Assembly: GCA_964402425.1 (NCBI GenBank)
Contig: CAYOCD010000001.1
Coordinates: 82,934 to 146,933 of the forward strand
Length of the DNA stretch: 64,000 bases
Origin: an uncultured Gammaproteobacteria bacterium
Lineage (GTDB): Bacteria > Patescibacteriota > Patescibacteriia > UBA9934 > GWF2-40-263
Direction of reading: 5' to 3'
The notes under the pieces: model-generated
Told to the model about the DNA's origin: nothing
Seen by the model: only the letters and a program-made list of their open reading frames with translations
Databases searched by the model: none
Part shown: piece by piece, positions 1-64,000 of the stretch
Numbering within the stretch: position 1 is the first letter of the stretch
Layout: each line of letters starts with the position of its first letter
Translations under genes and position numbers: made by a program

Positions 1-1733
1 CGAGCAAGTGTTGCACCTGTAGCTCCTGTCACCAAATCAGATGATGGAGAATCAGCGCGCTTGGTGAATGTAACATCACCAGCAGCGACTGTTTGTGCAG
101 TTGCGTTGCGAGCAGAGAATGTTGTGTTGTTTGCTTTAACCAAAATTGGTTGTTGGTAATCATATTCTGTGAAGATTGCATCAGCAGCGCTGCGCAAGCT
201 TACAGAAACAGTTCGTGTTGAACCACCAACAACGTCAGCAAGAACCTTGAATGTGTGTGAGTTTGTTGTCAATTTTACAGGTGCAGCAGAGAGGTCAAAT
301 GTGACGTATCCGTTTGCATCTTGTTTTGCAACAGCTGTTCCCTTTTGAACACCAGCTACATACAAACGCCAGTTTTTGATGTCGTCTGCATTAATAGATC
401 CGATGTTGCGGAAACGAATAGATTGAAGCCAAGCTCCGTTTGAGTTGTTTCCAACTGTAACGTTGTTCTCCCAAACCTTGAAATCATTTTCAGGAGATGG
501 AGCTGCGTCACCTGTTGGGTTTGTTGTTGAAGCAAAAGAAACAGTTCCGAATGAACTTGGAGCAGCTGCCACTGTGTGTGTAGCGCTCATAAGTGGGAAT
601 GTTCCTGCTGCAGCAAATGCGCCTACAAATCCGACGTCAGCTGCAGAAGCGAGCTTAAGTCCAACGGTTTGTCCAGCTGCATCTGCAACATCTGTGCGAA
701 CGTTCACTGTCACAGTTCCACCAGCTGGAATTGTGAAGAGACCTGCTGCATCATTCCAAGCAATTGTTCCGCTTGAAACAGATGCAGAGTCAGACAAACG
801 AACATATCCGTTAAAAAGATATACGTTTGAAAGAGTGCTGTCAGATGATACTCCTGTACGTGCAAGCTTAACGCTCTTTACGGAAACAGGAGATGAAGTT
901 GGGTTTGTAAAATCAAGAGCCATCAAGTTTGCTACAGCTTGTCCAGCGATCACTGTTGATGCAGCTGGTGAGCTTGCAGAAAGGGCAACAGATACATTCT
1001 GTGAAACAGTGTATGTAGGTGTTGTTACTTTTTGTGCAGCGTCTGTGAGGTTTGCCATAGCTGCTGTAACGTCAGCACCAGCTGTGAGTCCAGACTTTGT
1101 GAAGCCTGTTCCTGCAAGAACGAATCCTGCATTGTAGCCGTTAGCTGCGAATCCAGCGTCTGTGACTTTTTGATACTTTGTTCCTGCAACAAGGTATTTA
1201 CCTGAAGCGTCTGACCAGAGCATTCCGTCATATCCGGATGCTGCTGTTGTCAAAGAATCTCCAACAGTGTAGTCGGTGAAGAATACATCTGGAACGTCAT
1301 CGATGTGAGCGTTCCAATTGTCTCCGCCGAGTCCTTTAGCTGTTGCTTCGTTTTCAACCCAGCGAACTTTTCCTGAAGTTGAAACAACGTAAACTTTTTT
1401 ATCACTTGTGATTTTGATCCAACGTGCACCTGGGCGGTAAACGATGTTTCCTGCAAGAGTGATGCTTGCGAGTTCTGAATCAGAGATTGTCTTCACGGTG
1501 GAGAAATCTTTGTACCAGCTAAAATAAGTCTTTTCGTTTGGAAACGCGTAGCGTTGTCCGTTTGAACCGTAGTAGTAAACAGTAGAGAGAGAAGTTCCCT
1601 TGATCAAATCACCAAATGAAGCAGCAGAAGCTGTTGTTGGCAAAAAGGCTGAGAGACCAACAGACCAAAGAATGGTTGTAGCCGCAACAGCAACAGAGAA
1701 TGCTTTCTTTACCAATGTTGTAGAATTGGTCAT
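1..1733 (-). CDS. Secreted Thr/Ser/Ala/Val-rich surface protein; N-terminus complete, C-terminus truncated at window edge. Start ATG at 1733; signal peptide MTNSTTLVKKAFSVAVAATTILWSVGLSAFLPTTASA.
   Basis: Manual translation of the minus strand from 1733 stays open to position 1. The ORF track omits edge-truncated ORFs. The listed plus-strand ORF 445..1137 is low-complexity and lies antisense to this reading frame. Beta-rich composition, no enzymatic motifs recognised. Confidence 0.5.
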   Translation of the reverse strand, partial: MTNSTTLVKKAFSVAVAATTILWSVGLSAFLPTTASAASFGDLIKGTSLSTVYYYGSNGQRYAFPNEKTYFSWYKDFSTVKTISDSELASITLAGNIVYRPGARWIKITSDKKVYVVSTSGKVRWVENEATAKGLGGDNWNAHIDDVPDVFFTDYTVGDSLTTAASGYDGMLWSDASGKYLVAGTKYQKVTDAGFAANGYNAGFVLAGTGFTKSGLTAGADVTAAMANLTDAAQKVTTPTYTVSQNVSVALSASSPAASTVIAGQAVANLMALDFTNPTSSPVSVKSVKLARTGVSSDSTLSNVYLFNGYVRLSDSASVSSGTIAWNDAAGLFTIPAGGTVTVNVRTDVADAAGQTVGLKLASAADVGFVGAFAAAGTFPLMSATHTVAAAPSSFGTVSFASTTNPTGDAAPSPENDFKVWENNVTVGNNSNGAWLQSIRFRNIGSINADDIKNWRLYVAGVQKGTAVAKQDANGYVTFDLSAAPVKLTTNSHTFKVLADVVGGSTRTVSVSLRSAADAIFTEYDYQQPILVKANNTTFSARNATAQTVAAGDVTFTKRADSPSSDLVTGATGATLA

Positions 1734-1917
1734 AATAAGTTTTCTGTCGAAATTTTCCCGTTATACGGGAGATTAGAATTAACGATGCACTGCGAGTCTT
1801 GCGACTCTCGACTTTTCAGCGAGGCATCAAATAGACACATTACGACCCGCCAACACCTAAAATAGTGTTTGGCGAGCGAATTCGATCGTCTTCCATTAAA
1901 GAAGACAACCGTGTTCG

Positions 1918-2811
1918 TTACTCTGCAATCACGTGAGCGAATTCAATTTCTTTTAGGAGCTGAAATGCTCGGCGGTAAATCCCTGCTTTTTGTAAAGCGG
2001 TGGCATTTACTAATTTTAACTGTTCTTCTTTTGTTGCAACCAAGCTTGCGTGTGCAAAAGCCTTTTGAAAGGCAAGATCTAGTTCATGTGTATTTTCTGC
2101 TGTTACCGCTTGTTCATGTGCGGTAATAATCACTTCAACAGCCTGTTCTTTTGTTTCAGTAATCATTGTCTTAACCTCATCTACTTGTGTTTGAACATCA
2201 AGTGGAAGAGTTGATGCGGAAGACGCTACTGTACTTGTGTAAACATCCGCCTTACGACCAACAGCTCGTGCGAGCTCTGTTGCCTGAGAGGAGGTTTCTG
2301 TTTTCAGATCAGACTTAATGTTTGCAACATTTTGCTTTACACGATCCACAGCCATGGCAATTTGTGAGATATCAGACTGTTTTCCAGATGCGGCAAGGGC
2401 AACCATTTCTTCTAGGCGTCTGCTGGTGAATTCCATACGAAGCTGAGCTTTTTGTGCATTAGATGTTGTGAGCATCATTTGAACACGTTCCATCCCAAGC
2501 TTTACCGGATACAACTGATCTCCAGGCAATGTTCCAAGAGAAGCGTTTGCAACTCCGAACCACCCACCAATAAAGAGAAAAACGGAAAAGGCTACCGCAC
2601 CAACAGGTTTTAACATGACATGTGTAAAATCCCAGATATAAAACTCCAACCAATCACGCCACGTGTGATTCATGCCGGAAATATCTTCTGGGAATCCACA
2701 ATCCTTTGCGATCCTCTTCCAGTTTTTTTCCGAATCAAAATCACGGCGAAAGATTGGATCATCTTTCACCTTTGCGAAAATTTGTTTTATGTCGTCGTCT
2801 TGGAATTTCAT
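1918..2811 (-). CDS. Putative anti-sigma-factor-like membrane protein: N-terminal cytoplasmic segment, one TM helix, extracytoplasmic Ala/Thr-rich coiled region.
   Basis: Start overlaps the stop of the upstream ECF sigma gene by 4 nt (ATGA). A single hydrophobic helix (VGAVAFSVFLFIGGWFGVANA) follows a 50-aa N-terminal domain. This is the typical sigma/anti-sigma arrangement. Confidence 0.4.
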   Translation of the reverse strand: MKFQDDDIKQIFAKVKDDPIFRRDFDSEKNWKRIAKDCGFPEDISGMNHTWRDWLEFYIWDFTHVMLKPVGAVAFSVFLFIGGWFGVANASLGTLPGDQLYPVKLGMERVQMMLTTSNAQKAQLRMEFTSRRLEEMVALAASGKQSDISQIAMAVDRVKQNVANIKSDLKTETSSQATELARAVGRKADVYTSTVASSASTLPLDVQTQVDEVKTMITETKEQAVEVIITAHEQAVTAENTHELDLAFQKAFAHASLVATKEEQLKLVNATALQKAGIYRRAFQLLKEIEFAHVIAE

Positions 2812-3365
2812 ATACTTCCGAATTTATCCTTTGCTATTTTACGAAGTTTATTGACTGATCTATGTACCATGACCGTGGTTGCATTTTCTGACTTGCCAAT
2901 TGTCTCTGCGATCTCTTTCATGCTTAATTCATCATGATAACGAAGGAGAATGACCTGAGCTTCATCTGCATCCAGTTCTTCAATAACAGATTTAAGAAAA
3001 TTTGCGTCTATCTTATTAATGGTCTCTTTTTCAAATTTGGTTGAGCTATAGCCTTCCATGAAGGTTTCATCAAACACAGCTTCCGAGACACGCCGACCCT
3101 TTGTTCGATAAAATTCAGCAATGACGGATCTTGCGATTGTATAGGCAACCGCTGGAAAAGATTCGATTTTTGTTTGAGTTGTATACCCCCACAAACGAAG
3201 TGCTGTTTCAGAATAAGCGTCTTCCGCATCTTGCACACGAGGAAGCTTGGCTTTCAAAAGCCCCTTAATTCTTGGGGAGACTTCGTTCAGCATCTTTTCA
3301 AAGGATTTGTGATCCTGAAAGGTCCGAACACGAAAGAGGTGAAATTGTTCAGCTGTTTTGTGCAC
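2808..3365 (-). CDS. ECF-type RNA polymerase sigma factor (sigma-70 family, regions 2 and 4).
   Basis: Region 2-like DAEDAYSETALRLWGY...AYTIARSVIAEFYR. Region 4-like LSMKEIAETIGKSENATTVMVHRSVNKLRK. Translationally coupled to the downstream membrane-protein gene. Confidence 0.7.
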   Translation of the reverse strand: MHKTAEQFHLFRVRTFQDHKSFEKMLNEVSPRIKGLLKAKLPRVQDAEDAYSETALRLWGYTTQTKIESFPAVAYTIARSVIAEFYRTKGRRVSEAVFDETFMEGYSSTKFEKETINKIDANFLKSVIEELDADEAQVILLRYHDELSMKEIAETIGKSENATTVMVHRSVNKLRKIAKDKFGSI

Positions 3366-3568
3366 ACGTAAAGATGCCTTTTAAATATTTACATTACAAT
3401 TACCAAACGATACGCTCAATTTAGCAAAAAATCAATGGTTCGTTCCCTATTTTGACTTTTTGGTCATATTTGGCTACACTGGTGTGGACAATAAGGTTAT
3501 TCACAAGGATAAAGAAAGAAATAAGCTAAGGCAGATGCCTCTTCTTTCCCTCACCCCTTCTTTTCCCT

Positions 3569-3847
3569 ATGCAACCCATCATCCGCCTCTCTGTTTCAGA
3601 AGCTTCCAAACTATTTGGAGTAAGCCAAAGAACTATTCGTCGTGCAATTGCATCTCAAGCTGTAACATATGTTGTGGTTCAAGGACGATACAAAATCAAT
3701 TTTGAATCCATTCTTAGATGGTCACAGCACACAACAACGGTTCGCAATAAAAGAGATAAACAAGGAATCGGACAATATGTTGATCAGTGGAAAGTAAAAA
3801 ACAAGCTATTTTCTCCAAATCCAAGTGCTGTTCAACATGATGTATGA
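3569..3847 (+). CDS. Small helix-turn-helix DNA-binding protein (excisionase/AlpA/MerR-like HTH_17 type).
   Basis: LSVSEASKLFGVSQRTIRRAIASQAVTYVVVQGRYKINFESILRW matches the excisionase-family HTH pattern (E-A-a-x-l-l-g-v-s-x-x-t-i-x-r). Ends 4 nt into the next gene. Could be spurious. Confidence 0.35.
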   Translation: MQPIIRLSVSEASKLFGVSQRTIRRAIASQAVTYVVVQGRYKINFESILRWSQHTTTVRNKRDKQGIGQYVDQWKVKNKLFSPNPSAVQHDV

Positions 3848-5868
3848 AACGCGCACTTGTCCTGCTTCTCATTCTTACATTTACCTGCGGCGTCTTTCTG
3901 AAGACGTCTAGTGCTTTTAATCAGCCTAATACCTTTGTTCGCACAGCGAACTATTTTTTGTTATCGGGAACAGAACTAGAAAAACCAGAGACCATTCAAG
4001 CGCTTGCACAATTTAATCTCATTGTGATTCCGCTTGAAGCACAGGTCTACAATAAAAACTTCTTTAAAACGATAAGAAGTCTCAACAAGAATATCATTAT
4101 ATTGGCATATGTTCCAACCGTAAGTTGGAACGATTTATATTGGACGGATCCGTTACATCAAGCACAATATCCTGATATTCAATCAAACTGGTGGCTGCGG
4201 GACGCAAACGGGAACCAAGTTTCCGTTTGGCCAAACACACGCGCACTTAACCTCAATACTGGATGGTCCAATTACCTAGCTCATTATGTGAAAGACATGG
4301 TCTTATCGACCGGGCTCTGGGATGGAATTTTTTATGATGAAGTTCAAGATTCCATTTCCTGGGTTGGTACTACGGATGTTGATCAAAATGGACTCAATGA
4401 TTCCGCCCAAACAGCCGATCAACTCTGGGCAAAAAAATACACAGAACTTTTTGCACAAACACGTGCACTTATTGGACAAGACGCTATCATGATTACAAAC
4501 GGAAGTTCAAACCCTGCGTTTGCGCCATACGTAAATGGCCGCATGTTTGAAACATTCCCTTCTTCCACAAACAACCTTACGGAATGGAAAAAAGCAACAC
4601 AAGATTATCTTTCACAAGCAAAACGTGTCGGATATCAAAATGTAGATATCATAAACGTTAACTCTGAAAACACAGGCATAAAAAATGATTACCAAAAAGT
4701 TCGATTCGGCATTACCACAACCCTGCTTGGAAATGGGTATTTTGGATTCGATTTTGGAACACAAAGCCACAACCAACTTTGGACCTACGATGAATTCCCT
4801 ATTGCCCTCGGTGCCCCAAAAACATCCCTGATGAATGTTTTTGATTCTGCAAAAACGGCAATCGATCAAGGGGTTTGGCAACGAGACTTTGAACGTGGAC
4901 GCGTTGTTGTAAATGCGACGGCAAACACCATAACCATTCCGCTTAACGCGGATTTTGAAAAAATTCACGGAACACAAGACCCTTCCACAAATGACGGATC
5001 AGTCGTTTCAGAAATCACACTTGCGGCCCGCGACGGCATTATTTTATTGCGTCCTATCGATAAAATCATCAACGCTCCTTTTCGCAACGGAGCATTTGCC
5101 CGCATATTCGACACAAACGGAAAAACAACACGCACAGGGTTTTTTGCCTACGATCATCAATTCAAAGGAGGAATTCAAATCGAACACATTGACTGGAATC
5201 ACGATGGAAGATTAGACACAATCGTCGCAGATCAATCAACCGTTCGATTATATGATGCAGACGGTACCCTCTTCTCCACATTCACTCCTTATGGCGATAC
5301 ATACAAAAACGGCGTAAACATCGCCGTAGCACCACTCGAAAAAAACGGTGATTATAAAATCATCACAGGAACACTTCACGAAAAAGCGATTGTGAAAATC
5401 TTCGATCTCACGGGTCGTGTTGTTCATGATGGATTCTATGCGTATGACAAAAACTTCCAAGGAGGCGTAAATATCGCTGTCGCAGATCTAAACGGTGATG
5501 GATCAAAACAAATCATTACATCGGCGGCAGCAAACGGCGGTGCGCATATTCGTATCTTTAACAAAGACGGGAAACTCCTTTCTCCAGGTTTTTTTGCCTA
5601 CGATAAAAAATTCCGTGGGGGTGCATATGTTGCGACCGGAGATGTTGATGGAGACAAAAAAGACGATATTGTCACAGGAATGGGTATCGGGGGCACTCCG
5701 GAAATCCGGATCTTTGATAAATCAGGAAAACTCAAAAAAACATTCCTTGCTTCTCAATCATCAAAAAAAACTGGAATAAAAATTGCCGTAACAGACCTTG
5801 ATGGAAACAATAGAGCGGAAATTATTGCTCTCACAACAGACGTATTTACCTTGAGTGTGTTTAAATAA
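3844..5868 (+). CDS. Secreted protein: N-terminal TIM-barrel glycoside-hydrolase-like domain (GH114/TM1410-like, motif LWDGIFYDEV) plus C-terminal FG-GAP/VCBS-type repeats.
   Basis: Signal peptide MKRALVLLLILTFTCGVFLKTSSA. Six or more repeats of FFAYD..F.GG...A..D.NGDG. in the C-terminal 300 aa. Family assignment of the N-terminal domain is by motif resemblance only. Confidence 0.55.
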   Translation: MKRALVLLLILTFTCGVFLKTSSAFNQPNTFVRTANYFLLSGTELEKPETIQALAQFNLIVIPLEAQVYNKNFFKTIRSLNKNIIILAYVPTVSWNDLYWTDPLHQAQYPDIQSNWWLRDANGNQVSVWPNTRALNLNTGWSNYLAHYVKDMVLSTGLWDGIFYDEVQDSISWVGTTDVDQNGLNDSAQTADQLWAKKYTELFAQTRALIGQDAIMITNGSSNPAFAPYVNGRMFETFPSSTNNLTEWKKATQDYLSQAKRVGYQNVDIINVNSENTGIKNDYQKVRFGITTTLLGNGYFGFDFGTQSHNQLWTYDEFPIALGAPKTSLMNVFDSAKTAIDQGVWQRDFERGRVVVNATANTITIPLNADFEKIHGTQDPSTNDGSVVSEITLAARDGIILLRPIDKIINAPFRNGAFARIFDTNGKTTRTGFFAYDHQFKGGIQIEHIDWNHDGRLDTIVADQSTVRLYDADGTLFSTFTPYGDTYKNGVNIAVAPLEKNGDYKIITGTLHEKAIVKIFDLTGRVVHDGFYAYDKNFQGGVNIAVADLNGDGSKQIITSAAANGGAHIRIFNKDGKLLSPGFFAYDKKFRGGAYVATGDVDGDKKDDIVTGMGIGGTPEIRIFDKSGKLKKTFLASQSSKKTGIKIAVTDLDGNNRAEIIALTTDVFTLSVFK

Positions 5869-5874
5869 ATTTGT

Positions 5875-7704
5875 ATGACCGTTGAACCAAAAAAAAATCA
5901 CTCACTTAAGGGTGAACCGCTTAAAACACCACACTCCTTGTTTGGGCACATGGTGTATCTTTCGATTCATCCGGGTCGATTATTTCTTCTTCCCTTCAAG
6001 CATTGGTTTGAAAAACATTATTCCGGAAAATACAAATTTGATCGAGCGGTTTATTCATTCGACCTTGCATTAATTGGTTCTGTCATTGCCTTATTCTTGA
6101 TCGCCCTTTTTCTCATTCTTGTTCCACCAAAACAATTTCGTGATGATATTTCATTTCGTGCAACCGTTGCTCCTCACGAAATCGTCTCCGGCGCATCCTC
6201 TACACTCGTTCTCACCTATCAAAACAACACAAGCGAGCCATTGCGCAACCCAAAACTCACCCTCTCATTTCCAAAACATTTTCTCTTACAATCCGTTTCC
6301 TCAAACGAAACGAACGTAGATACACAAAATATTCCGCTTCATGATATTCCCATTGACGGAACAGGGACAATTCATATTCGAGGAGTGATGTTTGGAGATG
6401 TGGGTGGAGAACAAACGTTTGGAAGCACTCTTGTCTTTACGCACGGAAAAGAAACAGATGTTATAGATCAAAAAACAGCCTATTATACTTTTTCCCCGAA
6501 ACGTTCCACACTCTCCCTTGATCTCAATCTTCCAAAACAAATTATCTCATCACAAACAATGTCAGGAACAATCACCTATAAAAACACAGGCCTCATTGAT
6601 TACCGAAAGATTCAAATAAAACCAGAATGGCCCGACGGATTCACCTTTAAAGACGCATCAGCACAAATGCAAGACGGAGCGTTCATTGTATCCAACATAA
6701 AAGCAGGCTCAAGCGGTAGTATTCATTTCACAGGAAAACTTGATGATATTCCAAACAATCTCTCGTTTCGCTTCCATCCATCATTTGCTTTTGAAACAGC
6801 CCAATATAAACAAGAAACTCTCGTAAGAGACGCGCCAATTCTTCCTGCACAAATTCAACTCAAACATTTTTTTGAAACAAATGTTCTTACCCCAGGAACA
6901 GAGGCAACCCTTCACGTCACCTACAAACACATTGGAAAAGAAATTCTACGCAATGTTGAAATAATATTTACTTCACGCGATCCATTTATCACCAATCAAA
7001 CACTCCGAGTTTTAGATGTCGACACATTAAACCCCGGAGATGAGAAAGATCTTGTCTTTCAAGTTCCTATTCGAGATTCTGTTGCAACAAATCTTCTCAC
7101 ATCCTATGAAAATCTTCGCGTGCGAACAAACACGATCGCACACTATTCACTTGATCAATTGCCAAATGAACAACTTTCTACCTCAAGCGACGAACTCCAA
7201 ACTCCTCTTACAACCCCACTCAACATAGAATCTTTCGCACGATACACAAGTCCCGGAGGTGATCAAATTGGTCGAGGACCTCTTCCTCCACGCGTGCAAC
7301 AAAAAACAAGCTATTGGATTTTCTGGAATGTGGACGGAACAACAAACCCACTTCAAAACACAATCATTGAGGGCACCCTTCCATCAAACGTCTCTTTTTC
7401 AGGAAACACAACCGCATCTGAAGATGAAGGAGTAACGTTTGATCCTCTAACCAGGAAAATCACTTGGGATCTTGCCCAAGTCCCACCTACACTGAATCCC
7501 GAAAGCAAAGTCTATAGTGTTGCTTTTGAGGTCATTCTCATACCAACAACAGCGCAAATCGGTTCCAGTGCTCCACTCCTGCAAAAGACGTCTTTTACAG
7601 GACAAGATGCGGTAACAGGCGTTACGCGCACCATCTCAAAACCAGACATCACCACAAATCTTCCAAGCGACACAATGGCTAAAAATAAAGCTATTGTCAG
7701 ATAG
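5875..7704 (+). CDS. Large single-pass membrane protein with repeated beta-rich extracellular domains (DUF11/CARDB-like?). Probably co-transcribed with 3844..5868.
   Basis: 7-nt gap from the upstream gene. One TM helix (LALIGSVIALFLIALFLILVP) after a 60-aa cytoplasmic N-terminus. Followed by a clear intrinsic terminator. Confidence 0.5.
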   Translation: MTVEPKKNHSLKGEPLKTPHSLFGHMVYLSIHPGRLFLLPFKHWFEKHYSGKYKFDRAVYSFDLALIGSVIALFLIALFLILVPPKQFRDDISFRATVAPHEIVSGASSTLVLTYQNNTSEPLRNPKLTLSFPKHFLLQSVSSNETNVDTQNIPLHDIPIDGTGTIHIRGVMFGDVGGEQTFGSTLVFTHGKETDVIDQKTAYYTFSPKRSTLSLDLNLPKQIISSQTMSGTITYKNTGLIDYRKIQIKPEWPDGFTFKDASAQMQDGAFIVSNIKAGSSGSIHFTGKLDDIPNNLSFRFHPSFAFETAQYKQETLVRDAPILPAQIQLKHFFETNVLTPGTEATLHVTYKHIGKEILRNVEIIFTSRDPFITNQTLRVLDVDTLNPGDEKDLVFQVPIRDSVATNLLTSYENLRVRTNTIAHYSLDQLPNEQLSTSSDELQTPLTTPLNIESFARYTSPGGDQIGRGPLPPRVQQKTSYWIFWNVDGTTNPLQNTIIEGTLPSNVSFSGNTTASEDEGVTFDPLTRKITWDLAQVPPTLNPESKVYSVAFEVILIPTTAQIGSSAPLLQKTSFTGQDAVTGVTRTISKPDITTNLPSDTMAKNKAIVR

Positions 7705-7715
7705 AAAAAACGTAA

Positions 7716-7741
7716 AAAACGCCCAATTTTGGGCGTTTTTT
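7716..7741 (+). terminator. Rho-independent terminator (10-bp perfect stem AAAACGCCCA/TGGGCGTTTT, 4-nt loop, T-run).
   Basis: Seen directly in the sequence aaaacgcccaattttgggcgtttttt, immediately after the stop of 5875..7704. Confidence 0.6.
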
Positions 7742-7752
7742 ACGTTTAACCA

Positions 7753-7781
7753 TTGACAAAAACCTCATTTTCTGGTATCCT
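7753..7781 (+). promoter_or_regulatory. Sigma-70-like promoter: TTGACA, 17-nt spacer, TATCCT. Lies upstream of the GT4 gene.
   Basis: cattgacaaaaacctcattttctggtatcct, 32 nt upstream of the ATG at 7814. Confidence 0.35.
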
Positions 7782-7813
7782 CCGGCGTTAAAACATGTTA
7801 AAAAACTGGGGAT

Positions 7814-8968
7814 ATGAAGATTGCCATGATTGGACAAAAAGGCATTCCAGCCAAAGCTGGAGGCATTGAGCGCCACGTAGAAGAACTCTCTGTGGAGCTT
7901 GCGCGTCGGGGACATGAAGTCCATGCATTTTGTCGTTCCTGGTATGCATGGCCAATCCAAGATTATCGTGGTGTGCATTGCATAAAAGCACCGACAATTG
8001 CCACAAAACACCTTGATGCGATCGTTCATACGTTTACATCAATTATTTTGGCCGTTCGACAAAATGCAGATATTATTCATATCCACGGGGTTGGCCCTGC
8101 CCTTTTAGCGTGGCTTCCAAAACTCCTTCGACCAAAAACAAAGGTGATTGTCACGTTTCACTGTATTGATCGTCATCACCAAAAATGGAATTGGTTTGCA
8201 CGTTTTATGCTCGCAATCGGAGAACGCTTTGCGTGTTTTGCTCCAGATGCGACCATCGCCGTTTCAAAAACCCTCGAGGCTTACTGCCGCATGAACTACA
8301 GCGTTAACACAAAATATATTCCAAACGGAACGCAAGTTCCAATCATCGAATCGGACAAGTCACATCTTGAAACATTCAAACTCGAGCCACAAAAATATCT
8401 CATGTTCTGTGCACGACTCGTGAAGCACAAAGGGGCGCACGTATTCGTTGAAGCTTGGAAAGAGGTAAAAAAACTTCGACCAGATCTCACACACGACATG
8501 AAAATTGCTATTGTGGGAGGAAGTGCATTTACAGATGATTATGTAAAATCACTTACAACTCTCTCAAAAGACGAACCTTCGATTATTCTCACAGGAACAC
8601 AAATTGGAGACACACTCCACACACTCTTCTCAAACAGTTATGCCGTTGTTCACCCTTCTGAATCAGAAGGACTCCCGATTGCTGTGCTTGAAGCGATGAG
8701 TTATGGAAAATGCGTGCTCTCATCTGACATTCCTGAAAATATGGAATTAACAAAAGACCACGGTCTCACCTTCCGTGTTGGGGATGTCCACGATCTCACA
8801 CAAAAAATCATCATGATGCTCGAAGCTCCGGAGCATGTAGCTGCCGTCGGAAAAGAAGCACGCTTGCATGTTGCAAAACATTACGACTGGAAAGACATTG
8901 CTGAGACAACAGAATATTTGTACGAACTTGTTTCCCTCGATCCATCCTTCGAAGAAGCAAAAGTATAA
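7814..8968 (+). CDS. Glycosyltransferase family 4 (GT-B fold, glycosyl transferase group 1).
   Basis: N-terminal IPAKAGGIERHVEELSVELARRGHEV. C-terminal E-x7-E motif region ESEGLPIAVLEAMSYGKCVLSSD. Confidence 0.75.
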   Translation: MKIAMIGQKGIPAKAGGIERHVEELSVELARRGHEVHAFCRSWYAWPIQDYRGVHCIKAPTIATKHLDAIVHTFTSIILAVRQNADIIHIHGVGPALLAWLPKLLRPKTKVIVTFHCIDRHHQKWNWFARFMLAIGERFACFAPDATIAVSKTLEAYCRMNYSVNTKYIPNGTQVPIIESDKSHLETFKLEPQKYLMFCARLVKHKGAHVFVEAWKEVKKLRPDLTHDMKIAIVGGSAFTDDYVKSLTTLSKDEPSIILTGTQIGDTLHTLFSNSYAVVHPSESEGLPIAVLEAMSYGKCVLSSDIPENMELTKDHGLTFRVGDVHDLTQKIIMMLEAPEHVAAVGKEARLHVAKHYDWKDIAETTEYLYELVSLDPSFEEAKV

Positions 8969-8976
8969 AAAATAAC

Positions 8977-9010
8977 CCCCACCCGTAAGCGAAAGCACGG
9001 GTGGGGTTTT
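8977..9010 (+). terminator. Rho-independent terminator (10-bp stem CCCCACCCGT/ACGGGTGGGG followed by TTTT).
   Basis: ccccacccgtaagcgaaagcacgggtggggtttt, directly after the GT4 stop. Confidence 0.55.
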
Positions 9011-9059
9011 GATTTGCAACAAAAAAAACCGAATACAATGTATTCGGAAGTGTACTCAA

Positions 9060-9551
9060 TCAACAATCGATCGAGGTCTGCCAACGGATCTGATCCGCAG
9101 CACTGAATTCTGTATTCTTCTTGGTTTTACCAGTAACATCGCCACAGCAGTTTGCAAGCGCGAAACTCATTTCAAAATGTGCCTCAAGAACACGTCGTGC
9201 AACATCCGTTCCTTTGAGTCGCATCACCTGTGCCCCGAGCACGGAGTCCGGATCCACGTCAATCTTGAGACCACCGGAAGGCAACCACTCATGACGCAAG
9301 ACTGCGTGAGCGATTTCATGCCCGAACCCATGCATCTGCTCACGCACAAACGCACTCGCATTTTCGATCTTGCTGTTCCACGCCTCAACAAGCAGGTGCG
9401 AGAACTGATAGCCGTACGGCGTATCCGTCTTGATGGCCTCGAGGAGTGCCTCGCTCGCCTGTGCGTCCGTGGCCGTTTCTGGTGTCACACCAAGATTCTG
9501 CAGATTCGTAAGAGCGGAAGGAAACGACATGTCAAACTCCTGAAAGAACAA
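9060..9551 (-). CDS. Putative zinc metallopeptidase (HExxH; ImmA/IrrE/DUF955-like).
   Basis: HEIAHAVLRHE motif with a downstream Glu. No signal peptide. Confidence 0.4.
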   Translation of the reverse strand: MFFQEFDMSFPSALTNLQNLGVTPETATDAQASEALLEAIKTDTPYGYQFSHLLVEAWNSKIENASAFVREQMHGFGHEIAHAVLRHEWLPSGGLKIDVDPDSVLGAQVMRLKGTDVARRVLEAHFEMSFALANCCGDVTGKTKKNTEFSAADQIRWQTSIDC

Positions 9552-9615
9552 GCGCGAATCACCCTATGTGACCCGCGATCAAACAACATTCGTACATTGT
9601 CTCATCGCGAATCAC

Positions 9616-10560
9616 TTATGGATTCAGCATAAAGTCCGGATCAATTTGTTCACTCAAATTTTTCCCAGTTGCCGCATTTCCCCAACTTTCCGCATTCTTC
9701 AAATGAAATTCGCACGCTTGTACATAGAGCTTGTTCCAATTCTTTTTTTGTTGATCGAGGTAAGTGTGCACATGCTCGAGCACAGCTCTATTCTGTTCTT
9801 CGAGTTCCAGAATAGGAAGTGCTACACCGCGATCTTGTTGCTTTACAAAAGACGAGTGCGAGAAACTGGCGATCAATGCATCGCCGATAGATTGTCGCAA
9901 GAACATTTCATCCGATGCATCCAGGATCTTATTTCCAACGGCAACAATCTTTACATCAAATCCTTCTGCGTATTTTTTATACTGATGAAACACAGAAACG
10001 GATTTCTCTGTTGGTTCAACCACAATGCATGTGACGTCAAACTTTGTAAACAATCCGGATGCAAATACATCTGCTCCTGCTGTCATATCCACAAGCACAT
10101 ACTCATCTTCACGATCAATCAGATGATTCAAGACCAGTTCGACAGCGCCTGTTTTTGCATGAAAACATTTTGTTCCCAAATCTTCTTCTTGAAATCCTCC
10201 AACCGAAAGTAGTGAGATGTTTCCCATTATTTGCGCGCATGTATCCATGATGGGATTCCTGTTCGAAATACGAAGCAGGTTCGAGCCAGTTCCGGGCGGC
10301 GTTGTCTTGATCATGGATGCATTATCCGGAATCCGATGATTCTTCCCGCGCAAATACGTTTTGATGAGTGGTATTGAATCTGCAAGCGAAGATTTTTCTG
10401 GATTCGATGAACTACCGAGCGTTTGTGCGAGGTGTTGATTAATATCCGCATCGATCGCAAGCACGGCTCGATCTTGTGCAGATAAAAAACGTGCGAACAA
10501 TCCGCACACCGTTGTCTTTCCGCTTCCACCTTTTCCGACAAACGCGATCCGCATAGACAA
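9616..10560 (-). CDS. ParA/MinD/CooC-family P-loop ATPase (deviant Walker A).
   Basis: MRIAFVGKGGSGKTTV (KGGxGKT[ST]) at the N-terminus and Walker-B-like YVLVDMTAG. Orphan: no parB, minC/E or CODH genes adjacent. Confidence 0.6.
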   Translation of the reverse strand: MSMRIAFVGKGGSGKTTVCGLFARFLSAQDRAVLAIDADINQHLAQTLGSSSNPEKSSLADSIPLIKTYLRGKNHRIPDNASMIKTTPPGTGSNLLRISNRNPIMDTCAQIMGNISLLSVGGFQEEDLGTKCFHAKTGAVELVLNHLIDREDEYVLVDMTAGADVFASGLFTKFDVTCIVVEPTEKSVSVFHQYKKYAEGFDVKIVAVGNKILDASDEMFLRQSIGDALIASFSHSSFVKQQDRGVALPILELEEQNRAVLEHVHTYLDQQKKNWNKLYVQACEFHLKNAESWGNAATGKNLSEQIDPDFMLNP

Positions 10561-10606
10561 TGCAACTTACTTGCATTTACAAAGTACCGTACGCAAAAAC
10601 CTCTGT

Positions 10607-10616
10607 CAAGTACTTG
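10607..10616. promoter_or_regulatory. Perfect 10-bp palindrome CAAGTACTTG within the fur / parA-like divergent promoter region. Candidate operator, next to TTGCAA-17-TATTCT promoter-like hexamers.
   Basis: Seen in sequence. TTGCATTT also recurs twice nearby at about 10570 and 10626. Confidence 0.25.
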
Positions 10617-10724
10617 CAATTTTGTTGCATTTGTGATATTCTGCTGTCATCTCGACCGACCAACGGGAACAGAGAGATCCTCAATTCATCACCGACCCCT
10701 CACTCGGGATGAGACAAAAAAACT

Positions 10725-11159
10725 ATGTCTTGCAAAACACACACAAACAACCACACGCAAACTCTCCGAGCCAACCAACTCAAGGCCACACCCGCTCGAC
10801 TTGGTTTGTTAGACGTGTTCGTTCATGCAAAAAAACCACTTTCCGTAAAAGATCTTGAGGAAATTTCCAACAAAAAAGGTTCCGTAGATCGCGTGACGCT
10901 CTATCGAAACGTAGAACAACTTGAAAAACTTGGACTCATCCGAAAAATTCACCTCCAGGGTCGTGAAGCTCTTTATGAAACAATCGAATCCAACCACCAT
11001 CATCACATGGTCTGTAAATCCTGTGGAATTGTGAAGGATGTTGATTCATGTGGGGTCGAGAAATTCGAAACCTCACTGCTCAAATCAACAGGATTTGCGA
11101 GTGTACTCGATCACTCTCTTGAATTCTTTGGACTTTGTAAATCGTGTAAAAAAAAATAA
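10725..11159 (+). CDS. fur: Fur-family metal-responsive transcriptional regulator.
   Basis: Winged-helix N-terminus (ATPARLGLLDVFVHAKKPLSVKDL), His cluster plus CxxC (HHHHMVCKSCG) and C-terminal CKSC, typical of Fur/Zur/PerR. Confidence 0.7.
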   Translation: MSCKTHTNNHTQTLRANQLKATPARLGLLDVFVHAKKPLSVKDLEEISNKKGSVDRVTLYRNVEQLEKLGLIRKIHLQGREALYETIESNHHHHMVCKSCGIVKDVDSCGVEKFETSLLKSTGFASVLDHSLEFFGLCKSCKKK

Positions 11160-11177
11160 GTCGTGCATAAGCACGCC

Positions 11178-12404
11178 TTATTTTTTTTGTTTCATCCCAA
11201 TCGCCTCTTCATAATACATCAGAAGCTTTCTGTGATGTTGATCAAGCGAAAACCGTGTTTCAACAAGATCACGTGCATTGTGACTTAGTTTCTTTTGTAA
11301 ATCATCATCGTAAAAAATGCGCATCAAACTTTCTGTCCAGGAACGCAAATCAAGCGGCGATACCAAAAATCCATTTACGCCATCCTCCACAACCTCTGGA
11401 ATTCCCCCAACACGAGACGCGATCACCGGTTTTCCATGCGCCATTGCTTCCAAAATGGAGAGTCCAAAAACTTCATGCACCCGAGACGGCGCAAGCACAA
11501 CCGTAGCGTGTGCATACAGCTCTTTAAGCTCTTCCCCCATTCGAAACCCAACAAATTCGATATTTGGACACTTATCCCCAGCACGGTGCAACTTGGCCAT
11601 TTCCGGTCCTCTTCCCACGATTTTAAACGTAATGTCTGGCAAGATGGACGCCAATTGAATAATAGTCTCAATCCCCTTCTCTTCTGAGAGTCGCCCGACA
11701 AAGAGCGCGTATTTTTCATGTGAATAATTTGTGCGCGTGCTATTTGGATCTATTCCATACGGCAACACACGCAATTTCTTTTCCGGAAATCCTCCACGTA
11801 TTAATTGTTGTTGAATATATTTTGAGGGACACAAAAACAAATCAACATTGCGAGCATAGATGTTTAACCATCGATGATATTTATGCGTGATGAGCTGTGC
11901 AAAACTCGCAGCAAAAGAATTTTTGTGAAACTTTGAAAACGTTCCTTTCACAATTCCGATATCACGATTATCAGGTCCGCATCCATCTGCCCACACATTA
12001 TACTGCGGAGAAACAAGATGATGATCATGAACGGTCATCACGGTTGGAACACACTGATCAGACAACGTATGAAGAACAGATGGTGAGAGTTGTGTATAAA
12101 TGTTGTGAATATGACACAGATCCGGTTTTTCCCGAGCAATAAGTGTTGCCAACTTTCTACGCGACTCAAGCGAATACACCATGCGTCCAAGTGTATGCAA
12201 ACCGCGTACATTCAACTTTACATTCTCCGTTTCAACCTCTGACGGAAAATACATTTCATACGGCGTTGAAAGATTCTCTGGGTATTTCATGGCAAACGGA
12301 ATCACCGTGTGATTGTTTGACGCAAGCCACCCTGAAAGAGAGAGCATGTAGTTCTCTGCTCCACCACGAAGATAAAAATACTTGTTCGCTTGAATAATTT
12401 TCAT
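11178..12404 (-). CDS. Glycosyltransferase family 4. Likely start MKIIQ at 12404, which overlaps the stop of the upstream gene (ATGA).
   Basis: GT4 C-terminal motif EVFGLSILEAMAHGKPVIASRVGGIPEVV. The listed ORF extends 16 codons upstream, but the ATG at 12404 gives translational coupling with 12401..13924. Confidence 0.7.
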   Translation of the reverse strand: MKIIQANKYFYLRGGAENYMLSLSGWLASNNHTVIPFAMKYPENLSTPYEMYFPSEVETENVKLNVRGLHTLGRMVYSLESRRKLATLIAREKPDLCHIHNIYTQLSPSVLHTLSDQCVPTVMTVHDHHLVSPQYNVWADGCGPDNRDIGIVKGTFSKFHKNSFAASFAQLITHKYHRWLNIYARNVDLFLCPSKYIQQQLIRGGFPEKKLRVLPYGIDPNSTRTNYSHEKYALFVGRLSEEKGIETIIQLASILPDITFKIVGRGPEMAKLHRAGDKCPNIEFVGFRMGEELKELYAHATVVLAPSRVHEVFGLSILEAMAHGKPVIASRVGGIPEVVEDGVNGFLVSPLDLRSWTESLMRIFYDDDLQKKLSHNARDLVETRFSLDQHHRKLLMYYEEAIGMKQKK

Positions 12405-13924
12405 ATTTTTTTCTTTTCTCCAAGCACAACGACAAACCCGCCATACAACCAAAAATAAAATGCAATCGTACGGATTTCAAATACCGTTGAAGTAAATCCA
12501 TTAAACGAGATGGCGATAACACACGCCGCAAACCCAAGAGCAATCGCTTGTGTAAATGGATCTTTCGATCCGCGATACACATCCATGGCATATCGGAACA
12601 ACACAACAAATATCCAAATGAACAAACCAATCCCAAGCGTTCCTGCTTCACCCCAAATGGAAAACCAGTTGTTATCGATATGTCCTTCCACCCCATACAC
12701 CCCAAACGGCAACCCGAGCTTGTCATACACCTTTGTATTACGAAGCGCCGCTACCGCTCCCCCGCCAAATTGTCCGGGACCCACACCAAAAATCGGAGAC
12801 GAAGGAATAACAGCGAGAGGCGTTTGAACGTCCCAATAAATGCGCCCTAATCCATAATATTCTCCACGCCATCGCGCCGCACTAAACGATTCATAAAAAC
12901 GCTCAATAAACGTTTGCCCCGGCGCTTCTGTAATAGTTCGAACAGCAAGACCCGTTAAAGCAACATATCCAAAAACAACGATAATGAATGATACAAGAGC
13001 GATTGCTACACGACGATCTCGCTTCACCCACAAACCAATAAAAAGAAATCCGAAGAGAAACGCAAACCAAGACGCGCGCGAAAATGTCATCATCAAAGCT
13101 AAACTTCCAAAAGCAAATATCCATGGGATCCATCGCTGAATACGCTTCTCTTGTTTTACAAATAAAAATCCTGTTGCGATGAGCAAAAAGATATAAAGAA
13201 AATTTCCTAATCGATCATATCGTCCGAGCGTTGCAAAAATACGAGAACCAGGATCCCAAAATGCTGTTACTCCGGATGTAAGTGTGATGTCCCCAACAAA
13301 TCTTGCATCTGACGGAAGTAAAAACGTATCCATCCGCTCCCCAATAATGGATTGGGAAAAACCTAGACCGCATTCAAAAAGAACGATCCCAAACAAAATG
13401 AGCGTCAATGTTTGAATGAATTTTTTTGATGGCCTGAGATAAACAGCGAGAAAAAAGACAAGCATGAAACGCACAATCTGGCGCATGCCCAAAATAGCAA
13501 CGGGAGGCTCGACTAAATTAATCACCGCGGATCCGGCAAGTACTGCAAGGAATAAAACAAAGGGTAAATCAATAGGCGTCTGCGGAACTTTGATGATTCT
13601 GACAACAACACGCACAAGAACCACAAGTGCAATCACATAAATCAACAACTCTGAAGCGTACCGGATTAAAACATATGCATCTTGCGGCGTATATTTGAGT
13701 AGAAGTGATTCAAACGGTAGATACACTGCAAGAAACCCCAAAATCCAAAGTGGACGAACAATCGTAAGAAAAATTGTGGCACTCAAAAAAATAAGCGCAA
13801 GAACAATTGTTGGAGAAAAAATCGTCTGAAGCAGAATCAAAAACGCCAAACAGAAAAATAATCCCCCAATGTAAAGTGCGGTGTGTTCTTCTGCATGACG
13901 ATAAACGGAACGAAAGTTAAGCAT
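12401..13924 (-). CDS. Polytopic membrane protein, O-antigen ligase/polymerase-like (Wzy_C-type).
   Basis: At least 10 predicted TM helices and a large periplasmic loop. Sits between two GT4 genes. Family call from architecture only. Confidence 0.45.
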   Translation of the reverse strand: MLNFRSVYRHAEEHTALYIGGLFFCLAFLILLQTIFSPTIVLALIFLSATIFLTIVRPLWILGFLAVYLPFESLLLKYTPQDAYVLIRYASELLIYVIALVVLVRVVVRIIKVPQTPIDLPFVLFLAVLAGSAVINLVEPPVAILGMRQIVRFMLVFFLAVYLRPSKKFIQTLTLILFGIVLFECGLGFSQSIIGERMDTFLLPSDARFVGDITLTSGVTAFWDPGSRIFATLGRYDRLGNFLYIFLLIATGFLFVKQEKRIQRWIPWIFAFGSLALMMTFSRASWFAFLFGFLFIGLWVKRDRRVAIALVSFIIVVFGYVALTGLAVRTITEAPGQTFIERFYESFSAARWRGEYYGLGRIYWDVQTPLAVIPSSPIFGVGPGQFGGGAVAALRNTKVYDKLGLPFGVYGVEGHIDNNWFSIWGEAGTLGIGLFIWIFVVLFRYAMDVYRGSKDPFTQAIALGFAACVIAISFNGFTSTVFEIRTIAFYFWLYGGFVVVLGEKKKI

Positions 13925-13986
13925 GCAGATATTATAGCAGAAATAAAAAAACCCCGAAGAAAATCTTCAGAGTTGAGAGTTCTGCC

Positions 13987-16311
13987 TTATTGGCAGACGA
14001 ACATGACTTCAACCGACTTCGTGGTAACCGCATCAAGGACAACGTTATCCGATCCGATCACACCACCCGAAATGGACGACGTGCCCATCTTGGCGCACGT
14101 ACCCGTAGGCTTGCCAGCTGCAGCAAGCGTCGGGTCATAGTACGTAACCGACGTAGTGCTCGGATTGGCTGAACACGATCCGTGAAGGAGCGCGGCAACC
14201 GTTCCGGTACCTGCCGTAATGATCTGCAAAGAGAACTTGGTCATTCCAGACTGCGGCTTCGGAGCCAAGACGACTTCCGCTGCCGTGAGTTTGGTCTTGA
14301 GTGCCGGACCGGACGAACACTGGTACGTGTCAATGAGCGATGCAGCGGGAGAAGAAGGCCACACAACGGTGTACTTCTGACCACACGGCACCTGAATCAC
14401 GTTCAGGCATTGGTTGCATGAAGAAATCATGCCACCGTTGCCATCAGACTTCTGATCGGTCTTGCCATCGCAATTGTTGTCCACGCTATCACACGTGTCC
14501 GCTGCATCCGGCTTAACATTGCCTTCCGCGTCGTTGCAGTCGCCTTCCTTGCACGCTGCCGTGGAAAGGAATGGCATTGCACTGTCGCAGAAGCCGTCCA
14601 TGTCGTCGTCGCAACCTTCATCGGTATCGCCGTCGCAATCGTTATCTGCGCCATCGCAGAGCTCGGTTGCGTTCAGGTACGAGGACTTGTTGGTGTCGTC
14701 GCAGTCCTTGTCGTTCTTGGAGTACCCACTCGGAAGTGCGCACATCATGACCGACTTGGTCGCGTCACCGTAAGTATCGCCGTCCATGTCCTTGTAGTAG
14801 GGGGTCTGGACTTCTTCGTCCACGAGCCCGTCGCAGTCATTGTCTTTTTCGTCACAGGTCTCCGTATCGGCAAGAGCGCTCGAGCTGCAAACCGCGGCAG
14901 AGCCGTTGTTCAAACACTCCACCTTGCCATTGGCACAGACACCGACGCCGCAGGCTTCGCCCAACTTCTTGGTGCTGCCGTCGTAGTCCTTGGCCGTGTA
15001 GCCTTCATCCATCTGAGCATCACAGTCATCGTCCACGCCGTTGCACTTTTCCGTTGCGCCGGGATAGACCGAATCGTTGCCGTCGTTGCAGTCACCATCG
15101 ACTTTAACGACGTAGCCATTAAACGCTCCGCACTGAAGAGAACCAGAGCCTCCACCGAACGTATCGTTGTCTGCATCTTTGTAGTACACAGACTTCGGCT
15201 CGAGGCCATTGTCAACGATGCCATTGCAATCGTTGTCCTTGCCGTCGCACGATTCACTGGTGGCATTGCCACCAGTGGAACATACTGCCGATTTACCATC
15301 GACTGCACACTGCACGCTGCCGTTTGCACAGACACCGACGCCGCAGGCTTCGCCCAGGGCCTTGGTGCTGTCGTCGTAATCCTTGAAGGAGAACCCTTCA
15401 TCGGTCTGACCGCTGCAGTTGTTGTCAATATTGTCACAAGCTTCCGCAGCCTTCGTATTGACGGCACTCTTTTTGTCGTCGCAATCGTCTGCCGCAGTCG
15501 CAGTAAACGTCGAATTGGTGTCTTCGGGGTCCTTGCCGGCGCCGCAAAGGCACTTAGCAGAAGAACCCTTGGCACCAAAGGTGTCCTTGTCGCCGTCCGG
15601 ATAGAAATCCGTGCAGCCCTGCGCATCCACTTCGTCAGTCAGACCATCACAGTCGTCGTCGACGCCATTGCACGCTTCGGGGAGCTTGTTGGTTTCATTG
15701 TCCGCCGTGACTGAGCACGAGCAAGCACCATTTGCACACGTGCTCTTGCCCTTCTTCGCACACACACCGTTGCCGGCCGTGCACGTTGCAAAAGCATTAA
15801 AGCAGACGCCTGACACACCGTCCGGCTTGAGCGACATCTCGGTCCGCAAGCAAGTCGGATTCATGAGCCAAGTCTTGCTATCGTCCGGATCCGGGAAATA
15901 GGACGGGTATTCGATCTTTGCCTGGCTGATGCAGTCCTGATCCTGCAAGCAGCCGTTGTAGACGCACGTCTTCTGAGAACCGATGCCGCCGAGCATTTCG
16001 TACGTACAGCCGGAATCCGACTCATAGTACGTACACTTTTTGGTATCGGATCCGCACTTGGTCCATTGGCCCGGCCCCTCTGCATTGCAGTTGGGATCGT
16101 CCGTGGGAGTACAGTCTTGCGACTGCCAAATGGTCGCAGTCGGATCATTGGGATCCTGAACCGCCGTCATCGTCAACGCGGGAGTAATCACCGCGAACCC
16201 CGATTTGTCCGATTCGGACGTGTCGGGCTTCTGAGTCGGCGCACCGATGTCGGCACAGGCCGAAGCGAGCAGCGCCAAAAAACAACTGAGATAAAGTGCA
16301 AAACTGCGCAT
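13987..16311 (-). CDS. Secreted Cys/Asp-rich repeat protein with multiple MopE-like putative metal-binding repeats (C..DNDCDG..DE). Likely start MRSFALYL at 16311.
   Basis: More than 8 copies of CxGxDDDCDGxxDE / CDxKDNDCDGLVDE. Signal peptide MRSFALYLSCFLALLASACA. G+C visibly higher than flanks. The listed ORF extends 38 codons upstream; AAGGAG precedes the ATG at 16311. Confidence 0.6.
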   Translation of the reverse strand: MRSFALYLSCFLALLASACADIGAPTQKPDTSESDKSGFAVITPALTMTAVQDPNDPTATIWQSQDCTPTDDPNCNAEGPGQWTKCGSDTKKCTYYESDSGCTYEMLGGIGSQKTCVYNGCLQDQDCISQAKIEYPSYFPDPDDSKTWLMNPTCLRTEMSLKPDGVSGVCFNAFATCTAGNGVCAKKGKSTCANGACSCSVTADNETNKLPEACNGVDDDCDGLTDEVDAQGCTDFYPDGDKDTFGAKGSSAKCLCGAGKDPEDTNSTFTATAADDCDDKKSAVNTKAAEACDNIDNNCSGQTDEGFSFKDYDDSTKALGEACGVGVCANGSVQCAVDGKSAVCSTGGNATSESCDGKDNDCNGIVDNGLEPKSVYYKDADNDTFGGGSGSLQCGAFNGYVVKVDGDCNDGNDSVYPGATEKCNGVDDDCDAQMDEGYTAKDYDGSTKKLGEACGVGVCANGKVECLNNGSAAVCSSSALADTETCDEKDNDCDGLVDEEVQTPYYKDMDGDTYGDATKSVMMCALPSGYSKNDKDCDDTNKSSYLNATELCDGADNDCDGDTDEGCDDDMDGFCDSAMPFLSTAACKEGDCNDAEGNVKPDAADTCDSVDNNCDGKTDQKSDGNGGMISSCNQCLNVIQVPCGQKYTVVWPSSPAASLIDTYQCSSGPALKTKLTAAEVVLAPKPQSGMTKFSLQIITAGTGTVAALLHGSCSANPSTTSVTYYDPTLAAAGKPTGTCAKMGTSSISGGVIGSDNVVLDAVTTKSVEVMFVCQ

Positions 16312-16463
16312 CTTCTTCTCCTTGAGGGAACACACACAGGATACCGCCCGTGCCACGGTGAGGTTGAAATCAACCTCGACAGCAGCTTGCATAAGAAATC
16401 CTTCGCTTTGCTCAGGATGACACACGTAAACTATTGTCGAATTTGATTTGAAAAAATGGGACG

Positions 16464-16502
16464 GGTGTGAGGAAGGCGGAAGAGTACCACTTTCCTCACA
16501 CC
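16464..16502 (-). terminator. Hairpin (10-bp stem GGTGTGAGGA/TCCTCACACC) with a GGCGGAAGAG loop, followed on the minus strand by CCCATTTTTT. Intrinsic terminator after 16520..18148 and a mini-member of the GA-rich repeat family.
   Basis: Seen in sequence: gggtgtgaggaaggcggaagagtaccactttcctcacacc. Confidence 0.5.
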
Positions 16503-16519
16503 ACGTCTAGACCTACTGA

Positions 16520-18148
16520 CTAGAAATTACACGCAGGAACGTCCTTGGCGGTCAGATCGTACTCGATCGTTACACCAACAACAACATTACCAGGCGTTGC
16601 TTTTTTGATTTCAATATTCGTGAAGCTGTCGATAAGCTTCACGAATGTCGTCTCGACCCACACAAACTTCGGATCGAAATCGATCTGGACGAATACACTG
16701 ATGTGTAGGGTCTTACCCTGCTTGAGTTCGGCACACACATCCGCCATGAGAGGCGAAGACGCGACCTTCTCGAACGTCATGACGATCTTCTTGTCCGCGA
16801 TCGCATCACCAAAGTAATACGCCACGCCACACGAATATCCGTCAGACTCCTTGTAGAGATCAGGGTTTGAGCATGTCATTAGGAATTTTCGATCTTCCCA
16901 CTGACACCCCTTGGCACCTTGGCAAAAGTCCTTGGTGAAATTATTACCATCTTCGCAGAGCGCGTCGGGTTCCTTGGGAGGCATCGGGAGGCCGGTGCAG
17001 GCGTTGTCTTTGCCGTCGCAGAGCTCGGGCGCGCCTGGATAGACATCCGAATCCGTGTCATCACAGTCCGCATTCGGACCAAACGCGAGCGCCATGCCAG
17101 CCGGAGCCGAACACGCGAGCGTGGTCTTAGATGTCGGGTTTCCATACCCATCACCGTCTGCATCCATGTGATAAACCATCTGCACACCATCGTCGGTCTG
17201 CCCATTGCAGTTGTCGTCGACTTCGTTGCAGGTTTCAACCGCACCGGGATGAATCTTCTTTCCGGTAACCGGCGTGTCGTTGCAGTCCGTGCTCGTGGTA
17301 GTTGCACCAACGGGCGCGTCACATGCTTCAACCTTCTTATCAGGAGCGCCGTAGCCATCGCCATCGTCGTCCTTAAAGTAGGTCTTTTTAACTTTGTCAC
17401 CATCGTCGACTAGCTTGTTGCAATCGTTGTCGACGTTGTCGCAGACTTCCGGGTTGCCCGGGAAGCGCTTGGCATCGGCATCATCGCAATCAGTGCCTGA
17501 AACAACGACACCCTTTTCAGGCTTGCAAGCCTTGACGGGCTTACTCACTGAACCATGACCATCAAGATCCTGATCAACGAAGAAATCACCCTTCACACCT
17601 TCGTCGGTCTGCCCATTGCAGTTGTCGTCGATGTCCGGCGTGTCGCAAGTTTCCTTCATTCCAGGATTGATGATCTTCAGGTTGTCGTTGCAGTCGTCGC
17701 CGTTTGCGACGTACTTCAGAGCGAAGCCACTGCACGCACCCGACAATTCACTTGCCGGATTGCCATAGCCATCACCATCATTGTCGAAATACCACGACTT
17801 CGTGGTGTCGTCGACCTTATAGTTACAGTCGTTGTCGACCTTGTCGCACTGCTCTTTTGCGTCCGGGTGGACGCTTGGAGCGGCATCATCGCAATCGTTC
17901 ATGTTCAAGACGTGCCCCGGAGGGGGCGCGTTCTTACATGTCACGTATGGCTTCGCAGGATCGCCAAAGCCATCCTTGTCGCCATCGAGGTAAAACGTCT
18001 GCTCGACGCATGGCGTCGGAGTCAGGTTGTTCGAACCTCCCGCGACGAAATCGTCATCGGCCGGAAAGACACCTGTGCCAGAGGCACAGCCAGCGATAGC
18101 CAACGCCATCGCAAGACACTGGAAGCGCAGCTTCATCGCGGTCTCCAT
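16520..18148 (-). CDS. Cys/Asp-rich repeat lipoprotein (MopE-like repeats; lipobox AIAGC).
   Basis: MKLRFQCLAMALAIAGCASG. Repeats CDxVDNDCNxKVDD and CDNVDNDCNKLVDDG. High G+C. Confidence 0.6.
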   Translation of the reverse strand: METAMKLRFQCLAMALAIAGCASGTGVFPADDDFVAGGSNNLTPTPCVEQTFYLDGDKDGFGDPAKPYVTCKNAPPPGHVLNMNDCDDAAPSVHPDAKEQCDKVDNDCNYKVDDTTKSWYFDNDGDGYGNPASELSGACSGFALKYVANGDDCNDNLKIINPGMKETCDTPDIDDNCNGQTDEGVKGDFFVDQDLDGHGSVSKPVKACKPEKGVVVSGTDCDDADAKRFPGNPEVCDNVDNDCNKLVDDGDKVKKTYFKDDDGDGYGAPDKKVEACDAPVGATTTSTDCNDTPVTGKKIHPGAVETCNEVDDNCNGQTDDGVQMVYHMDADGDGYGNPTSKTTLACSAPAGMALAFGPNADCDDTDSDVYPGAPELCDGKDNACTGLPMPPKEPDALCEDGNNFTKDFCQGAKGCQWEDRKFLMTCSNPDLYKESDGYSCGVAYYFGDAIADKKIVMTFEKVASSPLMADVCAELKQGKTLHISVFVQIDFDPKFVWVETTFVKLIDSFTNIEIKKATPGNVVVGVTIEYDLTAKDVPACNF

Positions 18149-18282
18149 TTAAAGAGTGTACTGGCGCAGGCCCGCCCGTACGTTGTTGTGTGTAGATCAC
18201 GGCCTGATTCCATGGCTTAATTAGCACTAGAATCAGCTCACAATCGACCCGGAAAAATATCATGTTTTGAGAAAAATGTCAA

Positions 18283-18413
18283 GGGAAAAGGGCGGAAGTG
18301 GCAGAAAAGGCGGAAGAGGCGGAAAGGAACACAAAGTGGGAAGCGCAAAAAAATGCGCGGAAACAGACATTCCTTTCCGCCCTTTCCGCCTCTTCCGCCC
18401 TTTCTGCCTTTCC
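18283..18413. repeat. GA-rich palindromic element A: arms of about 45 bp (GGAAAAGGGCGGAAGTGGCAGAAAAGGCGGAAGAGGCGGAAAGG / inverted copy) around a 40-nt loop containing the mini-hairpin GCGCAAAAAAATGCGC.
   Basis: Seen in sequence, between two lipoprotein genes. Confidence 0.7.
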
Positions 18414-18478
18414 TTAAAAAATGAAAAATCCCTCAGTTTCTTGCGAAACCAAGGGACGAGTTGAGGGGTCCAGGGCTG

Positions 18479-19438
18479 CTACTTGCAGTCGTGGATTTCG
18501 AGGTTGACCGAGCAGCCGCCTTCAGGGGCAGGCCACTTCTTGACGAGCTTTGTGACGTCGAGGATCGAGCCATCGCCCTTGACCACGAAGATCACGGCGT
18601 CGGGGTTGATCTTGTCGTCCATGCAGAGCCACTCGCTTGCCGGCTTGCCGTGGGCCGTGTTGAAGCGGACACCGCAGGCGTTGCCGTCGGGAACGAGCGT
18701 GAAGACGATGTTGTTGATCGACTCCTGGAACCAGACCCAGTCCTTGCCGATGTCCGCTTGCGCGTAGTACGGCACCGCCATGATCTTCTGACCCATCTTC
18801 TCAGACGGCCAGGAGACGACGAGGGCGAAATTGTCGCCGAGGAGCAGGTCGTCGAACGACTCGCGGGGGGCACAACCTTCGTCGGTCTTGCCGTCGCAGT
18901 CGTTGTCGATGTCGTCGTCACACGTCTCGGTCGCGTCCTGGTTCAACCAGAAGCCGTCGACCTTGCCGTCACTGTTGGCATCCTTCGCCGAGTCGTTGCA
19001 GTCGCCCCCGTGAGCCGAATAGCCCTTGGGAACTTCTGCACCGATGCACACGGTGGTCACTTCCTTCGACAGGCCGTAACCGTCCTTGTCGCCATCGAAG
19101 TAAACTTCTTCGGTCAGGCCTTCATCGGCATGACCGTCGCAGTTGTTGTCGATGCCGTCGCAGATCTCCACGGCGTACTTGTTCACCGCCGGGTTGGTCT
19201 CGTCGCAATCGTTGCCGAGTGCGGGCGAGAAGCCGTCGCCATCCAAGTCACCGTAGACCTTCTTGGGGGTCTCGGTCTCGGTGGGCGTGGTCGCAGCCGG
19301 CGGGTCGACAGTGCTGGTCGTCTCGTCGGTCGCACCTTGCTCGTCGTCCGTCGCATCGAAGACACCGTTGCCACTTTCGCAGGCACCGAAGGAGATAATG
19401 GTCGCGATAGCCAGAAACAGCTTGAGAAACGTATTCAT
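18479..19438 (-). CDS. Cys/Asp-rich repeat lipoprotein (lipobox SFGAC; repeats CDGIDNNCDGHADEG, DNDCDGKTDEGC).
   Basis: MNTFLKLFLAIATIISFGACESG. Paralogous to neighbouring genes. Confidence 0.6.
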   Translation of the reverse strand: MNTFLKLFLAIATIISFGACESGNGVFDATDDEQGATDETTSTVDPPAATTPTETETPKKVYGDLDGDGFSPALGNDCDETNPAVNKYAVEICDGIDNNCDGHADEGLTEEVYFDGDKDGYGLSKEVTTVCIGAEVPKGYSAHGGDCNDSAKDANSDGKVDGFWLNQDATETCDDDIDNDCDGKTDEGCAPRESFDDLLLGDNFALVVSWPSEKMGQKIMAVPYYAQADIGKDWVWFQESINNIVFTLVPDGNACGVRFNTAHGKPASEWLCMDDKINPDAVIFVVKGDGSILDVTKLVKKWPAPEGGCSVNLEIHDCK

Positions 19439-19815
19439 CTGAACTTCCTTTCCCTTGCGGGAGTCTTATCTTGCCTGACAGAACTTTCTGCCCGACCTGA
19501 CTCGACACTCCCCGCAGGGAGATTTTTTTGTTGAAACACCGGGAATCCGGGACAGCAGAGGCTTTTGAGACCCCTACGAATGTGAGTTTGGGTACTGATA
19601 CGAGAATTTCTTTCGATTTATCATCTACATCATCTAGTTCACGCAAACACACATTTGTAAGGACCTCGTTTTCAAGCCTTATTGCTCATTTAGTAACAAG
19701 CAACTATACCATAAAATCGCACTTTTGTCAAGGGTTGCTGGATGCAATTTGGAACAAATATTGGGCTTTTTTGATTATTTGGCTATTTTTGTCAGGGATT
19801 ATGAGACAAAGTAAA

Positions 19816-19920
19816 AGCTGGAGAGGCGAGAGAGGCTGGAGATGCTTGAGAGGCTTTAGAAACGCGCTTTTCCCCTCCCCTTCGGCCTCTCTCGCCTCTC
19901 CAGCCTTTCAAGCCTTCCCC
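19816..19920. repeat. GA-rich palindromic element D (GAGAGGCGAGAGAGGCTGGAGATGCTTGAGAGGC ... GCCTCTCTCGCCTCTCCAGCC). Preceded by the TTTTGTCAGGG leader motif at about 19786.
   Basis: Seen in sequence. Shares the core GATGCTTGAGAGGCTTTAGAAACGCGCTTT with element E. Confidence 0.7.
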
Positions 19921-19997
19921 CCCCTCCTCTTTCCCAAAAAAAACGACCCCACCTCAACAAAGAGATAGGGTCAGAAAGTGGGCCGAAATTGGCCGAG

Positions 19998-20963
19998 TTA
20001 CGGGGTGGGGCACGAGGCGCCGGGCTTGGCGACCAGGAAGTACGCCGAGCAGCCGCCGTCCTTGAGGACCGTCTTCACGCTGGACGTATTATACGTCTGG
20101 CCGAACAGCGTGGCCGTAATCGTGGGTTGCGAGTTGAGAACTGCCGTCGAACTTCCCATGCAGAGCCACCCTTGTGGCTGGTCCACATTGAAGCGCAAAT
20201 ACGTGCAGTTGCTCTGAGTGAGATTGCCAAGGTCGACGCTGAGCGATGCATTCATCGTCCAGGCCTGGGGCTTCCAGTCCGTGAACGAGGTATCGGGCGT
20301 AATGCCATAGCTCAAGCGGCGGTAGGCGCTGTCCGGGTACGTCACCGTGAGGGTGTTGTTGCCCGTAGGTGCCGTGCAGCCTTCGTCGATCAGACCGTCG
20401 CAGTCGTTGTCTTTGCTGTCGGCGCAGACTTCCGCGGTTGCTACGCATGGAGCGACGCAACCTTCGTCCGCCTGGCCATCGCAATCGTTGTCCTTGTTGT
20501 CGCCGCAGACCTCATTGGTCGGGACGCACTGTGCGGCACAACCTTCGTCAACCTGCCCGTTGCAGTTGTTGTCGACGTTGTCGCCGCACTTCTCCGGAAC
20601 ACCCGGATTTACGTTGACGTTGTTGTCATTGCAGTCGCCCTGCTTGGGGGCGGTACTGCAGTAGCCATCGCCGTCACCGTCGGTGCAGTTCGTCGAGACA
20701 CACTGTGACTGGTAGTCGTTGCAGCAGTCCTTGTTGACCACACACTCGGCGTCGCATTGACATTGTGCCTTGTTGTTGTACGCCGTGCCACACTTGCCTT
20801 GGCAAGTGGGCGCCGGCGCCGTGTCGGTCGAGTCGCGGCCGGAGGCCGTCGAGTCGACCGAAACGGCCGTGTCGGACTCCTCGTTGATGTCGAACGGCTC
20901 GTGAGAGCCACAGGCCGCCACGATGGCGAGGGAAAGAATCAAACAAGCGGGGATGTAACGCAT
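19998..20963 (-). CDS. Cys/Asp-rich repeat lipoprotein (lipobox IVAAC; repeats CGDNVDNNCNGQVDEGC, CGDNKDNDCDGQADEGC, CADSKDNDCDGLIDEGC).
   Basis: MRYIPACLILSLAIVAACGS. Three near-identical 25-aa repeats in tandem. Confidence 0.6.
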   Translation of the reverse strand: MRYIPACLILSLAIVAACGSHEPFDINEESDTAVSVDSTASGRDSTDTAPAPTCQGKCGTAYNNKAQCQCDAECVVNKDCCNDYQSQCVSTNCTDGDGDGYCSTAPKQGDCNDNNVNVNPGVPEKCGDNVDNNCNGQVDEGCAAQCVPTNEVCGDNKDNDCDGQADEGCVAPCVATAEVCADSKDNDCDGLIDEGCTAPTGNNTLTVTYPDSAYRRLSYGITPDTSFTDWKPQAWTMNASLSVDLGNLTQSNCTYLRFNVDQPQGWLCMGSSTAVLNSQPTITATLFGQTYNTSSVKTVLKDGGCSAYFLVAKPGASCPTP

Positions 20964-21163
20964 GAAACACTCCAGTCGGACGCATGAAGCGCGCGACGTT
21001 CTGTTGCCCGGCCCTGATGCCGGAGCAGTTGCCTGCTTTCACCGAAACCATATCGGCTGCATCAGGACAAACATCGATACAACAATGTTCTATCGATATT
21101 TATCACGACACAATTTATGTAAAATGTACCTTAATGAACGTTGAATAGTATCACAATTCTCTG

Positions 21164-21288
21164 ATTTTGTCAAGGGGAAGGGCTGAAAAGGCGAGAGAGG
21201 CTTGAGATGCTTGAGAGGCTTTAGAAACGCGCTTTCTTCGACATCTCAAACCTCTCAAGCCTTTCTTACAGCCTTCCCCAAAAAAAAC
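21164..21288. repeat. GA-rich palindromic element E with leader TTTTGTCAAGGGG. Core shared with elements D, F and H.
   Basis: ttttgtcaaggggaagggctgaaaaggcgagagaggcttgagatgcttgagaggctttagaaacgcgcttt...acatctcaaacctctcaagcctttc. Confidence 0.7.
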
Positions 21289-21362
21289 AGCTCTCTCAAT
21301 CCATTCCCGAAGGAAATTCATGAGAGAGCCGAGAGGGCCACCAACGTCGCGAGAGTCTGCGA

Positions 21363-22901
21363 CTACTTGGGGCCGAAGCCAAAGTTGATGCCGGCCGAGA
21401 AGGCGGCGAACGGGCTGGTATCGCTACCCTTGCCCGCGCCGTAACTCTCGACACCCACGGTCGCACGAGCTTGGAAGCCAACCTTGAAGTTAGTGCCGGA
21501 AGTCGTGGAGACGTAGGAGAGGCCAGCACCGCCGCCGCGCGAATAAGAGTTCGCGCCAACGACCGAGCCTCCCGCATCGTGCTGAAGGAACATGGCGTGG
21601 ACACCGAAGCCGTAGAGCGCCTTGAAGGTCACTTCCGCACCACCTTGGTAGGCGATGCTCGATTCCCAACCCTTCGGACCGTCATCCGCAAGCGGAAGCA
21701 GGTTGAAGAAGCCGTTGAACCGACCAGTCTCGTTGGCGTAGCCCAGGTTCAGACCGACGTAGCCACCCGGTGACGTGTTGCCACGCATCTGGTAGACCTT
21801 GCCGTTCTTGGTGACGTGAGCGTCGTGACCGAGGAGCGCTGCACCACCGAGCGAAAGCTCAACGAGGACACCCTGCTTCTCCAGTTCCGTGACGGTCGCG
21901 ATGACCTGGTCGGCCTTTGCTTCAGCTTCGGTCGAACGATCGATCGCGGCTTGCGCCTTGGTGTCGATCGCCGCTTCCGCCGCCTTCGCACGAGCTTCCT
22001 CGTTCGCGATGGCCGTCTTCTGCTCCGCGAGGGCCGTGTCAAAAGCACTAAGCTGCTCGGTGTGACCCTGCAGCGCCGCGTCGAAGGTGTTGACCTTGGC
22101 CGAAGCCGCGTCCGCAACCTTCTTCGCATCGTCCGCCGTGGCCTGAGCCTTGGCGATCGGAGCGCTGTAGTCGACGCCGCGCACTGCCTTGGCCGAAGCC
22201 TTGGGAGCGGGAGCAGCGGGATCTGCCGGCGTCACCGAGCCCGGGAGGGGCGCGGCGGCGGACGGAGTGCGACGAACAGCCTTGGCCTTAGGAGCGCCGG
22301 GGCAGGTCGGACACGCGGTGGGACGAACCTTCTTGCACTTGTCCTGATCCTGCAGCGTCGGGCTGTACGAGTCAGGAACGAAGTTCAACACTCCGTCACA
22401 ATCCACATCCACCGAACGGTAACCAGTTGCCGGAGTCAGCTTGCCACCCGTGAAGTCCACGGTGCAGTTGCCAGCCTTGCACGCCAGGATGTCCTTGAGG
22501 AGCCGAAGCTCCGAGGACGACTTGGGCGTGATCGAACGGCCGAGGCCACGCGCGAAACGCGCAACCACATCCGGACCACCGACGACGTTCAGCGACGCAG
22601 TGTCGCCGCTCGCCGTCTCCCAAGCACTCACCTTGCAGTCATTGTTCAGGCCATCGTCCCACAACTTGGGGTCGGCGGCCTCGTTGATGCCGGGGTTGAT
22701 ATCGGCATGCTGATCGTCGCAGTCACCACACTTAATGGCGCCGGGGGGCAGAACATTGCAGACAGCGTCGCACACTGCGTACTTGTCGCCATCATCATTC
22801 TTGCACTCCACCGGAGCCGCGAAAGCGGACGAGGAAACGATCGTGGCCGCGAGGGCCAACAACAACAGGGAAAACTTCTTCATCGGGAACTCCTTGGGCA
22901 T
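21363..22901 (-). CDS. Secreted protein: Cys-rich N-terminal module, Ala/Lys-rich coiled-coil, C-terminal Gly/aromatic-rich beta-strand domain of about 170 aa (possible beta-barrel-like anchor).
   Basis: Signal peptide MKKFSLLLLALAATIVSSSAFA. Middle region KAQATADDAKKVADAASAKV...EARAKAAEAAIDTKAQAAI. C-terminus has alternating hydrophobic patterns and ends FGFGPK. Confidence 0.5.
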   Translation of the reverse strand: MPKEFPMKKFSLLLLALAATIVSSSAFAAPVECKNDDGDKYAVCDAVCNVLPPGAIKCGDCDDQHADINPGINEAADPKLWDDGLNNDCKVSAWETASGDTASLNVVGGPDVVARFARGLGRSITPKSSSELRLLKDILACKAGNCTVDFTGGKLTPATGYRSVDVDCDGVLNFVPDSYSPTLQDQDKCKKVRPTACPTCPGAPKAKAVRRTPSAAAPLPGSVTPADPAAPAPKASAKAVRGVDYSAPIAKAQATADDAKKVADAASAKVNTFDAALQGHTEQLSAFDTALAEQKTAIANEEARAKAAEAAIDTKAQAAIDRSTEAEAKADQVIATVTELEKQGVLVELSLGGAALLGHDAHVTKNGKVYQMRGNTSPGGYVGLNLGYANETGRFNGFFNLLPLADDGPKGWESSIAYQGGAEVTFKALYGFGVHAMFLQHDAGGSVVGANSYSRGGGAGLSYVSTTSGTNFKVGFQARATVGVESYGAGKGSDTSPFAAFSAGINFGFGPK

Positions 22902-23262
22902 CGCCCAGGTGATGGGAACACTACTGTCCCCTCGGGGTGTAGAGTTTGGGAAACCTATCCCTTACTCCACTCACGTCACCCCGAGGGGTTGACGCGTAGC
23001 CTTGGAATCCATTCTTTTGAAGAACTTCATCCGCGACCAGTGCAAATAAACCAATGATTTACTTGAATTGATCGCGGACTCAAGTGGTTCGGCTTCTTTT
23101 ACAACAAGGAGGAATGTGTGAAAGAGGTCAAACCGCTTGAAAACACGAGTTTTACTAAATTGCTTGGAAATGAACTGTTCACTGCCTCATTACTGAACGG
23201 AGAACTATATCATAATTTTGCAATTTTGTCAAGAGATCCATGACATCATCCACAGGTGTGGG

Positions 23263-23291
23263 TTGACCAAAAAGGCACAATTCTTTATACT
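23263..23291 (+). promoter_or_regulatory. Near-consensus sigma-70 promoter: TTGACC, 17-nt spacer, TATACT. It reads toward, and antisense to, the four-helix-bundle gene.
   Basis: ggttgaccaaaaaggcacaattctttatactattgg. No convincing downstream plus-strand CDS. Confidence 0.3.
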
Positions 23292-23440
23292 ATTGGGGTC
23301 TTCTGAAGCTCTTTTCCCAAAAGAAAAACAGCCCGTCGGACAACAAAAAGAACGCTCCTATGGCTTGGGAGCAGCGGTTTCCGCGTCTCCTCCTCGCGAA
23401 AACATGCCAGTCCCAAGCTCTAAGAGGGTTTTTTTATTTG

Positions 23441-23930
23441 GGAAGGCGAGAGAGGTTTGAGAGACTGGAGATGCTTGAGAGGCCGAAGAGAAGGCCAAAA
23501 AAACAGTCAATTGTCTGGATAGACGATTGACTGTTTGTATTTTCTAAGAAGAAAGTCTGCTCTGGCTCTAATATCTTCCAAAAATTCGTAGGATATCTCA
23601 TCAAGAAAACCTAATGAATATGAGATCTCGAGAAAAAAAGCACATTCTTTCGAAGAACCCTCTGCAATATTTAAATATCGAATAAAGTCTTTTTGTGATT
23701 GTGTAGCTCGTCCTTCAACAATATTCGCAGGAATAGAGAGTGCTGCCCGACGCAACTGTGACGTAATTCCAAATATCTCCTGTTTAGGAAATGACTCTGT
23801 TTTTTTATAAACCTCAATGACAAACTTATTGGCTTCCTGCCAAGCTAATATTTTATGATACGGCTGTTGTTTCATATTTTCTTCGGCCTCTCAAACATCT
23901 CCAACCTCTCTCGCCTCTCCAGCCTTCCCC
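23441..23930. mobile_element. Putative full-length member of the GA-rich palindromic element family. Its inverted arms (23441-23506 and 23881-23930) flank a four-helix-bundle protein gene as cargo. No transposase.
   Basis: The reverse complement of the right arm, ggggaaggctggagaggcgagagaggttggagatgtttgagaggccgaag, nearly equals the left arm gggaaggcgagagaggtttgagagactggagatgcttgagaggccgaag. Confidence 0.35.
23507..23875 (-). CDS. Four-helix-bundle protein of the 23S rRNA intervening-sequence protein family (TIGR02436/PF05635-like).
   Basis: LAWQEANKFVIEVYKKTESFPKQEIFGITSQLRRAALSIPANIVEG...IRYLNIAEGSSKECAFFLEISYSLGFLD matches the characteristic pattern of this family. Recognised from memory, no search run. 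Confidence 0.6.
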   Translation of the reverse strand: MKQQPYHKILAWQEANKFVIEVYKKTESFPKQEIFGITSQLRRAALSIPANIVEGRATQSQKDFIRYLNIAEGSSKECAFFLEISYSLGFLDEISYEFLEDIRARADFLLRKYKQSIVYPDN

Positions 23931-24571
23931 TACTCTTCATGCACAAACTGGTGACGGCGGCGGATGCGCTCAAGATGTAAAAGGATATTTGCGACTCCGA
24001 CCAATCCCCCAAGAAAAAACCCAGATGCAATGTTTGCAAGAATATTTGGCTTCACAGGCCACTGTGAACTAAGCGGAGCATCAACCAAACGCATTTGGAC
24101 ACTTCCACCAGACGTATATTCTTTTACATGCTGCGTCAGAACAAACGCGATTGCACGAACCAATTGTTCTGCTTGTGTGACATCTGTGTGATAAGCGGTA
24201 ATGGTGAGCAATCCTGTTCCGTGCGAGACGGCTGCATCAACCGTACGCGCCCATTCGCGACGTCGTTTAATATCATCTTTTGGAAAGTTCTTTGTATCAA
24301 CTTGGAATCCACTTGAAAATACTTGATCAAAGAAAGTACTTGTATACACAATTGTTGAAAGATTTTCTGCAATGCGCTCTTCTGAACGTGAGGCTGTATA
24401 GGCATCAACAGATGATCCAAGATCTTGCAAAATAAGCAATCGAACTGTGGACGAATATCTGAGAGGTTGAATAAACGAAATAATAAGTGCAAGGACGAGT
24501 CCAAGCAATCCAAACAAAATAATTGTTTGCCATCGTCGAAAAAGTTCTCGTGTGTAGTTAAAAGAAGCCAT
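23930..24571 (-). CDS. Wzz/chain-length-determinant-like protein (N-terminal TM, periplasmic domain, C-terminal TM).
   Basis: Two terminal TM helices (IILFGLLGLVLALIISFI and IASGFFLGGLVGVANILL) with a 150-aa domain between them. Its stop abuts a repeat arm. Confidence 0.45.
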   Translation of the reverse strand: MASFNYTRELFRRWQTIILFGLLGLVLALIISFIQPLRYSSTVRLLILQDLGSSVDAYTASRSEERIAENLSTIVYTSTFFDQVFSSGFQVDTKNFPKDDIKRRREWARTVDAAVSHGTGLLTITAYHTDVTQAEQLVRAIAFVLTQHVKEYTSGGSVQMRLVDAPLSSQWPVKPNILANIASGFFLGGLVGVANILLHLERIRRRHQFVHEE

Positions 24572-24588
24572 ACACTAGATAGTATATC

Positions 24589-25677
24589 CTATTTATTATA
24601 TTCCCCCAAAACAACCTCGATTATTTTCTTTTCTCCAGCACGGTCAATCGTGAGACTGATCATATCTCCCGGACGTGTAGACAAAAGACGTTCACTTAAT
24701 CCACGCGAATAATTTATCTCTTGTTCGTCCATCGCAAGAAGAATATCTCCTTCCCTTAATCCAGCCTTTGCTGCTGGACTTCCCTTTTTTATTGCAGCTG
24801 GACCAGCAATATACGCTCCAACCTGATGCCCACGACGCAAGGCATCAGAAAAACCAACTGTGTGTGCAAGATCAAGATAAGTAATTCCAAGTGCTGGGTG
24901 AGAAAGATTTTTCTTTTCAAGAAGCGCATTGAGCGAAGGTAAAACGTGCTCAAATGGAACCAAGATTACTTGTGAATCTTTTTTAGATGCAAATCCAACA
25001 AATGATCCAGACAAATCAAAAATTGGAGCGCTTGCGCTATTTACACTTGTAGAAAGCAACAGATTACGTGAAGGAATATCCGACGACAGAAGTGTTCCTT
25101 GTTGCCAGAGATGTTGAGCAACGAACGCTTGAGAGAATTGATCTACGCGCATACTCACAAACAACTGATCCCCCACAGACAAATCAAACGCATTTCCAAA
25201 ACGAACCACTGATAAATTGTTCGCTGCGCATTTCAAAAAAACAGTCTGCGTTAATGGATCAACCACAACACGCGTAACATCAAGCACCTGATCTTTTATT
25301 TGAACGGAAAGCGCATCTGCAGAAAGTTGCGAAAGCATGGGGGCAATAATCCATCCATCAGAAGTCACCACAACCCCTGTTCCAATCGATGCATCTTGTG
25401 TATATCCATACGCTGTTTTTGCCGACGTTGGAAAAATAGAAACAACACTCGCAAGCGTCACATCTGAAAAATGCTTCGTTGCTTCTGCATAGGAATTAGG
25501 GAATGCTTTTGGACCAGTTTCATCCAAATTCAATGGACGTGTTAATTGATTCAATTGAAGTGCATAATCAGACAAATACGAATTTGTCATGGCTGTCGCA
25601 AGCACTCCACTTGCTGCACCAAGAGCAATCGATAAGAGAACAACATGAGCGATTCTGGAGGTGAACATTTTTTTCAT
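24589..25677 (-). CDS. HtrA-like trypsin-fold plus PDZ protein that appears catalytically inactive (pseudo-protease).
   Basis: The PDZ region (GSPAAKAGLREGDILLAMDEQEI) is conserved. The His motif is replaced (GTGVVVTSDGWIIAPMLS versus GTGFFVTQDGLILTNRHVV in the genuine HtrA at 36412). The Ser motif reads NSASAPIF versus GNSGGPLIN. Confidence 0.5.
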   Translation of the reverse strand: MKKMFTSRIAHVVLLSIALGAASGVLATAMTNSYLSDYALQLNQLTRPLNLDETGPKAFPNSYAEATKHFSDVTLASVVSIFPTSAKTAYGYTQDASIGTGVVVTSDGWIIAPMLSQLSADALSVQIKDQVLDVTRVVVDPLTQTVFLKCAANNLSVVRFGNAFDLSVGDQLFVSMRVDQFSQAFVAQHLWQQGTLLSSDIPSRNLLLSTSVNSASAPIFDLSGSFVGFASKKDSQVILVPFEHVLPSLNALLEKKNLSHPALGITYLDLAHTVGFSDALRRGHQVGAYIAGPAAIKKGSPAAKAGLREGDILLAMDEQEINYSRGLSERLLSTRPGDMISLTIDRAGEKKIIEVVLGEYNK

Positions 25678-25695
25678 AAAGTATTTACAAAATAA

Positions 25696-26460
25696 CTACA
25701 GCCATTTTGAGCTCACAGCGACAATTAAAAGAAGAATGATCGAAGTGAATACATAACGCTTAATCACCTCACGTGAGAGCTTATGTAAAGCTTCCGTTCG
25801 CGTCAACCCAAAAAAGGCGTACGAGAAAATTGTCATGAATGCGGCGTTCGTATAAAAACCCGTCGGGAAAAAAGTAATACAGACAAATAATTCCGTAAGA
25901 ATAATCGCTCCAAACAACGCGTACAGATGTGAACGGAATGATTCTGCTTTTGTAACCCACAAAACACCATACACCAAGAAAAAACTCAGCAGAAAAAAGA
26001 GCAGTGCCAAAAATGAAAGGGGAATCTGAATTAATAATCGTGTAGCAAAGGCAAAACTGCTAAAGAAAAAAATCGAGAGAAGATTTAATAACGACGCAAG
26101 ATGCTCTAAAGAAAATGGTTGATAATGCGATGGAAGGTGAGTATAAAGAAAAACGAACTCTGTAAATAAAACTAAAAGGAACGTGCTTACGACAGCAAGA
26201 GCAATACTGACCCATAAGGTTTCAAACAAAAAGAGCATGCCAAACGAGGACAGAAAAAAGAAACAGGCAATTCCAAGAAAAAACCAAAAGGAAAATTCCT
26301 GCGCGCGCCAGCGCAATAATCTTGCGACAAGCAAAGCAACGCACACAAAACTTACCCCCAAGGCAACAACAGGATGTATTACACGAAACACGAACATCGC
26401 ATACCCCAAAAGAGCAACGATTGCGACCAGAAATGGGGTGATACGATAAAGTAAGATCAT
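25696..26460 (-). CDS. Polytopic integral membrane protein, hypothetical (at least 7 TM).
   Basis: Highly hydrophobic Phe/Leu-rich sequence throughout. Confidence 0.45.
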   Translation of the reverse strand: MILLYRITPFLVAIVALLGYAMFVFRVIHPVVALGVSFVCVALLVARLLRWRAQEFSFWFFLGIACFFFLSSFGMLFLFETLWVSIALAVVSTFLLVLFTEFVFLYTHLPSHYQPFSLEHLASLLNLLSIFFFSSFAFATRLLIQIPLSFLALLFFLLSFFLVYGVLWVTKAESFRSHLYALFGAIILTELFVCITFFPTGFYTNAAFMTIFSYAFFGLTRTEALHKLSREVIKRYVFTSIILLLIVAVSSKWL

Positions 26461-26464
26461 ACAA

Positions 26465-27229
26465 CTATTTTTGAATCTGAACAGTAAATGTTCCAGATGC
26501 GCTTAAAATTCCTTTTTGTGTTGTGAGCGAATCAACATGCATATATGAACTAAGCGATTTGTTCAATGTACCCAATTCACGGTTCACAAACGGTTGAACA
26601 AATGAAGCAATCAACATGTTTGGAACATGAAAAGAGCCAAGTTTGACATCTATCAAATTTAAAGCAAAAACACCTTGATCTGCATGCAGAGAAAAACGTA
26701 TTGCAAGCGCCGTAATATTTTTATTGGGTTGTATCGGCAAAAACAGTTCAAATTCCTGCCCTTCTAATACAGCAATCTGTGCACGATTGGCAACTATGCG
26801 CGTTTCCCCTGATTGCTTTAATCCGTTTTGCAGCGAAGTTGTCAGAGAAGACTCTGGCAATGCAAGGACAATGGAACGATCTGCCAAAACGCCTCCCCCA
26901 TCCTGTAATCGTTTTAAAAGCGTTGCTTTAAAAAACGATTCGGAATGTTGTTCTACAGAAACACCCGGTTTAATCACACGAACAGGCCGAACATCAGAAT
27001 AGGCAAGCGTGGAAAAAACAGGAATCGTAATAAGTCCCGTTGCTGCCACTTGCCAAGCAAGGAACCCAACAAAAAGAATGAAACAAGCAAAAATAAAAGA
27101 CAAACAAGAAAAACGTCCACCTGTTTTTTTCTTTTGTTCTCCAAACGTTTCCACAACCTCATCCTTTATGTACGAGGAGGGTTTTTGTGATTCGTCTATT
27201 TTTTCAACACGACTCATAGGCTTAACCAA
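26465..27229 (-). CDS. Single-pass membrane protein, hypothetical.
   Basis: One TM helix (FSCLSFIFACFILFVGFLAWQVA) after a charged N-terminus. Confidence 0.4.
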   Translation of the reverse strand: MVKPMSRVEKIDESQKPSSYIKDEVVETFGEQKKKTGGRFSCLSFIFACFILFVGFLAWQVAATGLITIPVFSTLAYSDVRPVRVIKPGVSVEQHSESFFKATLLKRLQDGGGVLADRSIVLALPESSLTTSLQNGLKQSGETRIVANRAQIAVLEGQEFELFLPIQPNKNITALAIRFSLHADQGVFALNLIDVKLGSFHVPNMLIASFVQPFVNRELGTLNKSLSSYMHVDSLTTQKGILSASGTFTVQIQK

Positions 27230-27624
27230 TTCGTTTGTGAAATGATTTGTTTTATTTGCATATATCCCTCCATAACATCTTGCGGATTTGCCACAAAGCC
27301 CTGCTTCATTTTCTGAAGAAAAATAGCAAGAGTGAGGTGGAGATCTTTTTCTTGCACCGGAACGCGCATTGTGAGAAGTGTGCTAAGTGTTTGATCTGTT
27401 AGTTGTGCACGCACAGATAGATCCTGTGTTGTATCAAATGCTGTCACAAATTTTTTCAACACAATTTTAAGTGCCTCTTGATATTGCTTATCTGATACAG
27501 GTGGTGTTTGTATAACAACATCTTTTTGTCCTGCAAGTTTTGGCGAAGCGGAAAAAACAAATCCTGTTACAAGGATAAGCGTAAGTGCAAGCACGAGAAA
27601 AGGAAAGAACGATGTGTGTTTCAT
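27214..27624 (-). CDS. Small secreted or membrane-anchored protein, hypothetical.
   Basis: N-terminal hydrophobic signal/anchor FFPFLVLALTLILVTGFVFSA. Overlaps neighbouring genes by 4-16 nt, consistent with an operon. Confidence 0.4.
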   Translation of the reverse strand: MKHTSFFPFLVLALTLILVTGFVFSASPKLAGQKDVVIQTPPVSDKQYQEALKIVLKKFVTAFDTTQDLSVRAQLTDQTLSTLLTMRVPVQEKDLHLTLAIFLQKMKQGFVANPQDVMEGYMQIKQIISQTNWLSL

Positions 27625-28670
27625 AAACGCGTTTGTTGAACAAATAAATCTTCTGCTATAACGGTAAGCATCATCGCAACAGGAATCGCAAAAAATGCAC
27701 CAGGAATTCCTCCTAGTTTTACTCCGATAAGAAGCGCAATAATACTCACAATCGGATTCAATCCTGTTGCTCTTTGCATAACCTTTGGAACAAGGATGTG
27801 ATTTTCAATTTGCTGAATAATCACATACAACCCAAGAACAATTAACCCGAGTGTGGGAGATTGTGTAAAGGCAATCATTACAGCGGGAATCGCCGAAAAA
27901 ATAGGACCAACATATGGAACCATCTCAAATAATCCCGCAATCACAGCAAGCAACAATGCATACCGAACGTTTAAAAGAGATAACCCAATATAACTCACAA
28001 ATCCGATCACAAATCCAAGAAATAACTGTCCACGAAGCCATGCCCCAATTTTTACCTGCATTTTTTTCATGAGCTCTGAAAGATATGGTTGATATTCAAT
28101 CGGTGCAAGAGATTTAAAATATCTTTGCATCTTCTCCCCTTCTGCAACCATATAAAACGTCAGCACTAAAATCACCAATCCTGTAACCAATCCTCCAAAA
28201 AACCCTTTCACGGTTGAAAAAAAAGATTGAGAAGTTTGAGAGACAGCTCCTTCAATTCCTTGAAGAGTCTTTAAAATATCTTGTGATAGTCCATGTTGAA
28301 CGGAAAATGTTTGCAATCGCGCAAATGTTTGTTCAATCTCAATAAAAAACGAACTCGCACTTGAAGTCACTTGAGTAAATTGTTCTGTCACAATTGGTGT
28401 AAGTCCAAGAAAAACCAAAATAACAACCGTCAACAACACAATATACACAATCAAAACGGAAAGCGCGCGAGGAATATTCTTTTTTGAAAACCAATCTGCA
28501 AATGGCTCAATAAGTGCCGCAAGAAGAAGCGATGCAAAAAAGATAATAACGATTTCATGGATGTACCACAAAAATCCCATCAAAAGAACAATAAGAGCGG
28601 CTTTTATAAATGTTCCTGTGGAAATCGTGACTTGATGATTCGACTTCATAATAATGACAGTATAACACAA
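27621..28670 (-). CDS. AI-2E family transporter (UPF0118/PerM-like permease).
   Basis: 8-TM architecture with the conserved N-terminal helix pair (LLLAALIEPFADWFSKKNIPRALSVLIVYIVLL) and C-terminal GLNPIVSIIALLIGVKLGGIPGAFFAIPV. Confidence 0.55.
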   Translation of the reverse strand: MCYTVIIMKSNHQVTISTGTFIKAALIVLLMGFLWYIHEIVIIFFASLLLAALIEPFADWFSKKNIPRALSVLIVYIVLLTVVILVFLGLTPIVTEQFTQVTSSASSFFIEIEQTFARLQTFSVQHGLSQDILKTLQGIEGAVSQTSQSFFSTVKGFFGGLVTGLVILVLTFYMVAEGEKMQRYFKSLAPIEYQPYLSELMKKMQVKIGAWLRGQLFLGFVIGFVSYIGLSLLNVRYALLLAVIAGLFEMVPYVGPIFSAIPAVMIAFTQSPTLGLIVLGLYVIIQQIENHILVPKVMQRATGLNPIVSIIALLIGVKLGGIPGAFFAIPVAMMLTVIAEDLFVQQTRL

Positions 28671-28697
28671 AACCCATCACGTGCATGATGGGTTTTG

Positions 28698-29088
28698 TGG
28701 TGGAATTGGGGGGAATTGAACCCCCGTCTGATAAGTGTTTTTGAACGGACGTTTGCAAGTTGAGTCTCGCTTGAATAATCCTATGTATTTGAAGCGAGAC
28801 GAAACACACATAAGATCATCGATCGCAATTTTGACACGCAGGAGACCGAACACCCTACGTGCGAGCTCAATAAATATAGCACCCGCATTTCCTTATTGAG
28901 CATCAGGAAGACGGATGGGTTTTACGCAATTAAGCGAAAACCGGAGCGAATGCAGGTGCGCGGAAAGCGTCCTTGATCATCGCCATGACGTTTTTTGCAT
29001 TTGGCGTCTGTGTGATGGATTTATGAGGTATCACACACCCTCAACTTGATCACGAACAAATCGACTCTCATCGATACCGATCAATCCC
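28698..29088 (-). ncRNA. ssrA: tmRNA (ssrA). 5' GGGAUUGAUCGGUAUCGAUG..., 3' ...GGGGGUUCAAUUCCCCCCAAUUCCACCA. The acceptor stem has a G3:U70 pair. Putative tag ORF ends ...AFRAPAFAPVFA-stop (TAA).
   Basis: T-arm and ACCA-3' seen at 28698-28730. Complementary 5' strand found at 29082-29088. UAUCGAUG (UUCGAC-like) element present. smpB lies 1.3 kb away. Tag boundaries uncertain. Confidence 0.55.
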
Positions 29089-29239
29089 GTTTTATCCTTA
29101 AGAACAAGAGCAAAACGTGACAGATCGATGACAGAAGGATAGTGCAAAAAATCAATTTTGTCCAGTCATCATTGACAAAAACCATTTTTCCGGATATCTT
29201 GAGACGTTTCTTGGCTGCAAACAACAGGAGGTCCTGCTA

Positions 29240-30340
29240 ATGAAACATGTGCCTTTCTTGACGACTCTTTTCACGATCATTGTTTTTTCGATGCTCATCT
29301 CGAACCTGGCTTTCGCAGAACTTCCGCCGCACATGAGCGGAATGTGCATGTTCACGTTCAAGTCGAGCGTGTCGGCTGCAGAAAGCCCGCAAGCGGCGCG
29401 CATATATCTGCAGCTGATAAAAAACAAGGGCTACCCTTGTGTGATCATCAAGAGCCACGACGGCGACAACTGGGGTACAAAGGTGAACGGCAAATTTGTG
29501 CCGGCATTTTCAAAGCACCTGGTTGACGCGGGGCATGAGCTCAACATGCGCGTGTACAGCTACTTCACTGCTCGACTGAATCACGACTCCGTGATCGAAG
29601 AATCCGTCATTCTCGCCGAACGCACACTCAACATGGGTGCCGACGGCGTTGTCATTGACGATCTTGCACTCGAACGCACGGGAGTCGATCCAACAAAGTG
29701 GAGAAAGGTTTTTCCTCTGCTTCGTGCAATGACAGACAGACACAAGGGAACCATCTTGGCTTCGTCTACACACCCACACCAATCGGCAAACGGAAGGTTC
29801 CCGACACTCTGGGGTATTGCCTTCGAGCACTCGGACTTTTTCCTTCCCCAAGCCTACTGGATGGAATTTCTTGCCTACAAAGATGGTAAGGCTGTGAAGA
29901 TGACACCTCAGGATGCACTCGCCTATGCACAGGCGCAATTCGATATTGTGAAGACACGTTTTCCGAACGCGAGAAACTGCAAGCTTATCCCCATCGGCAG
30001 AACGTATGGAAAGAACGTGACGGCCGAACAGGTCAAAACGTTCATCCAAACGGCCATGCCCTTCTACAAAGGCGCCGGTCTGTTTGTGATTGAACAGGAA
30101 CCGCCAAAGGGTGGATGGAACGCAATCAAAGATGCGGTAACGGCATTCAATAAGCCGGGCCGAACGGTAAAATCCATTTCGCCGTACGACCAAGTCAACG
30201 ATCCTTCTGAAACGGAAATTGTCGACTCTTCCCCCACTCCCAAGAAACCCGCAACGGAAAAAATGGGTGGAACCAAAAAAATCGATCAGCCGATTCGGAA
30301 ACAACCCGACTCGTCCTCTCGATGTGGAGCCTGTCCCTAA
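29240..30340 (+). CDS. Secreted protein with possible TIM-barrel hydrolase-like core (MGADGVVIDDL motif), Pro/Lys-rich linker and C-terminal SRCGACP motif.
   Basis: Signal peptide MKHVPFLTTLFTIIVFSMLISNLAFA. Higher G+C than flanks. Terminal residues ...DSSSRCGACP-stop. Confidence 0.55.
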   Translation: MKHVPFLTTLFTIIVFSMLISNLAFAELPPHMSGMCMFTFKSSVSAAESPQAARIYLQLIKNKGYPCVIIKSHDGDNWGTKVNGKFVPAFSKHLVDAGHELNMRVYSYFTARLNHDSVIEESVILAERTLNMGADGVVIDDLALERTGVDPTKWRKVFPLLRAMTDRHKGTILASSTHPHQSANGRFPTLWGIAFEHSDFFLPQAYWMEFLAYKDGKAVKMTPQDALAYAQAQFDIVKTRFPNARNCKLIPIGRTYGKNVTAEQVKTFIQTAMPFYKGAGLFVIEQEPPKGGWNAIKDAVTAFNKPGRTVKSISPYDQVNDPSETEIVDSSPTPKKPATEKMGGTKKIDQPIRKQPDSSSRCGACP

Positions 30341-30393
30341 TCTTAGCACCCTTCGACTTCGCTCAGGGTGCTTTTTCTTTTTCTCCAAAAAAA

Positions 30394-30834
30394 TTATTGA
30401 CGCAAATGTTCTTTCATCTGACGATCAACATCGCGCTTCTTAATCGCTTCTCGCTTTTCATATTTCTTTTTTCCCTTTGCAACCGCAAACACAAGCTTTA
30501 CCAAATTTCCTTTTGTGTAGATACGAAGCGGAACAAGTGTTAATCCTTCTGTCTGTTTTTTCCCCATCAGTCGTTTGAGCTCACGCTTGTGAACCAAGAC
30601 TTTTCGGTCTCGATCTGACTGAACCTCTTGATTCCCTGCTGGCTTATATGGACTGATGAATACATTCTTAAGCCAGAGTTCGCCGTTATGAATATGAAGA
30701 AAGGCTCCCTTTAACTGGACATGCCCGGCTTTTGCCGACTTCACTTCCCAACCCTGCAACACCAAACCTGCTTCAAATTCTTCTTGAAGATCAAAGTCAA
30801 AACCAGCTTTTTTGTTCGTGGCGAGGCTCGGCAT
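30394..30834 (-). CDS. smpB: SsrA-binding protein SmpB. Likely start MPSLATNKKA at 30834; the listed ORF extends 20 codons upstream.
   Basis: LATNKKAGFDFDL...EAGLVLQGWEVKS...GAFLHIHNGELWL...RDRKVLVHKRELKRL...LTLVPLRIYTKGNLVKLVFAVAKGKKKYEKRE is a textbook SmpB pattern. Confidence 0.8.
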   Translation of the reverse strand: MPSLATNKKAGFDFDLQEEFEAGLVLQGWEVKSAKAGHVQLKGAFLHIHNGELWLKNVFISPYKPAGNQEVQSDRDRKVLVHKRELKRLMGKKQTEGLTLVPLRIYTKGNLVKLVFAVAKGKKKYEKREAIKKRDVDRQMKEHLRQ

Positions 30835-30909
30835 ACCAGCAGAGTATAACGAAACGCTTGATATTTTGAAAGTTCTTTTGTATAGTAGCGACAACTTATT
30901 CTATCAATT

Positions 30910-30958
30910 CGGCCTTTTAAGCCTCTCCGGCCTCTCTCGCCTCTCAAGCCTTTCCCCA
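30910..30958. repeat. Solo arm (pyrimidine-rich strand CTCTCGCCTCTCAAGCC) of the GA-rich palindromic element family, in the smpB/infC divergent region.
   Basis: cggccttttaagcctctccggcctctctcgcctctcaagcctttcccc. Responsible for the spurious N-terminal extension of the infC ORF. Confidence 0.6.
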
Positions 30959-30961
30959 CCT

Positions 30962-31513
30962 ATGCGCATCCACCGCCACCGTGCCCGCCAATCCAACCTT
31001 CATGTCCAAAAATTTCGGATGAATGAAAAAATCACCGCACCGGAAGTGCGTGTTGTTGATGATGAAGGAAAACCACTCGGAATCCTGAAAACAGAGGATG
31101 CAATCGTAATTGCAAGAACAAAAGAACTTGATTTGGTTGAGGTTTCCCCTAAAGCAGAACCTCCTGTTTGTAAAATTCTTGATTACGGGGCATTTAAATA
31201 TCAAAAAGAAAAAGAAGCCCGAAAACAAAAAGCTCAATCAAAAGAAGTAGACACAAAAGGCATTCGTCTCACCTTCCGCATTGGAGCTCACGACTTTGAC
31301 GTTAGATTAGCTCAAGCGGGAAAATTTCTTGACCGAGGCGATAAAGTAAACGTAGAACTTCCATTACGAGGTCGTGAAAAAGCCCACAAAGACGTCGCGG
31401 AAGCGGTCATTACACGTTTTGTCGAAAGCTTAAAAGCCAAATACAACCTTCGTATTGAACAGGCGGTCACCTATCAAGGTGGAAAACTTACGGCTATCGT
31501 AACAAAAGCCTAA
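30962..31513 (+). CDS. infC: Translation initiation factor IF-3. Start uncertain: ATG at 30962 or ATG at 31019 (MNEKITAPEVRVV). IF-3 genes often use unusual start codons.
   Basis: INEKITAPEVRVVDDEGKPLGIL...ARTKELDLVEVSPKAEPPVCKILDYGAFKYQ...RLTFRIGAHDFDVRLAQAGKFL. Followed by rpmI-rplT, a conserved operon. Confidence 0.75.
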   Translation: MRIHRHRARQSNLHVQKFRMNEKITAPEVRVVDDEGKPLGILKTEDAIVIARTKELDLVEVSPKAEPPVCKILDYGAFKYQKEKEARKQKAQSKEVDTKGIRLTFRIGAHDFDVRLAQAGKFLDRGDKVNVELPLRGREKAHKDVAEAVITRFVESLKAKYNLRIEQAVTYQGGKLTAIVTKA

Positions 31514-31545
31514 TTTTTTCCTCACTTTTTTACTAACACCCCATC

Positions 31546-31574
31546 TTGACGCTTTTCACTCCTTCTTATATACT
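31546..31574 (+). promoter_or_regulatory. Internal sigma-70-like promoter: TTGACG, 17-nt spacer, TATACT. Lies upstream of rpmI.
   Basis: cttgacgcttttcactccttcttatatact, then GGAG and ATG at 31590. Confidence 0.35.
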
Positions 31575-31589
31575 TCCGGAGACTTTCCT

Positions 31590-31787
31590 ATGAAAACGAA
31601 AACACACCAGGCGACTGCAAAGCGCCTCAAAGTAACAAAAACAGGAAAAGTGATAAAGCGCTATGCAGGGCAGGATCATTTTAATAGCCGAGATCCAGGC
31701 AAAATCACCCGCAAAAAACGCCGAGACACTTCCCTTTCTGAGTCTTACACAAAGACCGTTAAGATGTTAATCCAGAAACAGGGATAA
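31590..31787 (+). CDS. rpmI: 50S ribosomal protein L35.
   Basis: MKTKTHQATAKRLKVTKTGKVIKRYAG, basic, 65 aa. Positioned between infC and rplT. Confidence 0.75.
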   Translation: MKTKTHQATAKRLKVTKTGKVIKRYAGQDHFNSRDPGKITRKKRRDTSLSESYTKTVKMLIQKQG

Positions 31788-31813
31788 TTACAGAACGGGA
31801 ATACTAAAATCAT

Positions 31814-32158
31814 ATGCCTCGAGTAAAACGTGGAACCCAGCATGTTAAGCGCCGCAAAAACTTGCTGAAAAAAGTAAAAGGAATGATGTGGAAGCGCAAA
31901 TCAAGCATCAAGCTTGCGCGCCCTGCTTTTTTGAAGGCGGGTGTAAATGCCTATCGCGATCGCCGCAATAAGAAACGTGCGTTTCGTCGCCTTTTCCAAG
32001 TTCGCATCAATGCTGGAGTTCGACCGTTCGATCTCAGCTACAGCAAATTCATGGATATGGCAAAAAAGGCAAACATTGCATTGGATCGCAAAATCCTTTC
32101 AACTCTTGCAAAAGACCACCCATCCGTATTTGCAAAGATTGTAGAAAAAGTGAAATAG
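31814..32158 (+). CDS. rplT: 50S ribosomal protein L20.
   Basis: MPRVKRGTQHVKRRKNLLKKVKG...YRDRRNKKRAFRRLFQVRINAGVR...LSYSKFMDMAKKANIALDRKILS. Confidence 0.85.
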   Translation: MPRVKRGTQHVKRRKNLLKKVKGMMWKRKSSIKLARPAFLKAGVNAYRDRRNKKRAFRRLFQVRINAGVRPFDLSYSKFMDMAKKANIALDRKILSTLAKDHPSVFAKIVEKVK

Positions 32159-32208
32159 CGCACCACTATTTCATCCTGAGTGCAACGAAGGATCCCTTCA
32201 AAAAAAGA

Positions 32209-32236
32209 ATCACCTAGAAACAGGTGGTTTTTTGTT
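32209..32236 (+). terminator. Rho-independent terminator after rplT (stem CACCT/AGGTG, T-run).
   Basis: aatcacctagaaacaggtggttttttg. Confidence 0.4.
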
Positions 32237-32365
32237 TTCACAATATCTCATGCACAAACAACACATCTTGACCTTTCCTCTTTTCCATGTTAGTTTTACG
32301 TGTCCAATCAATACAGGACTTCATGATAATCATGTCATGAATCACACATTTCACATGGAGGTGTC

Positions 32366-33175
32366 ATGCCGCGGACGTTCTTTCTTTCTCCAGACCCAAA
32401 GCCAAACCATCGATTTGAGGCAACCTTTGTCATCGAAGGGACTGATGATGACAAAAAACCTCTAGCGGTTGTTGGAGATGAATACATCATCGCTGCACCG
32501 CCAGGATGTATTCTCTTTGAGACACATTCGCTGAAAATCAAAAATGTAGATGAGAAATCAAACCACCGAGCAGAACTGGTTTTTGTCTCTCGGGAAGGCT
32601 TTACTCAAAGCGGTCAATTCAACCTGGTGTGCTCACTTGCACACGACCCGAGTCTGCGTGAAGAAACACTTGTAAGTGTTGCCACAGCCTTAAAACTCGT
32701 CGCACCGCCACGTGTCATCATCAATATTCCTGACAACGAAACCCCGCCTGCAAAGACGGAAAATCCCATTCCAGCAGCAACTCCCGTTGTTGTCACCCCA
32801 GCTGTCGTCGCTCCAGTTGTTGCGGCGCCTATCGCACCACCAGCTAGATCTTTTCGTAAACAAATCATCACAGCCTTTCTTGTAGGACTGGCATTGTCCA
32901 CAATGGTCGGTACTATTGTGATCAAATTCGATTCTATCTTGAAATCGCTTCCGCCTTTCTCAACCCACGCACGCGTGATTCAAAAGACAGAGCCTGTCGT
33001 CATTCCTGTCGTAACTGAGACTCCACAAGATGCCGTACAGGAACCTGAAGCGCCTGATGTTGTAGCAATACAACCAACACACACCCAGCAAGATACCGCG
33101 GCTCCAGAGCCAGAAGTCGTGATTCCAACCACCCCACCTCCCAATCCAGCTTCAAGATGCGGCGCTTGTCCGTAA
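32366..33175 (+). CDS. Hypothetical bitopic protein: N-terminal 130-aa domain, Pro/Val/Ala-rich segment, one TM helix, Pro-rich tail ending in SRCGACP.
   Basis: Strong SD GGAGGT 7 nt upstream. TM IITAFLVGLALSTMVGTIVI. Terminal ...PPPNPASRCGACP-stop. Confidence 0.5.
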   Translation: MPRTFFLSPDPKPNHRFEATFVIEGTDDDKKPLAVVGDEYIIAAPPGCILFETHSLKIKNVDEKSNHRAELVFVSREGFTQSGQFNLVCSLAHDPSLREETLVSVATALKLVAPPRVIINIPDNETPPAKTENPIPAATPVVVTPAVVAPVVAAPIAPPARSFRKQIITAFLVGLALSTMVGTIVIKFDSILKSLPPFSTHARVIQKTEPVVIPVVTETPQDAVQEPEAPDVVAIQPTHTQQDTAAPEPEVVIPTTPPPNPASRCGACP

Positions 33176-33275
33176 CAGATAAACTCCTCCTTGCACCAAT
33201 CGATCCGATTTGGTGCTTTTTATTTCAGGATGGTTTATTGCCAAAACCCCTCAGATCGACTATCCTCACTCACAT

Positions 33276-34064
33276 ATGTCCGAACCTGTCCGCATCAACA
33301 AATATCTCGCAGATCATCATTATTGCTCACGTCGTGAAGCAGATCGATTAATTGCCTCTGGCAATGTTTTTTTGAACAATCGACCCGCTAAACTTGGGGA
33401 CAAGGTTGGTGATTCTGATACGGTTCGTGTAAACGGACGCGATCGAGGACAAAAGAGCACGAGTCGTGTTTACCTCATGATGAACAAACCTGCTGGAATT
33501 TCTTTACAGAAAAAAACAGAACACACTGTTTACGATCTGATTGATCTGCAACAAGCGTTTTTTCCGGTTGGAGAAATGAGTATGCGCGATGAAGGTCTAT
33601 TGATTTTGACAAACGATTCTTTTTTTTCAAAACGCTTATCTCTCCCAAAATATACACTTGATCAAGAATTTGTTGTCGAGGTCAACAAACCCATTTCACG
33701 TGGAGATATTGTAAAATTACAAAACGGTATCCAGCTTAAAGACGGCATGACAAAACCTGTTAAAGCCCGTCAACTCGACTCACATCGTTTTGCCATCATT
33801 CCCTCAGAGACGAAGCAGGATCTCATTCGTCGGATGTGTGCAGAACTCGGCTATGAAGTGGAAACACTCATGCGCACAAGAATTCTCACCCTTAAGATGA
33901 TTTCAACATACCCCGTTGGAAACTGGCGCAACCTGACAGAATCAGAAGTTGAGGATTTAAAAAAAGCCGCAGGGATTACATTGACCCAAAAAGCCCCAAA
34001 GCAAAAACCTTGGACCGAAAACAAAAAAAAGAAACTGGCGCGAGAGCGTAAATCCCCTCGATAA
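33276..34064 (+). CDS. S4-domain pseudouridine synthase of the RsuA/RluB family with a divergent catalytic motif. Likely start MSEPVRINKYL at 33276.
   Basis: S4-like N-terminus (RINKYLADHHYCSRREADRLIASGNVFLN). GLLILTNDS matches the family, but the expected GRLDxDSEG reads GEMSMRDEG. Confidence 0.55.
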   Translation: MSEPVRINKYLADHHYCSRREADRLIASGNVFLNNRPAKLGDKVGDSDTVRVNGRDRGQKSTSRVYLMMNKPAGISLQKKTEHTVYDLIDLQQAFFPVGEMSMRDEGLLILTNDSFFSKRLSLPKYTLDQEFVVEVNKPISRGDIVKLQNGIQLKDGMTKPVKARQLDSHRFAIIPSETKQDLIRRMCAELGYEVETLMRTRILTLKMISTYPVGNWRNLTESEVEDLKKAAGITLTQKAPKQKPWTENKKKKLARERKSPR

Positions 34065-34166
34065 ATCCCTGAATTATCCAAGTTTTTCTCGAGGGTTCTT
34101 GCTCTTGCATAAGATCAACCCCCATGCTATTATTTCGTCACATTTCGGAACAAATCTGTGGCTGTT

Positions 34167-34244
34167 GGACTGGTGGTGTAGCCCGGTTAACACGTCTCCC
34201 TGTCACGGAGAAGATCGCGGGTTCGAATCCCGTCCGGTCCGCCA
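34167..34244 (+). tRNA. tRNA-Asp (anticodon GTC), CCA encoded.
   Basis: GGACTGGTGGTGTAGCCCGGTTAACACGTCTCCCTGTCACGGAGAAGATCGCGGGTTCGAATCCCGTCCGGTCCGCCA. The 7-bp acceptor stem closes. Anticodon loop CTGTCAC. T-loop GGTTCGAATCC. Confidence 0.85.
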
Positions 34245-34261
34245 GCCAAAGATTTGTTCAA

Positions 34262-34290
34262 AAAAACCTCAGGTCAACCTGAGGTTTTTT
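34262..34290 (+). terminator. Rho-independent terminator after tRNA-Asp (stem CCTCAGG/CCTGAGG, TTTTTT).
   Basis: aaaaaacctcaggtcaacctgaggtttttt. Confidence 0.55.
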
Positions 34291-34324
34291 GTTCGATAAA
34301 AAAACCGCCCGTATATAGAGGCGA

Positions 34325-34858
34325 TTAGGGAACATAGAGTCTTTTATCGAGCAACTGACTTCGACACTCAAGTTCAGTTATGACAGTTGCATCCTTGCAA
34401 AGTTCCACAAACCATTGATCTTCGTTTGGTGTTTTTCGATCAGCTTTTTCTGTATCATCGAAAATAAGTACCCGACAAGGCACGCCTTTGTACGCCCCAT
34501 GATCAAACAAGATTCGCGTAAGCGCGTCATGCGGCGCATTCACAAAAACAAACAGACGATCTGGCGAATACCCTTGAATGAGCGCCGCCTGATTATCGAT
34601 TGCAGATTTGAAGGAATAACAACCACCATGCACAAACTCAACAAGCACAGTTGCGCGCCCCATAGGCTTACAATCCTTTGGAGAACGCGCATCGCACTCT
34701 CGTTTCAGCCAGTCGTTCAGGGCACGATTCTCCCACGTCGGCTTACACTTCACAACAGGAGGAAGCGGCTCTATAGGAGGTTGAGATGTACAAGCGATCA
34801 AACTGAGCAAGAACAATAAAGCACAAACAGCACGCATGGATTTATCTCCCTTTTTCAT
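34325..34858 (-). CDS. Lipoprotein, hypothetical (lipobox LSLIAC), Cys-rich.
   Basis: MKKGDKSMRAVCALLFLLSLIACTSQPP. Start among M1/M6/M13 uncertain. Confidence 0.45.
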   Translation of the reverse strand: MKKGDKSMRAVCALLFLLSLIACTSQPPIEPLPPVVKCKPTWENRALNDWLKRECDARSPKDCKPMGRATVLVEFVHGGCYSFKSAIDNQAALIQGYSPDRLFVFVNAPHDALTRILFDHGAYKGVPCRVLIFDDTEKADRKTPNEDQWFVELCKDATVITELECRSQLLDKRLYVP

Positions 34859-34988
34859 CAGTCTTATATACACCGCCTTCTTTATGAAGACATGTGATCC
34901 TATTCGATTTTGGGATTTGTGTCAATAACCTTCCGATGATATCAAAACAAAAAAGTGAACACTTCGTGTCCACTTTTTTGTTTTGTCA

Positions 34989-36386
34989 TTACACAACGAT
35001 ATGATCGAATCCTTCTCCATGAGTTCCTCCCATCACGACAGCAAGCTTCATCCTTTTTTTTATCCATTTCCTTTTCTTGAGCTCTGCAAGAGCGAGCTTT
35101 ACAAACGTTTTCTCATTTGCGTTTTTGAGAACAAATGGAATGGCCCCCCATCGAAGAACAGTTTGTTGTTCGAGTCCTTTATTCGGTACAGCCATAAACA
35201 ATGGAATTTCTGGATGTGATCTAAGAACTGTTTCTGACCATGGTGCCAACTCTTGTGAAACAAGAACTCCATCTACTGATTTTTGTATGGCGAGCAATTT
35301 AATCGCATGCGCAACAGAAGCTGGTTGATCTGTTGGTGGCTCAACGGACAATGGAACATGAACAAAGACAGATCCCTCCGCTTCTTTAATAATCTGTGCC
35401 ATCATTTTTACCGCTGCGAGCGGGTACTTTCCTGACGCGGATTCTCCTGAAAGCATAACACCATCTGTGTGATCAAACACCGCGTTCGCCACATCAGAAA
35501 CCTCCGCACGTGTTGGACGAGGATTACGAATCATGGAATCAAGCATTTGCGTTGCAACCACAACAGGCTTCCCTGCTTCACGACATTTTTCAATGATTTC
35601 TTTTTGGCGAATTGGAACTTCTTCTGCTGGAATTTCCACACCAAGATCTCCACGGGCAACCATAACTGCGTCCGTTGCTTTCATGATTTCGTCAAAGCGC
35701 TCAATAGCCTCATGCTTTTCAATCTTAACAATAATGCGAGGAAGGACCTGATTTGGTTTTGCAGCAGCTTTAATAAGCTGTCGAAGCAATTTCACATCCT
35801 CTGCGGATGTTACAAATGAGAGCGCCATCCAATCCACCTCTTGCTCAACACCAAATTTCACATCATCACGATCTTTCTGTGTAAGCGATGAAACTTTGAG
35901 TGTTGAATCTGGGAAATTCATTCCTTTGTGTGAGGTAACCATCCCACCATTTATCATTTTTGCATGAATGTTTTTTCCAACAACTTTTGTGACTTCAGCC
36001 TCAAGGAGACCATCATCAATCAACAATCGATGACCCGCCTTCACATCCTTATGAAGATTCGCATATGTCACAGGAATGATTCCGTCTTTATATGCGCTCG
36101 TTGACGTTGAAAAAACAACGGATGATCCGGTTGGAATCGATACACCCGTTTCCGGCAAAACACCAAGACGAATCTTTGGACCTTGAAGATCTCCAATGAT
36201 TGCGATGGGTTTATTTAATTTCTTTGCTGTTCTACGCACAAGTCGCAAAAGTTTTGCGTGACCTTCATGTGTTCCGTGAGAAAAATTCAATCGAGCAACA
36301 TCCATTCCGGCTTTCATCATGGATGAAAGCATGGATTCTTTGTTAGAAGCAGGGCCAATAGTACAAACGATTTTTGTGCGTTTCAT
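34989..36386 (-). CDS. pyk: Pyruvate kinase.
   Basis: MKRTKIVCTIGPASNKESMLSSMMKAGMDVARLNFSHGTHEGH...IIGDLQGPKIRLG...MVARGDLGVEIP. Confidence 0.85.
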   Translation of the reverse strand: MKRTKIVCTIGPASNKESMLSSMMKAGMDVARLNFSHGTHEGHAKLLRLVRRTAKKLNKPIAIIGDLQGPKIRLGVLPETGVSIPTGSSVVFSTSTSAYKDGIIPVTYANLHKDVKAGHRLLIDDGLLEAEVTKVVGKNIHAKMINGGMVTSHKGMNFPDSTLKVSSLTQKDRDDVKFGVEQEVDWMALSFVTSAEDVKLLRQLIKAAAKPNQVLPRIIVKIEKHEAIERFDEIMKATDAVMVARGDLGVEIPAEEVPIRQKEIIEKCREAGKPVVVATQMLDSMIRNPRPTRAEVSDVANAVFDHTDGVMLSGESASGKYPLAAVKMMAQIIKEAEGSVFVHVPLSVEPPTDQPASVAHAIKLLAIQKSVDGVLVSQELAPWSETVLRSHPEIPLFMAVPNKGLEQQTVLRWGAIPFVLKNANEKTFVKLALAELKKRKWIKKRMKLAVVMGGTHGEGFDHIVV

Positions 36387-36411
36387 AACGTTATGACAAA
36401 TAAAATTCTGA

Positions 36412-37665
36412 TTACTTCTTTTCTTGCTTGGCTTCTCCTAAAACGATCGTTGTATCAAACAACTTACCGTCTCTAATATATTGAACCTTGATTTTATCAC
36501 CTGATCTGTGAGGAGCAATGAGTTCCGCAAGTGCTTTTCCCTGTTCAAACTCCACCCCATCAACAGCAATGATAATGTCATGTTCTTTTAATCCCGCCTC
36601 TTCTGCAGGACTATTTTTGATCACGGCATCTTCTGATGCAGCATTCCCTTTTGCCAGTTTTGCGCCAAAAGTAAATGGAGGTTTGGCATTCTCACCCCTC
36701 ACAAACACATAGCGAACCCCGATCCATGGACGAGCAATATATCCGATTGTTTTAACATCTTCAATTGCACGTTTCACTTGATTGATAGGGATTGCAAATC
36801 CAACAGCTTGACCATCAACGCTCACAGCTGTGTTTATCCCAATCACCTCTCCTAGCAAGTTGATGAGTGGGCCACCTGAATTTCCAGGATTGATGGCCGC
36901 GTCTGTTTGAATCGCTTTTTCAATCACTTCTGAACCACCGATATTAAACCCAGCTGTTACACGGCGATTCATTCCAGAGACAACTCCTTTTGTCACAGTA
37001 TTGCGAAATTCTGAAAGGGTATTTCCAATCGCAATAACCGTTTGTCCAATGCGGATCTTATCCGAGTCTGCAAGTGTTACGATAGGAAATTTTGGAAGTT
37101 GATTTTCTTCTGACGAAGGTTCGACACGCAACAACGCGATATCAAGAAACATATCTGTGTCCACAAGTTTTGCAGGATATTCTTTTCCTTCATTTGTGAC
37201 AATGAAAAACTGTGTCCCTGGTGCGTCTACAACATGACGATTCGTTAAAATCAATCCATCCTGCGTCACAAAAAAACCGGTTCCACTTGAAACATCAACC
37301 ATTTTTAACCCCTCTTCATCTGAAAGCGTTTCATTAAAGAAAAACGCACGAGAGCCATACGGTTGTTGACGAAACGATTTAACAACATCCGCACGCGATT
37401 TTCTGACAATGACACTAACAACAGCTGGTGTTACTTCATCCACAACATGAATCGTTGCGCTTTCTTCTTCTATCAAATTAACAATAGTGCTTGCATTTTT
37501 TGGATCAATATTTGTTCCTACTTTATATTGTGCCACAACGCTTGGATAGACACTTGCGACAATCCACGCACCGAATCCTCCAAAAAAAAGACTTATTCCT
37601 ACACACAACAAAATAAGACGAGAAGTATTCATACAACATGTTTTACTTAGAAAGTTTTTTCCCAA
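36412..37665 (-). CDS. htrA: HtrA/DegP-family serine protease (trypsin fold plus PDZ), catalytic triad intact.
   Basis: GTGFFVTQDGLILTNRHVV (His), DIALLRV (Asp), GNSGGPLINLLGEVIGINTA (Ser), PDZ GSPAEEAGLKEHDIIIAVDG. An N-terminal TM anchor is present; exact start is ambiguous (M1 or M12). Confidence 0.8.
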   Translation of the reverse strand: MGKNFLSKTCCMNTSRLILLCVGISLFFGGFGAWIVASVYPSVVAQYKVGTNIDPKNASTIVNLIEEESATIHVVDEVTPAVVSVIVRKSRADVVKSFRQQPYGSRAFFFNETLSDEEGLKMVDVSSGTGFFVTQDGLILTNRHVVDAPGTQFFIVTNEGKEYPAKLVDTDMFLDIALLRVEPSSEENQLPKFPIVTLADSDKIRIGQTVIAIGNTLSEFRNTVTKGVVSGMNRRVTAGFNIGGSEVIEKAIQTDAAINPGNSGGPLINLLGEVIGINTAVSVDGQAVGFAIPINQVKRAIEDVKTIGYIARPWIGVRYVFVRGENAKPPFTFGAKLAKGNAASEDAVIKNSPAEEAGLKEHDIIIAVDGVEFEQGKALAELIAPHRSGDKIKVQYIRDGKLFDTTIVLGEAKQEKK

Positions 37666-38137
37666 CAGGGAGTATTTTTTGTGATTTTGTTCCGATCAAT
37701 TTATTTAATTCACGTTCAAATGTTTTTACATCTTCAAACGATCGATAAACAGATGCAAAACGGATGTATGCAACCTTATCAAAGGTCTTCAATTGATTCA
37801 TGACAATATCTCCTAGCTCGGCCGTTGTAATCTGTCCGTGAGTCTTTTTTTGAATATGACGTTCAATTCTATGAATCAAACTTTGAAAAGACTGATCTGT
37901 GTATGGACGCTTTTGGAGCGCTCGCTCAAGCCCGCGAACCATTTTTTCTCTTGAATAGGTTTCACGTCGCCCATCTCGTTTTACAACTGTTAAATCTAAA
38001 AGTTCCAGCTCTTCCAACGTAGAAAATCGAAAACTACATTTTTCGCACTCACGACGTCTGCGCACACTTGCACCATCAGAAGACATGCGCGAATCAACAA
38101 CTTTTGAGTCTTTGTGATTACAAACGGGACAATACAT
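37643..38137 (-). CDS. nrdR: Transcriptional repressor NrdR. Start MYCPVCNH at 38137; the listed ORF extends 44 codons upstream into repeat element B.
   Basis: Zn-ribbon CPVC...CEKC followed by an ATP-cone (VVKRDGRRETYSREKMVRGLERA). Confidence 0.8.
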   Translation of the reverse strand: MYCPVCNHKDSKVVDSRMSSDGASVRRRRECEKCSFRFSTLEELELLDLTVVKRDGRRETYSREKMVRGLERALQKRPYTDQSFQSLIHRIERHIQKKTHGQITTAELGDIVMNQLKTFDKVAYIRFASVYRSFEDVKTFERELNKLIGTKSQKILPVGKKLSK

Positions 38138-38138
38138 A

Positions 38139-38292
38139 AAGGAAGGGCGGAAAAGGATGAAAAGGCGGAAGGGGCGGAGAGGAACGTAAATGGCATGCAG
38201 GGATGATAACAAAAAAAAGCAAAAAGAAAAAACGGATAAACCGTTCTTCTTCTCATTCCTTTCCGCCACCTCCGTCTTTTCCGCCCTTTTTC
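38139..38292. repeat. GA-rich palindromic element B (GGCGGAA type): arms GGAAGGGCGGAAAAGGATGAAAAGGCGGAAGGGGCGGAGAGGAACG / TTCCTTTCCGCCACCTCCGTCTTTTCCGCCC. The loop contains the mini-hairpin AACGGATAAACCGTT. Abuts the ftsZ stop codon.
   Basis: Seen in sequence between ftsZ and nrdR. Confidence 0.7.
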
Positions 38293-39671
38293 TAAATCAT
38301 TTTCTTTCTAATAAATGCCGGGATCTCAATCTCGTCTTCTTGTGCTTGTTGTGGGGACGGTGAGATAGGAGCAGGTCTTGGCGCAACACGCATTGGGACC
38401 TCTTGCAGTTGTTGCGGCTGTTGTTGCGGTTGTTGTTGCGGTTGTTGTTGATGATGTTGCATCATTGGTTGAGGAATGGGCGCCGCAATAGGTTGTGGTG
38501 TCATCATGGTTGGTGCTGGTTGACTGTAAAACTCTCTACGCATTTCCATTTGTGGAGGCCTTACTTCCATTTGCGGTTTTGGAGGTTGAAAATTTACTTT
38601 TGGTCGTGGAGCTGGACGCTGCAAACTTTCTTCTTCTCGCACACGCAAAAAGGTGTTTGGCGCCCATGTGCCTTGTGCTTGAACTTCTACAACACCAGGT
38701 GACGTTGTGCGGCGTTCACGTGAATCAAAACCTGTTGCGACAACCGCAATACGAATCTCATCACCCAACGAGTCATCAATGTTCGCTCCGAAAATGACTT
38801 TTGCGTCTTCATCCGCAGAACTTGTAATAATCTTTGCAGCCTCTGCAACCTCATGCATTCCAAGATCACTTCCACCCGTAATGGTAAATAAGATTCCACG
38901 CGCCCCATCAATCGACAACTCAAGCAACGGACTTGCAATCGCTTGTTTTGCTGCCTCGACAGCTCTGTTCTCACCACTTGCACGACCGATTCCCATTAAG
39001 GCTGATCCGGAAGATTCCATGATCGCTTTTACATCGGCGTAGTCAACGTTAATCAAACCAGGAACGGTAATTAACTCGGCGATCCCTTGCACACCTTGGC
39101 GCAAGACATCATCCACAACCTTAAACGCATCCATGAGAGAAGTTTTTTTATCGATGATTTGAAGAACACGATCGTTTGGGATGGTGATGATGGCGTCCAC
39201 GTACTTCATGACTTTCTCAAAACCTTCATCTGCAATGCGACGGCGTTGTGCGCCTTCAAAGGTAAATGGTTTTGTGACAACAGCAACGGTGAGTGCTCCA
39301 ATATCCTTTGCGAGTTTGGCAACTTCTGGAATGGCACCCGTTCCAGTTCCACCTCCGAGTCCGCACGTAAGAAAGACCATGTCTGAACCCATGAGCGCTT
39401 CACGAATTTCATTTTGTGTTTCTTCTGCTGCGCGCGCACCAACCTCTGGATTCATTCCAGCACCGAGTCCGCGTGTAATGGTTTTTCCAATAGCGATCTT
39501 TGTTGCGGCAAGATTCTGATTCAACGCTTGAACATCTGTATTAATAACAATAAATTCAACACCTTTAATGTTGTCAGAGATCATGCGGTTAATAGCCGCA
39601 CTTCCACCACCACCAATTCCAACAACTTTAATTTTTGCGAACGTTTCAATATCTGGTTTTACTTGAGCCAT
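38292..39671 (-). CDS. ftsZ: Cell division GTPase FtsZ with a long Pro/Gln-rich C-terminal linker. Start MAQVKPDIE at about 39671; the listed ORF extends 59 codons upstream.
   Basis: GIGGGGSAAINRM...NTDVQAL...GLGAGMNPEVGARAAEE...FLTCGLGGGTGTGAIPEVAKLAKDIGALTVAVVTKPFTFEG. The tail carries (QQPQQ)n. Confidence 0.9.
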   Translation of the reverse strand: MAQVKPDIETFAKIKVVGIGGGGSAAINRMISDNIKGVEFIVINTDVQALNQNLAATKIAIGKTITRGLGAGMNPEVGARAAEETQNEIREALMGSDMVFLTCGLGGGTGTGAIPEVAKLAKDIGALTVAVVTKPFTFEGAQRRRIADEGFEKVMKYVDAIITIPNDRVLQIIDKKTSLMDAFKVVDDVLRQGVQGIAELITVPGLINVDYADVKAIMESSGSALMGIGRASGENRAVEAAKQAIASPLLELSIDGARGILFTITGGSDLGMHEVAEAAKIITSSADEDAKVIFGANIDDSLGDEIRIAVVATGFDSRERRTTSPGVVEVQAQGTWAPNTFLRVREEESLQRPAPRPKVNFQPPKPQMEVRPPQMEMRREFYSQPAPTMMTPQPIAAPIPQPMMQHHQQQPQQQPQQQPQQLQEVPMRVAPRPAPISPSPQQAQEDEIEIPAFIRKKMI

Positions 39672-39833
39672 ACAATTGGTATTCAATCGAATAAATTTTG
39701 TGCAAAGATGAACACTATTATTGTTCAACAAATCATCATTTGTACACAAAAATTGTAACAACACTGTAACATCGCCAAAGGGGAAGTCAAGAAAAAATGA
39801 GAACAACTGTGGATAGAACGATTGAGTGAACGA

Positions 39834-39862
39834 TTGACAAAATCGCAAAAATCGAGTACTCT
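39834..39862 (+). promoter_or_regulatory. Sigma-70-like promoter: TTGACA, 17-nt spacer, TACTCT. Lies upstream of 39931..40407.
   Basis: cgattgacaaaatcgcaaaaatcgagtactct. Strong SD AAGGAGG 5 nt before the ATG at 39931. Confidence 0.35.
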
Positions 39863-39930
39863 CTTCCGGTCAAGGTGACCCTTATGAACGACCGAGGAGT
39901 GGTCGAGTTCATCCAACCAAGGAGGAAACG

Positions 39931-40407
39931 ATGAGCGATTTGAACCCCCAAGAAATGAGCGTGGAACAGCTGCGCTCCAAAATCCTGGAGCGGACAGCCG
40001 CGAACAAAGATGATCAAGAAAAGCGCAAACAGCGCGGTCGCGAAATTCACGAATTATCCAAGGCTCTTGCTGCCAAGACAGCGATTGGCTACATTGTCAT
40101 CACAACATCATCGATGCCAGACGTTTTGTTGTCTGCCTCCCCAGAAACAACAACCTTTCATGAGTGGATCTCCTTCCGTGCATTGAGCGGAGACCCTCCC
40201 CTCATCGAAATGCAACTCATCACCAATCGCGATGAGAAAATCACCTTTCGCCTTGCACTAGGCGACACAATCCGTTTCCAACACGAATACAACAGTTCGA
40301 AAAACGGCGGAACACCATCTGTTCATGATTACACCGTCAAAACGTTCAAGACAGAAAACGAACTTCTTGGATGGGCCTACAGGAAACATGTTTGTCTACC
40401 AACCTGA
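39931..40407 (+). CDS. Hypothetical cytoplasmic protein (158 aa), encoded between ftsA and ftsZ on the opposite strand.
   Basis: Strong RBS. Followed by two hairpins with T-runs (40410-40440 and 40450-40480). No recognisable motifs. Confidence 0.5.
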   Translation: MSDLNPQEMSVEQLRSKILERTAANKDDQEKRKQRGREIHELSKALAAKTAIGYIVITTSSMPDVLLSASPETTTFHEWISFRALSGDPPLIEMQLITNRDEKITFRLALGDTIRFQHEYNSSKNGGTPSVHDYTVKTFKTENELLGWAYRKHVCLPT

Positions 40408-40480
40408 CACCCCTTTTGGGCGGGTGTCTTTTTCTTTTATCAGAAAACACGTGACCGATCGGTCGCGTGTTTTTATTTTT

Positions 40481-40528
40481 ATTCCTTTCAGACCTTTCCG
40501 CTCCTTCCGCCTTCTCCGCCCTTCCCCT
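40481..40528. repeat. Solo arm C of the GGCGGAA-type GA-rich element (CCTTTCCGCTCCTTCCGCCTTCTCCGCCCTTCCCC) abutting the ftsA stop codon.
   Basis: Seen in sequence. Confidence 0.6.
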
Positions 40529-41786
40529 ACGGTTTCAACTGTTTCAGCATTTTCATGAATCCACTTCCGACTTTTTCTAATCCGCCGATCTTTGACATGA
40601 TTTGTCCAAGACCTTTTGTGTTTGTAACACCCCTCATGTGTTTCCCCCAAAGAACAAGTCCGATAGCTGTTGTCATGCCGGGGTCATTGATGCGATCAAT
40701 CACAGACGAAACACCAATTGGCGTTCCAAGTGAGATAGGCAAACGGAGAGTCGCCTTCCCTGCCTCTAACATACCAACAAGTTTTGCGCCACCACCCGTA
40801 AGAATAATACCGGCTGGCAACATTCCTGAGCGATCAATTTTTTGAAGTTCGCGATCAACAAGTTCGAAGATCTCTGATACGCGCGCTTCCGTAATATCGG
40901 CGACAAATCTTCGGCCTACCCATTCTTCTTCTGGACTTCCGAGTTCTGCAAGGTTGATATCATCTTTTTTTCCGACTTCTTCTGGAAGACAGGTGGCATA
41001 ACGAAGTTTCATTTGTTCCGCAACATCAATAGAAGTTCTAAGTCCAATCGCAATGTCTGACGTAATATGATCAGACCCGATTGGCAACACGGCTGTATGG
41101 AGAATATCTCCTTCTTCAAACACCACGAGACTGGTTGTTGATGCTCCAATATTCACAACACAAACCCCAAGTTCTTTTTGACGATCTGTAATAACAGCTT
41201 CTGCTGTTGCAAGAATGGAGAATACCAAATCTTCAATATCAAGACCGGTTCTGTAAACCGCCTTTGTCATGTTTTTAATTTGCGAGCCAAGTCCTTGAAT
41301 AATGAGAGCGTCCACCTCAAGACGAATACCGTTCATTCCGACAGGATCCTTAATTCCCCGCTGGCCATCTACAATGAAGCTTTTTGGAATGACGTGAATG
41401 ATTTCATAATTGGTTGGCGTAGCGACCGTTCTTGCGGCTTCAATGGAGCGCTCGACGTCTTCTTCCCGAATCTCACCATCAGACCTTCCGACACCAATAA
41501 CCCCTCTGGATTCCTGCGAGATGATGTGACTTCCACTAATCCCCACCCAAGCTTTGTTCAAAGGCAATCCTGTAATGCGTTCCGCTTGTTCAAGTGCACG
41601 CGAAACAGAAGACACCGCATCTTCCAAATTGGTGATGGTGCCTTTGTTGATACCAGCAGATGGGACTTCCACTGCCCCAACGATATGAATTTGTTCTTTT
41701 CCGTCCGCGGATGGAACAATTTTTCCAACAGCAACACGCACGGCACAAGAACCAATATCGAGACCAGTGAATACTTCTTCAGACAT
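40527..41786 (-). CDS. ftsA: Cell division protein FtsA (actin-like ATPase).
   Basis: FTGLDIGSCAVRVAVGKI...HIVGAVEVPSAGINKGTITNLEDAVSSVSRALEQAE... . The C-terminal amphipathic tail is ...GLEKVGSGFMKMLKQLKP. Confidence 0.85.
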   Translation of the reverse strand: MSEEVFTGLDIGSCAVRVAVGKIVPSADGKEQIHIVGAVEVPSAGINKGTITNLEDAVSSVSRALEQAERITGLPLNKAWVGISGSHIISQESRGVIGVGRSDGEIREEDVERSIEAARTVATPTNYEIIHVIPKSFIVDGQRGIKDPVGMNGIRLEVDALIIQGLGSQIKNMTKAVYRTGLDIEDLVFSILATAEAVITDRQKELGVCVVNIGASTTSLVVFEEGDILHTAVLPIGSDHITSDIAIGLRTSIDVAEQMKLRYATCLPEEVGKKDDINLAELGSPEEEWVGRRFVADITEARVSEIFELVDRELQKIDRSGMLPAGIILTGGGAKLVGMLEAGKATLRLPISLGTPIGVSSVIDRINDPGMTTAIGLVLWGKHMRGVTNTKGLGQIMSKIGGLEKVGSGFMKMLKQLKP

Positions 41787-41857
41787 AAGAAAGCCGAGGG
41801 TTAGATGCAGGAAAGAAAAAAATGAAAAAACTTAATACGAAAATTATAGCGCAAAAA

Positions 41858-42226
41858 TCATGAAAACAACAAACGGAGATAGGGATAAAAAATCAGAACC
41901 CCAATAATAAAGGCAAACAACGACATAAGGAGTACTGCTGCGGCCATCATGTCTTTGGCTTCCTTTACAATTGGATGCAAACGAGGTTTGAACGCGTCCA
42001 GAACTCGTTCAAAAATACTGTTGATCAGCTCCAAAACAAGAACAGATGCAATCAAAAGTAAAAGAACGATATATTCCGAATTGGAAACTCTAAATCCGAT
42101 TGCAAACACAAGAACACCTACAGCCATGACAATTTGCAAACGAAAACTTTGCTCAGACCGAAAAACGGTCAAAAGGCCGTTTGTTGCATACCCGAAACTT
42201 TTTTTTAGCTGTTTCCAAAGAATCAT
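41858..42226 (-). CDS. dgkA: Diacylglycerol/undecaprenol kinase (DgkA family).
   Basis: Three TM, 122 aa. Motifs GYATNGL..VFRSEQSFR and ELINSIFERVLD...HPIVKEAKDMMAAAVL. Confidence 0.75.
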   Translation of the reverse strand: MILWKQLKKSFGYATNGLLTVFRSEQSFRLQIVMAVGVLVFAIGFRVSNSEYIVLLLLIASVLVLELINSIFERVLDAFKPRLHPIVKEAKDMMAAAVLLMSLFAFIIGVLIFYPYLRLLFS

Positions 42227-42660
42227 ATTCTGGGATCAACTCCAAGTTTCAGTAAAATTTTTGTTTGGAGTGGAAACATTTTTTTTGCATCAAATTCTTG
42301 TTCGTGGTCGAACCCGAAAACATGCAAAAGTCCGTGCACGATAAGGAACGTAAGCTCGTCACGCACGGAATGTTTCATTTCTTTTGCTTGTCGCTTGGCC
42401 TGCTCGTAACTCAACAAAATTTCTCCAAAATAATCTTCGTTATCAAGGGTAAAGGATAAAACATCTGTAACAGAATTTTTTCCTCGATGTTGCAAATTCA
42501 ACTTTTTCATTTCTTTTTCGGAAATAAATGCAATGGAAACGTTGTGTTTGCGCTTAAGTTTAAGGGCTTTTGAAACCTCCTCATCAATCTGAATAAGGCG
42601 CGTTTCTGGAAACCGCATCCCTCCTTTCAATCGCTGTTGATTCAGATCAATTTGGATCAT
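42223..42660 (-). CDS. ybeY: rRNA maturation endoribonuclease YbeY.
   Basis: Zinc-binding H-x3-H-x5-H motif FLIVHGLLHVFGFDHE. 4-nt overlaps with both neighbours. Confidence 0.8.
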   Translation of the reverse strand: MIQIDLNQQRLKGGMRFPETRLIQIDEEVSKALKLKRKHNVSIAFISEKEMKKLNLQHRGKNSVTDVLSFTLDNEDYFGEILLSYEQAKRQAKEMKHSVRDELTFLIVHGLLHVFGFDHEQEFDAKKMFPLQTKILLKLGVDPRI

Positions 42661-43652
42661 AATTTTTCCACACTATTCACCATCATTTGAACCGTTTGGA
42701 GATAATCAATGGTGGCTTTTGTTGAGGTGTCGTAAATAAGCGTCACAACTTGGCTTCCAAGATCAATATATGAACTCAACTGGTTTTTTGCGACAAGCAT
42801 TGGATATCCTTTTTTGCTTTTTGAAGCAGAGGGAGTTCCGTCTGTGACATTTTGCTGATACCAATCAACAAGGGTCAATGATGCATCTTTTGCTACAACC
42901 TGCACAGTCATATTTTCCCCCGTATTCGTTGTGATAACAGATCCTATCCCCACCTCCAAAGGTGCAGAAACCCATTTTGCAGGATACAACAACTGAAATC
43001 CATCTACCTGAAGCATTTGTGCGAGCCCTGCTAAAACTAACGTGCCCGGAGCTGTTCCGTTCGGGTTATACCCGTGATAAACCTCATTCCCATCCAAAAA
43101 TCCATCACTGTCAGAATCAGGTAAATTTGGATTTGTGGAGTAGACAATCGTCTCTTCCCCATCTGTTAATCCATCAGAGTCTGTGTCAACTCCCGGAGTT
43201 GCCGCTGGTGGAAATGGATTTGTAGATATCTCTGTACTTGGGGGTGTTGTAACAGGCGGTGTTGTTTGTGTGACGTCAGGCGTCTCTTTAGGTGTTTCTG
43301 TTACAATTGGTTGCTCTAAAATCACAGCTTCATTATTTTTTTGAACACTTCGGAAAAAGAGATATCCTCCGATCATAAGTGCCACAAGAACAATGAATCC
43401 CGCAATCAATAAACCTTTTTTGGTATGTGTTGGTTGATTCATTTGAGCTGCCACTGGAATTGGTGGAAGTGTTTTTGGTGGAGCAGGAGGCTGAACAACT
43501 GTAACAGGAGTTACAGCAACCTTTTGAGGTTCAACCATGTTTACAACAGCCCCATGACGATAGCGTGCCGGCATCGCAAATACACGCACCGGATCAGAGA
43601 TGCTTTCATTTGGAGGTTGCATAATCATCGATTGTGTATGTGCGTCCGCCAT
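42657..43652 (-). CDS. Single-pass membrane protein with C-terminal Asp-rich Ca-binding-like repeats (DTDSDG..DGEE..NPN.PDSDSDGFLDGNEV..GYNPNG; TSP3/dockerin-like) and an extracellular beta-rich domain.
   Basis: TM GLLIAGFIVLVALMIGGYLFF. Thr/Pro-rich linker. Paralogous C-terminus shared with the next two genes. Confidence 0.55.
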   Translation of the reverse strand: MADAHTQSMIMQPPNESISDPVRVFAMPARYRHGAVVNMVEPQKVAVTPVTVVQPPAPPKTLPPIPVAAQMNQPTHTKKGLLIAGFIVLVALMIGGYLFFRSVQKNNEAVILEQPIVTETPKETPDVTQTTPPVTTPPSTEISTNPFPPAATPGVDTDSDGLTDGEETIVYSTNPNLPDSDSDGFLDGNEVYHGYNPNGTAPGTLVLAGLAQMLQVDGFQLLYPAKWVSAPLEVGIGSVITTNTGENMTVQVVAKDASLTLVDWYQQNVTDGTPSASKSKKGYPMLVAKNQLSSYIDLGSQVVTLIYDTSTKATIDYLQTVQMMVNSVEKL

Positions 43653-43666
43653 ATGTTTTACGATTC

Positions 43667-44299
43667 CTATTTTTTTGGAATTTGAAGGAGTTGACCTGGC
43701 CCGCTTGGGTTATATCCTTTTTTAACCTCGTCACCATCTTTGTAGGTATCGCCATCTGTGTCTGGATTCAATGGGTTGGTTTGATAAACATCTACTTCTT
43801 CTTTATCAAAGAGTCCATCTGCATCTGTGTCTGGACTATTTGGATCTGTTCCCAAAAGAGCTTCACGTGCGTCCGGCAATCCGTCTTTGTCTGTATCTGC
43901 CGTTTGATCTTCTGCAGGAACTTGCACAGCCTCTTCCAAAGGAGCTGGTGTTGGCGTTGGTGTTTCAATCTCTGATGTTTCTAGTGACTCAGATGTAACA
44001 ACAGGAGCCGGTGGAGTCACAGGTGTACGAGAATTCAAAATTCTCATGGAGAGAAAAAACGCGAGTCCGACAACAGCGACAATCGCCACAAACAGAACGA
44101 TGAGCTTCCAAGGAAACGCTCGTTTCTCCCCCATTTCCGATCCCATCTCCATGCTTTTCATGGATGGCGGTTGAGGAGTTGCCATTGGTGCAAGAGAAGA
44201 TTCTGATTGCACACTCATGGTTGGAGGATTCATTTGAGGGGCGGTCGCATCGGTCTGAGCAAAAACATCTTCAGGTTCCTTTTGGAGTTCGTCGAACAT
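43667..44299 (-). CDS. Single-pass membrane protein with DxDxDG Ca-binding-like repeats (paralog 2).
   Basis: TM WKLIVLFVAIVAVVGLAFFL. DTDKDGLPDAREALLGTDPNSPDTDADGLFDKEEVDVYQTNPLNPDTDGDTYKDGDEVKKGYNPSG. Confidence 0.55.
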   Translation of the reverse strand: MFDELQKEPEDVFAQTDATAPQMNPPTMSVQSESSLAPMATPQPPSMKSMEMGSEMGEKRAFPWKLIVLFVAIVAVVGLAFFLSMRILNSRTPVTPPAPVVTSESLETSEIETPTPTPAPLEEAVQVPAEDQTADTDKDGLPDAREALLGTDPNSPDTDADGLFDKEEVDVYQTNPLNPDTDGDTYKDGDEVKKGYNPSGPGQLLQIPKK

Positions 44300-44354
44300 A
44301 TGTGGGGGAAAGTAGTAAGTAGAGAGAAGAAAGTAGAAAGGGGGAAAATGGAAA

Positions 44355-45158
44355 TTACTTCTTTAAAGGATCATACCCAGCATTTATCTCTTGTCCATCA
44401 AGAAAGGAATCGCCGTCTGTATCTGGATTGCGTGGATTTGTTCCATACAGAACGATTTCTTGTGTTGAGTCAATACCATCAAGATCCGGATCATTCACCA
44501 AAACTTGCGCTCGACATTCTGCAGAACGTTTTGGATCAAGTACGGCACAAACTTCCGCATCTTGTACTTGATTTGCTGCCGCAAGAACACGAACAAAGAA
44601 ACAATCTCCCTCATTATTCTCGCAAACCTGTGTTGTTGCAGATGCAATGACCTGCTTACAACTTATTTTCATTTGTCCATCCACTATTTTATCACACAAT
44701 GCCGTATCTGACGCAGTAATCGCCTTCAACACATTCAATTCATTCACACATCCTGACAACCAATCTTTATTTGCTATTTTTTCACAAATCGAAACATCTT
44801 CATTTACACGTGCCACACTCCAAAAACAATCATCTTTGTCTTCTTCTGTCAGAACATCACAGCTTTCTGATTTTTTTTCCGTGATCGCACGTTCTTTTGT
44901 TTTCAACACCTTACACGCCTCAGAATCTTCCGACACTTCACAAGACGCTTCTGCCGAAACAGATGTTGTGACTTGCTCCGATATTGTCCCAAAGACGCTC
45001 GCTGCTCCTGTCGCTTGCGTTGCTTGAGGAGTACGGTCACGAATGACATAAAGGACCCCTCCAATGATTCCCAGAGCCAAAACAACCCCGCCCGCAATGA
45101 TCGCGATCAGTTTCCAGGGGGTTTGTTTTGACTCGGATGGTTGGTCACCAAAATCCAT
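44355..45158 (-). CDS. Single-pass membrane protein with a Cys-rich ectodomain and C-terminal DxDxDG repeats (paralog 3).
   Basis: TM WKLIAIIAGGVVLALGIIGGVLYVI. About 14 Cys. C-terminus DPDLDGIDSTQEIVLYGTNPRNPDTDGDSFLDGQEINAGYDPLKK. Confidence 0.55.
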   Translation of the reverse strand: MDFGDQPSESKQTPWKLIAIIAGGVVLALGIIGGVLYVIRDRTPQATQATGAASVFGTISEQVTTSVSAEASCEVSEDSEACKVLKTKERAITEKKSESCDVLTEEDKDDCFWSVARVNEDVSICEKIANKDWLSGCVNELNVLKAITASDTALCDKIVDGQMKISCKQVIASATTQVCENNEGDCFFVRVLAAANQVQDAEVCAVLDPKRSAECRAQVLVNDPDLDGIDSTQEIVLYGTNPRNPDTDGDSFLDGQEINAGYDPLKK

Positions 45159-45162
45159 ACGT

Positions 45163-48100
45163 TTAATTTACGGGACAATAGGTGAATTCAATATTACTCA
45201 GAGTGACAGATGCACTTGTTGGATTCAATTTAACATTAATTGGAAGAGAAAATGGAGCATCCTGACAGATAAACTTGCTTGGAAGTGGCAACTTCAATCC
45301 GTTTCCGATCTCAAGCAAAGAAGTTCCTGTTTGTGGAAGTGTATATTTTCCATTTGCATCTTTAAATGTTGCTGCAATTAACGACACGGTATTTCCAGCA
45401 TTCAAAAGTGAACTTGATGAAGAAACATTTGCCGTAATTCCGACCCCAACTCGGCATGCTGGAAGCAACAAACTTGCACGATCTGGTGTTTTTCCTTCTG
45501 TATTTTCCAAACTAAATAAGGTGATACTGCTTGATGGTTGAGATTCGGCTACATTTCCTTGCACTTGAAGAGCAACTTTTTGGAATGCGGTCGGACAAGA
45601 ACTATTACAACTCGATGAACAAGTTGGCAGTACACATGTTCCTACACCTATACATTTTTCATTATTAGCCGTATTGCAATCACCGTTCCAGTTACAAGTA
45701 CTACCGGATGTTTCACAATATCCATCACAATTATTTTGATAAGCTGCGCATTTTTTTCCATTCTCCCCACGAAGAGAGCCTCCATTACAAGTACCCACAA
45801 TGCGACATGAATACCCCTTATCACAGGAAGTTCCGTGCCACGTTGATGTTGAACCATCATCTTTCTTCCCGTTAGCTGTGCCATCTGAGGTTAGTCCGAC
45901 ATCTTTTGAATCACACGGACCCTTTAGATCCATTTCATCCGCACTGATTGATTTTGTACATGTTCCATTTAACTTCGTACCATCACAATATTCGCCACCA
46001 TTGATTGCTCCATCTCCACAATACGGACCAGATTGTGTTTTGTACTGACAGTATTGATTACAGAAGTTACAGCTTGATCCGTACGCCGCATTACAAGCGA
46101 TTCCGTTTGCCTTACCGCTGTCACACGACTCGATTCCAACGTTTACAAAGTTATCGCCACACACGTTTGTCTTACAGGCGTTTGTACAACTGTCATTGCT
46201 GGAACTGTTTCCGTCATCGCATTCTTCTGTTCCTTCTTTCTTTCCATTACCACATTGTTGTGGACCACCAGCACACGCACCCCATCCACCACCGGCAAGA
46301 TTTGTGATCCACTGACAGCTGTTTGAAGATGGATTGTTGTAATTCTGACAGGTGCGTGTTCTGGTGAGGTCATATTGTTCTGCTGAACATTTTCCACCTG
46401 CCCCACAAGAAGCATCATCTGTACAAATCGCACCAATTGTTGTTCCGGCGGTACAAATCTTTGCTTTTGCACAAGCCGCAACAGGACATCCAGATGAAGC
46501 CGTACATTTTGTTCCATCGTTATTCAATGCACCAGCATACGTTTCTGTATTTCCATCGCATTTTTCTGATGAATCATTAATCAAATTGTCCCCGCACATT
46601 GGTCCTGGAGCTTTACACTCTGCAGTACAATTTTTTCCATCTTTGTCGTAATTTCCGTTATAGGTTGCACAATGATTACCGGACTTTGCCCAACTTGTTC
46701 CCGCAAGTGTCGACCAATTTGATGGCGTTCCGCAATCACATTGTTCATTCCCCGCGAGGTACCCGTCACCACACGCAAAATTAGAAACAACTTTACAATC
46801 TTTACCACAGTGGCCGTACGTACCATTCAGCGCAGTACCATCATCACAGACTTCACCAAGCGCTTTATCAATCACACCATCTCCACAAGAAAATGGCTTA
46901 CATGTTCCACCGGCTTTTTTTGCAGCATCCTCAGCGGCTGCATCTGTTGCATAATTTTTACAATCATTTTTACAAGTAACATTGATGAACCCTGCGTTGT
47001 TTGCGCAAGCAATCGATTTGACTTCACCAATTTCACAATCTTCACCCACACCCTTTACTCCATCACCACAAATCGTAGAGCTTCCAAAAACAGTTGCGTT
47101 GCAATAAGCGGAAGTTGAGACAAATCCTGGCAGGAGATTTGCAGGAGCTTTCCCGTTTAGATAAGCCGCTTTAATGGTCGCTTGATCACCAGATGCGTCT
47201 ATTTTATTGTTCCACGCAACCGTACTGTATTCCAATTCTGTTGTGAGGACATATGCTTCCCCACCAAAATTTTGATATCCGTACACATGAGAACCGTTTG
47301 GACAAAGAGATTTTCCTTGTGCGCTATTCCAACACGTTGCGGAATCATATCCTTCACCTACATTTTTACACTGTCCCCAGAATTGGTTGAGCGGATCTGT
47401 TGGCAGAGCACCCCCAACCTCATTTCCAAGCGTACTGTTCCAAGATGGCCAGATACTGTTACTTACAGAAGGAACAAACGTTCCTGCTTGAATAGTTGGA
47501 TAGCTCGGGATACATGTTTCTGTTCCTGGACAAGCAGAATTCGCTCCTGTACCCGCTTTACTGTTTTGAGAAACAACACAGGCTTGACTCTTGGTTACCG
47601 CACAACGACCGTTTGTGTTTCCGTATTTTTCAAATGTGGTCACCATCTCTGTGACATCTGTCAATCGTTTTGTGTCTCTGATCAATTTTTGTTTGTCTGC
47701 ATCACAGAACATGTTTGGATCAGCTACTGCACATTCCGCATTTCCTAATTTTGGATTACAAACTTTATCCGAAACGGAACATTTTCCATCTGGCTTACAT
47801 TGATCCAAACAGTCTCCATCCCATGAACATGTGGTAAACGGACCACTTGGTGGAACATAGGCACTTCCACTCTTACAAAGACCAACGTGCGACACTCCAG
47901 TTACACCAGTATCATTCGCGTTTAATCGGAAATTTTGTAAGACAAGATCAAAAATCTGTTGCGCATCTTTTCCGGCATCTGCGTTAAATGAGATAACGTA
48001 AATATTTGAATAGAGATTTGATCCGTTGCGATTTGCCGCTGCTGCATAAATCGTTGTTCCTGTTTGCACAGCTTCATATCCATCCAACTTGGCCGCCTTT

Positions 48101-51100
48101 GGTATTCCAGTAAATCCCTGTGATTTAAACCAAGCCATTGGTGACAGATAATTTGGATTTGAGAGAACACGCACTCCAATAGAGTCTTTTGTTCCAGAAA
48201 CGCGGAACACTAATTCTTTCAAGACATCTGTTGTAATGAGTTGATTTACATCTGGTGTTGCATCTGTTGGAGGAAGTTCAAGAGCAGGCAGCTTCTTTCC
48301 TTCTTCTGGTTTTCCAACATCTCGACAATAGAATAAGGAGAAGTTTGTGTTCGCTCCATTTTCAACAAATGGAACCCCGTGTGCCAAATCCGGCCATGGA
48401 TTTTCACACAAGAACGCAACCTCTGACACATGACCAGATACAGCCGAACCAACCGTTGATTTTGCACTTATTGTATCTGCAGAGATTGTTGCGGTTGCAA
48501 TAACATTTCCTGAACCGTTCTTTCCAAGGGCTTTATATTGCGCTGTTTGTGCGATGCTTGGTCCAACAATTCCTAAAATATCCATTTTAGTTGCCGTATC
48601 TTTCACGTTTGCAGCCCAGACCCACGTCCAAGCGTATACACCTGAAATTGAAGAGATTTCTTCAAGTGTTCCTGTGTTTTTGCGATAAGAAAACGGCTTT
48701 GTTGTAAATGCGTGGACTTCATTTGTCTTAGAATAATATCCGGGGCTCTTTGAGAGATACGAAGGTGGAGTTGGGGTGATTCCACCATCTGTTGTTTCCA
48801 CAACGTCAAGCAAACAAACATCCGCACCGGTTGTGAAAGTACTTGAGAGAGAAACAACGGAGCAAGTTGTGCCATTGTCACCAAGACAAACACTGACCTT
48901 GTTTTTACTAAGAACTCCCTTTGACGTTTCTCCGTTTTTTGTTTTTACCGTCAATTTATATTGCGCATTTGGAAGTAATTGTTCTGTGTAACGAAGATAA
49001 ACTTGATGTGTACCTGGGTCTTGTTCAAACGAAACAGGAACAAAACATTGCGTGGTTGCATTTGCCATGGCAGATTGCCCAAAAGCATCTTTAACCCAAT
49101 TCCAAACAAAAGAGAAAATATTTTTTGCACGCATGAATCCAACAGGCTTTGGATAATACGGACAGTTAACTGCTGTTACAGCCTCATTGATACCTAAACT
49201 ATTTTTCTTCGTAATCAGCTCAAGCTGAAGATTTGGATCTGTTTCTGCCGCACTTAATTTTCCATCTCCGTCAGTATCTACGGAACCAAACGTACTCGCA
49301 TCCATTTCTTGATCAAACGCAATGGAAATAGCCGTATTGCGACAAATGTTTGTTGCATTATTTCCAGGAACCATCGCTGTAATCGTTGGGCGCTCAAAAC
49401 AACACTTTTCCACACCGCAACCAAGCGATTTTGAAGATTCCCCTGTTTTTGTTCCACACTGATTATCGGAAGCACAGGAACAAAGCAATTTCACTTCGCC
49501 TGTACCTGTCTTTCCTCCAACGGAGACCTGTACATTTGAAACAGCATATCCGTATGTTGCTTTTTTCTCATCTTTTTCTACCTCAAGCGACGCTCCACTT
49601 GAAACTTCTGCAACACCATAAGCACCAACGGTATATGTTGCGGAAGCAGCTGCTTCACACTGCTCGCCCGGTTCAAGAGCTCCCCCATTTCCACAAACAG
49701 AAGGGATAGCATAATTTGGATTTGAACCCATCTTTAAACAACTCTTTGAACATCCAGGAGCGATAGATCCAACACCAAGATCACATCCTGCATCTTCCCC
49801 GGAATCTGTAACACCGTTTCCACAGACAAATTTTGCTGGATCTTTTCCAGGACTTGTTCCGCGATTCAAACAAAGATCTGTACAAGCCACTGTGGTACGA
49901 ACCTCACATTTTGAACCATCCTGACACGCTGCACCACCAATGGTACAGACAGCCCCATCCGCACAATGCGTTCCTGGATCACATGTCTCTCCAACACTAG
50001 CAATTCCATCTCCACAACGTGCATTTGAATACGCAACAACACCTCCTTCAAACAAACAATTTGAGGAACATCCATCTCCTTCTTTTATGTTTCCGTCATC
50101 ACAGGCTTCCCCACCATTTGTCTTTGAGTTATCAGCAACTCCGTCTCCACAAATAGATTTAATAGAGGAAACCCCTTCAAACAAACACTTTGCAGAACAT
50201 CCATCTCCACCCAAAACTTTTCCATCATCACATTGTTCACCCGCATCCACAACGTTATTTCCACACGTTGGAGCAACCGTTCCTTCTTTCAAACAACTTG
50301 ATGAACAGCCGTCTTTGTCATTTGTGTTTCCATCATCACAAGACTCCCCGTAATTTACTGCCCCATTTCCACAAACAGCTTGTCCGACTTTGATTGGGTT
50401 TCCTGTATACAAACAGTTTCCTCCACACATTTTTGGGAGTGTGTTTGTAAGAGCAAGCGAACCATTATTCAACAAAAACGCAGTGATCTCATTGTATTTA
50501 TGATCTGCTCCTATTACATACGATGCTGCACCGATCTTGTTTGGTGTATCTGTTGCACCCCATCCACCCCATCCACTTGCTTGCAAGGCTTGCCCTGTTA
50601 CAGAACATTCGTCCGGAGCTCCATATGCAATCGCGTTGTATTCTTGACGTTGACCAACATATTTAAGTATTGCCGACTTTGGAGAAAGCCCAACACGATC
50701 AACGGCACATGAGGTGAGCGAATCTTTTGACTTAAATTTCCAAGAAAACGCACCTGGATAAAATTTATTTTCAGGAGTTCCGTAATTAGATCCAGATTCT
50801 GAAAGAGATGAGGACACACTCGATTTAATCCAATCTGCGACAACAACTCGATACCACGTATTTGACACAAACGCAGCGCCATCTGTCACAATTGATGCTC
50901 GATATGTTGCAGAATCATATATGACACTCGTAACATGATTCCATGCGGTCAACTGACTCTTTTCACAAAGGGCATTTTCACATTGAAAAATACGAATTGC
51001 ACCCGCAATATTAAAGACAGCTGGATTCATTGGAACATTAAATGAAACCCACGGCTTCACGTTTGCACATGCGGCAGAACAGTTTGGAAAATAATCACTT

Positions 51101-54100
51101 ACTTTTGGTGTTGCAAGCGCGATGGTCAGAAGTCCTTTATTCGTTGGTTTATTTCCAACATCCGTAACCGTTGCACTAATTTCTGCAGGGATTCCAATAG
51201 GGGTGTTATAAAGAGGATTGACATTTACGGTACAAACACCGGCTGCAGGATTACTTGTTAATGTGTCACCCGGTAGGAATTTTGCTGCCTGTTGTGAAGA
51301 ACTCCAACTTACCGAATGTCCAGCACACGCAAGCACAACACACTTGTCTTTGTTTGAAAGTAATTGTGCAAGATATCCAACAGCATCTCCGGCATTTTTT
51401 GCCGTGAACGTTGCTGGAGAAACACTCACTCCACCAACACCACATGGCGCATTTGAGGAGGATGTTCTGAATTCCCAAGAATAATCTTTTGCCATGGAAG
51501 CACCCGAAACAAGTCCATTCACCTTAGATTTTACCCCACCCCCAGGAGCAGATGCCCCTTTGATGGTAACGCGATGCAAAGTACTTGTATCAAAATGATT
51601 ATTTGGAGACCATTGAAATGTATATTCACCTGGTGTCTGAAAAGAACCTGGCACCACTTGCCAATCTGCTGCTACACATGTTCCATTTACCTCTTTGGCT
51701 ATTGGACATTTTTCTATAACGATATTTGTGTTTCCGATACCGATCGTTGCAGGATCCATTGGAACCGCAAACGAAGCTGTCACTGCAGCTGAAACACAGA
51801 TATCATTTTGCGTACTCCAAAGTGGTGATGGGGATGGTGATGGCTTTGGAAATTTTGGATCCGCACAATTCACAACAACCGTTGGCGCAACAGGAATTGG
51901 GCTCGTTGAAACCTTGTAAACAAATTGAGAAAATTTCGGCCCATCGCTTGGACAGGCTTGGCCTACAAGTGAACACGAGCCATCTCCACAGCATGCCTGA
52001 CCAGCCGTACAGAGACTTGGAGTTTGCAGACAATTTCCAACCGCAAAATTTACCGAGTTTGATTGTTTCAGCGCAGCATCTACCACATAAACAGGACCTG
52101 ACTTTGTTCCAACAGGAACGCTCGCTGATCCGATTTCAGTTCCTGTCCAGGAACCAGGATCTTCGGAAAGATTTGTTGTAAACACAACCGCTCCTTTTTG
52201 ATCTCCAAAATTTTCTCCAAAAATATCAATCGATGTTCCGGCAGGACCCGCGTTTTTGCTTAAAAGACAAATTCCTGGTGTTGGTTTTCCATCCACAACG
52301 GTAAATGGTTTTGCATCAGAAGCATTTCCGGTCTGAGGCACAACACTCACTTCATAATTACCAGGTTTGATAGGACTCTTATCTAGATTAAATGGAACTT
52401 TTACCGTAACCGAATTAGTGTGCCAAAAAAGATCTCCACAAGCTTTTGGGAACTCTACATTTCCGTTTATAACCTCATTTGAAGTAAGATTTTTAAATTT
52501 AACGTATCCTGTAGATGACCCAAAATTGGATCCATAAATGGTTACATATTGTCCAGAAGGACCCCATGCTGACTGCGATTTACAAGAACCAGCTACGCCA
52601 CCACAATCCTTATCCGTAGAACAATATTGATTTGCTATCGCTCCTCCATTACAGACTTTCCAACCTGTATCAATTGTAGCGATCGTTGCTTTTTCTACAT
52701 TTGGTGTGTTTGTTGCAACAAATTTCTTTGTATTAGAACCAACGCGAACATCCATACATGTTCCACCCGCAGCTCCACAAGCCGTATTATCCTGACAATA
52801 TTGAAGCGTCTCAGAACACCAGGACATTCCACACTTATATGCTGCATCTACTTTTGTACAATCCGCATTTGAAAAACAAGAAAGCGCTGGACTCACTTTT
52901 GCCCCACTCGCATTCAAACAGAAATAATCACCTGTAAAAACTTGGGCATTATACGTTCCGCTTGCAACTCCTGGTACATTTCCTTTCAATTCCGTCGCTC
53001 CCCACAAAGAAGGCGTCAACTGAAAATTTGAAAGATAAACAGAAGACGAACCTTGTCCAGCACCAAACGCAAGACCAGTCAGAGTAATTAACGTATTCAC
53101 TTCCGCAGCTGGTGTAATCGAACACAAACCAGGGCGCTTAATTGCGTTTACATCAAATTTAGATATGACGGGTCCAACAGCATCATCAGTTCTTTCTGAC
53201 TGTGCTGCTGCCCCCAGAGCACCTGCTGGAATATTGATTTTTAACGGACCATCAATAGCACCAGCCGGTACTTTCACAACAATTTCCTTTTCTTTCCAAG
53301 AAGAAGTTCCGCCACACTGGAATGCGTTTGCCACTTTTGTCGTTCCATCTTTTTCTGCTCCAAGAAATTCAACCGTACCGGGCGTTGTCCCAAATCCAGA
53401 ACCTGTAATCGTGATTAAGTTTTCTACAGCACCATTGTCTGGAGAGATAGATTGAATAACAGGGACATCCTGACATCTTCCTGCAATACAAAACCCAGAA
53501 GAACATTGTGCATTACTCGTACACGCAGACGGCTTACAGAGCCCGCAAAAATATTCGCTTGTTGCGTCTCCACCACAATCACACGCATCACCAACTGCAC
53601 ATGTTCCCGTTTCTCCATACGGAGCACTTGCATCTTGCGTGCCATTGTCACAGTTTGGCGCACGAAGCATGACAGAAACTTTTCTGGAAATTTGTGTAGA
53701 TCCCGCACAATCAGTAGCCATTGCCCAAACGGCATATGACTTATTTGCAACAAATCCAACCGGAGTCCATTCTCCATTAAAAAATGCTGTTGTGAGTCCA
53801 TTTAATGCCGTAGGATTCACCGCAATAGAAGATGTATCAACAGAAGTTTCTCCGTCTGCAGCAAAAAATTCAACACTGGCCACTCCTGTATCATCAACCG
53901 TTCTTACTTGAAGTGGTTTGCTTAATCCCAAAATAGCTTTTGCTCCAGCTTGTGGTTCTACAAACGAAACTTCTTGAGGTGGTTTTGTGTCCACAACAGA
54001 GCCTGTTGTGAAATCAAACGAACAAGGATTCACTCCCCCCTCCGTCTTACAAGTAAGCGTTGCACCGCTTGCTGATTTAACTTGTGCAGGATCTACCTCA

Positions 54101-54816
54101 ACATGAAATGCGGCGTTTGGTGCAAAACAAGACAAAGATTCATTTGGAGTCGGACATTTTTCTTCTGGCGTGAACATGACTTTTCTGCCAGAAAACGTAA
54201 AAGACCCGGGAACATCCACCCCGTCTCTTGTGATCTTTATTCCCTTTTCATCTTTCACGGATTTTGAAAAAACAAGGGATAATTTAAGGTTACGAACACC
54301 CGCAGCACATTGGATAATGGACGTTGGCGGATTTAATGAGAATACAGGAGTTGGTGACGGAAACGGTGAAGTTTTTAAACAAGATAGATCTGTAGGATTT
54401 TTTTTACAAAACGCAATAATATCTGCATTCGATGTTGCTCCCACCAACTTTGAAATGACGAATTGTGCAATCGCAAACGATGACAAAACAATCACAAGAC
54501 CGATTAAACCGTTTTTAATGGAGTTCTTTGCTTTTTTGAGACGATCTTCGTTTCCACCCGCCGTCATGTACATGAATCCTCCGTACAGAACAATCATGAC
54601 CGCAATAATTCCAAGAAACGAAATGACTGTGCGAATCAAACGCGCAATAATGACGGTAATGGAAGGCCCTGTTGAAAACCCCGCGTTGGCCGCAAAAGAA
54701 GCAAACGCATCTGGATCTACAGGACTTGCAGCGAGGATTGGTTGAGCAAAAAAGATTCCCGTGCAAAGGAGAACGGTTAGAATAAACATCGATTGAAGCA
54801 ATCTGCGGAGGTTCAT
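45163..54816 (-). CDS. Giant (3217 aa) cysteine-rich cell-surface protein. N-terminal signal peptide plus two-helix membrane hairpin domain, SbsA-type Ig-like / beta-rich regions, and at least 10 Myxococcus-type cysteine-rich repeats (CGNGxxxxGExCDDGNxxxGDGCSxxC).
   Basis: Single uninterrupted ORF. N-terminus MNLRRLLQSMFILTVLLCTGIFFAQPILAAS...IIARLIRTVISFLGIIAVMIVLYGGFMYMTAGGNEDRLKKAKNSIKNGLIGLVIVLSSFAIAQFVI. Repeats such as CGNGAVNYGESCDDGNTNDKDGCSSSCLKEG, CGNNVVDAGEQCDDGKVLGGDGCSAKCLFEG and CGDGAINGGEYCDG. Confidence 0.7.
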   Translation of the reverse strand: MNLRRLLQSMFILTVLLCTGIFFAQPILAASPVDPDAFASFAANAGFSTGPSITVIIARLIRTVISFLGIIAVMIVLYGGFMYMTAGGNEDRLKKAKNSIKNGLIGLVIVLSSFAIAQFVISKLVGATSNADIIAFCKKNPTDLSCLKTSPFPSPTPVFSLNPPTSIIQCAAGVRNLKLSLVFSKSVKDEKGIKITRDGVDVPGSFTFSGRKVMFTPEEKCPTPNESLSCFAPNAAFHVEVDPAQVKSASGATLTCKTEGGVNPCSFDFTTGSVVDTKPPQEVSFVEPQAGAKAILGLSKPLQVRTVDDTGVASVEFFAADGETSVDTSSIAVNPTALNGLTTAFFNGEWTPVGFVANKSYAVWAMATDCAGSTQISRKVSVMLRAPNCDNGTQDASAPYGETGTCAVGDACDCGGDATSEYFCGLCKPSACTSNAQCSSGFCIAGRCQDVPVIQSISPDNGAVENLITITGSGFGTTPGTVEFLGAEKDGTTKVANAFQCGGTSSWKEKEIVVKVPAGAIDGPLKINIPAGALGAAAQSERTDDAVGPVISKFDVNAIKRPGLCSITPAAEVNTLITLTGLAFGAGQGSSSVYLSNFQLTPSLWGATELKGNVPGVASGTYNAQVFTGDYFCLNASGAKVSPALSCFSNADCTKVDAAYKCGMSWCSETLQYCQDNTACGAAGGTCMDVRVGSNTKKFVATNTPNVEKATIATIDTGWKVCNGGAIANQYCSTDKDCGGVAGSCKSQSAWGPSGQYVTIYGSNFGSSTGYVKFKNLTSNEVINGNVEFPKACGDLFWHTNSVTVKVPFNLDKSPIKPGNYEVSVVPQTGNASDAKPFTVVDGKPTPGICLLSKNAGPAGTSIDIFGENFGDQKGAVVFTTNLSEDPGSWTGTEIGSASVPVGTKSGPVYVVDAALKQSNSVNFAVGNCLQTPSLCTAGQACCGDGSCSLVGQACPSDGPKFSQFVYKVSTSPIPVAPTVVVNCADPKFPKPSPSPSPLWSTQNDICVSAAVTASFAVPMDPATIGIGNTNIVIEKCPIAKEVNGTCVAADWQVVPGSFQTPGEYTFQWSPNNHFDTSTLHRVTIKGASAPGGGVKSKVNGLVSGASMAKDYSWEFRTSSSNAPCGVGGVSVSPATFTAKNAGDAVGYLAQLLSNKDKCVVLACAGHSVSWSSSQQAAKFLPGDTLTSNPAAGVCTVNVNPLYNTPIGIPAEISATVTDVGNKPTNKGLLTIALATPKVSDYFPNCSAACANVKPWVSFNVPMNPAVFNIAGAIRIFQCENALCEKSQLTAWNHVTSVIYDSATYRASIVTDGAAFVSNTWYRVVVADWIKSSVSSSLSESGSNYGTPENKFYPGAFSWKFKSKDSLTSCAVDRVGLSPKSAILKYVGQRQEYNAIAYGAPDECSVTGQALQASGWGGWGATDTPNKIGAASYVIGADHKYNEITAFLLNNGSLALTNTLPKMCGGNCLYTGNPIKVGQAVCGNGAVNYGESCDDGNTNDKDGCSSSCLKEGTVAPTCGNNVVDAGEQCDDGKVLGGDGCSAKCLFEGVSSIKSICGDGVADNSKTNGGEACDDGNIKEGDGCSSNCLFEGGVVAYSNARCGDGIASVGETCDPGTHCADGAVCTIGGAACQDGSKCEVRTTVACTDLCLNRGTSPGKDPAKFVCGNGVTDSGEDAGCDLGVGSIAPGCSKSCLKMGSNPNYAIPSVCGNGGALEPGEQCEAAASATYTVGAYGVAEVSSGASLEVEKDEKKATYGYAVSNVQVSVGGKTGTGEVKLLCSCASDNQCGTKTGESSKSLGCGVEKCCFERPTITAMVPGNNATNICRNTAISIAFDQEMDASTFGSVDTDGDGKLSAAETDPNLQLELITKKNSLGINEAVTAVNCPYYPKPVGFMRAKNIFSFVWNWVKDAFGQSAMANATTQCFVPVSFEQDPGTHQVYLRYTEQLLPNAQYKLTVKTKNGETSKGVLSKNKVSVCLGDNGTTCSVVSLSSTFTTGADVCLLDVVETTDGGITPTPPSYLSKSPGYYSKTNEVHAFTTKPFSYRKNTGTLEEISSISGVYAWTWVWAANVKDTATKMDILGIVGPSIAQTAQYKALGKNGSGNVIATATISADTISAKSTVGSAVSGHVSEVAFLCENPWPDLAHGVPFVENGANTNFSLFYCRDVGKPEEGKKLPALELPPTDATPDVNQLITTDVLKELVFRVSGTKDSIGVRVLSNPNYLSPMAWFKSQGFTGIPKAAKLDGYEAVQTGTTIYAAAANRNGSNLYSNIYVISFNADAGKDAQQIFDLVLQNFRLNANDTGVTGVSHVGLCKSGSAYVPPSGPFTTCSWDGDCLDQCKPDGKCSVSDKVCNPKLGNAECAVADPNMFCDADKQKLIRDTKRLTDVTEMVTTFEKYGNTNGRCAVTKSQACVVSQNSKAGTGANSACPGTETCIPSYPTIQAGTFVPSVSNSIWPSWNSTLGNEVGGALPTDPLNQFWGQCKNVGEGYDSATCWNSAQGKSLCPNGSHVYGYQNFGGEAYVLTTELEYSTVAWNNKIDASGDQATIKAAYLNGKAPANLLPGFVSTSAYCNATVFGSSTICGDGVKGVGEDCEIGEVKSIACANNAGFINVTCKNDCKNYATDAAAEDAAKKAGGTCKPFSCGDGVIDKALGEVCDDGTALNGTYGHCGKDCKVVSNFACGDGYLAGNEQCDCGTPSNWSTLAGTSWAKSGNHCATYNGNYDKDGKNCTAECKAPGPMCGDNLINDSSEKCDGNTETYAGALNNDGTKCTASSGCPVAACAKAKICTAGTTIGAICTDDASCGAGGKCSAEQYDLTRTRTCQNYNNPSSNSCQWITNLAGGGWGACAGGPQQCGNGKKEGTEECDDGNSSSNDSCTNACKTNVCGDNFVNVGIESCDSGKANGIACNAAYGSSCNFCNQYCQYKTQSGPYCGDGAINGGEYCDGTKLNGTCTKSISADEMDLKGPCDSKDVGLTSDGTANGKKDDGSTSTWHGTSCDKGYSCRIVGTCNGGSLRGENGKKCAAYQNNCDGYCETSGSTCNWNGDCNTANNEKCIGVGTCVLPTCSSSCNSSCPTAFQKVALQVQGNVAESQPSSSITLFSLENTEGKTPDRASLLLPACRVGVGITANVSSSSSLLNAGNTVSLIAATFKDANGKYTLPQTGTSLLEIGNGLKLPLPSKFICQDAPFSLPINVKLNPTSASVTLSNIEFTYCPVN

Positions 54817-54826
54817 GTAAAAAAGA

Positions 54827-56737
54827 TTACGGTGCGATCACAGGATAGGGACACGCGGGACTTGAAACTGAGCTCGATGGTTCTCCGTTACAGCAATAAG
54901 GCTTCGTTTCATCTGTTCCGTTACAATTTTTTGCTGAACTTGCGGCTGTTGCCGCTGACGGGAACATACAAATCTGATACACACTTTTGACATCTTGTGT
55001 GACAGATGGCCAATAAGATGACCCACCTTCTGCATTTGAAATAAACGCTGGATGAGAAATATGTACGACGGATTTAGTTGGGATATCTGTTTTAAGCGCA
55101 TTCGGAAGATCTGTTTTTGATACCGAGTACCACATGGGATATTTTGGATCCGGCAACAAAGAGATGTTTGTTGCATTGACTGTTGAGGCTTTGAGCAACG
55201 TATTAAACGAAAGTGTAACATCTGCCGATACATCAATGTTTCCTTCAAGGATATCTGGTGCAAGCGCTTCAATTTTTGGAACCGTGTCATTAATGATGTT
55301 TGTTGTCTTAAAACTCCATGCGTAATCATCATTTGCTTGCGTTCCGGAACACGCAACACTATCTTTTGAACTTCCGCATGCTTTACCATCATTATTTCCG
55401 TCTAACGAATTTCCTGCGGCATCCACAACTCCATCATAACTTACCCCAGTCAAAACACCTTGTGGGACGTTTGTAGGATCAATACTTGCTGCTTTAGCCG
55501 TAACGGTTATTTGTTTTCCTCCTGGCAAACAATAAATCTTTCCACCACACGGATCTTTTCCACAATCATCTGTTGTTGTGAAACTCACTGTTTTATATCC
55601 GTTACTGATATCATAAGTACCGTTTATTGGGTTTGCTCCACCATCACTTGATGCGATACGCTGAAATGCCTTTAGCTCTCCCCCTCCCGCAAGATATGTT
55701 CCTGATACAGCGATCGGATCCATTGGTTCATTAAATGTCAGTTCTATGGAAATGTTTCGTGCAAATTCTGAAAGTGATTGACCTTCTTGTAAAGGCTTCA
55801 CGGATGGAATGACAGAAATAATCGTTGGTGGTGTTAAATCAACATTGGTTGAAACGGTGAAATTCCATCCATATCCTGCCGAATTCACACCGGTAAATGC
55901 AGCACCACCCGCTTGTTTTTCAATACTTGGTTTAAGAGCAACGGTAAAAGATGCATTTGTTTGAGGATTTCCAAGATATGTAACTGGCTTGAACACAAAT
56001 GTCTTGAAATCCTCACTCACAGTTACCACAACTTTATCACTCGCAAGTTTTGTTGTTTCACCTTTTGCTGTCTCAAAAATGGAGACGGCGTTTGTTTTTA
56101 ACTTTGTGCTACACAAAGGAACGGTTTGATTAGCTGCAACTGTATACGTACAAGGTGATTTGTAGCCATCAATAATGGTCTCAGGTTTAATTGGCTCTTT
56201 GAAGGTAACAAAGATTTTTGTGTTACGTGGAACATCTGAAGCGTTTCTGACAGGAAAATGACTTTCAAGAATACCCGCCCCAAGTGAACCCGCAAGCGGC
56301 TCTGTATATTTTTTTGCAACAGACACAATCGAGCCTGGGCCATAAGCAGCATTAAGCAATTTTCCAAGAATCCATGAAGCGATGGAATAGGAAGAAAGAA
56401 TAATGACAAGACCGATGACTGCGTTTGAAATGATCTTTTTTGCTTTTGCAACTTTTGCCAAATCTCCGGAAGCGGTCATGTACATGAACCCGGCAGAAAT
56501 AACCAAAAGAACCATCACAATTCCAAGAACCCCAAGAACTGCCCGAATGATGCGCGCAATGAAAATAGGCAAGCTTGTTTGTGGGAGTCCTGCTCCCTCA
56601 CCCAAAGACTGAAGAGCATCCGCTGCAAATACCCCGTGCGGAATCAAAAAAGATCCGATGACAACAAAGAACAGCACACCAAAAAAAGCTACTCTGTAAG
56701 CCGGAAGTTTATTTGTAAGACGGAAAAATCGCTTCAT
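54827..56737 (-). CDS. 636-aa surface protein with the same N-terminal two-helix hairpin domain as the giant protein, followed by Ig-like (SbsA_Ig-type) domains and a Cys-containing C-terminus.
   Basis: N-terminus ...FIARIIRAVLGVLGIVMVLLVISAGFMYMTASGDLAKVAKAKKIISNAVIGLVIILSSYSIASWIL. Ig-like signature TPPTIISVIP...ISIELTFNEPMDPIAV. 10-nt gap to the giant gene. Confidence 0.65.
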   Translation of the reverse strand: MKRFFRLTNKLPAYRVAFFGVLFFVVIGSFLIPHGVFAADALQSLGEGAGLPQTSLPIFIARIIRAVLGVLGIVMVLLVISAGFMYMTASGDLAKVAKAKKIISNAVIGLVIILSSYSIASWILGKLLNAAYGPGSIVSVAKKYTEPLAGSLGAGILESHFPVRNASDVPRNTKIFVTFKEPIKPETIIDGYKSPCTYTVAANQTVPLCSTKLKTNAVSIFETAKGETTKLASDKVVVTVSEDFKTFVFKPVTYLGNPQTNASFTVALKPSIEKQAGGAAFTGVNSAGYGWNFTVSTNVDLTPPTIISVIPSVKPLQEGQSLSEFARNISIELTFNEPMDPIAVSGTYLAGGGELKAFQRIASSDGGANPINGTYDISNGYKTVSFTTTDDCGKDPCGGKIYCLPGGKQITVTAKAASIDPTNVPQGVLTGVSYDGVVDAAGNSLDGNNDGKACGSSKDSVACSGTQANDDYAWSFKTTNIINDTVPKIEALAPDILEGNIDVSADVTLSFNTLLKASTVNATNISLLPDPKYPMWYSVSKTDLPNALKTDIPTKSVVHISHPAFISNAEGGSSYWPSVTQDVKSVYQICMFPSAATAASSAKNCNGTDETKPYCCNGEPSSSVSSPACPYPVIAP

Positions 56738-56809
56738 GTAATATCAAAAATACGACACAAACATTGTATCGTATTTTTCTTCAATCGAATAGAAAAAGAT
56801 GGGGATAAA

Positions 56810-56946
56810 GAGTAAGGCTATAAAGGCAATAGAGGCTTGAGATGCCGAAGGGAACAAAAAAAAGAACGCGGTCAACGCGTTCTTTATTTTCTTGTTTCTT
56901 TTTTTCGGCATCTCAAGCCTCTCCAGCATCTCTCGCCTCTCTAGCT
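56810..56946. repeat. GA-rich palindromic element H: 16-bp perfect inverted repeat GAGGCTTGAGATGCCG/CGGCATCTCAAGCCTC plus CTCTCGCCTCTC arm. Loop carries the hairpin GAACGCGGTCAACGCGTTC. Abuts the stop of the yqeY-fusion gene.
   Basis: Seen in sequence between 56737 and 56941. Confidence 0.7.
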
Positions 56947-57714
56947 TATCTGATTCAATACCGCCGTTGTGACAAAAAACAACGCCACAACAACTCCCAT
57001 ATTCATAAATCCACCCATGATTTTCTGTTCCGCTTTATCTCTTACAACATCTCGTGCGGACCCAACAGTCATTTCAATCCCACCACGAATAATTTCAATG
57101 ATAGAAAAAAGTCCGGCGAACAAGAACATGACACGCACAAGACGAATCCCCATTTCAAGATATGGCAAATACGAATAGGTTCCGAATTCTGGCAATGTTA
57201 TCATGCCGATTTCCGCATGCGCAGAAGAGACGACTATCGTATTTACCAAAACAGCAAAGATAAACACTCCAAGCAACTTCTCAACGAGTCCTTTCACACG
57301 TGTACCGTCAGCACGCCCTGCAACGGCCTTCATGACAAATCCCATCGCCTTGCCCATGTCCGCTTTTGATGCAGCTCCCGATTGCAAAACAGCTTCACGA
57401 ACCACCATTTCAAGATCGGCATCAGACAATTCTGCTGGCATGTATTTTTTTAACACTTCAAGCTCAAGTTTATTCCCTTCTGCAAGATCGGCTCGTCCGC
57501 CAGCCTCAAACTGATCAATCGCTTCTTTCAATTGTTTTGCCTGAGACTTAATCACATCCGATACCTCCGCATCCGTAAGCGGACGCATAAGATCAATCTC
57601 TTTATTTTTAAGAGCAGACTTAAGCATGCGAAGTGTGGAAAGTGTTGATTCGTCTTTTGCACGCATGGCGTCTTTAAGGTCTGAACCGATTTGTTCAAGA
57701 AGAGTCATAGACAA
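56941..57714 (-). CDS. yqeY: GatB/YqeY-domain protein (N-terminal 150 aa) fused in frame to a C-terminal signal-peptide-like segment plus a third copy of the two-helix hairpin domain. Possibly two genes sharing a frame (internal GTG start).
   Basis: YqeY pattern LKDAMRAKDESTLSTLRMLKSALKNKEIDL...LTDAEVSDVIKSQAKQLKEAIDQFEAGGRADLAEGNKLELEVLKKYMP. The tail LLGVFIFAVLVNTIVVSSAHAEIG...IRLVRVMFLFAGLFSIIEIIRGGIEMTVGSARDVVRDKAEQKIMGGFMNMGVVVALFFV aligns with the N-termini of 54827..56737 and 45163..54816. Confidence 0.6.
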   Translation of the reverse strand: MSMTLLEQIGSDLKDAMRAKDESTLSTLRMLKSALKNKEIDLMRPLTDAEVSDVIKSQAKQLKEAIDQFEAGGRADLAEGNKLELEVLKKYMPAELSDADLEMVVREAVLQSGAASKADMGKAMGFVMKAVAGRADGTRVKGLVEKLLGVFIFAVLVNTIVVSSAHAEIGMITLPEFGTYSYLPYLEMGIRLVRVMFLFAGLFSIIEIIRGGIEMTVGSARDVVRDKAEQKIMGGFMNMGVVVALFFVTTAVLNQIS

Positions 57715-57764
57715 ATTATTATAAACGAAAAAGAGGGGCGGATAAACCGCTCCCTCATTTTACC

Positions 57765-58007
57765 CTATCTGCGTTTCTGTGTACGAGGTTCATCCACAAG
57801 CTGTCCGATACGTGCCAAGTATTCGCGCTTATCGCGAATTTCAAGACGACGAATCGCACTTACTTTTTGTTTGTTTTTGGTTGGTGCTGGGATATAAGAA
57901 CGGAGCTTGCGTGCTTCAAGCGCGTTTCCAGACTGCTGGAGACGACGAGAGTAGCGACGGAGCAAACTTTCGAAACTTTCACCTTTGCGACGTTTAACAT
58001 CTACCAC
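57765..58007 (-). CDS. rpsU: 30S ribosomal protein S21.
   Basis: MVDVKRRKGESFESLLRRYSRRLQQSGNALEARKLRSYIPAPTKNKQK, basic, 80 aa. Immediately upstream of yqeY, as in Firmicutes. Confidence 0.7.
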   Translation of the reverse strand: MVDVKRRKGESFESLLRRYSRRLQQSGNALEARKLRSYIPAPTKNKQKVSAIRRLEIRDKREYLARIGQLVDEPRTQKRR

Positions 58008-58119
58008 AAATTTTTCACTTCCTTTCAGTGGTTACGAATAATGGCGAAATAATACAGAAAATAGGCGAATGCGTCAAGAACCTCAAACCTGTCTACAAAC
58101 AAGAGGATCTTAACGAATT

Positions 58120-58650
58120 TTAGCGAGATGCTGTAATCGTTGTGGTTGTAGCAGCTTCAGATTCACAGGCTGTAACGGTTGCGATTCCATTTGAATCAAC
58201 GGAGAGTGCGTATCCTGTTCCTTTTGAGGATCCGCTATCCCAAGTTGTTGCACCTTTTGGACTAATTGGAACGCTCTTCAAGTATCCTCCCGAAACAAGA
58301 CCAGTCAAATCTACACAGTTACCGGTTGCTGCGATTGTTGCGTCACATGTTGAATTACAACCAGACGCCATCGGTTCTCCTGTAATCATGTAATTTGTTC
58401 CGGCTGTTAATGCTGCAACAGAAGCAAGATACGATCCCCCATTATCAACTTGCTGCAATTTAATAGCCGATAAAACTTCTTGCACGGCATTTTGTCTCAC
58501 AGAATCACGAGCTTGTTGAAAACGTGCTGCTGGATTTAACGCCACAAAAATAACCCCGACCAAAACTCCCACAATAGCAATAACAACAAGAAGCTCGATT
58601 AAGGTAAACCCTTCATTTGAACGCATGACGGACACTTTTTGAGTATTCAT
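58120..58650 (-). CDS. Type IV pilin / pseudopilin (class III signal, N-methylation motif).
   Basis: SNEGFTLIELLVVIAIVGVLVGVIFVAL matches G|FTLIEL with E+5. Confidence 0.75.
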   Translation of the reverse strand: MNTQKVSVMRSNEGFTLIELLVVIAIVGVLVGVIFVALNPAARFQQARDSVRQNAVQEVLSAIKLQQVDNGGSYLASVAALTAGTNYMITGEPMASGCNSTCDATIAATGNCVDLTGLVSGGYLKSVPISPKGATTWDSGSSKGTGYALSVDSNGIATVTACESEAATTTTITASR

Positions 58651-59642
58651 ACTGACACATTAAAAAAATTATGTTGAGAGATATATGTATGAGGCTGCGC
58701 CGCACGAAGCCCCGCACCAATGGACGCCGCAAAAATCTGACATTCGGTTTTTTTCATTTTTGAATGTTTTAACAAGTCTCCTGCGTATGAGGGAGAAATC
58801 TGCGGAAGACGTGTTTTGATTGCTTGAACCATGTTTGCCGTCCGCGCCTCTGTTCCGGCAAGCAAAAACAGATTCACAAAATAATTCTGCGACTGGAAGT
58901 ATAACACGGCTCCTTCTGTTATCCCAATCAAACTATCCACAATCTCATCCAAAAGCTCACCCGGAATATTTGCAGAAATGTTCTGTTGTTTATAAGAAAT
59001 TGTACGAGAAAATAGACGCGATCCGTTTTGTGTACAAAATGAAAGTGTAGCCCATGCATGTCCAATATCTAAAACGCCGTCACACATTTTTTGATCACGT
59101 TTTTTGACAGCCGTTTTCTGAAACACGTGCTTTAAACGAAAAATAGATTGGATATTTGATTCAATCGCCATGAGATGCAACCCAGTTTCAACAAAACTTG
59201 TTTCAATCCCCTGAACAACAGGTGCATCAACAGCATAAACGGTTGTCTGTACCTCTTGCGATTCTTTTTCTCCAAACGAAACATCTATACGAGCAGATTC
59301 AAAATTCAACGGAATTTCTTTTTGCGCACGCACGTGCGCCAACTCTTCCAACTCTTCTTTTTTTAATGTGGCATCTGATAAAAACGAATGAGAAAATACG
59401 CGCGATTCTGGAATCAAACAAACCGTGCGCATGTGCTTTGTTGAAAGCCCCATTTCAGATACGGTTTTTTTCACAATAGCCTGAAAGGCTTTTGTATCCA
59501 CAATCTGTTCATCAAGCACAATCCCTTCATCTAAAACAACTTCCTTACACTGAAGAACATGACCAAAAAGACCAACATGTGCAAAACGCACATGGTGTTC
59601 GGAAAAATCAATGCCTATTCCTGAAAAATATTTTTCAAACAT
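58647..59642 (-). CDS. PilM-like type IV pilus assembly protein (actin-like fold, no TM).
   Basis: N-terminal GIGIDFSEHHVRFAHV resembles the PilM/FtsA phosphate-1 motif. 331 aa. Embedded among pilin genes with 4-nt overlaps. Confidence 0.4.
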   Translation of the reverse strand: MFEKYFSGIGIDFSEHHVRFAHVGLFGHVLQCKEVVLDEGIVLDEQIVDTKAFQAIVKKTVSEMGLSTKHMRTVCLIPESRVFSHSFLSDATLKKEELEELAHVRAQKEIPLNFESARIDVSFGEKESQEVQTTVYAVDAPVVQGIETSFVETGLHLMAIESNIQSIFRLKHVFQKTAVKKRDQKMCDGVLDIGHAWATLSFCTQNGSRLFSRTISYKQQNISANIPGELLDEIVDSLIGITEGAVLYFQSQNYFVNLFLLAGTEARTANMVQAIKTRLPQISPSYAGDLLKHSKMKKTECQIFAASIGAGLRAAQPHTYISQHNFFNVSV

Positions 59643-59645
59643 ACG

Positions 59646-60047
59646 TTAATCAACTTCTTGCCAACTCGTTAATGTAACAAGCGAACCTGATTTTACAAGA
59701 GTTGTTTGCAAACGCCGCGTATATGGCCCTGTAACGGATGAAATATTTACCGTACAGCTCCCGCAAGGAGTTCCCTGAACCACAATTGTACAAACAGCAT
59801 TTCCAACAGGAAGAGTGCCGCCATTATAACTTGCATTTCGTTTAATGCGAAGGATGGCTTCTTCTGCACAACTCTCGGCAGACATAATCGATTCAGTACT
59901 TCGCCATTCAGAATACCCTGTCTCTAAATCATCCACTCCAAAAAACATCACTCCACCCAACATCAGTGAAATAATAGCAAGAACAATCATCACAACAATG
60001 AGTCCAGCTGATCCAGTTTGATTAGAGCGAAGAGATGACAACATACT
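59646..60047 (-). CDS. Pilin-like protein with a degenerate prepilin signal (NQTGSAGLIVVMIVLAIISL; lacks F+1 and E+5). Likely start MLSSLRSNQ at 60047.
   Basis: The listed ORF 59646..60140 overlaps the upstream gene by 94 nt. The internal ATG at 60047 removes the overlap and yields a leader paralogous to MRNQKGFTLFE of the neighbour. Confidence 0.4.
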   Translation of the reverse strand, partial: SMLSSLRSNQTGSAGLIVVMIVLAIISLMLGGVMFFGVDDLETGYSEWRSTESIMSAESCAEEAILRIKRNASYNGGTLPVGNAVCTIVVQGTPCGSCTVNISSVTGPYTRRLQTTLVKSGSLVTLTSWQEVD

Positions 60048-60568
60048 CAAGGGAGAGGTGGAATGCGAAATGAGGACTGAAATGATTTTGTTGCAGAATA
60101 AAAGGGGGTATTCGATGGGTTGAGCGTAGATAAATCCCATTCTGCCCGTACAACCCCTTTATCTTTTACTGTTGTAAGATTTGTAAACACAAGATTTGTC
60201 ACAGAAATCTTTGCGGTTGTTAGAGAAACAAACGCACCCCCTTGTTCACTCACTTCAAGTGTGCCGTTATCTTGATTAAGCCTGAATACGGTTGGATTTT
60301 TAAGAGGGTCAATCATTTCAAGCGAAAGAACACCTGGATCCGTCCCAAAAACAGAAGATCCAACTTGGATGGATTTTGCATGGCGCACAGCGTCTGAAAG
60401 ACGTTCTTCAAACAAACGTGAGGAATGCATAATTTCTGATTGTGCTTGGATTTTTACTCGTGCATTCATGAGCTGCATGACAAAGGAAGATAGGGTTACC
60501 AAAATAAACCCAATGAGGGATACGTATAAAATGGCTTCAAATAATGTAAACCCTTTTTGATTACGCAT
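60047..60568 (-). CDS. Type IV pseudopilin (prepilin motif KGFTLFEAILYVSLIG).
   Basis: MRNQKG|FTLFE with E+5. Confidence 0.7.
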   Translation of the reverse strand: MRNQKGFTLFEAILYVSLIGFILVTLSSFVMQLMNARVKIQAQSEIMHSSRLFEERLSDAVRHAKSIQVGSSVFGTDPGVLSLEMIDPLKNPTVFRLNQDNGTLEVSEQGGAFVSLTTAKISVTNLVFTNLTTVKDKGVVRAEWDLSTLNPSNTPFYSATKSFQSSFRIPPLP

Positions 60569-60569
60569 A

Positions 60570-63407
60570 TTACGGAGAATAAGAGGCGCTCACATCTAAC
60601 AGACTTGGTGCGTTTGATCCATCACCAGATAAAATAGCCTGAAATTGGATCCAGCGTTTTCCTGTTGCCGCAGGGTCTGTCACCACAGCTGTTCCTGAAA
60701 CGGTATAATGTGAGGCAGATGTTCCGAGTGGACCAACCCATTTTGCTGTTTGAAGATTCGCTTCTGAATCCGCTGTCCGGATCATGAACTCAACCGTTCC
60801 CGTTCCAGACGTGGTCCATTCAAGCGAATCCCATGTAGCAACAGACGTTGCATCATACGCCTGAGAAGTAAAAATAGCTTCATGTGCATAATTTGGAAGT
60901 GTGAGGGGTCCCAAAATCTGAAGTGTTTGTGTTGTACTAGATGTAACCACGAAAACAGTTGATCCTTTATCGATAATTTCAACCCCACTTGATCCTAAAT
61001 TTTCTATTGAAACAAGAAGGGGGCTTGCGGGATTTGAAATATCCCATCGTTGATACTGTGCACCTGTTTGTGCCGTTGCTACCTGTAACGCACTACTATC
61101 TGTTTGCGAAAGTCCGACAACATCCCCTGTCGTTTGTGCTGATCCAAGCAAAGAAGGAGTCGCAGAGGTAATGTTCAACAGCGAAATCTCTGGATCCGTA
61201 CCATTTAATCGTCCCAAAGCAAGCGTAGAAGAATAAATCGAAATAGCCGCACCATCTTGGTTTCCAGAAGCATTATAAAGGGAAAGTACGGAGGGTGCGG
61301 AAGGTGTCGCAATATTTACAATGGCTATTTCCCCTGAATTGTTTGTAGATGCAGCATATAATCTTGTGGAATAAATACCGAGATCTAAGATATTTCCTGT
61401 TAAGTTCACACTCCCAATAACAGATGGCGTAGCTGGGTTTGTGATATTCACAACATACATCTCTGGACTTGAACTTGTATTGACCCCCACATACAAGTTT
61501 GTTCCTGATAAAGCCAGAGCGTTAGCCGCTTGTGAACCGGAAAGATTAACGCTTGATATCAGTGTTGGTGCCGCCTTATTTGTGATATTCAAAATTCTCA
61601 CTTCAGAAGATGTATTTGCTGTTGCAAGATAGGCATAATTTCCGCTTACAATAATACGATTAACCGATGATCCAACCAGATACGACCCAACATACGTCGG
61701 CGTGCTTGGATTTGAGATATTATAAATCGTAAATTCAGGTTTTGAACTTCCCGATGTTGTTCCAACGTATGCGTAAATACCATCCACAAACAAAGCAGAA
61801 CCTGGGCGAGGATTACTTTGGTTTATTGTGCTCGACACCTGCGGATTACTCCACCCTGCGTTTATCACGCCATACACAAGTATTTCCGAACTGTTGTCAT
61901 CGCTTCCGAAATAAACATTTGTTCCGTAAATAGCCGCAACTTTTCCACCTCCGGCAACCGAAGCATCTATTGTCTGATAAAGAGCGAGGGTTGCAGGATC
62001 CACAAGCACAAGTTCATTTGTCAAACCACTCGTTGCAAGCGCAAGGGTTGTTTTTTGTTTATTAAAGGATATTTTATTTACAGATGAACCAAGCTCAAGT
62101 CCACTCAATGTTGGCATACCGTTTTCAGGCATAGAGCCATCCAATCGCACAAATTCAACACCCGCCCCAGACGCACGACCAACAAAGATCGTCGTTCCAT
62201 CTACGGCAACAGAAAGAGCGTCTGTTGCCGTAGGCATATCAAGCGTATTCAAAATCGACATTGTTAATGCCTGTATCGCTGTAAGCTCTGCCGAATTTGC
62301 ATTTGATACAACAAAGACATGTTGATGATTCAATGCAATACTCGTTACATCATATCCAAGCTCCGTACTTCCAATAAGCGCAGGAGTGACTGGATTTGTT
62401 ATGTCATAATAAAACACCTCTTGTGTACTCACACTGCTCATACGCCCAATCACGAGCCAGTTTCCATTCAGAGCTAAAGCTGTTGCCTTTGCATTTTGCG
62501 GAAGATCGATCGTTGCGACCGTAGCCATGGTAAATAAATCCACGACCACAATTTCCGCTCCTTCTGAACCATCATCATCCGCTGACACAATGACATAATC
62601 CCCTTTGACAACAAAACTTGTTCCTTGCGTTATGTTTTTTCCTCGTAACAAGACAGGTGCTGCATTTGAAATATTTGAAGCATCATAAACCTGCAGTTCA
62701 TTTCCAGTAGTTGAGTCTTGTAATGTAATGAGTACATTATGCGATTCATCAAAAAACATGTCGATCATGTCACCAGATCCATTTGCGTTTATACCGAATC
62801 GTGATCCTATGCTATTCCAGTTTGCACTTGCCGGAGCAAGAGTCACCTCCCCTCCGGAAATTGTTGTTGCGACAGAACCGTTATTGATTCCCGCGCTAAA
62901 ATCTGCAAGGAGTGTTTGTACCCACGCCAAAGAAGTCCAGTTTGTAATGTAAAAAACGGAAGTCAAACTTTTTACCTTTGATGCAAACAGTGTCCAAATA
63001 ACGTTGATAGATACTTTTTTTGTTTTTGTATCCAAAACACCCGTAGGGGCGATGTCCCCCGTTAAACTTCCGTTTCTATAAACATCCTCAACCATCACCG
63101 TTCGTGTAAATCCACCAGGTAAAGATTCAGACGTGCCGCTAAATTCAAATTTGGATCCGTTTGTTGTGAGTCCATGTGCACCATTTGTGACATTTGCCCA
63201 TGCTTGATCACGAATAGATCTCACAGCTTCCAACCCTTCCCCCATGTACCCACGCGCAACAATATAATCACCCCCCTGTTTTGAGGAATGCAATCCGGAA
63301 AGAAGCGTGGAAACAATTCCTGTTCCGATAACCGCAAAAAGACCGGTGATCAAAATGATCTCGATCATGGACTCTCCTTTTTGATTATTCAATCTTGCCC
63401 GCAGCAT
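60570..63407 (-). CDS. Large pilin-like protein (945 aa): prepilin N-terminus (NNQKG|ESMIEIILITGLFAVIG) fused to a beta-propeller of at least 8 LVIVD-like repeats. Candidate pilus tip adhesin.
   Basis: Repeats YDITNPVTPALIGSTELG, VNITNPATPSVIGSVNLTGN, VNIATPSAPSVLSLYNASGN, LNITNKAAPTLISSVNLSGS, YNISNPSTPTYVGSYLVGSS, WDISNPASPLLVSIENLGSS, each followed by YA..A or VAT hydrophobic strands. Confidence 0.6.
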   Translation of the reverse strand: MLRARLNNQKGESMIEIILITGLFAVIGTGIVSTLLSGLHSSKQGGDYIVARGYMGEGLEAVRSIRDQAWANVTNGAHGLTTNGSKFEFSGTSESLPGGFTRTVMVEDVYRNGSLTGDIAPTGVLDTKTKKVSINVIWTLFASKVKSLTSVFYITNWTSLAWVQTLLADFSAGINNGSVATTISGGEVTLAPASANWNSIGSRFGINANGSGDMIDMFFDESHNVLITLQDSTTGNELQVYDASNISNAAPVLLRGKNITQGTSFVVKGDYVIVSADDDGSEGAEIVVVDLFTMATVATIDLPQNAKATALALNGNWLVIGRMSSVSTQEVFYYDITNPVTPALIGSTELGYDVTSIALNHQHVFVVSNANSAELTAIQALTMSILNTLDMPTATDALSVAVDGTTIFVGRASGAGVEFVRLDGSMPENGMPTLSGLELGSSVNKISFNKQKTTLALATSGLTNELVLVDPATLALYQTIDASVAGGGKVAAIYGTNVYFGSDDNSSEILVYGVINAGWSNPQVSSTINQSNPRPGSALFVDGIYAYVGTTSGSSKPEFTIYNISNPSTPTYVGSYLVGSSVNRIIVSGNYAYLATANTSSEVRILNITNKAAPTLISSVNLSGSQAANALALSGTNLYVGVNTSSSPEMYVVNITNPATPSVIGSVNLTGNILDLGIYSTRLYAASTNNSGEIAIVNIATPSAPSVLSLYNASGNQDGAAISIYSSTLALGRLNGTDPEISLLNITSATPSLLGSAQTTGDVVGLSQTDSSALQVATAQTGAQYQRWDISNPASPLLVSIENLGSSGVEIIDKGSTVFVVTSSTTQTLQILGPLTLPNYAHEAIFTSQAYDATSVATWDSLEWTTSGTGTVEFMIRTADSEANLQTAKWVGPLGTSASHYTVSGTAVVTDPAATGKRWIQFQAILSGDGSNAPSLLDVSASYSP

Positions 63408-63819
63408 TCAGGTTTAAAGTTATGGTTTTACCCGTTGATCCTTGTGTAAGAACAATATCACCTGTTGTACTTGGAGTTCCTGTGCGTGCCGAAAACAGCA
63501 CTTCCGTAAGCCCCGATAATACCAGATCTTCCGGAAAAGAATGTGCTTGATCAAGTGCTGTCACACGTGCCGCATACGTATCCCCTGCAAACAAGACCAT
63601 CTGCGAAGCATTAAACTTAACCCCCCATGTTTCATCTTTTGTTCCTGTAATTGCTTTACTTTGCGCCCGACGAACGGTTTGTAAAACAATGGCGGATTCT
63701 ATGGAAAGTTGCGTGCGTGGAAACGCAGCAACAGACAAAGACCCAACGATTGAAAATAAAATCGCTGAAATGGTAAGAACGATAATCAACTCAATAAGGG
63801 TAAAACCTTTTTGATTCAT
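63385..63819 (-). CDS. Type IV pilin/pseudopilin (GspH-like). Start MNQKGFTLIEL at 63819; the listed ORF extends 34 codons upstream.
   Basis: MNQKG|FTLIELIIVLTISAILFSIVG. The stop of the pilC fragment lies 1 nt upstream. Confidence 0.7.
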   Translation of the reverse strand: MNQKGFTLIELIIVLTISAILFSIVGSLSVAAFPRTQLSIESAIVLQTVRRAQSKAITGTKDETWGVKFNASQMVLFAGDTYAARVTALDQAHSFPEDLVLSGLTEVLFSARTGTPSTTGDIVLTQGSTGKTITLNLNAAGKIE

Positions 63820-63821
63820 AC

Positions 63822-64000
63822 TAAGCTGTAAGTCCGTTTGTGATGGAATAAATTGGAGTGAAAATGGCAAGGGCAATAAATCCCACACACAATCCAACAA
63901 ACAAAAGCAACAAAGGCTCAATAATACTCGAAATATTCTTTGCTTGAATTTCTACCTTTTGTTCATAAAATCGAGCAAGATACAAAAGGGCCTTACTCAG
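63822..64000 (-). CDS. pilC: C-terminal fragment of the type IV pilus / T2SS platform protein PilC/GspF (N-terminus outside the window).
   Basis: Manual translation of the minus strand 64000..63822: ...LSKALLYLARFYEQKVEIQAKNISSIIEPLLLLFVGLCVGFIALAIFTPIYSITNGLTA-stop matches the conserved GspF C-terminal helix. Confidence 0.55.

Follow-up and report, generated by a model that had tools for sequence, protein, structure and literature searches.

The 9.65-kb gene at positions 45163..54816 (minus strand) of the 64-kb stretch of DNA analyzed here, hereafter the window, is real, and judging from its sequence it encodes a conserved surface protein of 3,217 residues from the ultra-small Candidatus Uhrbacteria. 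By homology, the first 130 residues of this giant protein are a complete conjugation-type (VirB2-like) pilin. Comparison with relatives indicates that the gene belongs to the core of the lineage, with conserved synteny and collinearity, and is no variable accessory factor. On balance, it seems probable from the domain content and the predicted models that the protein is a fibre for attachment, with a membrane anchor, a stalk and a tip. A life attached to other cells is assumed for Patescibacteria, and to our knowledge no contact molecules are known for Patescibacteria outside Saccharibacteria. The five-gene cassette described below is a concrete candidate for such a contact apparatus, with a putative surface fibre of 340 kDa carried on a conjugation-type pilin module. 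The literature on Uhrbacteria and CPR, searched for giant and for Cys-rich proteins, gave no description of the family.

The gene is a single ORF with an ATG start, 3,217 codons and a stop, and no other ORF of the window comes near it in length, as the original prediction had stated. Independent assemblies, nearly all labelled Candidatus Uhrbacteria, yielded over 55 homologues (3.1-3.7 kaa), which cover about 70-100% of the query. For 57 homologues, again from independent assemblies, the alignment with the protein is collinear from end to end, and they agree with it in length and domain order. A copy of 100% identity is present at NCBI (P0001), with a start nine codons later. An assembly artefact or a pseudogene, made from collapsed repeats or fused ORFs, might be suspected, as the protein contains repeats and the genome is of the metagenome type. 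However, this explanation is hardly credible. The best DNA repeat inside the ORF has 75% identity over 73 nt, on which ground assembly collapse was rejected, and both the 57 homologues of matching length and domain order and the identical copy speak against an artefact. In other words, these read-free checks gave no sign of the frameshift or mis-assembly by which the prediction could have failed. The GC3 of the gene is 0.28, as in the neighbouring genes, and horizontal acquisition was rejected on this native composition. Because assemblies of Uhrbacteria (class ABY1) are about 0.8-1.2 Mb in size, with about 740-1,080 CDS (Table S1, PMC12102498), the gene occupies about 1% of the genome, in agreement with its description as a major investment in a compact genome. 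Elsewhere in the window, rRNA was rejected as the source of the high-GC stretch at 14-24 kb, where no Rfam hit was obtained.

The giant gene lies between the gene for a 636-aa protein and three genes for smaller membrane proteins (Table 1). The gap from the stop of the 636-aa gene to the start of the giant gene is only 10 nt, and the first downstream partner starts 4 nt past the giant's stop. In a scan of the cassette, a terminator-like hairpin was seen only upstream of the 636-aa gene. This hairpin is probably the upstream boundary of the transcription unit, and the arrangement suggests that the giant gene is probably co-transcribed with the 636-aa pilin-fusion gene and the three genes for one-pass membrane proteins. 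Two of the three downstream proteins have significant hits to Ca-binding TSP3 repeats. The 267-aa partner has one marginal C-terminal TSP3 match (E 0.0012, below the Pfam cut-off). The TSP3 match of the 331-aa partner is also marginal, its 24.6 bits falling just short of the required 25; the C-terminal domain of this partner gives a weak signal of PsbP type. In most of 66 related loci, found by a pattern from a five-sequence sub-alignment, the cassette adjoins ybeY-dgkA-ftsA-ftsZ and is just upstream of them. Each cassette or flanking gene was present in 41-60 of these 66 loci, many of which are incomplete. The gene order of the cassette is identical in relatives at 63%, 40%, 37% and 33% identity. 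The median best-HSP identity was 31-42% in segments of the ectodomain and 50% in the pilin module; for YqeY, YbeY and DgkA it was 44-53%.

Table 1. Features of the giant gene (protein residues given as aa) and of its cassette, in window positions
Feature	Positions	Strand	Basis or content
Terminator-like hairpin	56861..56885	-	between yqeY and the 636-aa gene; consensus match only
Upstream partner, 636 aa	54827..56737	-	signal peptide, VirB2-like pilin module, Big_5 domains, Cys-rich C-terminus
Signal peptide, Sec-type (predicted), aa 1-29	54730..54816	-	sequence and hydropathy; MNLRRLLQS n-region, hydrophobic core, inferred cleavage ..PILA|AS
VirB2/TrbC-like pilin module, aa 30-131	54424..54729	-	PF18895; BLASTP to free-standing pilins
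Two Ig-like domains, aa 160-387	53656..54339	-	weak Big_5 and Big_7 matches
Cys-rich knot, 9 Cys, aa 388-450	53467..53655	-	Cys positions, alignment
Four IPT/TIG-like units, aa 451-927	52036..53466	-	TIG, 66.9 bits
Cys-rich linker, then beta-rich region, aa 928-1480	50377..52035	-	Big_5-like "MDP" signatures, no Pfam hit
Cys-repeat array I, aa 1481-1800	49417..50376	-	TIGR02232, best stretch aa 1516-1547; DUF4215
Big_5 (SbsA-type) Ig-like domain with ISIAFDQEMDASTF, aa 1801-1995	48832..49416	-	Pfam
Conserved central module, aa 1996-2582	47071..48831	-	Ig-like domain, Mog1/PsbP/LpqN-like subdomain, Cys-bearing alpha/beta part
Cys-repeat array II, aa 2583-2960	45937..47070	-	Pfam, motif count, segment search
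Variable, insertion-prone Cys-rich segment, aa 2961-3071	45604..45936	-	alignment; lowest pLDDT of the second model
C-terminal beta-sandwich, carbohydrate-binding-module (CBM) type, aa 3072-3217	45166..45603	-	site of the insert in relatives
Downstream partner 1, 267 aa	44355..45158	-	one transmembrane helix, 12-Cys ectodomain
Downstream partner 2, 210 aa	43667..44299	-	one transmembrane helix, Ca-binding TSP3 repeats
Downstream partner 3, 331 aa	42657..43652	-	one transmembrane helix

In the hydropathy profile of the giant protein, a signal-like segment (aa 5-33) is followed by two hydrophobic helices (aa 52-88 and 99-127) connected by the basic loop TAGGNEDRLKKAKNS, and no hydrophobic segment is seen in the remaining ~3,090 residues. 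Since two helices are followed by nothing hydrophobic, the N-terminal anchoring by a two-helix domain that had been proposed is correct. This label was too generic, however: the anchor is a full VirB2-type pilin, which the original prediction did not recognize. The match to T4SS_pilin (PF18895) itself is marginal, since 28.5 bits is little more than the cut-off (26.6). In BLASTP, aa 15-131 are 54% identical (E 4e-38) to a free-standing 135-aa pilin of Patescibacteria (P0238). The match spans aa 16-134 of this pilin, which ends where the extension of the giant protein begins. The family assignment is thus carried by both the HMM score and full-length pilin homology. Other pilins of 120-150 aa show 52-64% identity to the module, 120 small pilins match it at E<=8e-14, and the hairpin of the 636-aa neighbour (aa 35-130 of that protein) is 47% identical to it. 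The layout of conjugative VirB2/TrbC pilins, namely a signal peptide and two hydrophobic helices with a short basic loop, is present as far as predicted cleavage and topology indicate. With 3,217 residues, the protein is far outside the size of such pilins (roughly 70-150 aa). A search of PDB sequences with the hairpin alone gave no match. PF18895, hydropathy and pilin homology all support the extracytoplasmic location that had been predicted.

The region beyond the pilin module is rich in beta-sandwich domains. Big_5 (PF13205) scores 43.9 bits against a cut-off of 23.6, with its best stretch at aa 1809-1845. The SbsA-type Ig-like signature quoted in the original prediction, ISIAFDQEMDASTF, corresponds to aa 1830-1843 inside this stretch. 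TIG domains, which had not been named, score 50.2 bits (cut-off 20.9) on the whole protein and 66.9 bits in three stretches on a segment. Both Big_5 and TIG are therefore above their gathering cut-offs. The TIG units carry the motifs ITITGSGFG, ITLTGLAFG, VTIYGSNFG and IDIFGENFG, and a variable Cys-rich insert is located within this region at aa ~630-745. When the family profile was compared with the PDB, the TIG region matched domain D of CGTase; the PDB sequence search with the whole giant protein gave one weak TIG match only. Of the two Ig-like domains at aa 160-387, the first has a paralogue in the 636-aa neighbour, namely the first Ig-like domain there. Glycine, serine and threonine account for 10.8%, 9.5% and 8.2% of the residues, respectively, as expected from the Thr/Ser/Gly richness that had been noted.

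The giant protein contains 171 Cys residues (5.3%), not the several hundred first claimed. In the homologue alignment, 126 of the 171 are conserved at >=80%, and the mean identity is 0.83 for Cys versus 0.35 for other residues. Because of this conservation, the Cys residues fit structural disulfides, which would likely stabilize the ectodomain. At least ten repeats of the form CGNGxxxxGExCDDGNxxxGDGCSxxC had been reported. Thirteen units with the first half of this motif, beginning CG[DN][GN]...E.C[DE], were indeed found, but the second half, (G/x)DGCSxxC, is present in only 4-5 of them, and so only 4-5 match the whole motif. Six units are in aa 1482-1750 (array I; starts at aa 1482, 1518, 1556, 1601, 1665 and 1708) and seven in aa 2583-2960 (array II; starts at aa 2583, 2644, 2682, 2741, 2855, 2886 and 2933). 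The NCBIfam model TIGR02232 (myxo_disulf_rpt) reaches 88.2 bits in four stretches, where 20.8 bits is the cut-off. DUF4215 of Pfam scores 33 bits against 27 on the whole protein, and 43.6 and 33.7 bits when segments were searched. Hence several tandem units of both families lie above the curated cut-offs, and of the families suggested for annotation, TIGR02232 and PF13205 are both recovered at this level. In the AF2 model, array II consists mainly of coil and short strands, with a pLDDT of ~65-88. The likeness to Myxococcus-type TIGR02232/DUF4215 proteins lies in these 13 units and in HMM scores above the curated cut-offs; unlike in such proteins, only about 20% of the chain consists of these repeats, and the organism belongs to the Patescibacteria and not to the myxobacteria.

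In the 587-aa central module lies the block (aa 2201-2300) that, Cys residues apart, is best conserved in the protein. The module was modelled with confidence, and in the predicted model only two parts of ~100-150 residues, the Ig-like and Mog1/PsbP-like ones, match solved structures. The Cys-bearing alpha/beta part found no solved counterpart in the structure comparison, so that most of this well-modelled module appears to be without one. Comparison with the viral folds of BFVD gave nothing meaningful (TM<0.2), and the Pfam segment search gave no family assignment. A profile of the module matched 1,775 representative proteins, the best 150 of which are nearly all either of 3-4 kaa or fragment-like shorter sequences. 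The second structure model is elongated, with a pTM of 0.44 and locally good pLDDT. Conservation is lowest in the tip segment, at 0.30 bits per residue. At its C-terminal domain, the 50 more distant aligned relatives have an insert of ~260 aa, which is of the VWA type where detectable. In the family profile, this insert matches the VWA domains of the pilus-tip adhesins SpaC (E 9e-9), GBS104, RrgA, PilB (7b7p) and Mfa5. P0026 is one relative with a VWA-bearing tip. The insert is absent from the window's protein and its subclade, whose distal end has the CBM-type beta-sandwich. Subclades with and without the VWA-type tip insert provide a natural comparison. TIG and VWA were the only PDB hits of the family sequence profile.

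These features can be assembled into a model of the attachment fibre. The giant protein would be exported via Sec with cleavage of its signal peptide, and the VirB2-type pilin module, with its two helices and basic cytoplasmic loop, would hold it in the cytoplasmic membrane. About 3,085 residues would then lie outside the cell. Because Patescibacteria are believed to have no outer membrane (PMC12102498), this ectodomain would face the medium. By sequence and models it is a non-repetitive, collinear chain of Ig-like, TIG and Big_5 domains, two Cys-repeat arrays, the 587-aa head-like module and the CBM-type beta-sandwich, with 170 Cys that are mostly conserved. At a rough estimate, such a number of domains in an extended chain could reach about 100 nm. 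The stalk would most likely serve to project the binding domains off the tiny cell, so that it could hold on to a partner cell or a surface made of polysaccharide. The protein probably works together with the 636-aa pilin-fusion protein and the three single-pass membrane proteins, the cassette being apparently fixed in the Uhrbacteria chromosome.

In line with the adhesin that had been proposed, the architecture resembles one: an anchor followed by a long stalk of Ig-like, TIG and Cys-repeat domains and a putative distal domain of binding type. The tandem beta-sandwich stalk of fibrillar adhesins has its equivalent in TIG, Big_5 and Big_7 matches and in the Ig-like domain of the first model. 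In its very large, anchored Ig-like stalk with a putative distal domain of binding type, and in being encoded by the largest gene of a small genome, the protein resembles the fibrillar adhesins of monoderms, such as the 7,651-aa adhesin of Mobiluncus mulieris (PMC10619420) and the sortase-pilus tip adhesins SpaC, RrgA and GBS104; the VWA insert of the family has profile matches to the last three. There are also clear differences. The giant protein is anchored N-terminally by a pilin module, and its C-terminus (...FTYCPVN) has no LPXTG or sortase motif. Its stalk is not made of near-identical repeats, and it would probably be stabilized by ~85 disulfides instead of isopeptide or ester bonds. 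The gene is collinear and syntenic class-wide, not strain-variable. No LPXTG, T1SS retention module or autotransporter barrel was found in the Pfam and NCBIfam scans or on reading the C-terminus, and a sortase-dependent or T1SS adhesin was rejected for want of such motifs or domains. It should be mentioned that the window's protein lacks the VWA insert, the clearest adhesin signature of the family, and this counts against an adhesin.

Moreover, the collinearity, the class-wide synteny beside ftsA/ftsZ and the neighbour-like divergence fit a host-specific adhesin no better, and perhaps less well, than a housekeeping structure of the envelope. Together with its four partners, the giant protein might form a constitutive surface layer or spacer of a monoderm cell, an S-layer-like envelope scaffold in which the Ca2+-binding TSP3 proteins serve as membrane-side connectors and no target-specific adhesin is involved. 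Beyond the core position in most of the 66 loci, the non-variable architecture with its conserved Cys residues and the divergence close to that of ordinary neighbours are consistent with this scaffold, which we nevertheless consider unlikely. The Pfam scans gave no SLH domain and no other domain known to anchor S-layers or to form their lattice, the Ig-like matches are generic, and the C-terminal insert of distant relatives matches a VWA of the tip-adhesin type in the family profile. Typical S-layer subunits are several times smaller than 3,217 aa. Thus, compared with S-layer proteins that contain SbsA-type Big_5 domains, the giant protein differs both in its size and in having a membrane hairpin as anchor in place of SLH or lattice domains. 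A secreted enzyme or toxin carrier, in which the central module or the Cys-rich regions would be catalytic or lytic toward host walls, is very improbable. Its appeal is that 587 highly conserved residues have no family assignment and that giant genes of predatory Omnitrophota have been linked to cell-wall degradation (bioRxiv 10.1101/2023.11.21.568195); yet no catalytic family was detected in the giant protein by Pfam and NCBIfam, nor any hit in the central module by PADLOC, which is of little use as a test here, and the family profile matched only TIG and VWA in the PDB.

A further explanation, compatible with an adhesive role, takes the pilin module literally. The modules of the giant and 636-aa proteins would be extracted from the membrane and join the small PF18895 pilins in a T4SS-type filament, which would display the 3,085-aa extension in a way analogous to modular type IV pilins. 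The module is complete, small pilins occur as tandem arrays of 5-6 genes, and arrays of predicted pilins are essential to Ca. Southlakia (PMC10633639). VirB4 is given for 10 of 16 Uhrbacteria assemblies, including the closest relative RIFOXYB2_FULL_45_11 (16 of ~94 Uhrbacteria rows of Table S1, PMC12102498), so it may be encoded elsewhere in the genome. On the other hand, the 64-kb window has no match to VirB4 or a T4SS ATPase among ORFs >=500 aa and no other T4SS component among the ORFs scanned; nor were T4SS genes seen in the relatives' cassette flanks or within +-10 kb of the small-pilin arrays. Two cassette-bearing assemblies, both incomplete MAGs, are given without VirB4 in that table. 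PF18895 proteins are not known to polymerize. An extension of 340 kDa per subunit would be hard to accommodate in a helical filament, so the fusion could be only a rare or tip subunit. Taken together, incorporation into a filament seems rather doubtful, even less likely than the scaffold.

The adhesive modules of PilB and PilC comprise a few hundred residues, whereas the extension of the giant protein has ~3,085. The shared plan is an N-terminal pilin module followed by a C-terminal adhesive module (vWA or lectin), as in these modular type IV pilins of Streptococcus sanguinis (PMC8179133, PMC9934059). Pilin-adhesive fusions therefore have a precedent in type IV pili (PilB, PMC8179133), and the VWA profile of the family matches the PilB structure 7b7p. 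The giant's module is of a different kind, VirB2/TrbC with a signal peptide and a helical hairpin, without a class III signal or an N-methylated alpha-1. The small PF18895 pilins (PMC12102498, PMC10633639) are homologous over their full length to its first 131 residues, at the identities given above; these pilins are of ~130 aa, and the giant gene is located outside a pilin array and away from virB4, in the cassette beside cell-division genes. Targeted searches in the text of the T4SS survey (PMC12102498) brought up no mention of giant pilin fusions. It is doubtful, though conceivable, that the giant and 636-aa proteins are the first recognized "modular VirB2-type pilins" with very large adhesive extensions. 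If so, the relaxase-less T4SS-like apparatus of episymbionts would show the host a disulfide-rich arm of ~3,000 residues, and some "VirB2 pilins" in surveys of Patescibacteria may be anchors of giant proteins. Whichever way the module is used, the homology shows that PF18895 "pilin" matches in these genomes include predicted anchors of giant proteins. Such matches bear on the way in which T4SS pilin repertoires are counted.

The giant gene is a single reading frame and, as had been claimed, by far the largest of the window: no other ORF exceeds 945 codons. A check for mis-assembly or collapse found internal DNA repeats at most 75% identical over 73 nt, and in the alignment 57 homologues (3.06-3.74 kaa, independent assemblies) are collinear with the protein from end to end. 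The NCBI copy (P0001) is 100% identical, with an annotated start nine codons shorter, and the GC3 (0.28 versus 0.28-0.40 in most neighbours) is native. Because of these four observations mis-assembly is very unlikely: the gene is real, native and conserved, and the reading of the giant as an artefact, poorly supported, has a practically negligible probability. The longer start looks more plausible, since that of P0001 (3,208 aa) drops MNLRRLLQS, the signal peptide's basic n-region. Uhrbacteria assemblies in Table S1 of a T4SS survey of Patescibacteria (PMC12102498) have ~0.8-1.2 Mb and ~740-1,080 CDS; therefore, the gene takes up roughly 1% of the genome.

The original prediction was essentially right in what it observed, with two numbers overstated, and its interpretation is supported in part. 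The protein is indeed rich in Gly (10.8%), Ser (9.5%) and Thr (8.2%), and the named domains TIGR02232 and Big_5 score above their cut-offs. The SbsA-type Ig-like signature ISIAFDQEMDASTF falls in the best Big_5 stretch. The "several hundred" Cys residues came to 171 (5.3%). At least ten full-consensus Cys repeats had been expected; 13 units start with CG[DN][GN]...E.C[DE] (6 in aa 1482-1750 and 7 in aa 2583-2960), but the second half of the consensus is present in just 4-5 of them. Across the 57 homologues, 126 of the 171 Cys are conserved at ≥80%, and mean identity is 0.83 at Cys versus 0.35 elsewhere. Beyond residue 125 there are 170 Cys, an even number. Conservation and even count fit structural disulfides, which would be formed in the ectodomain. 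In this ectodomain many domains are strung together as an extracellular chain, its Cys conserved, and the terminal fold is predicted to be CBM-like.

Features of the giant protein, its cassette and the rest of the window
Feature	Position	Details
Giant gene	window 45163..54816 (-)	ATG start, 3,217 codons
Start omitted in P0001	window 54790-54816	
Signal-like segment	giant aa 5-33	hydropathy
Two helices	giant aa 52-88, 99-127	basic loop between
T4SS_pilin PF18895	giant aa 53-120	28.5 bits, cut-off 26.6
Two Ig-like domains	giant aa 160-387	
9-Cys knot	giant aa 388-450	
Four TIG-like units, variable Cys-rich insert	giant aa 451-927	
Beta-rich region	giant aa 928-1480	Big_5-like motifs, without Pfam match
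Cys-repeat array I	giant aa 1481-1800	
Big_5 domain	giant aa 1801-1995	best stretch aa 1809-1845; 43.9 bits, cut-off 23.6
Central module	giant aa 1996-2582	
Cys-repeat array II	giant aa 2583-2960	
Variable Cys-rich segment	giant aa 2961-3071	
C-terminal beta-sandwich	giant aa 3072-3217	
Insert site, putative clade-specific deletion	window 45274-45423 = giant aa 3131-3180	alignment
TIGR02232	giant	88.2 bits, cut-off 20.8
TIG	giant	50.2 bits, cut-off 20.9
DUF4215	giant	33 bits, cut-off 27
636-aa protein	first of cassette	pilin module 47% identical to giant's; first Ig-like domain paralogous to giant's
267-aa protein	3' of giant	single-pass membrane; TSP3 (Ca-binding) marginal, E 0.0012
210-aa protein	cassette	single-pass membrane; TSP3 (Ca-binding) repeats significant
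331-aa protein	cassette	single-pass membrane; TSP3 marginal, 24.6 bits, cut-off 25
ECF-type sigma factor adjoining DUF5667 protein	window 1918-3365 (-)	
GHL15 + FG-GAP protein (674 aa), DUF11 protein (609 aa)	window 3844-7704	
Island of foreign composition	window 13987-22901	GC 0.54-0.63; GC3 0.56-0.79 vs ~0.28-0.40 in most other genes
tmRNA	window 28698-29088 (-)	tag peptide AKNVMAMIKDAFRAPAFAPVFA
tRNA-Asp(GTC)	window 34167-34244	
Type IV pilus-like genes	window 58120-63407 (-)	PilM_2 58647-59642
Two N_methyl prepilins	window 58120-58650, 60047-60568 (-)	
LVIVD/beta-propeller protein (945 aa)	window 60570-63407 (-)	after prepilin genes
PF18895 pilin arrays, groundwater contigs	L068 8846-11664; L069 8878-11237	5-6 genes each

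The predicted two-helix N-terminal domain was borne out, but the label of a generic anchor says too little: it is a pilin module. Beyond aa 127 the hydropathy profile contains no hydrophobic segment. A free-standing 135-aa pilin from Patescibacteria (P0238) aligns through its aa 16-134 to giant aa 15-131 (54% identity, E 4e-38), and its end coincides with the start of the extension. With the hairpin alone as query, 127 matches were obtained; the 120 listed are all short (mostly 105-170 aa), PF18895 is present in nearly all, and identity does not exceed 64%. Because of the full-length P0238 match and these small pilins, the giant is, as judged from sequence, a VirB2-like pilin in full, extended at its C-terminus by ~3,085 aa. 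The two closest small pilins looked up each lie in a tandem array of 5-6 pilin genes. In L068 and L069, two unrelated groundwater contigs, such arrays stand directly 3' of an SBP_bac_1 (solute-binding protein) gene, and VirB4 is absent within ±10 kb.

At the tip, 50 of the 57 aligned relatives, namely all the more distant ones, carry a ~260-aa insert inside the C-terminal beta-sandwich; the stretch at the insert site has a median length of 307 residues in these carriers versus 50 in the giant. About half of the 50 contain a MIDAS-like D.[ST]GS motif, and many match Pfam VWA. In the family profile, the insert matches the VWA domains of the pilus-tip adhesins SpaC (E 9e-9), GBS104 and RrgA, and also the type IV modular pilin PilB, Mfa5 and integrin I domains. 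The giant and its seven closest relatives are without it. The alignment indicates that this subclade lost a VWA-type insert.

Searched against 1.84 billion representative proteins, a profile of the central module matched 1,775 (E≤1e-3), of which 1,307 reach E≤1e-30. Nearly all of the top 150 of these 1,775 are either proteins of 3-4 kaa, in which the module occupies about aa 1,750-2,650, or shorter, fragment-like sequences. The relatives make up a large and coherent family of giants, of which the literature searched gave no description. Almost all homologues that bear a name are labelled Candidatus Uhrbacteria, and within the genome collection the closest hits were Uhrbacteria RIFOXYB2_FULL_45_11, at 91% over the probe, and RIFCSPLOWO2_01_FULL_47_17, at 88%. 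It should be mentioned that many species-representative contigs bearing the cassette (L009, L010, L013, L020, L027, L036-L040, L043, L044, L048, L051-L053, L055, L056, L059, L064 and L065) go under the title "uncultured Gammaproteobacteria" (TPA_asm MAGs), one under "Bdellovibrionales"; these titles look wrong, since the compared loci show Uhrbacteria-type gene order.

The giant gene comes second in a tight row of five, with flanking gaps of 10 and 4 nt; a terminator-like hairpin stands before the 636-aa gene and nowhere else in the row. The order yqeY - 636 - giant - 267 - 210 - 331 - ybeY - dgkA - ftsA - ftsZ is kept at 63, 40, 37 and 33% identity, and by tblastn each gene of it is present in 41-60 of the 66 related loci compared, a set with many truncated members. 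The five-gene cassette is conserved. Median best-HSP identity over 49 loci is 31-42% for ectodomain segments, the tip being least conserved, 50% for the pilin module and 44-53% for YqeY, YbeY and DgkA; FtsA and FtsZ reach 70%. A few distant loci, such as L063 (labelled Kerfeldbacteria) and L066, encode a single 2,215-2,256-aa protein with PF18895, TIG and Big_5 and without DUF4215, followed 3' by TSP3 and PsbP-like partners and then ybeY..ftsZ. Since the central module lies near the C-terminus of these shorter proteins, it might be the ancestral distal head, and Cys-repeat array II and the tip a later extension.

The giant is a surface/adhesin-like protein whose pilin anchor is unusual and whose operon is conserved; it is uncharacterised in the literature searched. 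Of the possible readings, a membrane-anchored stalk-and-tip attachment fibre is somewhat favoured. The protein would be exported by Sec, with the hairpin staying in the membrane and the long, disulfide-stabilised arm outside, and might cooperate with its four cassette partners and serve attachment. In its way of working it would most resemble the fibrillar adhesins of monoderm bacteria; however, its anchor is without LPXTG, T1SS module or barrel, and no series of near-identical repeats makes up its stalk. The predicted adhesin or S-layer-like attachment factor agrees with this adhesin-like build, but a constitutive envelope or S-layer-like scaffold, although unlikely, is a serious rival, since the behaviour of the locus is that of a housekeeping gene.

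Less probable again is the reading as a modular VirB2-type pilin carried on a filament, which would be compatible with adhesion. The same logic is seen in PilB and PilC, modular type IV pilins (PMC8179133), but the pilin superfamily of the giant differs and its cargo is much larger. At sequence level it is a member of PF18895, matches to which the T4SS survey counts as VirB2-like pilins; targeted text searches of that survey found no mention of giant PF18895 fusions (PMC12102498). The small size and T4SS-cluster location that define a conjugative pilin are both lacking. The VirB4/T4SS ATPase family has no match among window ORFs of at least 500 aa; in Table S1, VirB4 is listed for 10 of the 16 Uhrbacteria assemblies consulted, including the closest relative, and not for two other cassette-bearing assemblies (PMC12102498). 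An enzyme or toxin is poorly supported and quite improbable, as no catalytic signature was found in the domain searches.

Elsewhere in the window, Rfam and ARAGORN gave only the tmRNA and the tRNA-Asp(GTC). Immediately upstream of the cassette region are the type IV pilus-like genes. The GHL15 + FG-GAP and DUF11 proteins, encoded beside the sigma factor and the DUF5667 protein, may be further surface proteins. The island is flanked by Wzy_C/GT4 polysaccharide genes on one side and a Wzz-like gene on the other. It codes for three Cys-rich proteins with Cu-binding_MopE repeats (812, 542 and 321 aa), the shortest of which also has Somatomedin_B, and contains two ORFs without Pfam match; it has the look of a second complement of Cys-rich surface proteins that was acquired recently.

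Follow-up and report, generated by a model that had tools for sequence, protein, structure and literature searches.

The stretch of DNA analysed here (64,000 nt in length, referred to as the window) derives from an ultrasmall Patescibacteria/CPR bacterium and carries on its minus strand an intact 945-aa open reading frame, from ATG to stop (60570..63407). Its product is a minor pilin of a type IV pilus, in which a stalk is joined to two seven-bladed propeller domains. As a preliminary description of the locus had stated, it lies inside a type IV pilus cluster, with further minor pilins, PilM and a major pilin encoded in the window, all on the minus strand. Upstream lies a GspH/ComGD-like minor pilin gene (63385..63819; 144 aa when read from Met35 of the listed ORF; N_methyl 36.5 bits, ComGD E 5.8e-9, GspH E 2.4e-6), which shares 23 nt with the start of the 945-aa gene; the relative L001 shows the same arrangement, overlap included, with a gene of 144 aa. 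Downstream, a 173-aa minor pilin with the N-terminus MRNQKG/FTLFE (60047..60568; slashes mark the predicted end of the leader; N_methyl 21.6 bits, weak ComGE and ComGF matches) is, judged by gene order, probably the GspJ-position subunit. It is followed by a fourth minor pilin-like gene (59646..60044), whose 132-aa product, read from Met33, contains ...NQTG/SAGLIVVMIVL without Glu +5 and gave no family match. At the equivalent position L001 carries a gene of 132 aa, and we infer that this gene occupies the GspK/PilX position, with which the absence of Glu +5 is consistent. The row ends with a PilM-like assembly protein of 331 aa (58647..59642; PilM_2 PF11104 50.3 bits, TIGR01175 E 9e-16) and a probable major pilin of 176 aa with the motif ...SNEG/FTLIELLVV (58120..58650; N_methyl 33.8 bits, GspG-like E 6.5e-8).

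Among the four minor-pilin genes, the 945-aa gene comes second; the four are followed by pilM and then by the major pilin gene, which closes the operon in every relative examined. The full order is pilB(-pilT)-pilC, H-like pilin, propeller-pilin gene, pilin, K-position gene (pilin-like in the window), pilM and major pilin. The succession of an H-like gene, a large gene and putative J- and K-like genes was shared by L001-L004 and L006 (on the L005 contig, which begins at the large gene, the H-like position lies outside the view). In relatives, pilB(-pilT)-pilC lies just upstream, and the operon of the Uhrbacteria orthologue includes a PilT-like ATPase; judged by this synteny, PilB and PilC of the window genome would be encoded past the window end. 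The window ORFs that were scanned included no gene for a prepilin peptidase (Peptidase_A24). Elsewhere in the window, an rRNA operon was considered for a GC-rich stretch at 14-24 kb and ruled out, as Rfam returned a tmRNA and one tRNA only; the ORFs of this stretch encode MopE-repeat proteins.

Leader peptide and pilin module

Residues 1-11 (MLRARLNNQKG; 63375..63407, minus strand) form a class III (prepilin) leader, for which a PilD site after Gly11 is predicted from the sequence and from the conservation of Gly -1 in the family. The N-terminal sequence, MLRARLNNQKG/ESMIEIILITGLFAVIGTGIVSTLLSG, shows a basic leader of 11 residues, Gly at -1, Glu at +5 and ~20 hydrophobic residues, which agrees with the class III signal peptide pattern (MLRARLNNQKG/ESMIE+IILITGLFAVIGTGIVSTLL). 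In the family alignment, E16 (+5) was invariant, and of the 10 sequences whose N-terminus is intact, 8 have Gly aligned at -1. Across pilin-module proteins, the [GAS]xxxxE motif with a hydrophobic stretch was present in 148/160 and Gly at -1 in 137/160; most of the proteins without the motif look like products of mis-called starts. Searches of the 945-aa protein with N_methyl HMMs gave no PF07963 match at E <= 10 and no TIGR02532 match at E <= 1, probably because its +1 residue is Glu, not Phe; among the module-bearing proteins examined, only P0002 shares Glu at +1. The N_methyl cut-off (21.2 bits) was exceeded by the orthologues P0005 (28.1 bits) and P0009 (22.3 bits), and also by P0091 (27.4 bits) and P0100 (23.4 bits). 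The leader had previously been called canonical; Gly -1, Glu +5 and the hydrophobic helix agree with this, and the site is conserved on alignment, but Glu at +1 makes it not fully canonical.

The pilin module (residues 12-165; 62913..63374, minus strand) comprises E16, a hydrophobic alpha1-N, an alpha1 helix reaching to about residue 66, and an antiparallel beta-sheet. Structure prediction gave the fold of a true pilin, with the long alpha1 helix packed on the antiparallel sheet, in keeping with the earlier view that the protein is built as one. The fold came closest to GspI-type pseudopilins; the best matches were GspI/EpsI/XcpV, PilV, ComGE and S. sanguinis PilA. At the sequence level, none of 11 family members scored above the curated cut-offs of the GspI, PilV and ComGE HMMs (TIGR01707, TIGR02523, NF041013); sub-threshold matches were found to ComGE in six (best E 4.8e-4), to PilV in one (1.5e-5) and to GspI in one (7.6e-3), none of them contributed by the 945-aa protein itself. 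A pilin-module profile searched against PDB sequences returned nothing significant (spurious LigA matches). By its modelled fold, the module is assigned to the GspI/PilV/ComGE class, with sequence similarity below the family cut-offs, and this class is consistent with the second place of the gene in the minor-pilin row. The linker that follows (residues 166-199; 62811..62912, minus strand) is accompanied in the alignment by conserved W162-x-Q164, F170 and G186-E187, and was modelled with low confidence (AF2 pLDDT <50 over residues 159-195).

Propellers and C-terminal domain

On the AF2 model and the blade period, residues ~200-520 (61848..62810, minus strand) are predicted to form a first seven-bladed LVIVD-type beta-propeller, and residues ~521-836 (60900..61847, minus strand) a second, which bears sharp h-x-V-x-N-I-[ST]-N-P-x-x-P repeats. 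The first propeller was modelled with 28 strands (pLDDT ~75-92); no other part of the protein varies as much, and in the alignment this region is missing from the 610-aa relatives P0011 and P0012. In Pfam, the 945-aa protein scored 42.7 bits with LVIVD PF08309 (cut-off 20.2, E 3.5e-11, four stretches) and 30.7 bits with Beta_propel PF09826 (cut-off 22.4), and LVIVD scores of orthologues reached 114.7 bits. Fourteen repeats with a period of 43-50 aa were counted, each closed by an 'E-h-x-h-h-[DN]' strand, and the N-I-[ST]-x-P-x-x-P motif occurred in 6-8 of the 14, depending on stringency. The protein has the features of an LVIVD-repeat propeller (~42-45-aa repeats, four-stranded blades), and the model resolves these repeats into two seven-bladed propellers, i.e. 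14 blades. The fusion of a pilin with an LVIVD propeller in one 945-aa protein, proposed in the preliminary description, was borne out by the ORF, by the PF08309 score above cut-off and by the predicted beta-propeller folds. Its single propeller had to give way to two, and its count of at least eight repeats was about right for the sharp motif and too low for the blades.

No tandem repeat beyond a trivial 9-bp array was detected in the DNA of the gene, which rules out that the repeats expanded recently at the DNA level and indicates that they are old and diverged. A whole-family profile searched against PDB sequences returned nothing significant (best match YncE, E 0.017). Mean pairwise identity was 35% in the first propeller and 41% in the second, versus 57% in the pilin module and 56% in the C-terminal domain. 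No ligand-binding site was identifiable in the propellers from the alignment, and the invariant residues seem structural. Relative domain placement was undefined in the AF2 model (pTM 0.46).

The protein ends in a conserved beta-rich domain of no known family (residues ~837-945; 60573..60899, minus strand), which is retained where the middle payload differs. It was present in 68 of 162 related proteins, including minimal pilin plus C-domain forms of ~300 aa. Its profile had no match among PDB sequences, and a Pfam search with 30 C-terminal domains gave scattered single matches at E > 0.005 and nothing more (AF2 confidence 41-66). This third module, the second propeller and the GspI/PilV/ComGE class of the pilin are additions to the preliminary description.

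Payload exchange and putative function

The family was found by exhaustive HMM search; a word-indexed search with the N-terminal 192 aa gave one protein. Results showed that the same pilin module is used across Patescibacteria with different payloads, namely single or double LVIVD propellers, ConA-like lectins and other repeats. Homologues with a double propeller number ~20, and those with a single propeller more than 100. A single LVIVD propeller on this module was found in Saccharibacteria (MAGs L045, L055 and L056), Pacebacteria and others. At the equivalent gene position, P0071 joins the pilin module to four ConA-like lectin domains and the C-domain, and P0040 joins it to a payload without recognised identity. 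This exchange of payload for lectin-type modules points to ligand recognition.

From architecture, genomic context and precedent, the protein is probably a modular minor pilin of a CPR type IV pilus, cleaved as a pilin and located at the tip, with the propellers serving as a ligand-binding head for attachment. The prepilin peptidase would cut after Gly11, and the hydrophobic alpha1 helix of the GspI/PilV-class module would then mediate its association with the three other minor pilins that the operon encodes. The resulting four-minor-pilin complex would prime assembly and end at the pilus tip. The pilin module carries its payload at the C-terminal end, so both propellers, along with the C-terminal beta domain, would be displayed at the distal tip, where the fast-evolving propellers could attach the cell to a surface or host cell; envelope glycans or proteins would be the most plausible targets. 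To our knowledge, Patescibacteria lack both an outer membrane and a secretin, and a tip module of ~780 residues would therefore require no channel.

A wider reading is offered tentatively. The GspI-class tip pilin and a C-terminal docking domain, possibly folded back onto the tip complex, may bracket an exchangeable recognition module throughout Patescibacteria (one or two LVIVD propellers, ConA-like lectins, other propeller types or unknown folds). The 945-aa protein would then be one allele of this cassette, and swapping or divergence of the module would set the host or surface, akin to the exchange of receptor-binding proteins on phage tail fibres. All cultivated Patescibacteria that we know of live attached to other microbes. 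The mechanisms by which they recognise hosts are largely unknown, and type IV pili belong to the small set of surface machines that they conserve. A propeller tip pilin is a concrete candidate determinant of host or surface recognition in uncultured groundwater CPR and offers a defined domain for expression and binding tests.

Other roles at the tip were weighed against attachment. The subunit might act chiefly in structure or assembly, priming or capping the filament or providing a docking site for a further secreted protein, in the way that CofB docks CofJ. We consider this unlikely, as relatives swap the payload for lectin-type modules, and as PilX2 of TM7x is dispensable for filament extrusion and required for efficient host binding (PMC11623550). 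The same TM7x pilus, with its propeller pilin, made no contribution to competence (PMC11623550), which argues against a pilus chiefly for DNA uptake whose propellers capture extracellular DNA at the tip. The similarity to YncE is generic to seven-bladed propellers and lends this idea little; the lectin payloads on sister proteins and, in our assessment, the PilT-like ATPase in the operon of the Uhrbacteria orthologue also speak against it, and we regard it as improbable.

Catalytic propellers, for instance a hydrolase or lyase delivered by the pilus tip onto host envelope polymers, would be expected to conserve an active-site scaffold; the propellers are instead the least conserved part of the protein, no pattern of conserved His, Cys or Asp residues or of a metal site stands out in their invariant columns, and every enzyme-family match was below threshold, which makes catalysis very improbable. 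Least credible is that the protein is no pilin at all and is a surface protein held in the membrane by an uncleaved N-terminal signal anchor, merely resident in the pilus locus. The missing N_methyl match and Glu at +1 would fit such an anchor, and SignalP gave no PilD signals for TM7x PilX1 and PilX2 (PMC11623550). Against it stand the conservation of Gly -1 and Glu +5 among relatives, the GspI-like predicted fold, the orthologues that pass the N_methyl cut-off, and a fixed gene place among minor pilin genes with translational overlap. The tip-located, ligand-binding pilin is the reading that we retain.

Comparison with known systems

Modular pilins, which combine a pilin module with at least one module that is not specific to type IV pili, were catalogued by Raynaud et al. 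2021 (PNAS, PMC8179133), and the present protein, a pilin with LVIVD propellers, is of this kind. Dataset S1 of that study lists ~30 proteins combining IPR012902 (N_methyl) with one to 13 copies of IPR013211, which is LVIVD (PMC10210494). The study also cites a Candidatus Falkowbacteria protein of 860 residues that has 12 LVIVD copies, and terms the LVIVD motif 'of unknown function' (PMC8179133). Modular pilins are regarded there as tip adhesins, e.g. S. sanguinis PilB (pilin plus vWA) and PilC (pilin plus ConA-like lectin) (PMC8179133). The present protein shares with them a class III signal peptide pilin module, a linker, a bulky functional module, a monoderm setting, and predicted tip display and adhesion; it differs in having two LVIVD propellers plus a conserved C-terminal domain, and a GspI-class module at a fixed operon position. 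No LVIVD pilin is known to have been studied.

By architecture alone, the protein can be likened to PilX2 of Nanosynbacter lyticus TM7x (oral Saccharibacteria; pilin locus TM7x_02975-02995), another CPR propeller-bearing minor pilin. PilX2 combines a non-canonical signal peptide with a lollipop module and, at the C-terminus, a seven-bladed beta-propeller, and is a proposed tip adhesin whose deletion approximately halves host binding (bioRxiv 2024.11.25.624915 / PMC11623550). PilX2 has a single propeller with RCC1 repeats, whereas two LVIVD propellers and a C-domain are found here. PilY1/PilC of T4aP (Pseudomonas, Neisseria, Myxococcus) is likewise a large beta-propeller-containing protein at the minor-pilin tip complex and is implicated in adhesion. 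Kinship with the PilY1/PilC family (PF05567 / IPR008707) was ruled out at the sequence and fold-rank level, and so was a PilY1-type non-pilin carried by minor pilins, since the 945-aa protein has its own pilin module.

The pilin module resembles GspI/EpsI/XcpV (T2SS), PilV (T4aP), ComGE (Com pilus) and S. sanguinis PilA in fold and through weak HMM matches, and its gene follows a GspH-like pilin gene as in gspH-I-J-K, fimU-pilV-pilW-pilX and comGD-GE-GF-GG; unlike it, all of these are small proteins without a payload, their globular part measuring ~80-130 aa. GspK, CofB/TcpB and ComZ are also tip minor pilins enlarged by a non-pilin domain. None has a beta-propeller: the insertions of GspK and ComZ lie inside the pilin beta-sheet, whereas CofB has beta-repeat and beta-sandwich domains and trimerises. 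The idea of a modular or propeller tip pilin has already been published (PMC8179133, PMC11623550), so the value of the present analysis is incremental; what is new is the GspI-class carrier, the double seven-bladed architecture, the unannotated conserved C-terminal domain and the breadth of module reuse.

The pilin module and its leader

The ORF at 60570..63407 (-) is intact and encodes a 945-aa protein, which a preliminary description made from the sequence alone had read as a pilin fused to an LVIVD propeller inside a type IV pilus (T4P) cluster. The protein begins MLRARLNNQKG|ESMIEIILITGLFAVIGTGIVSTLLSG and is arranged here like a class III (prepilin) signal peptide: the leader is short and basic, Gly occupies -1 and Glu +5, and some 20 hydrophobic residues follow. 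The leader had been called canonical, which held for Gly-1, Glu+5 and the hydrophobic stretch, but the +1 residue is Glu instead of Phe, and the protein gave no match to PF07963 (N_methyl) at E<=10 or to TIGR02532 at E<=1.

A homologue search returned 12 true relatives (33-60% identity, plus one fragment at 100%); taxon names, where given, were Patescibacteria or Candidatus Uhrbacteria, and the other hits were metagenomic sequences. The predicted PilD site was supported by the family alignment, in which the +5 Glu (E16) was invariant and Gly-1 was aligned in eight of the ten sequences with intact N-termini. Two orthologues, P0005 (28.1 bits) and P0009 (22.3 bits), exceeded the Pfam N_methyl cut-off of 21.2 bits. 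Searched against 1.84 billion representative proteins, a profile built from residues 1-165 matched 8,838 at E<=1e-3, 205 of these at E<=1e-30. The leader motif, [G/A/S]-x4-E with a hydrophobic stretch, was present in 148 of 160 module-bearing proteins drawn from the top profile matches and the earlier homologues, and 137 had Gly at -1; most exceptions began with 'M(I/L)E...' and appear to be mis-called starts. Gln (61) and Phe (39) were the commonest +1 residues. Glu12 (63372-63374), at +1 after the predicted cleavage site, was shared only with the closest relative, P0002, among the module-bearing proteins examined. We conclude that the N-terminus is a genuine pilin module and, from modest scores together with gene order, that its class is GspI/PilV/ComGE.

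Two propellers and a conserved C-terminal domain

The propeller half of the fusion had also been read correctly. LVIVD repeats (PF08309) exceeded their cut-off of 20.2 with 42.7 bits (E 3.5e-11), as did Beta_propel, a related family, with 30.7 bits against 22.4. At least 8 repeats had been proposed; the sharp N-I-[ST]-x-P-x-x-P motif is indeed confined to six to eight, but there are 14 repeats in all, spaced 43-50 aa apart, and each closes with an E-h-x-h-h-[D/N] strand. No tandem repeat was found in the gene at the DNA level. From the complete alignment of the family, AlphaFold2 (mean pLDDT 73, pTM 0.46) modelled residues 200-835 confidently (80-95) as 56 strands in 14 four-stranded blades; the predicted architecture is a double seven-bladed propeller. 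In the alignment, 610-aa relatives were short of one propeller's worth of sequence. PilY1 was not among the top matches, and no PilY1-family match was obtained at E<=10.

Residues ~840-945 form a conserved beta-rich C-domain, modelled with low confidence (41-66), which had no Pfam match and no PDB sequence match. Mean identity within the 945-aa group was 57% for the pilin module and 56% for the C-domain, and 35% and 41% for propellers 1 and 2. Two relatives of 1228-1229 aa, P0009 and P0010, carry a ~280-aa insertion within the C-domain (alignment columns ~900-1195), with a weak, sub-threshold H-type lectin match in P0009 (E 0.0031); this suggests that the domain tolerates or hosts further binding modules.

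Operon position and neighbouring genes

The placement inside a T4P cluster was confirmed. All on the minus strand, a GspH/ComGD-like pilin gene (63385-63819) lies upstream with a 23-nt overlap, and downstream follow a 173-aa pilin (60047-60568), a 132-aa pilin-like protein without Glu+5 (59646-60044), PilM (58647-59642) and a probable major pilin (58120-58650). On relatives' contigs, PilB (MshEN+T2SSE) and PilC come ahead of the same row, and in an Uhrbacteria relative a PilT-like ATPase separates the two. Because PilB and PilC directly precede the row there, pilC and pilB would lie just beyond the end of the window. The orders gspH-I-J-K, fimU-pilV-pilW-pilX and comGD-GE-GF-GG are mirrored by the H-like gene, the 945-aa gene, the pilin and the pilin lacking Glu+5. 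By this analogy, the gene order agrees with a GspI-class fold of the pilin module.

Further minus-strand genes were noted beyond the operon. Between the major pilin gene and T4SS_pilin-like genes, 56941-57714 encodes a 257-aa protein whose first ~150 residues are a YqeY domain (154.7 bits) and whose remaining ~100 look hydrophobic; its counterpart in L001, a relative's contig, is 255 aa and sits in the same place. Directly downstream of the operon, 54827-56737 and 45163-54816 encode 636-aa and 3217-aa proteins, a pair syntenic in L001. In the former, an N-terminal T4SS_pilin / TrbC-VirB2-like domain (PF18895) precedes a Big_5 domain; for the latter, T4SS_pilin/Big_5 content was seen only in the L001 counterpart. 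Three consecutive ORFs (42657-45158; 331, 210 and 267 aa) with bacterial thrombospondin type 3 (TSP3_bac) repeats lie between this giant surface protein and ftsA/ftsZ (38292-41786). Window positions 14000-24000 have a GC content of 0.52-0.59 vs ~0.42 in the remainder, and rRNA was ruled out as the source. Four minus-strand ORFs there (812, 542, 319 and 321 aa) carry several putative metal-binding repeats of the 'Cu-binding_MopE' type (E as low as 1e-40), and one of them also has a Somatomedin_B domain. The higher GC content may stem from a foreign island, a chimeric assembly or the effect of Cys/Asp/Gly-rich repeats on composition.

Exchangeable payloads and known modular pilins

Local HMMs of the pilin module, each propeller and the C-domain were run on 162 retrieved proteins. 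Forty combined pilin, propeller(s) and C-domain; 10 had pilin and propeller; 27 had pilin and C-domain with another middle region or none, among them minimal ~300-aa forms; and 83 (lengths 100-2116) had only the pilin, with or without unrecognised extensions. At the operon position of the 945-aa gene, P0071 carries four ConA-like lectin (Laminin_G_3) domains between pilin module and C-domain, and P0040 a payload of unrecognised type. In a scan of species-representative genomes, the module occurred in MAGs labelled Uhr-, Sacchari-, Peregrini-, Woese-, Moran-, Levy-, Vogel-, Shapiro-, Doudna-, Gracili-, Nomura-, Komeili-, Jorgensen-, Wolfe-, Berkel-, Pace- and Parcubacteria, with complete ORFs of 142 to 1740 aa. 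Forms of 459-489 aa, in Saccharibacteria and others, consist of the pilin and one LVIVD propeller that aligns with propeller 2 across its entire length (E 1e-51 to 1e-75). Single-propeller proteins of this kind abound: of the 120 best clusters, nearly all span 95-100% of the sequence of a 467-aa query, and their LVIVD scores are high. The double form is rarer.

In one Saccharibacteria MAG (L016, ORF from near 6001), a 1007-aa protein has the same pilin module and C-domain, an internal C-domain copy apparent by eye, and a different payload made of 'D-I-W-A-V-G..G-x-I-x-H-Y-x-G-x-x-W' repeats, probably another propeller type. The module was also seen in MAGs labelled Gammaproteobacteria, Pseudomonadales, Bdellovibrionales, Vicinamibacterales or Omnitrophica (loci L010, L012-L015, L022, L023, L035, L038, L041, L046, L062, L071, L072, L076, L080, L086), probably through mislabelling or bin contamination.

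Motif, folds, operon position, payload exchange and conservation pattern were all observed, and the reading they support best is a tip-displayed modular minor pilin with the propellers as ligand-binding head. PilD would cut after Gly11, alpha1 would insert the module into the priming/tip complex, by analogy with GspI-J-K, and the propellers would mediate adhesion. A role as scaffold or adapter appears unlikely, and DNA capture by the propellers is less probable again. We give little credence to catalytic propellers, and least of all to an uncleaved anchor. Beyond the tip-displayed pilin itself, a CPR-wide exchangeable host-recognition cassette bracketed by pilin module and C-domain is a tentative proposal that agrees with the data.

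The propeller-pilin idea is already in the literature. Modular pilins were defined by Raynaud et al. 2021 (PMC8179133), who showed S. sanguinis PilB (pilin + vWA) to be an adhesin, most probably tip-displayed. In their Dataset S1, IPR012902 + IPR013211 occurs with one (8 proteins), two (8), four (4), five (7), six (1) and 13 (1) copies, and in one additional protein with IPR019198; a Candidatus Falkowbacteria protein of 860 residues is highlighted for its 12 copies of a 'motif of unknown function' (IPR013211), which is the LVIVD repeat (PMC10210494). The TM7x minor pilin PilX2 has a non-canonical signal peptide and was likened to PilY1 by its own authors; its deletion halved host binding while filaments still formed (PMC11623550). 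PilX2 has one C-terminal heptabladed propeller, whereas two seven-bladed propellers are predicted here. What our analysis contributes beyond these systems is the assignment of the carrier module to the GspI class, the architecture of two seven-bladed propellers, a conserved C-terminal domain without annotation, and the finding that a single carrier module recurs across the CPR with payloads swapped at a fixed gene position.
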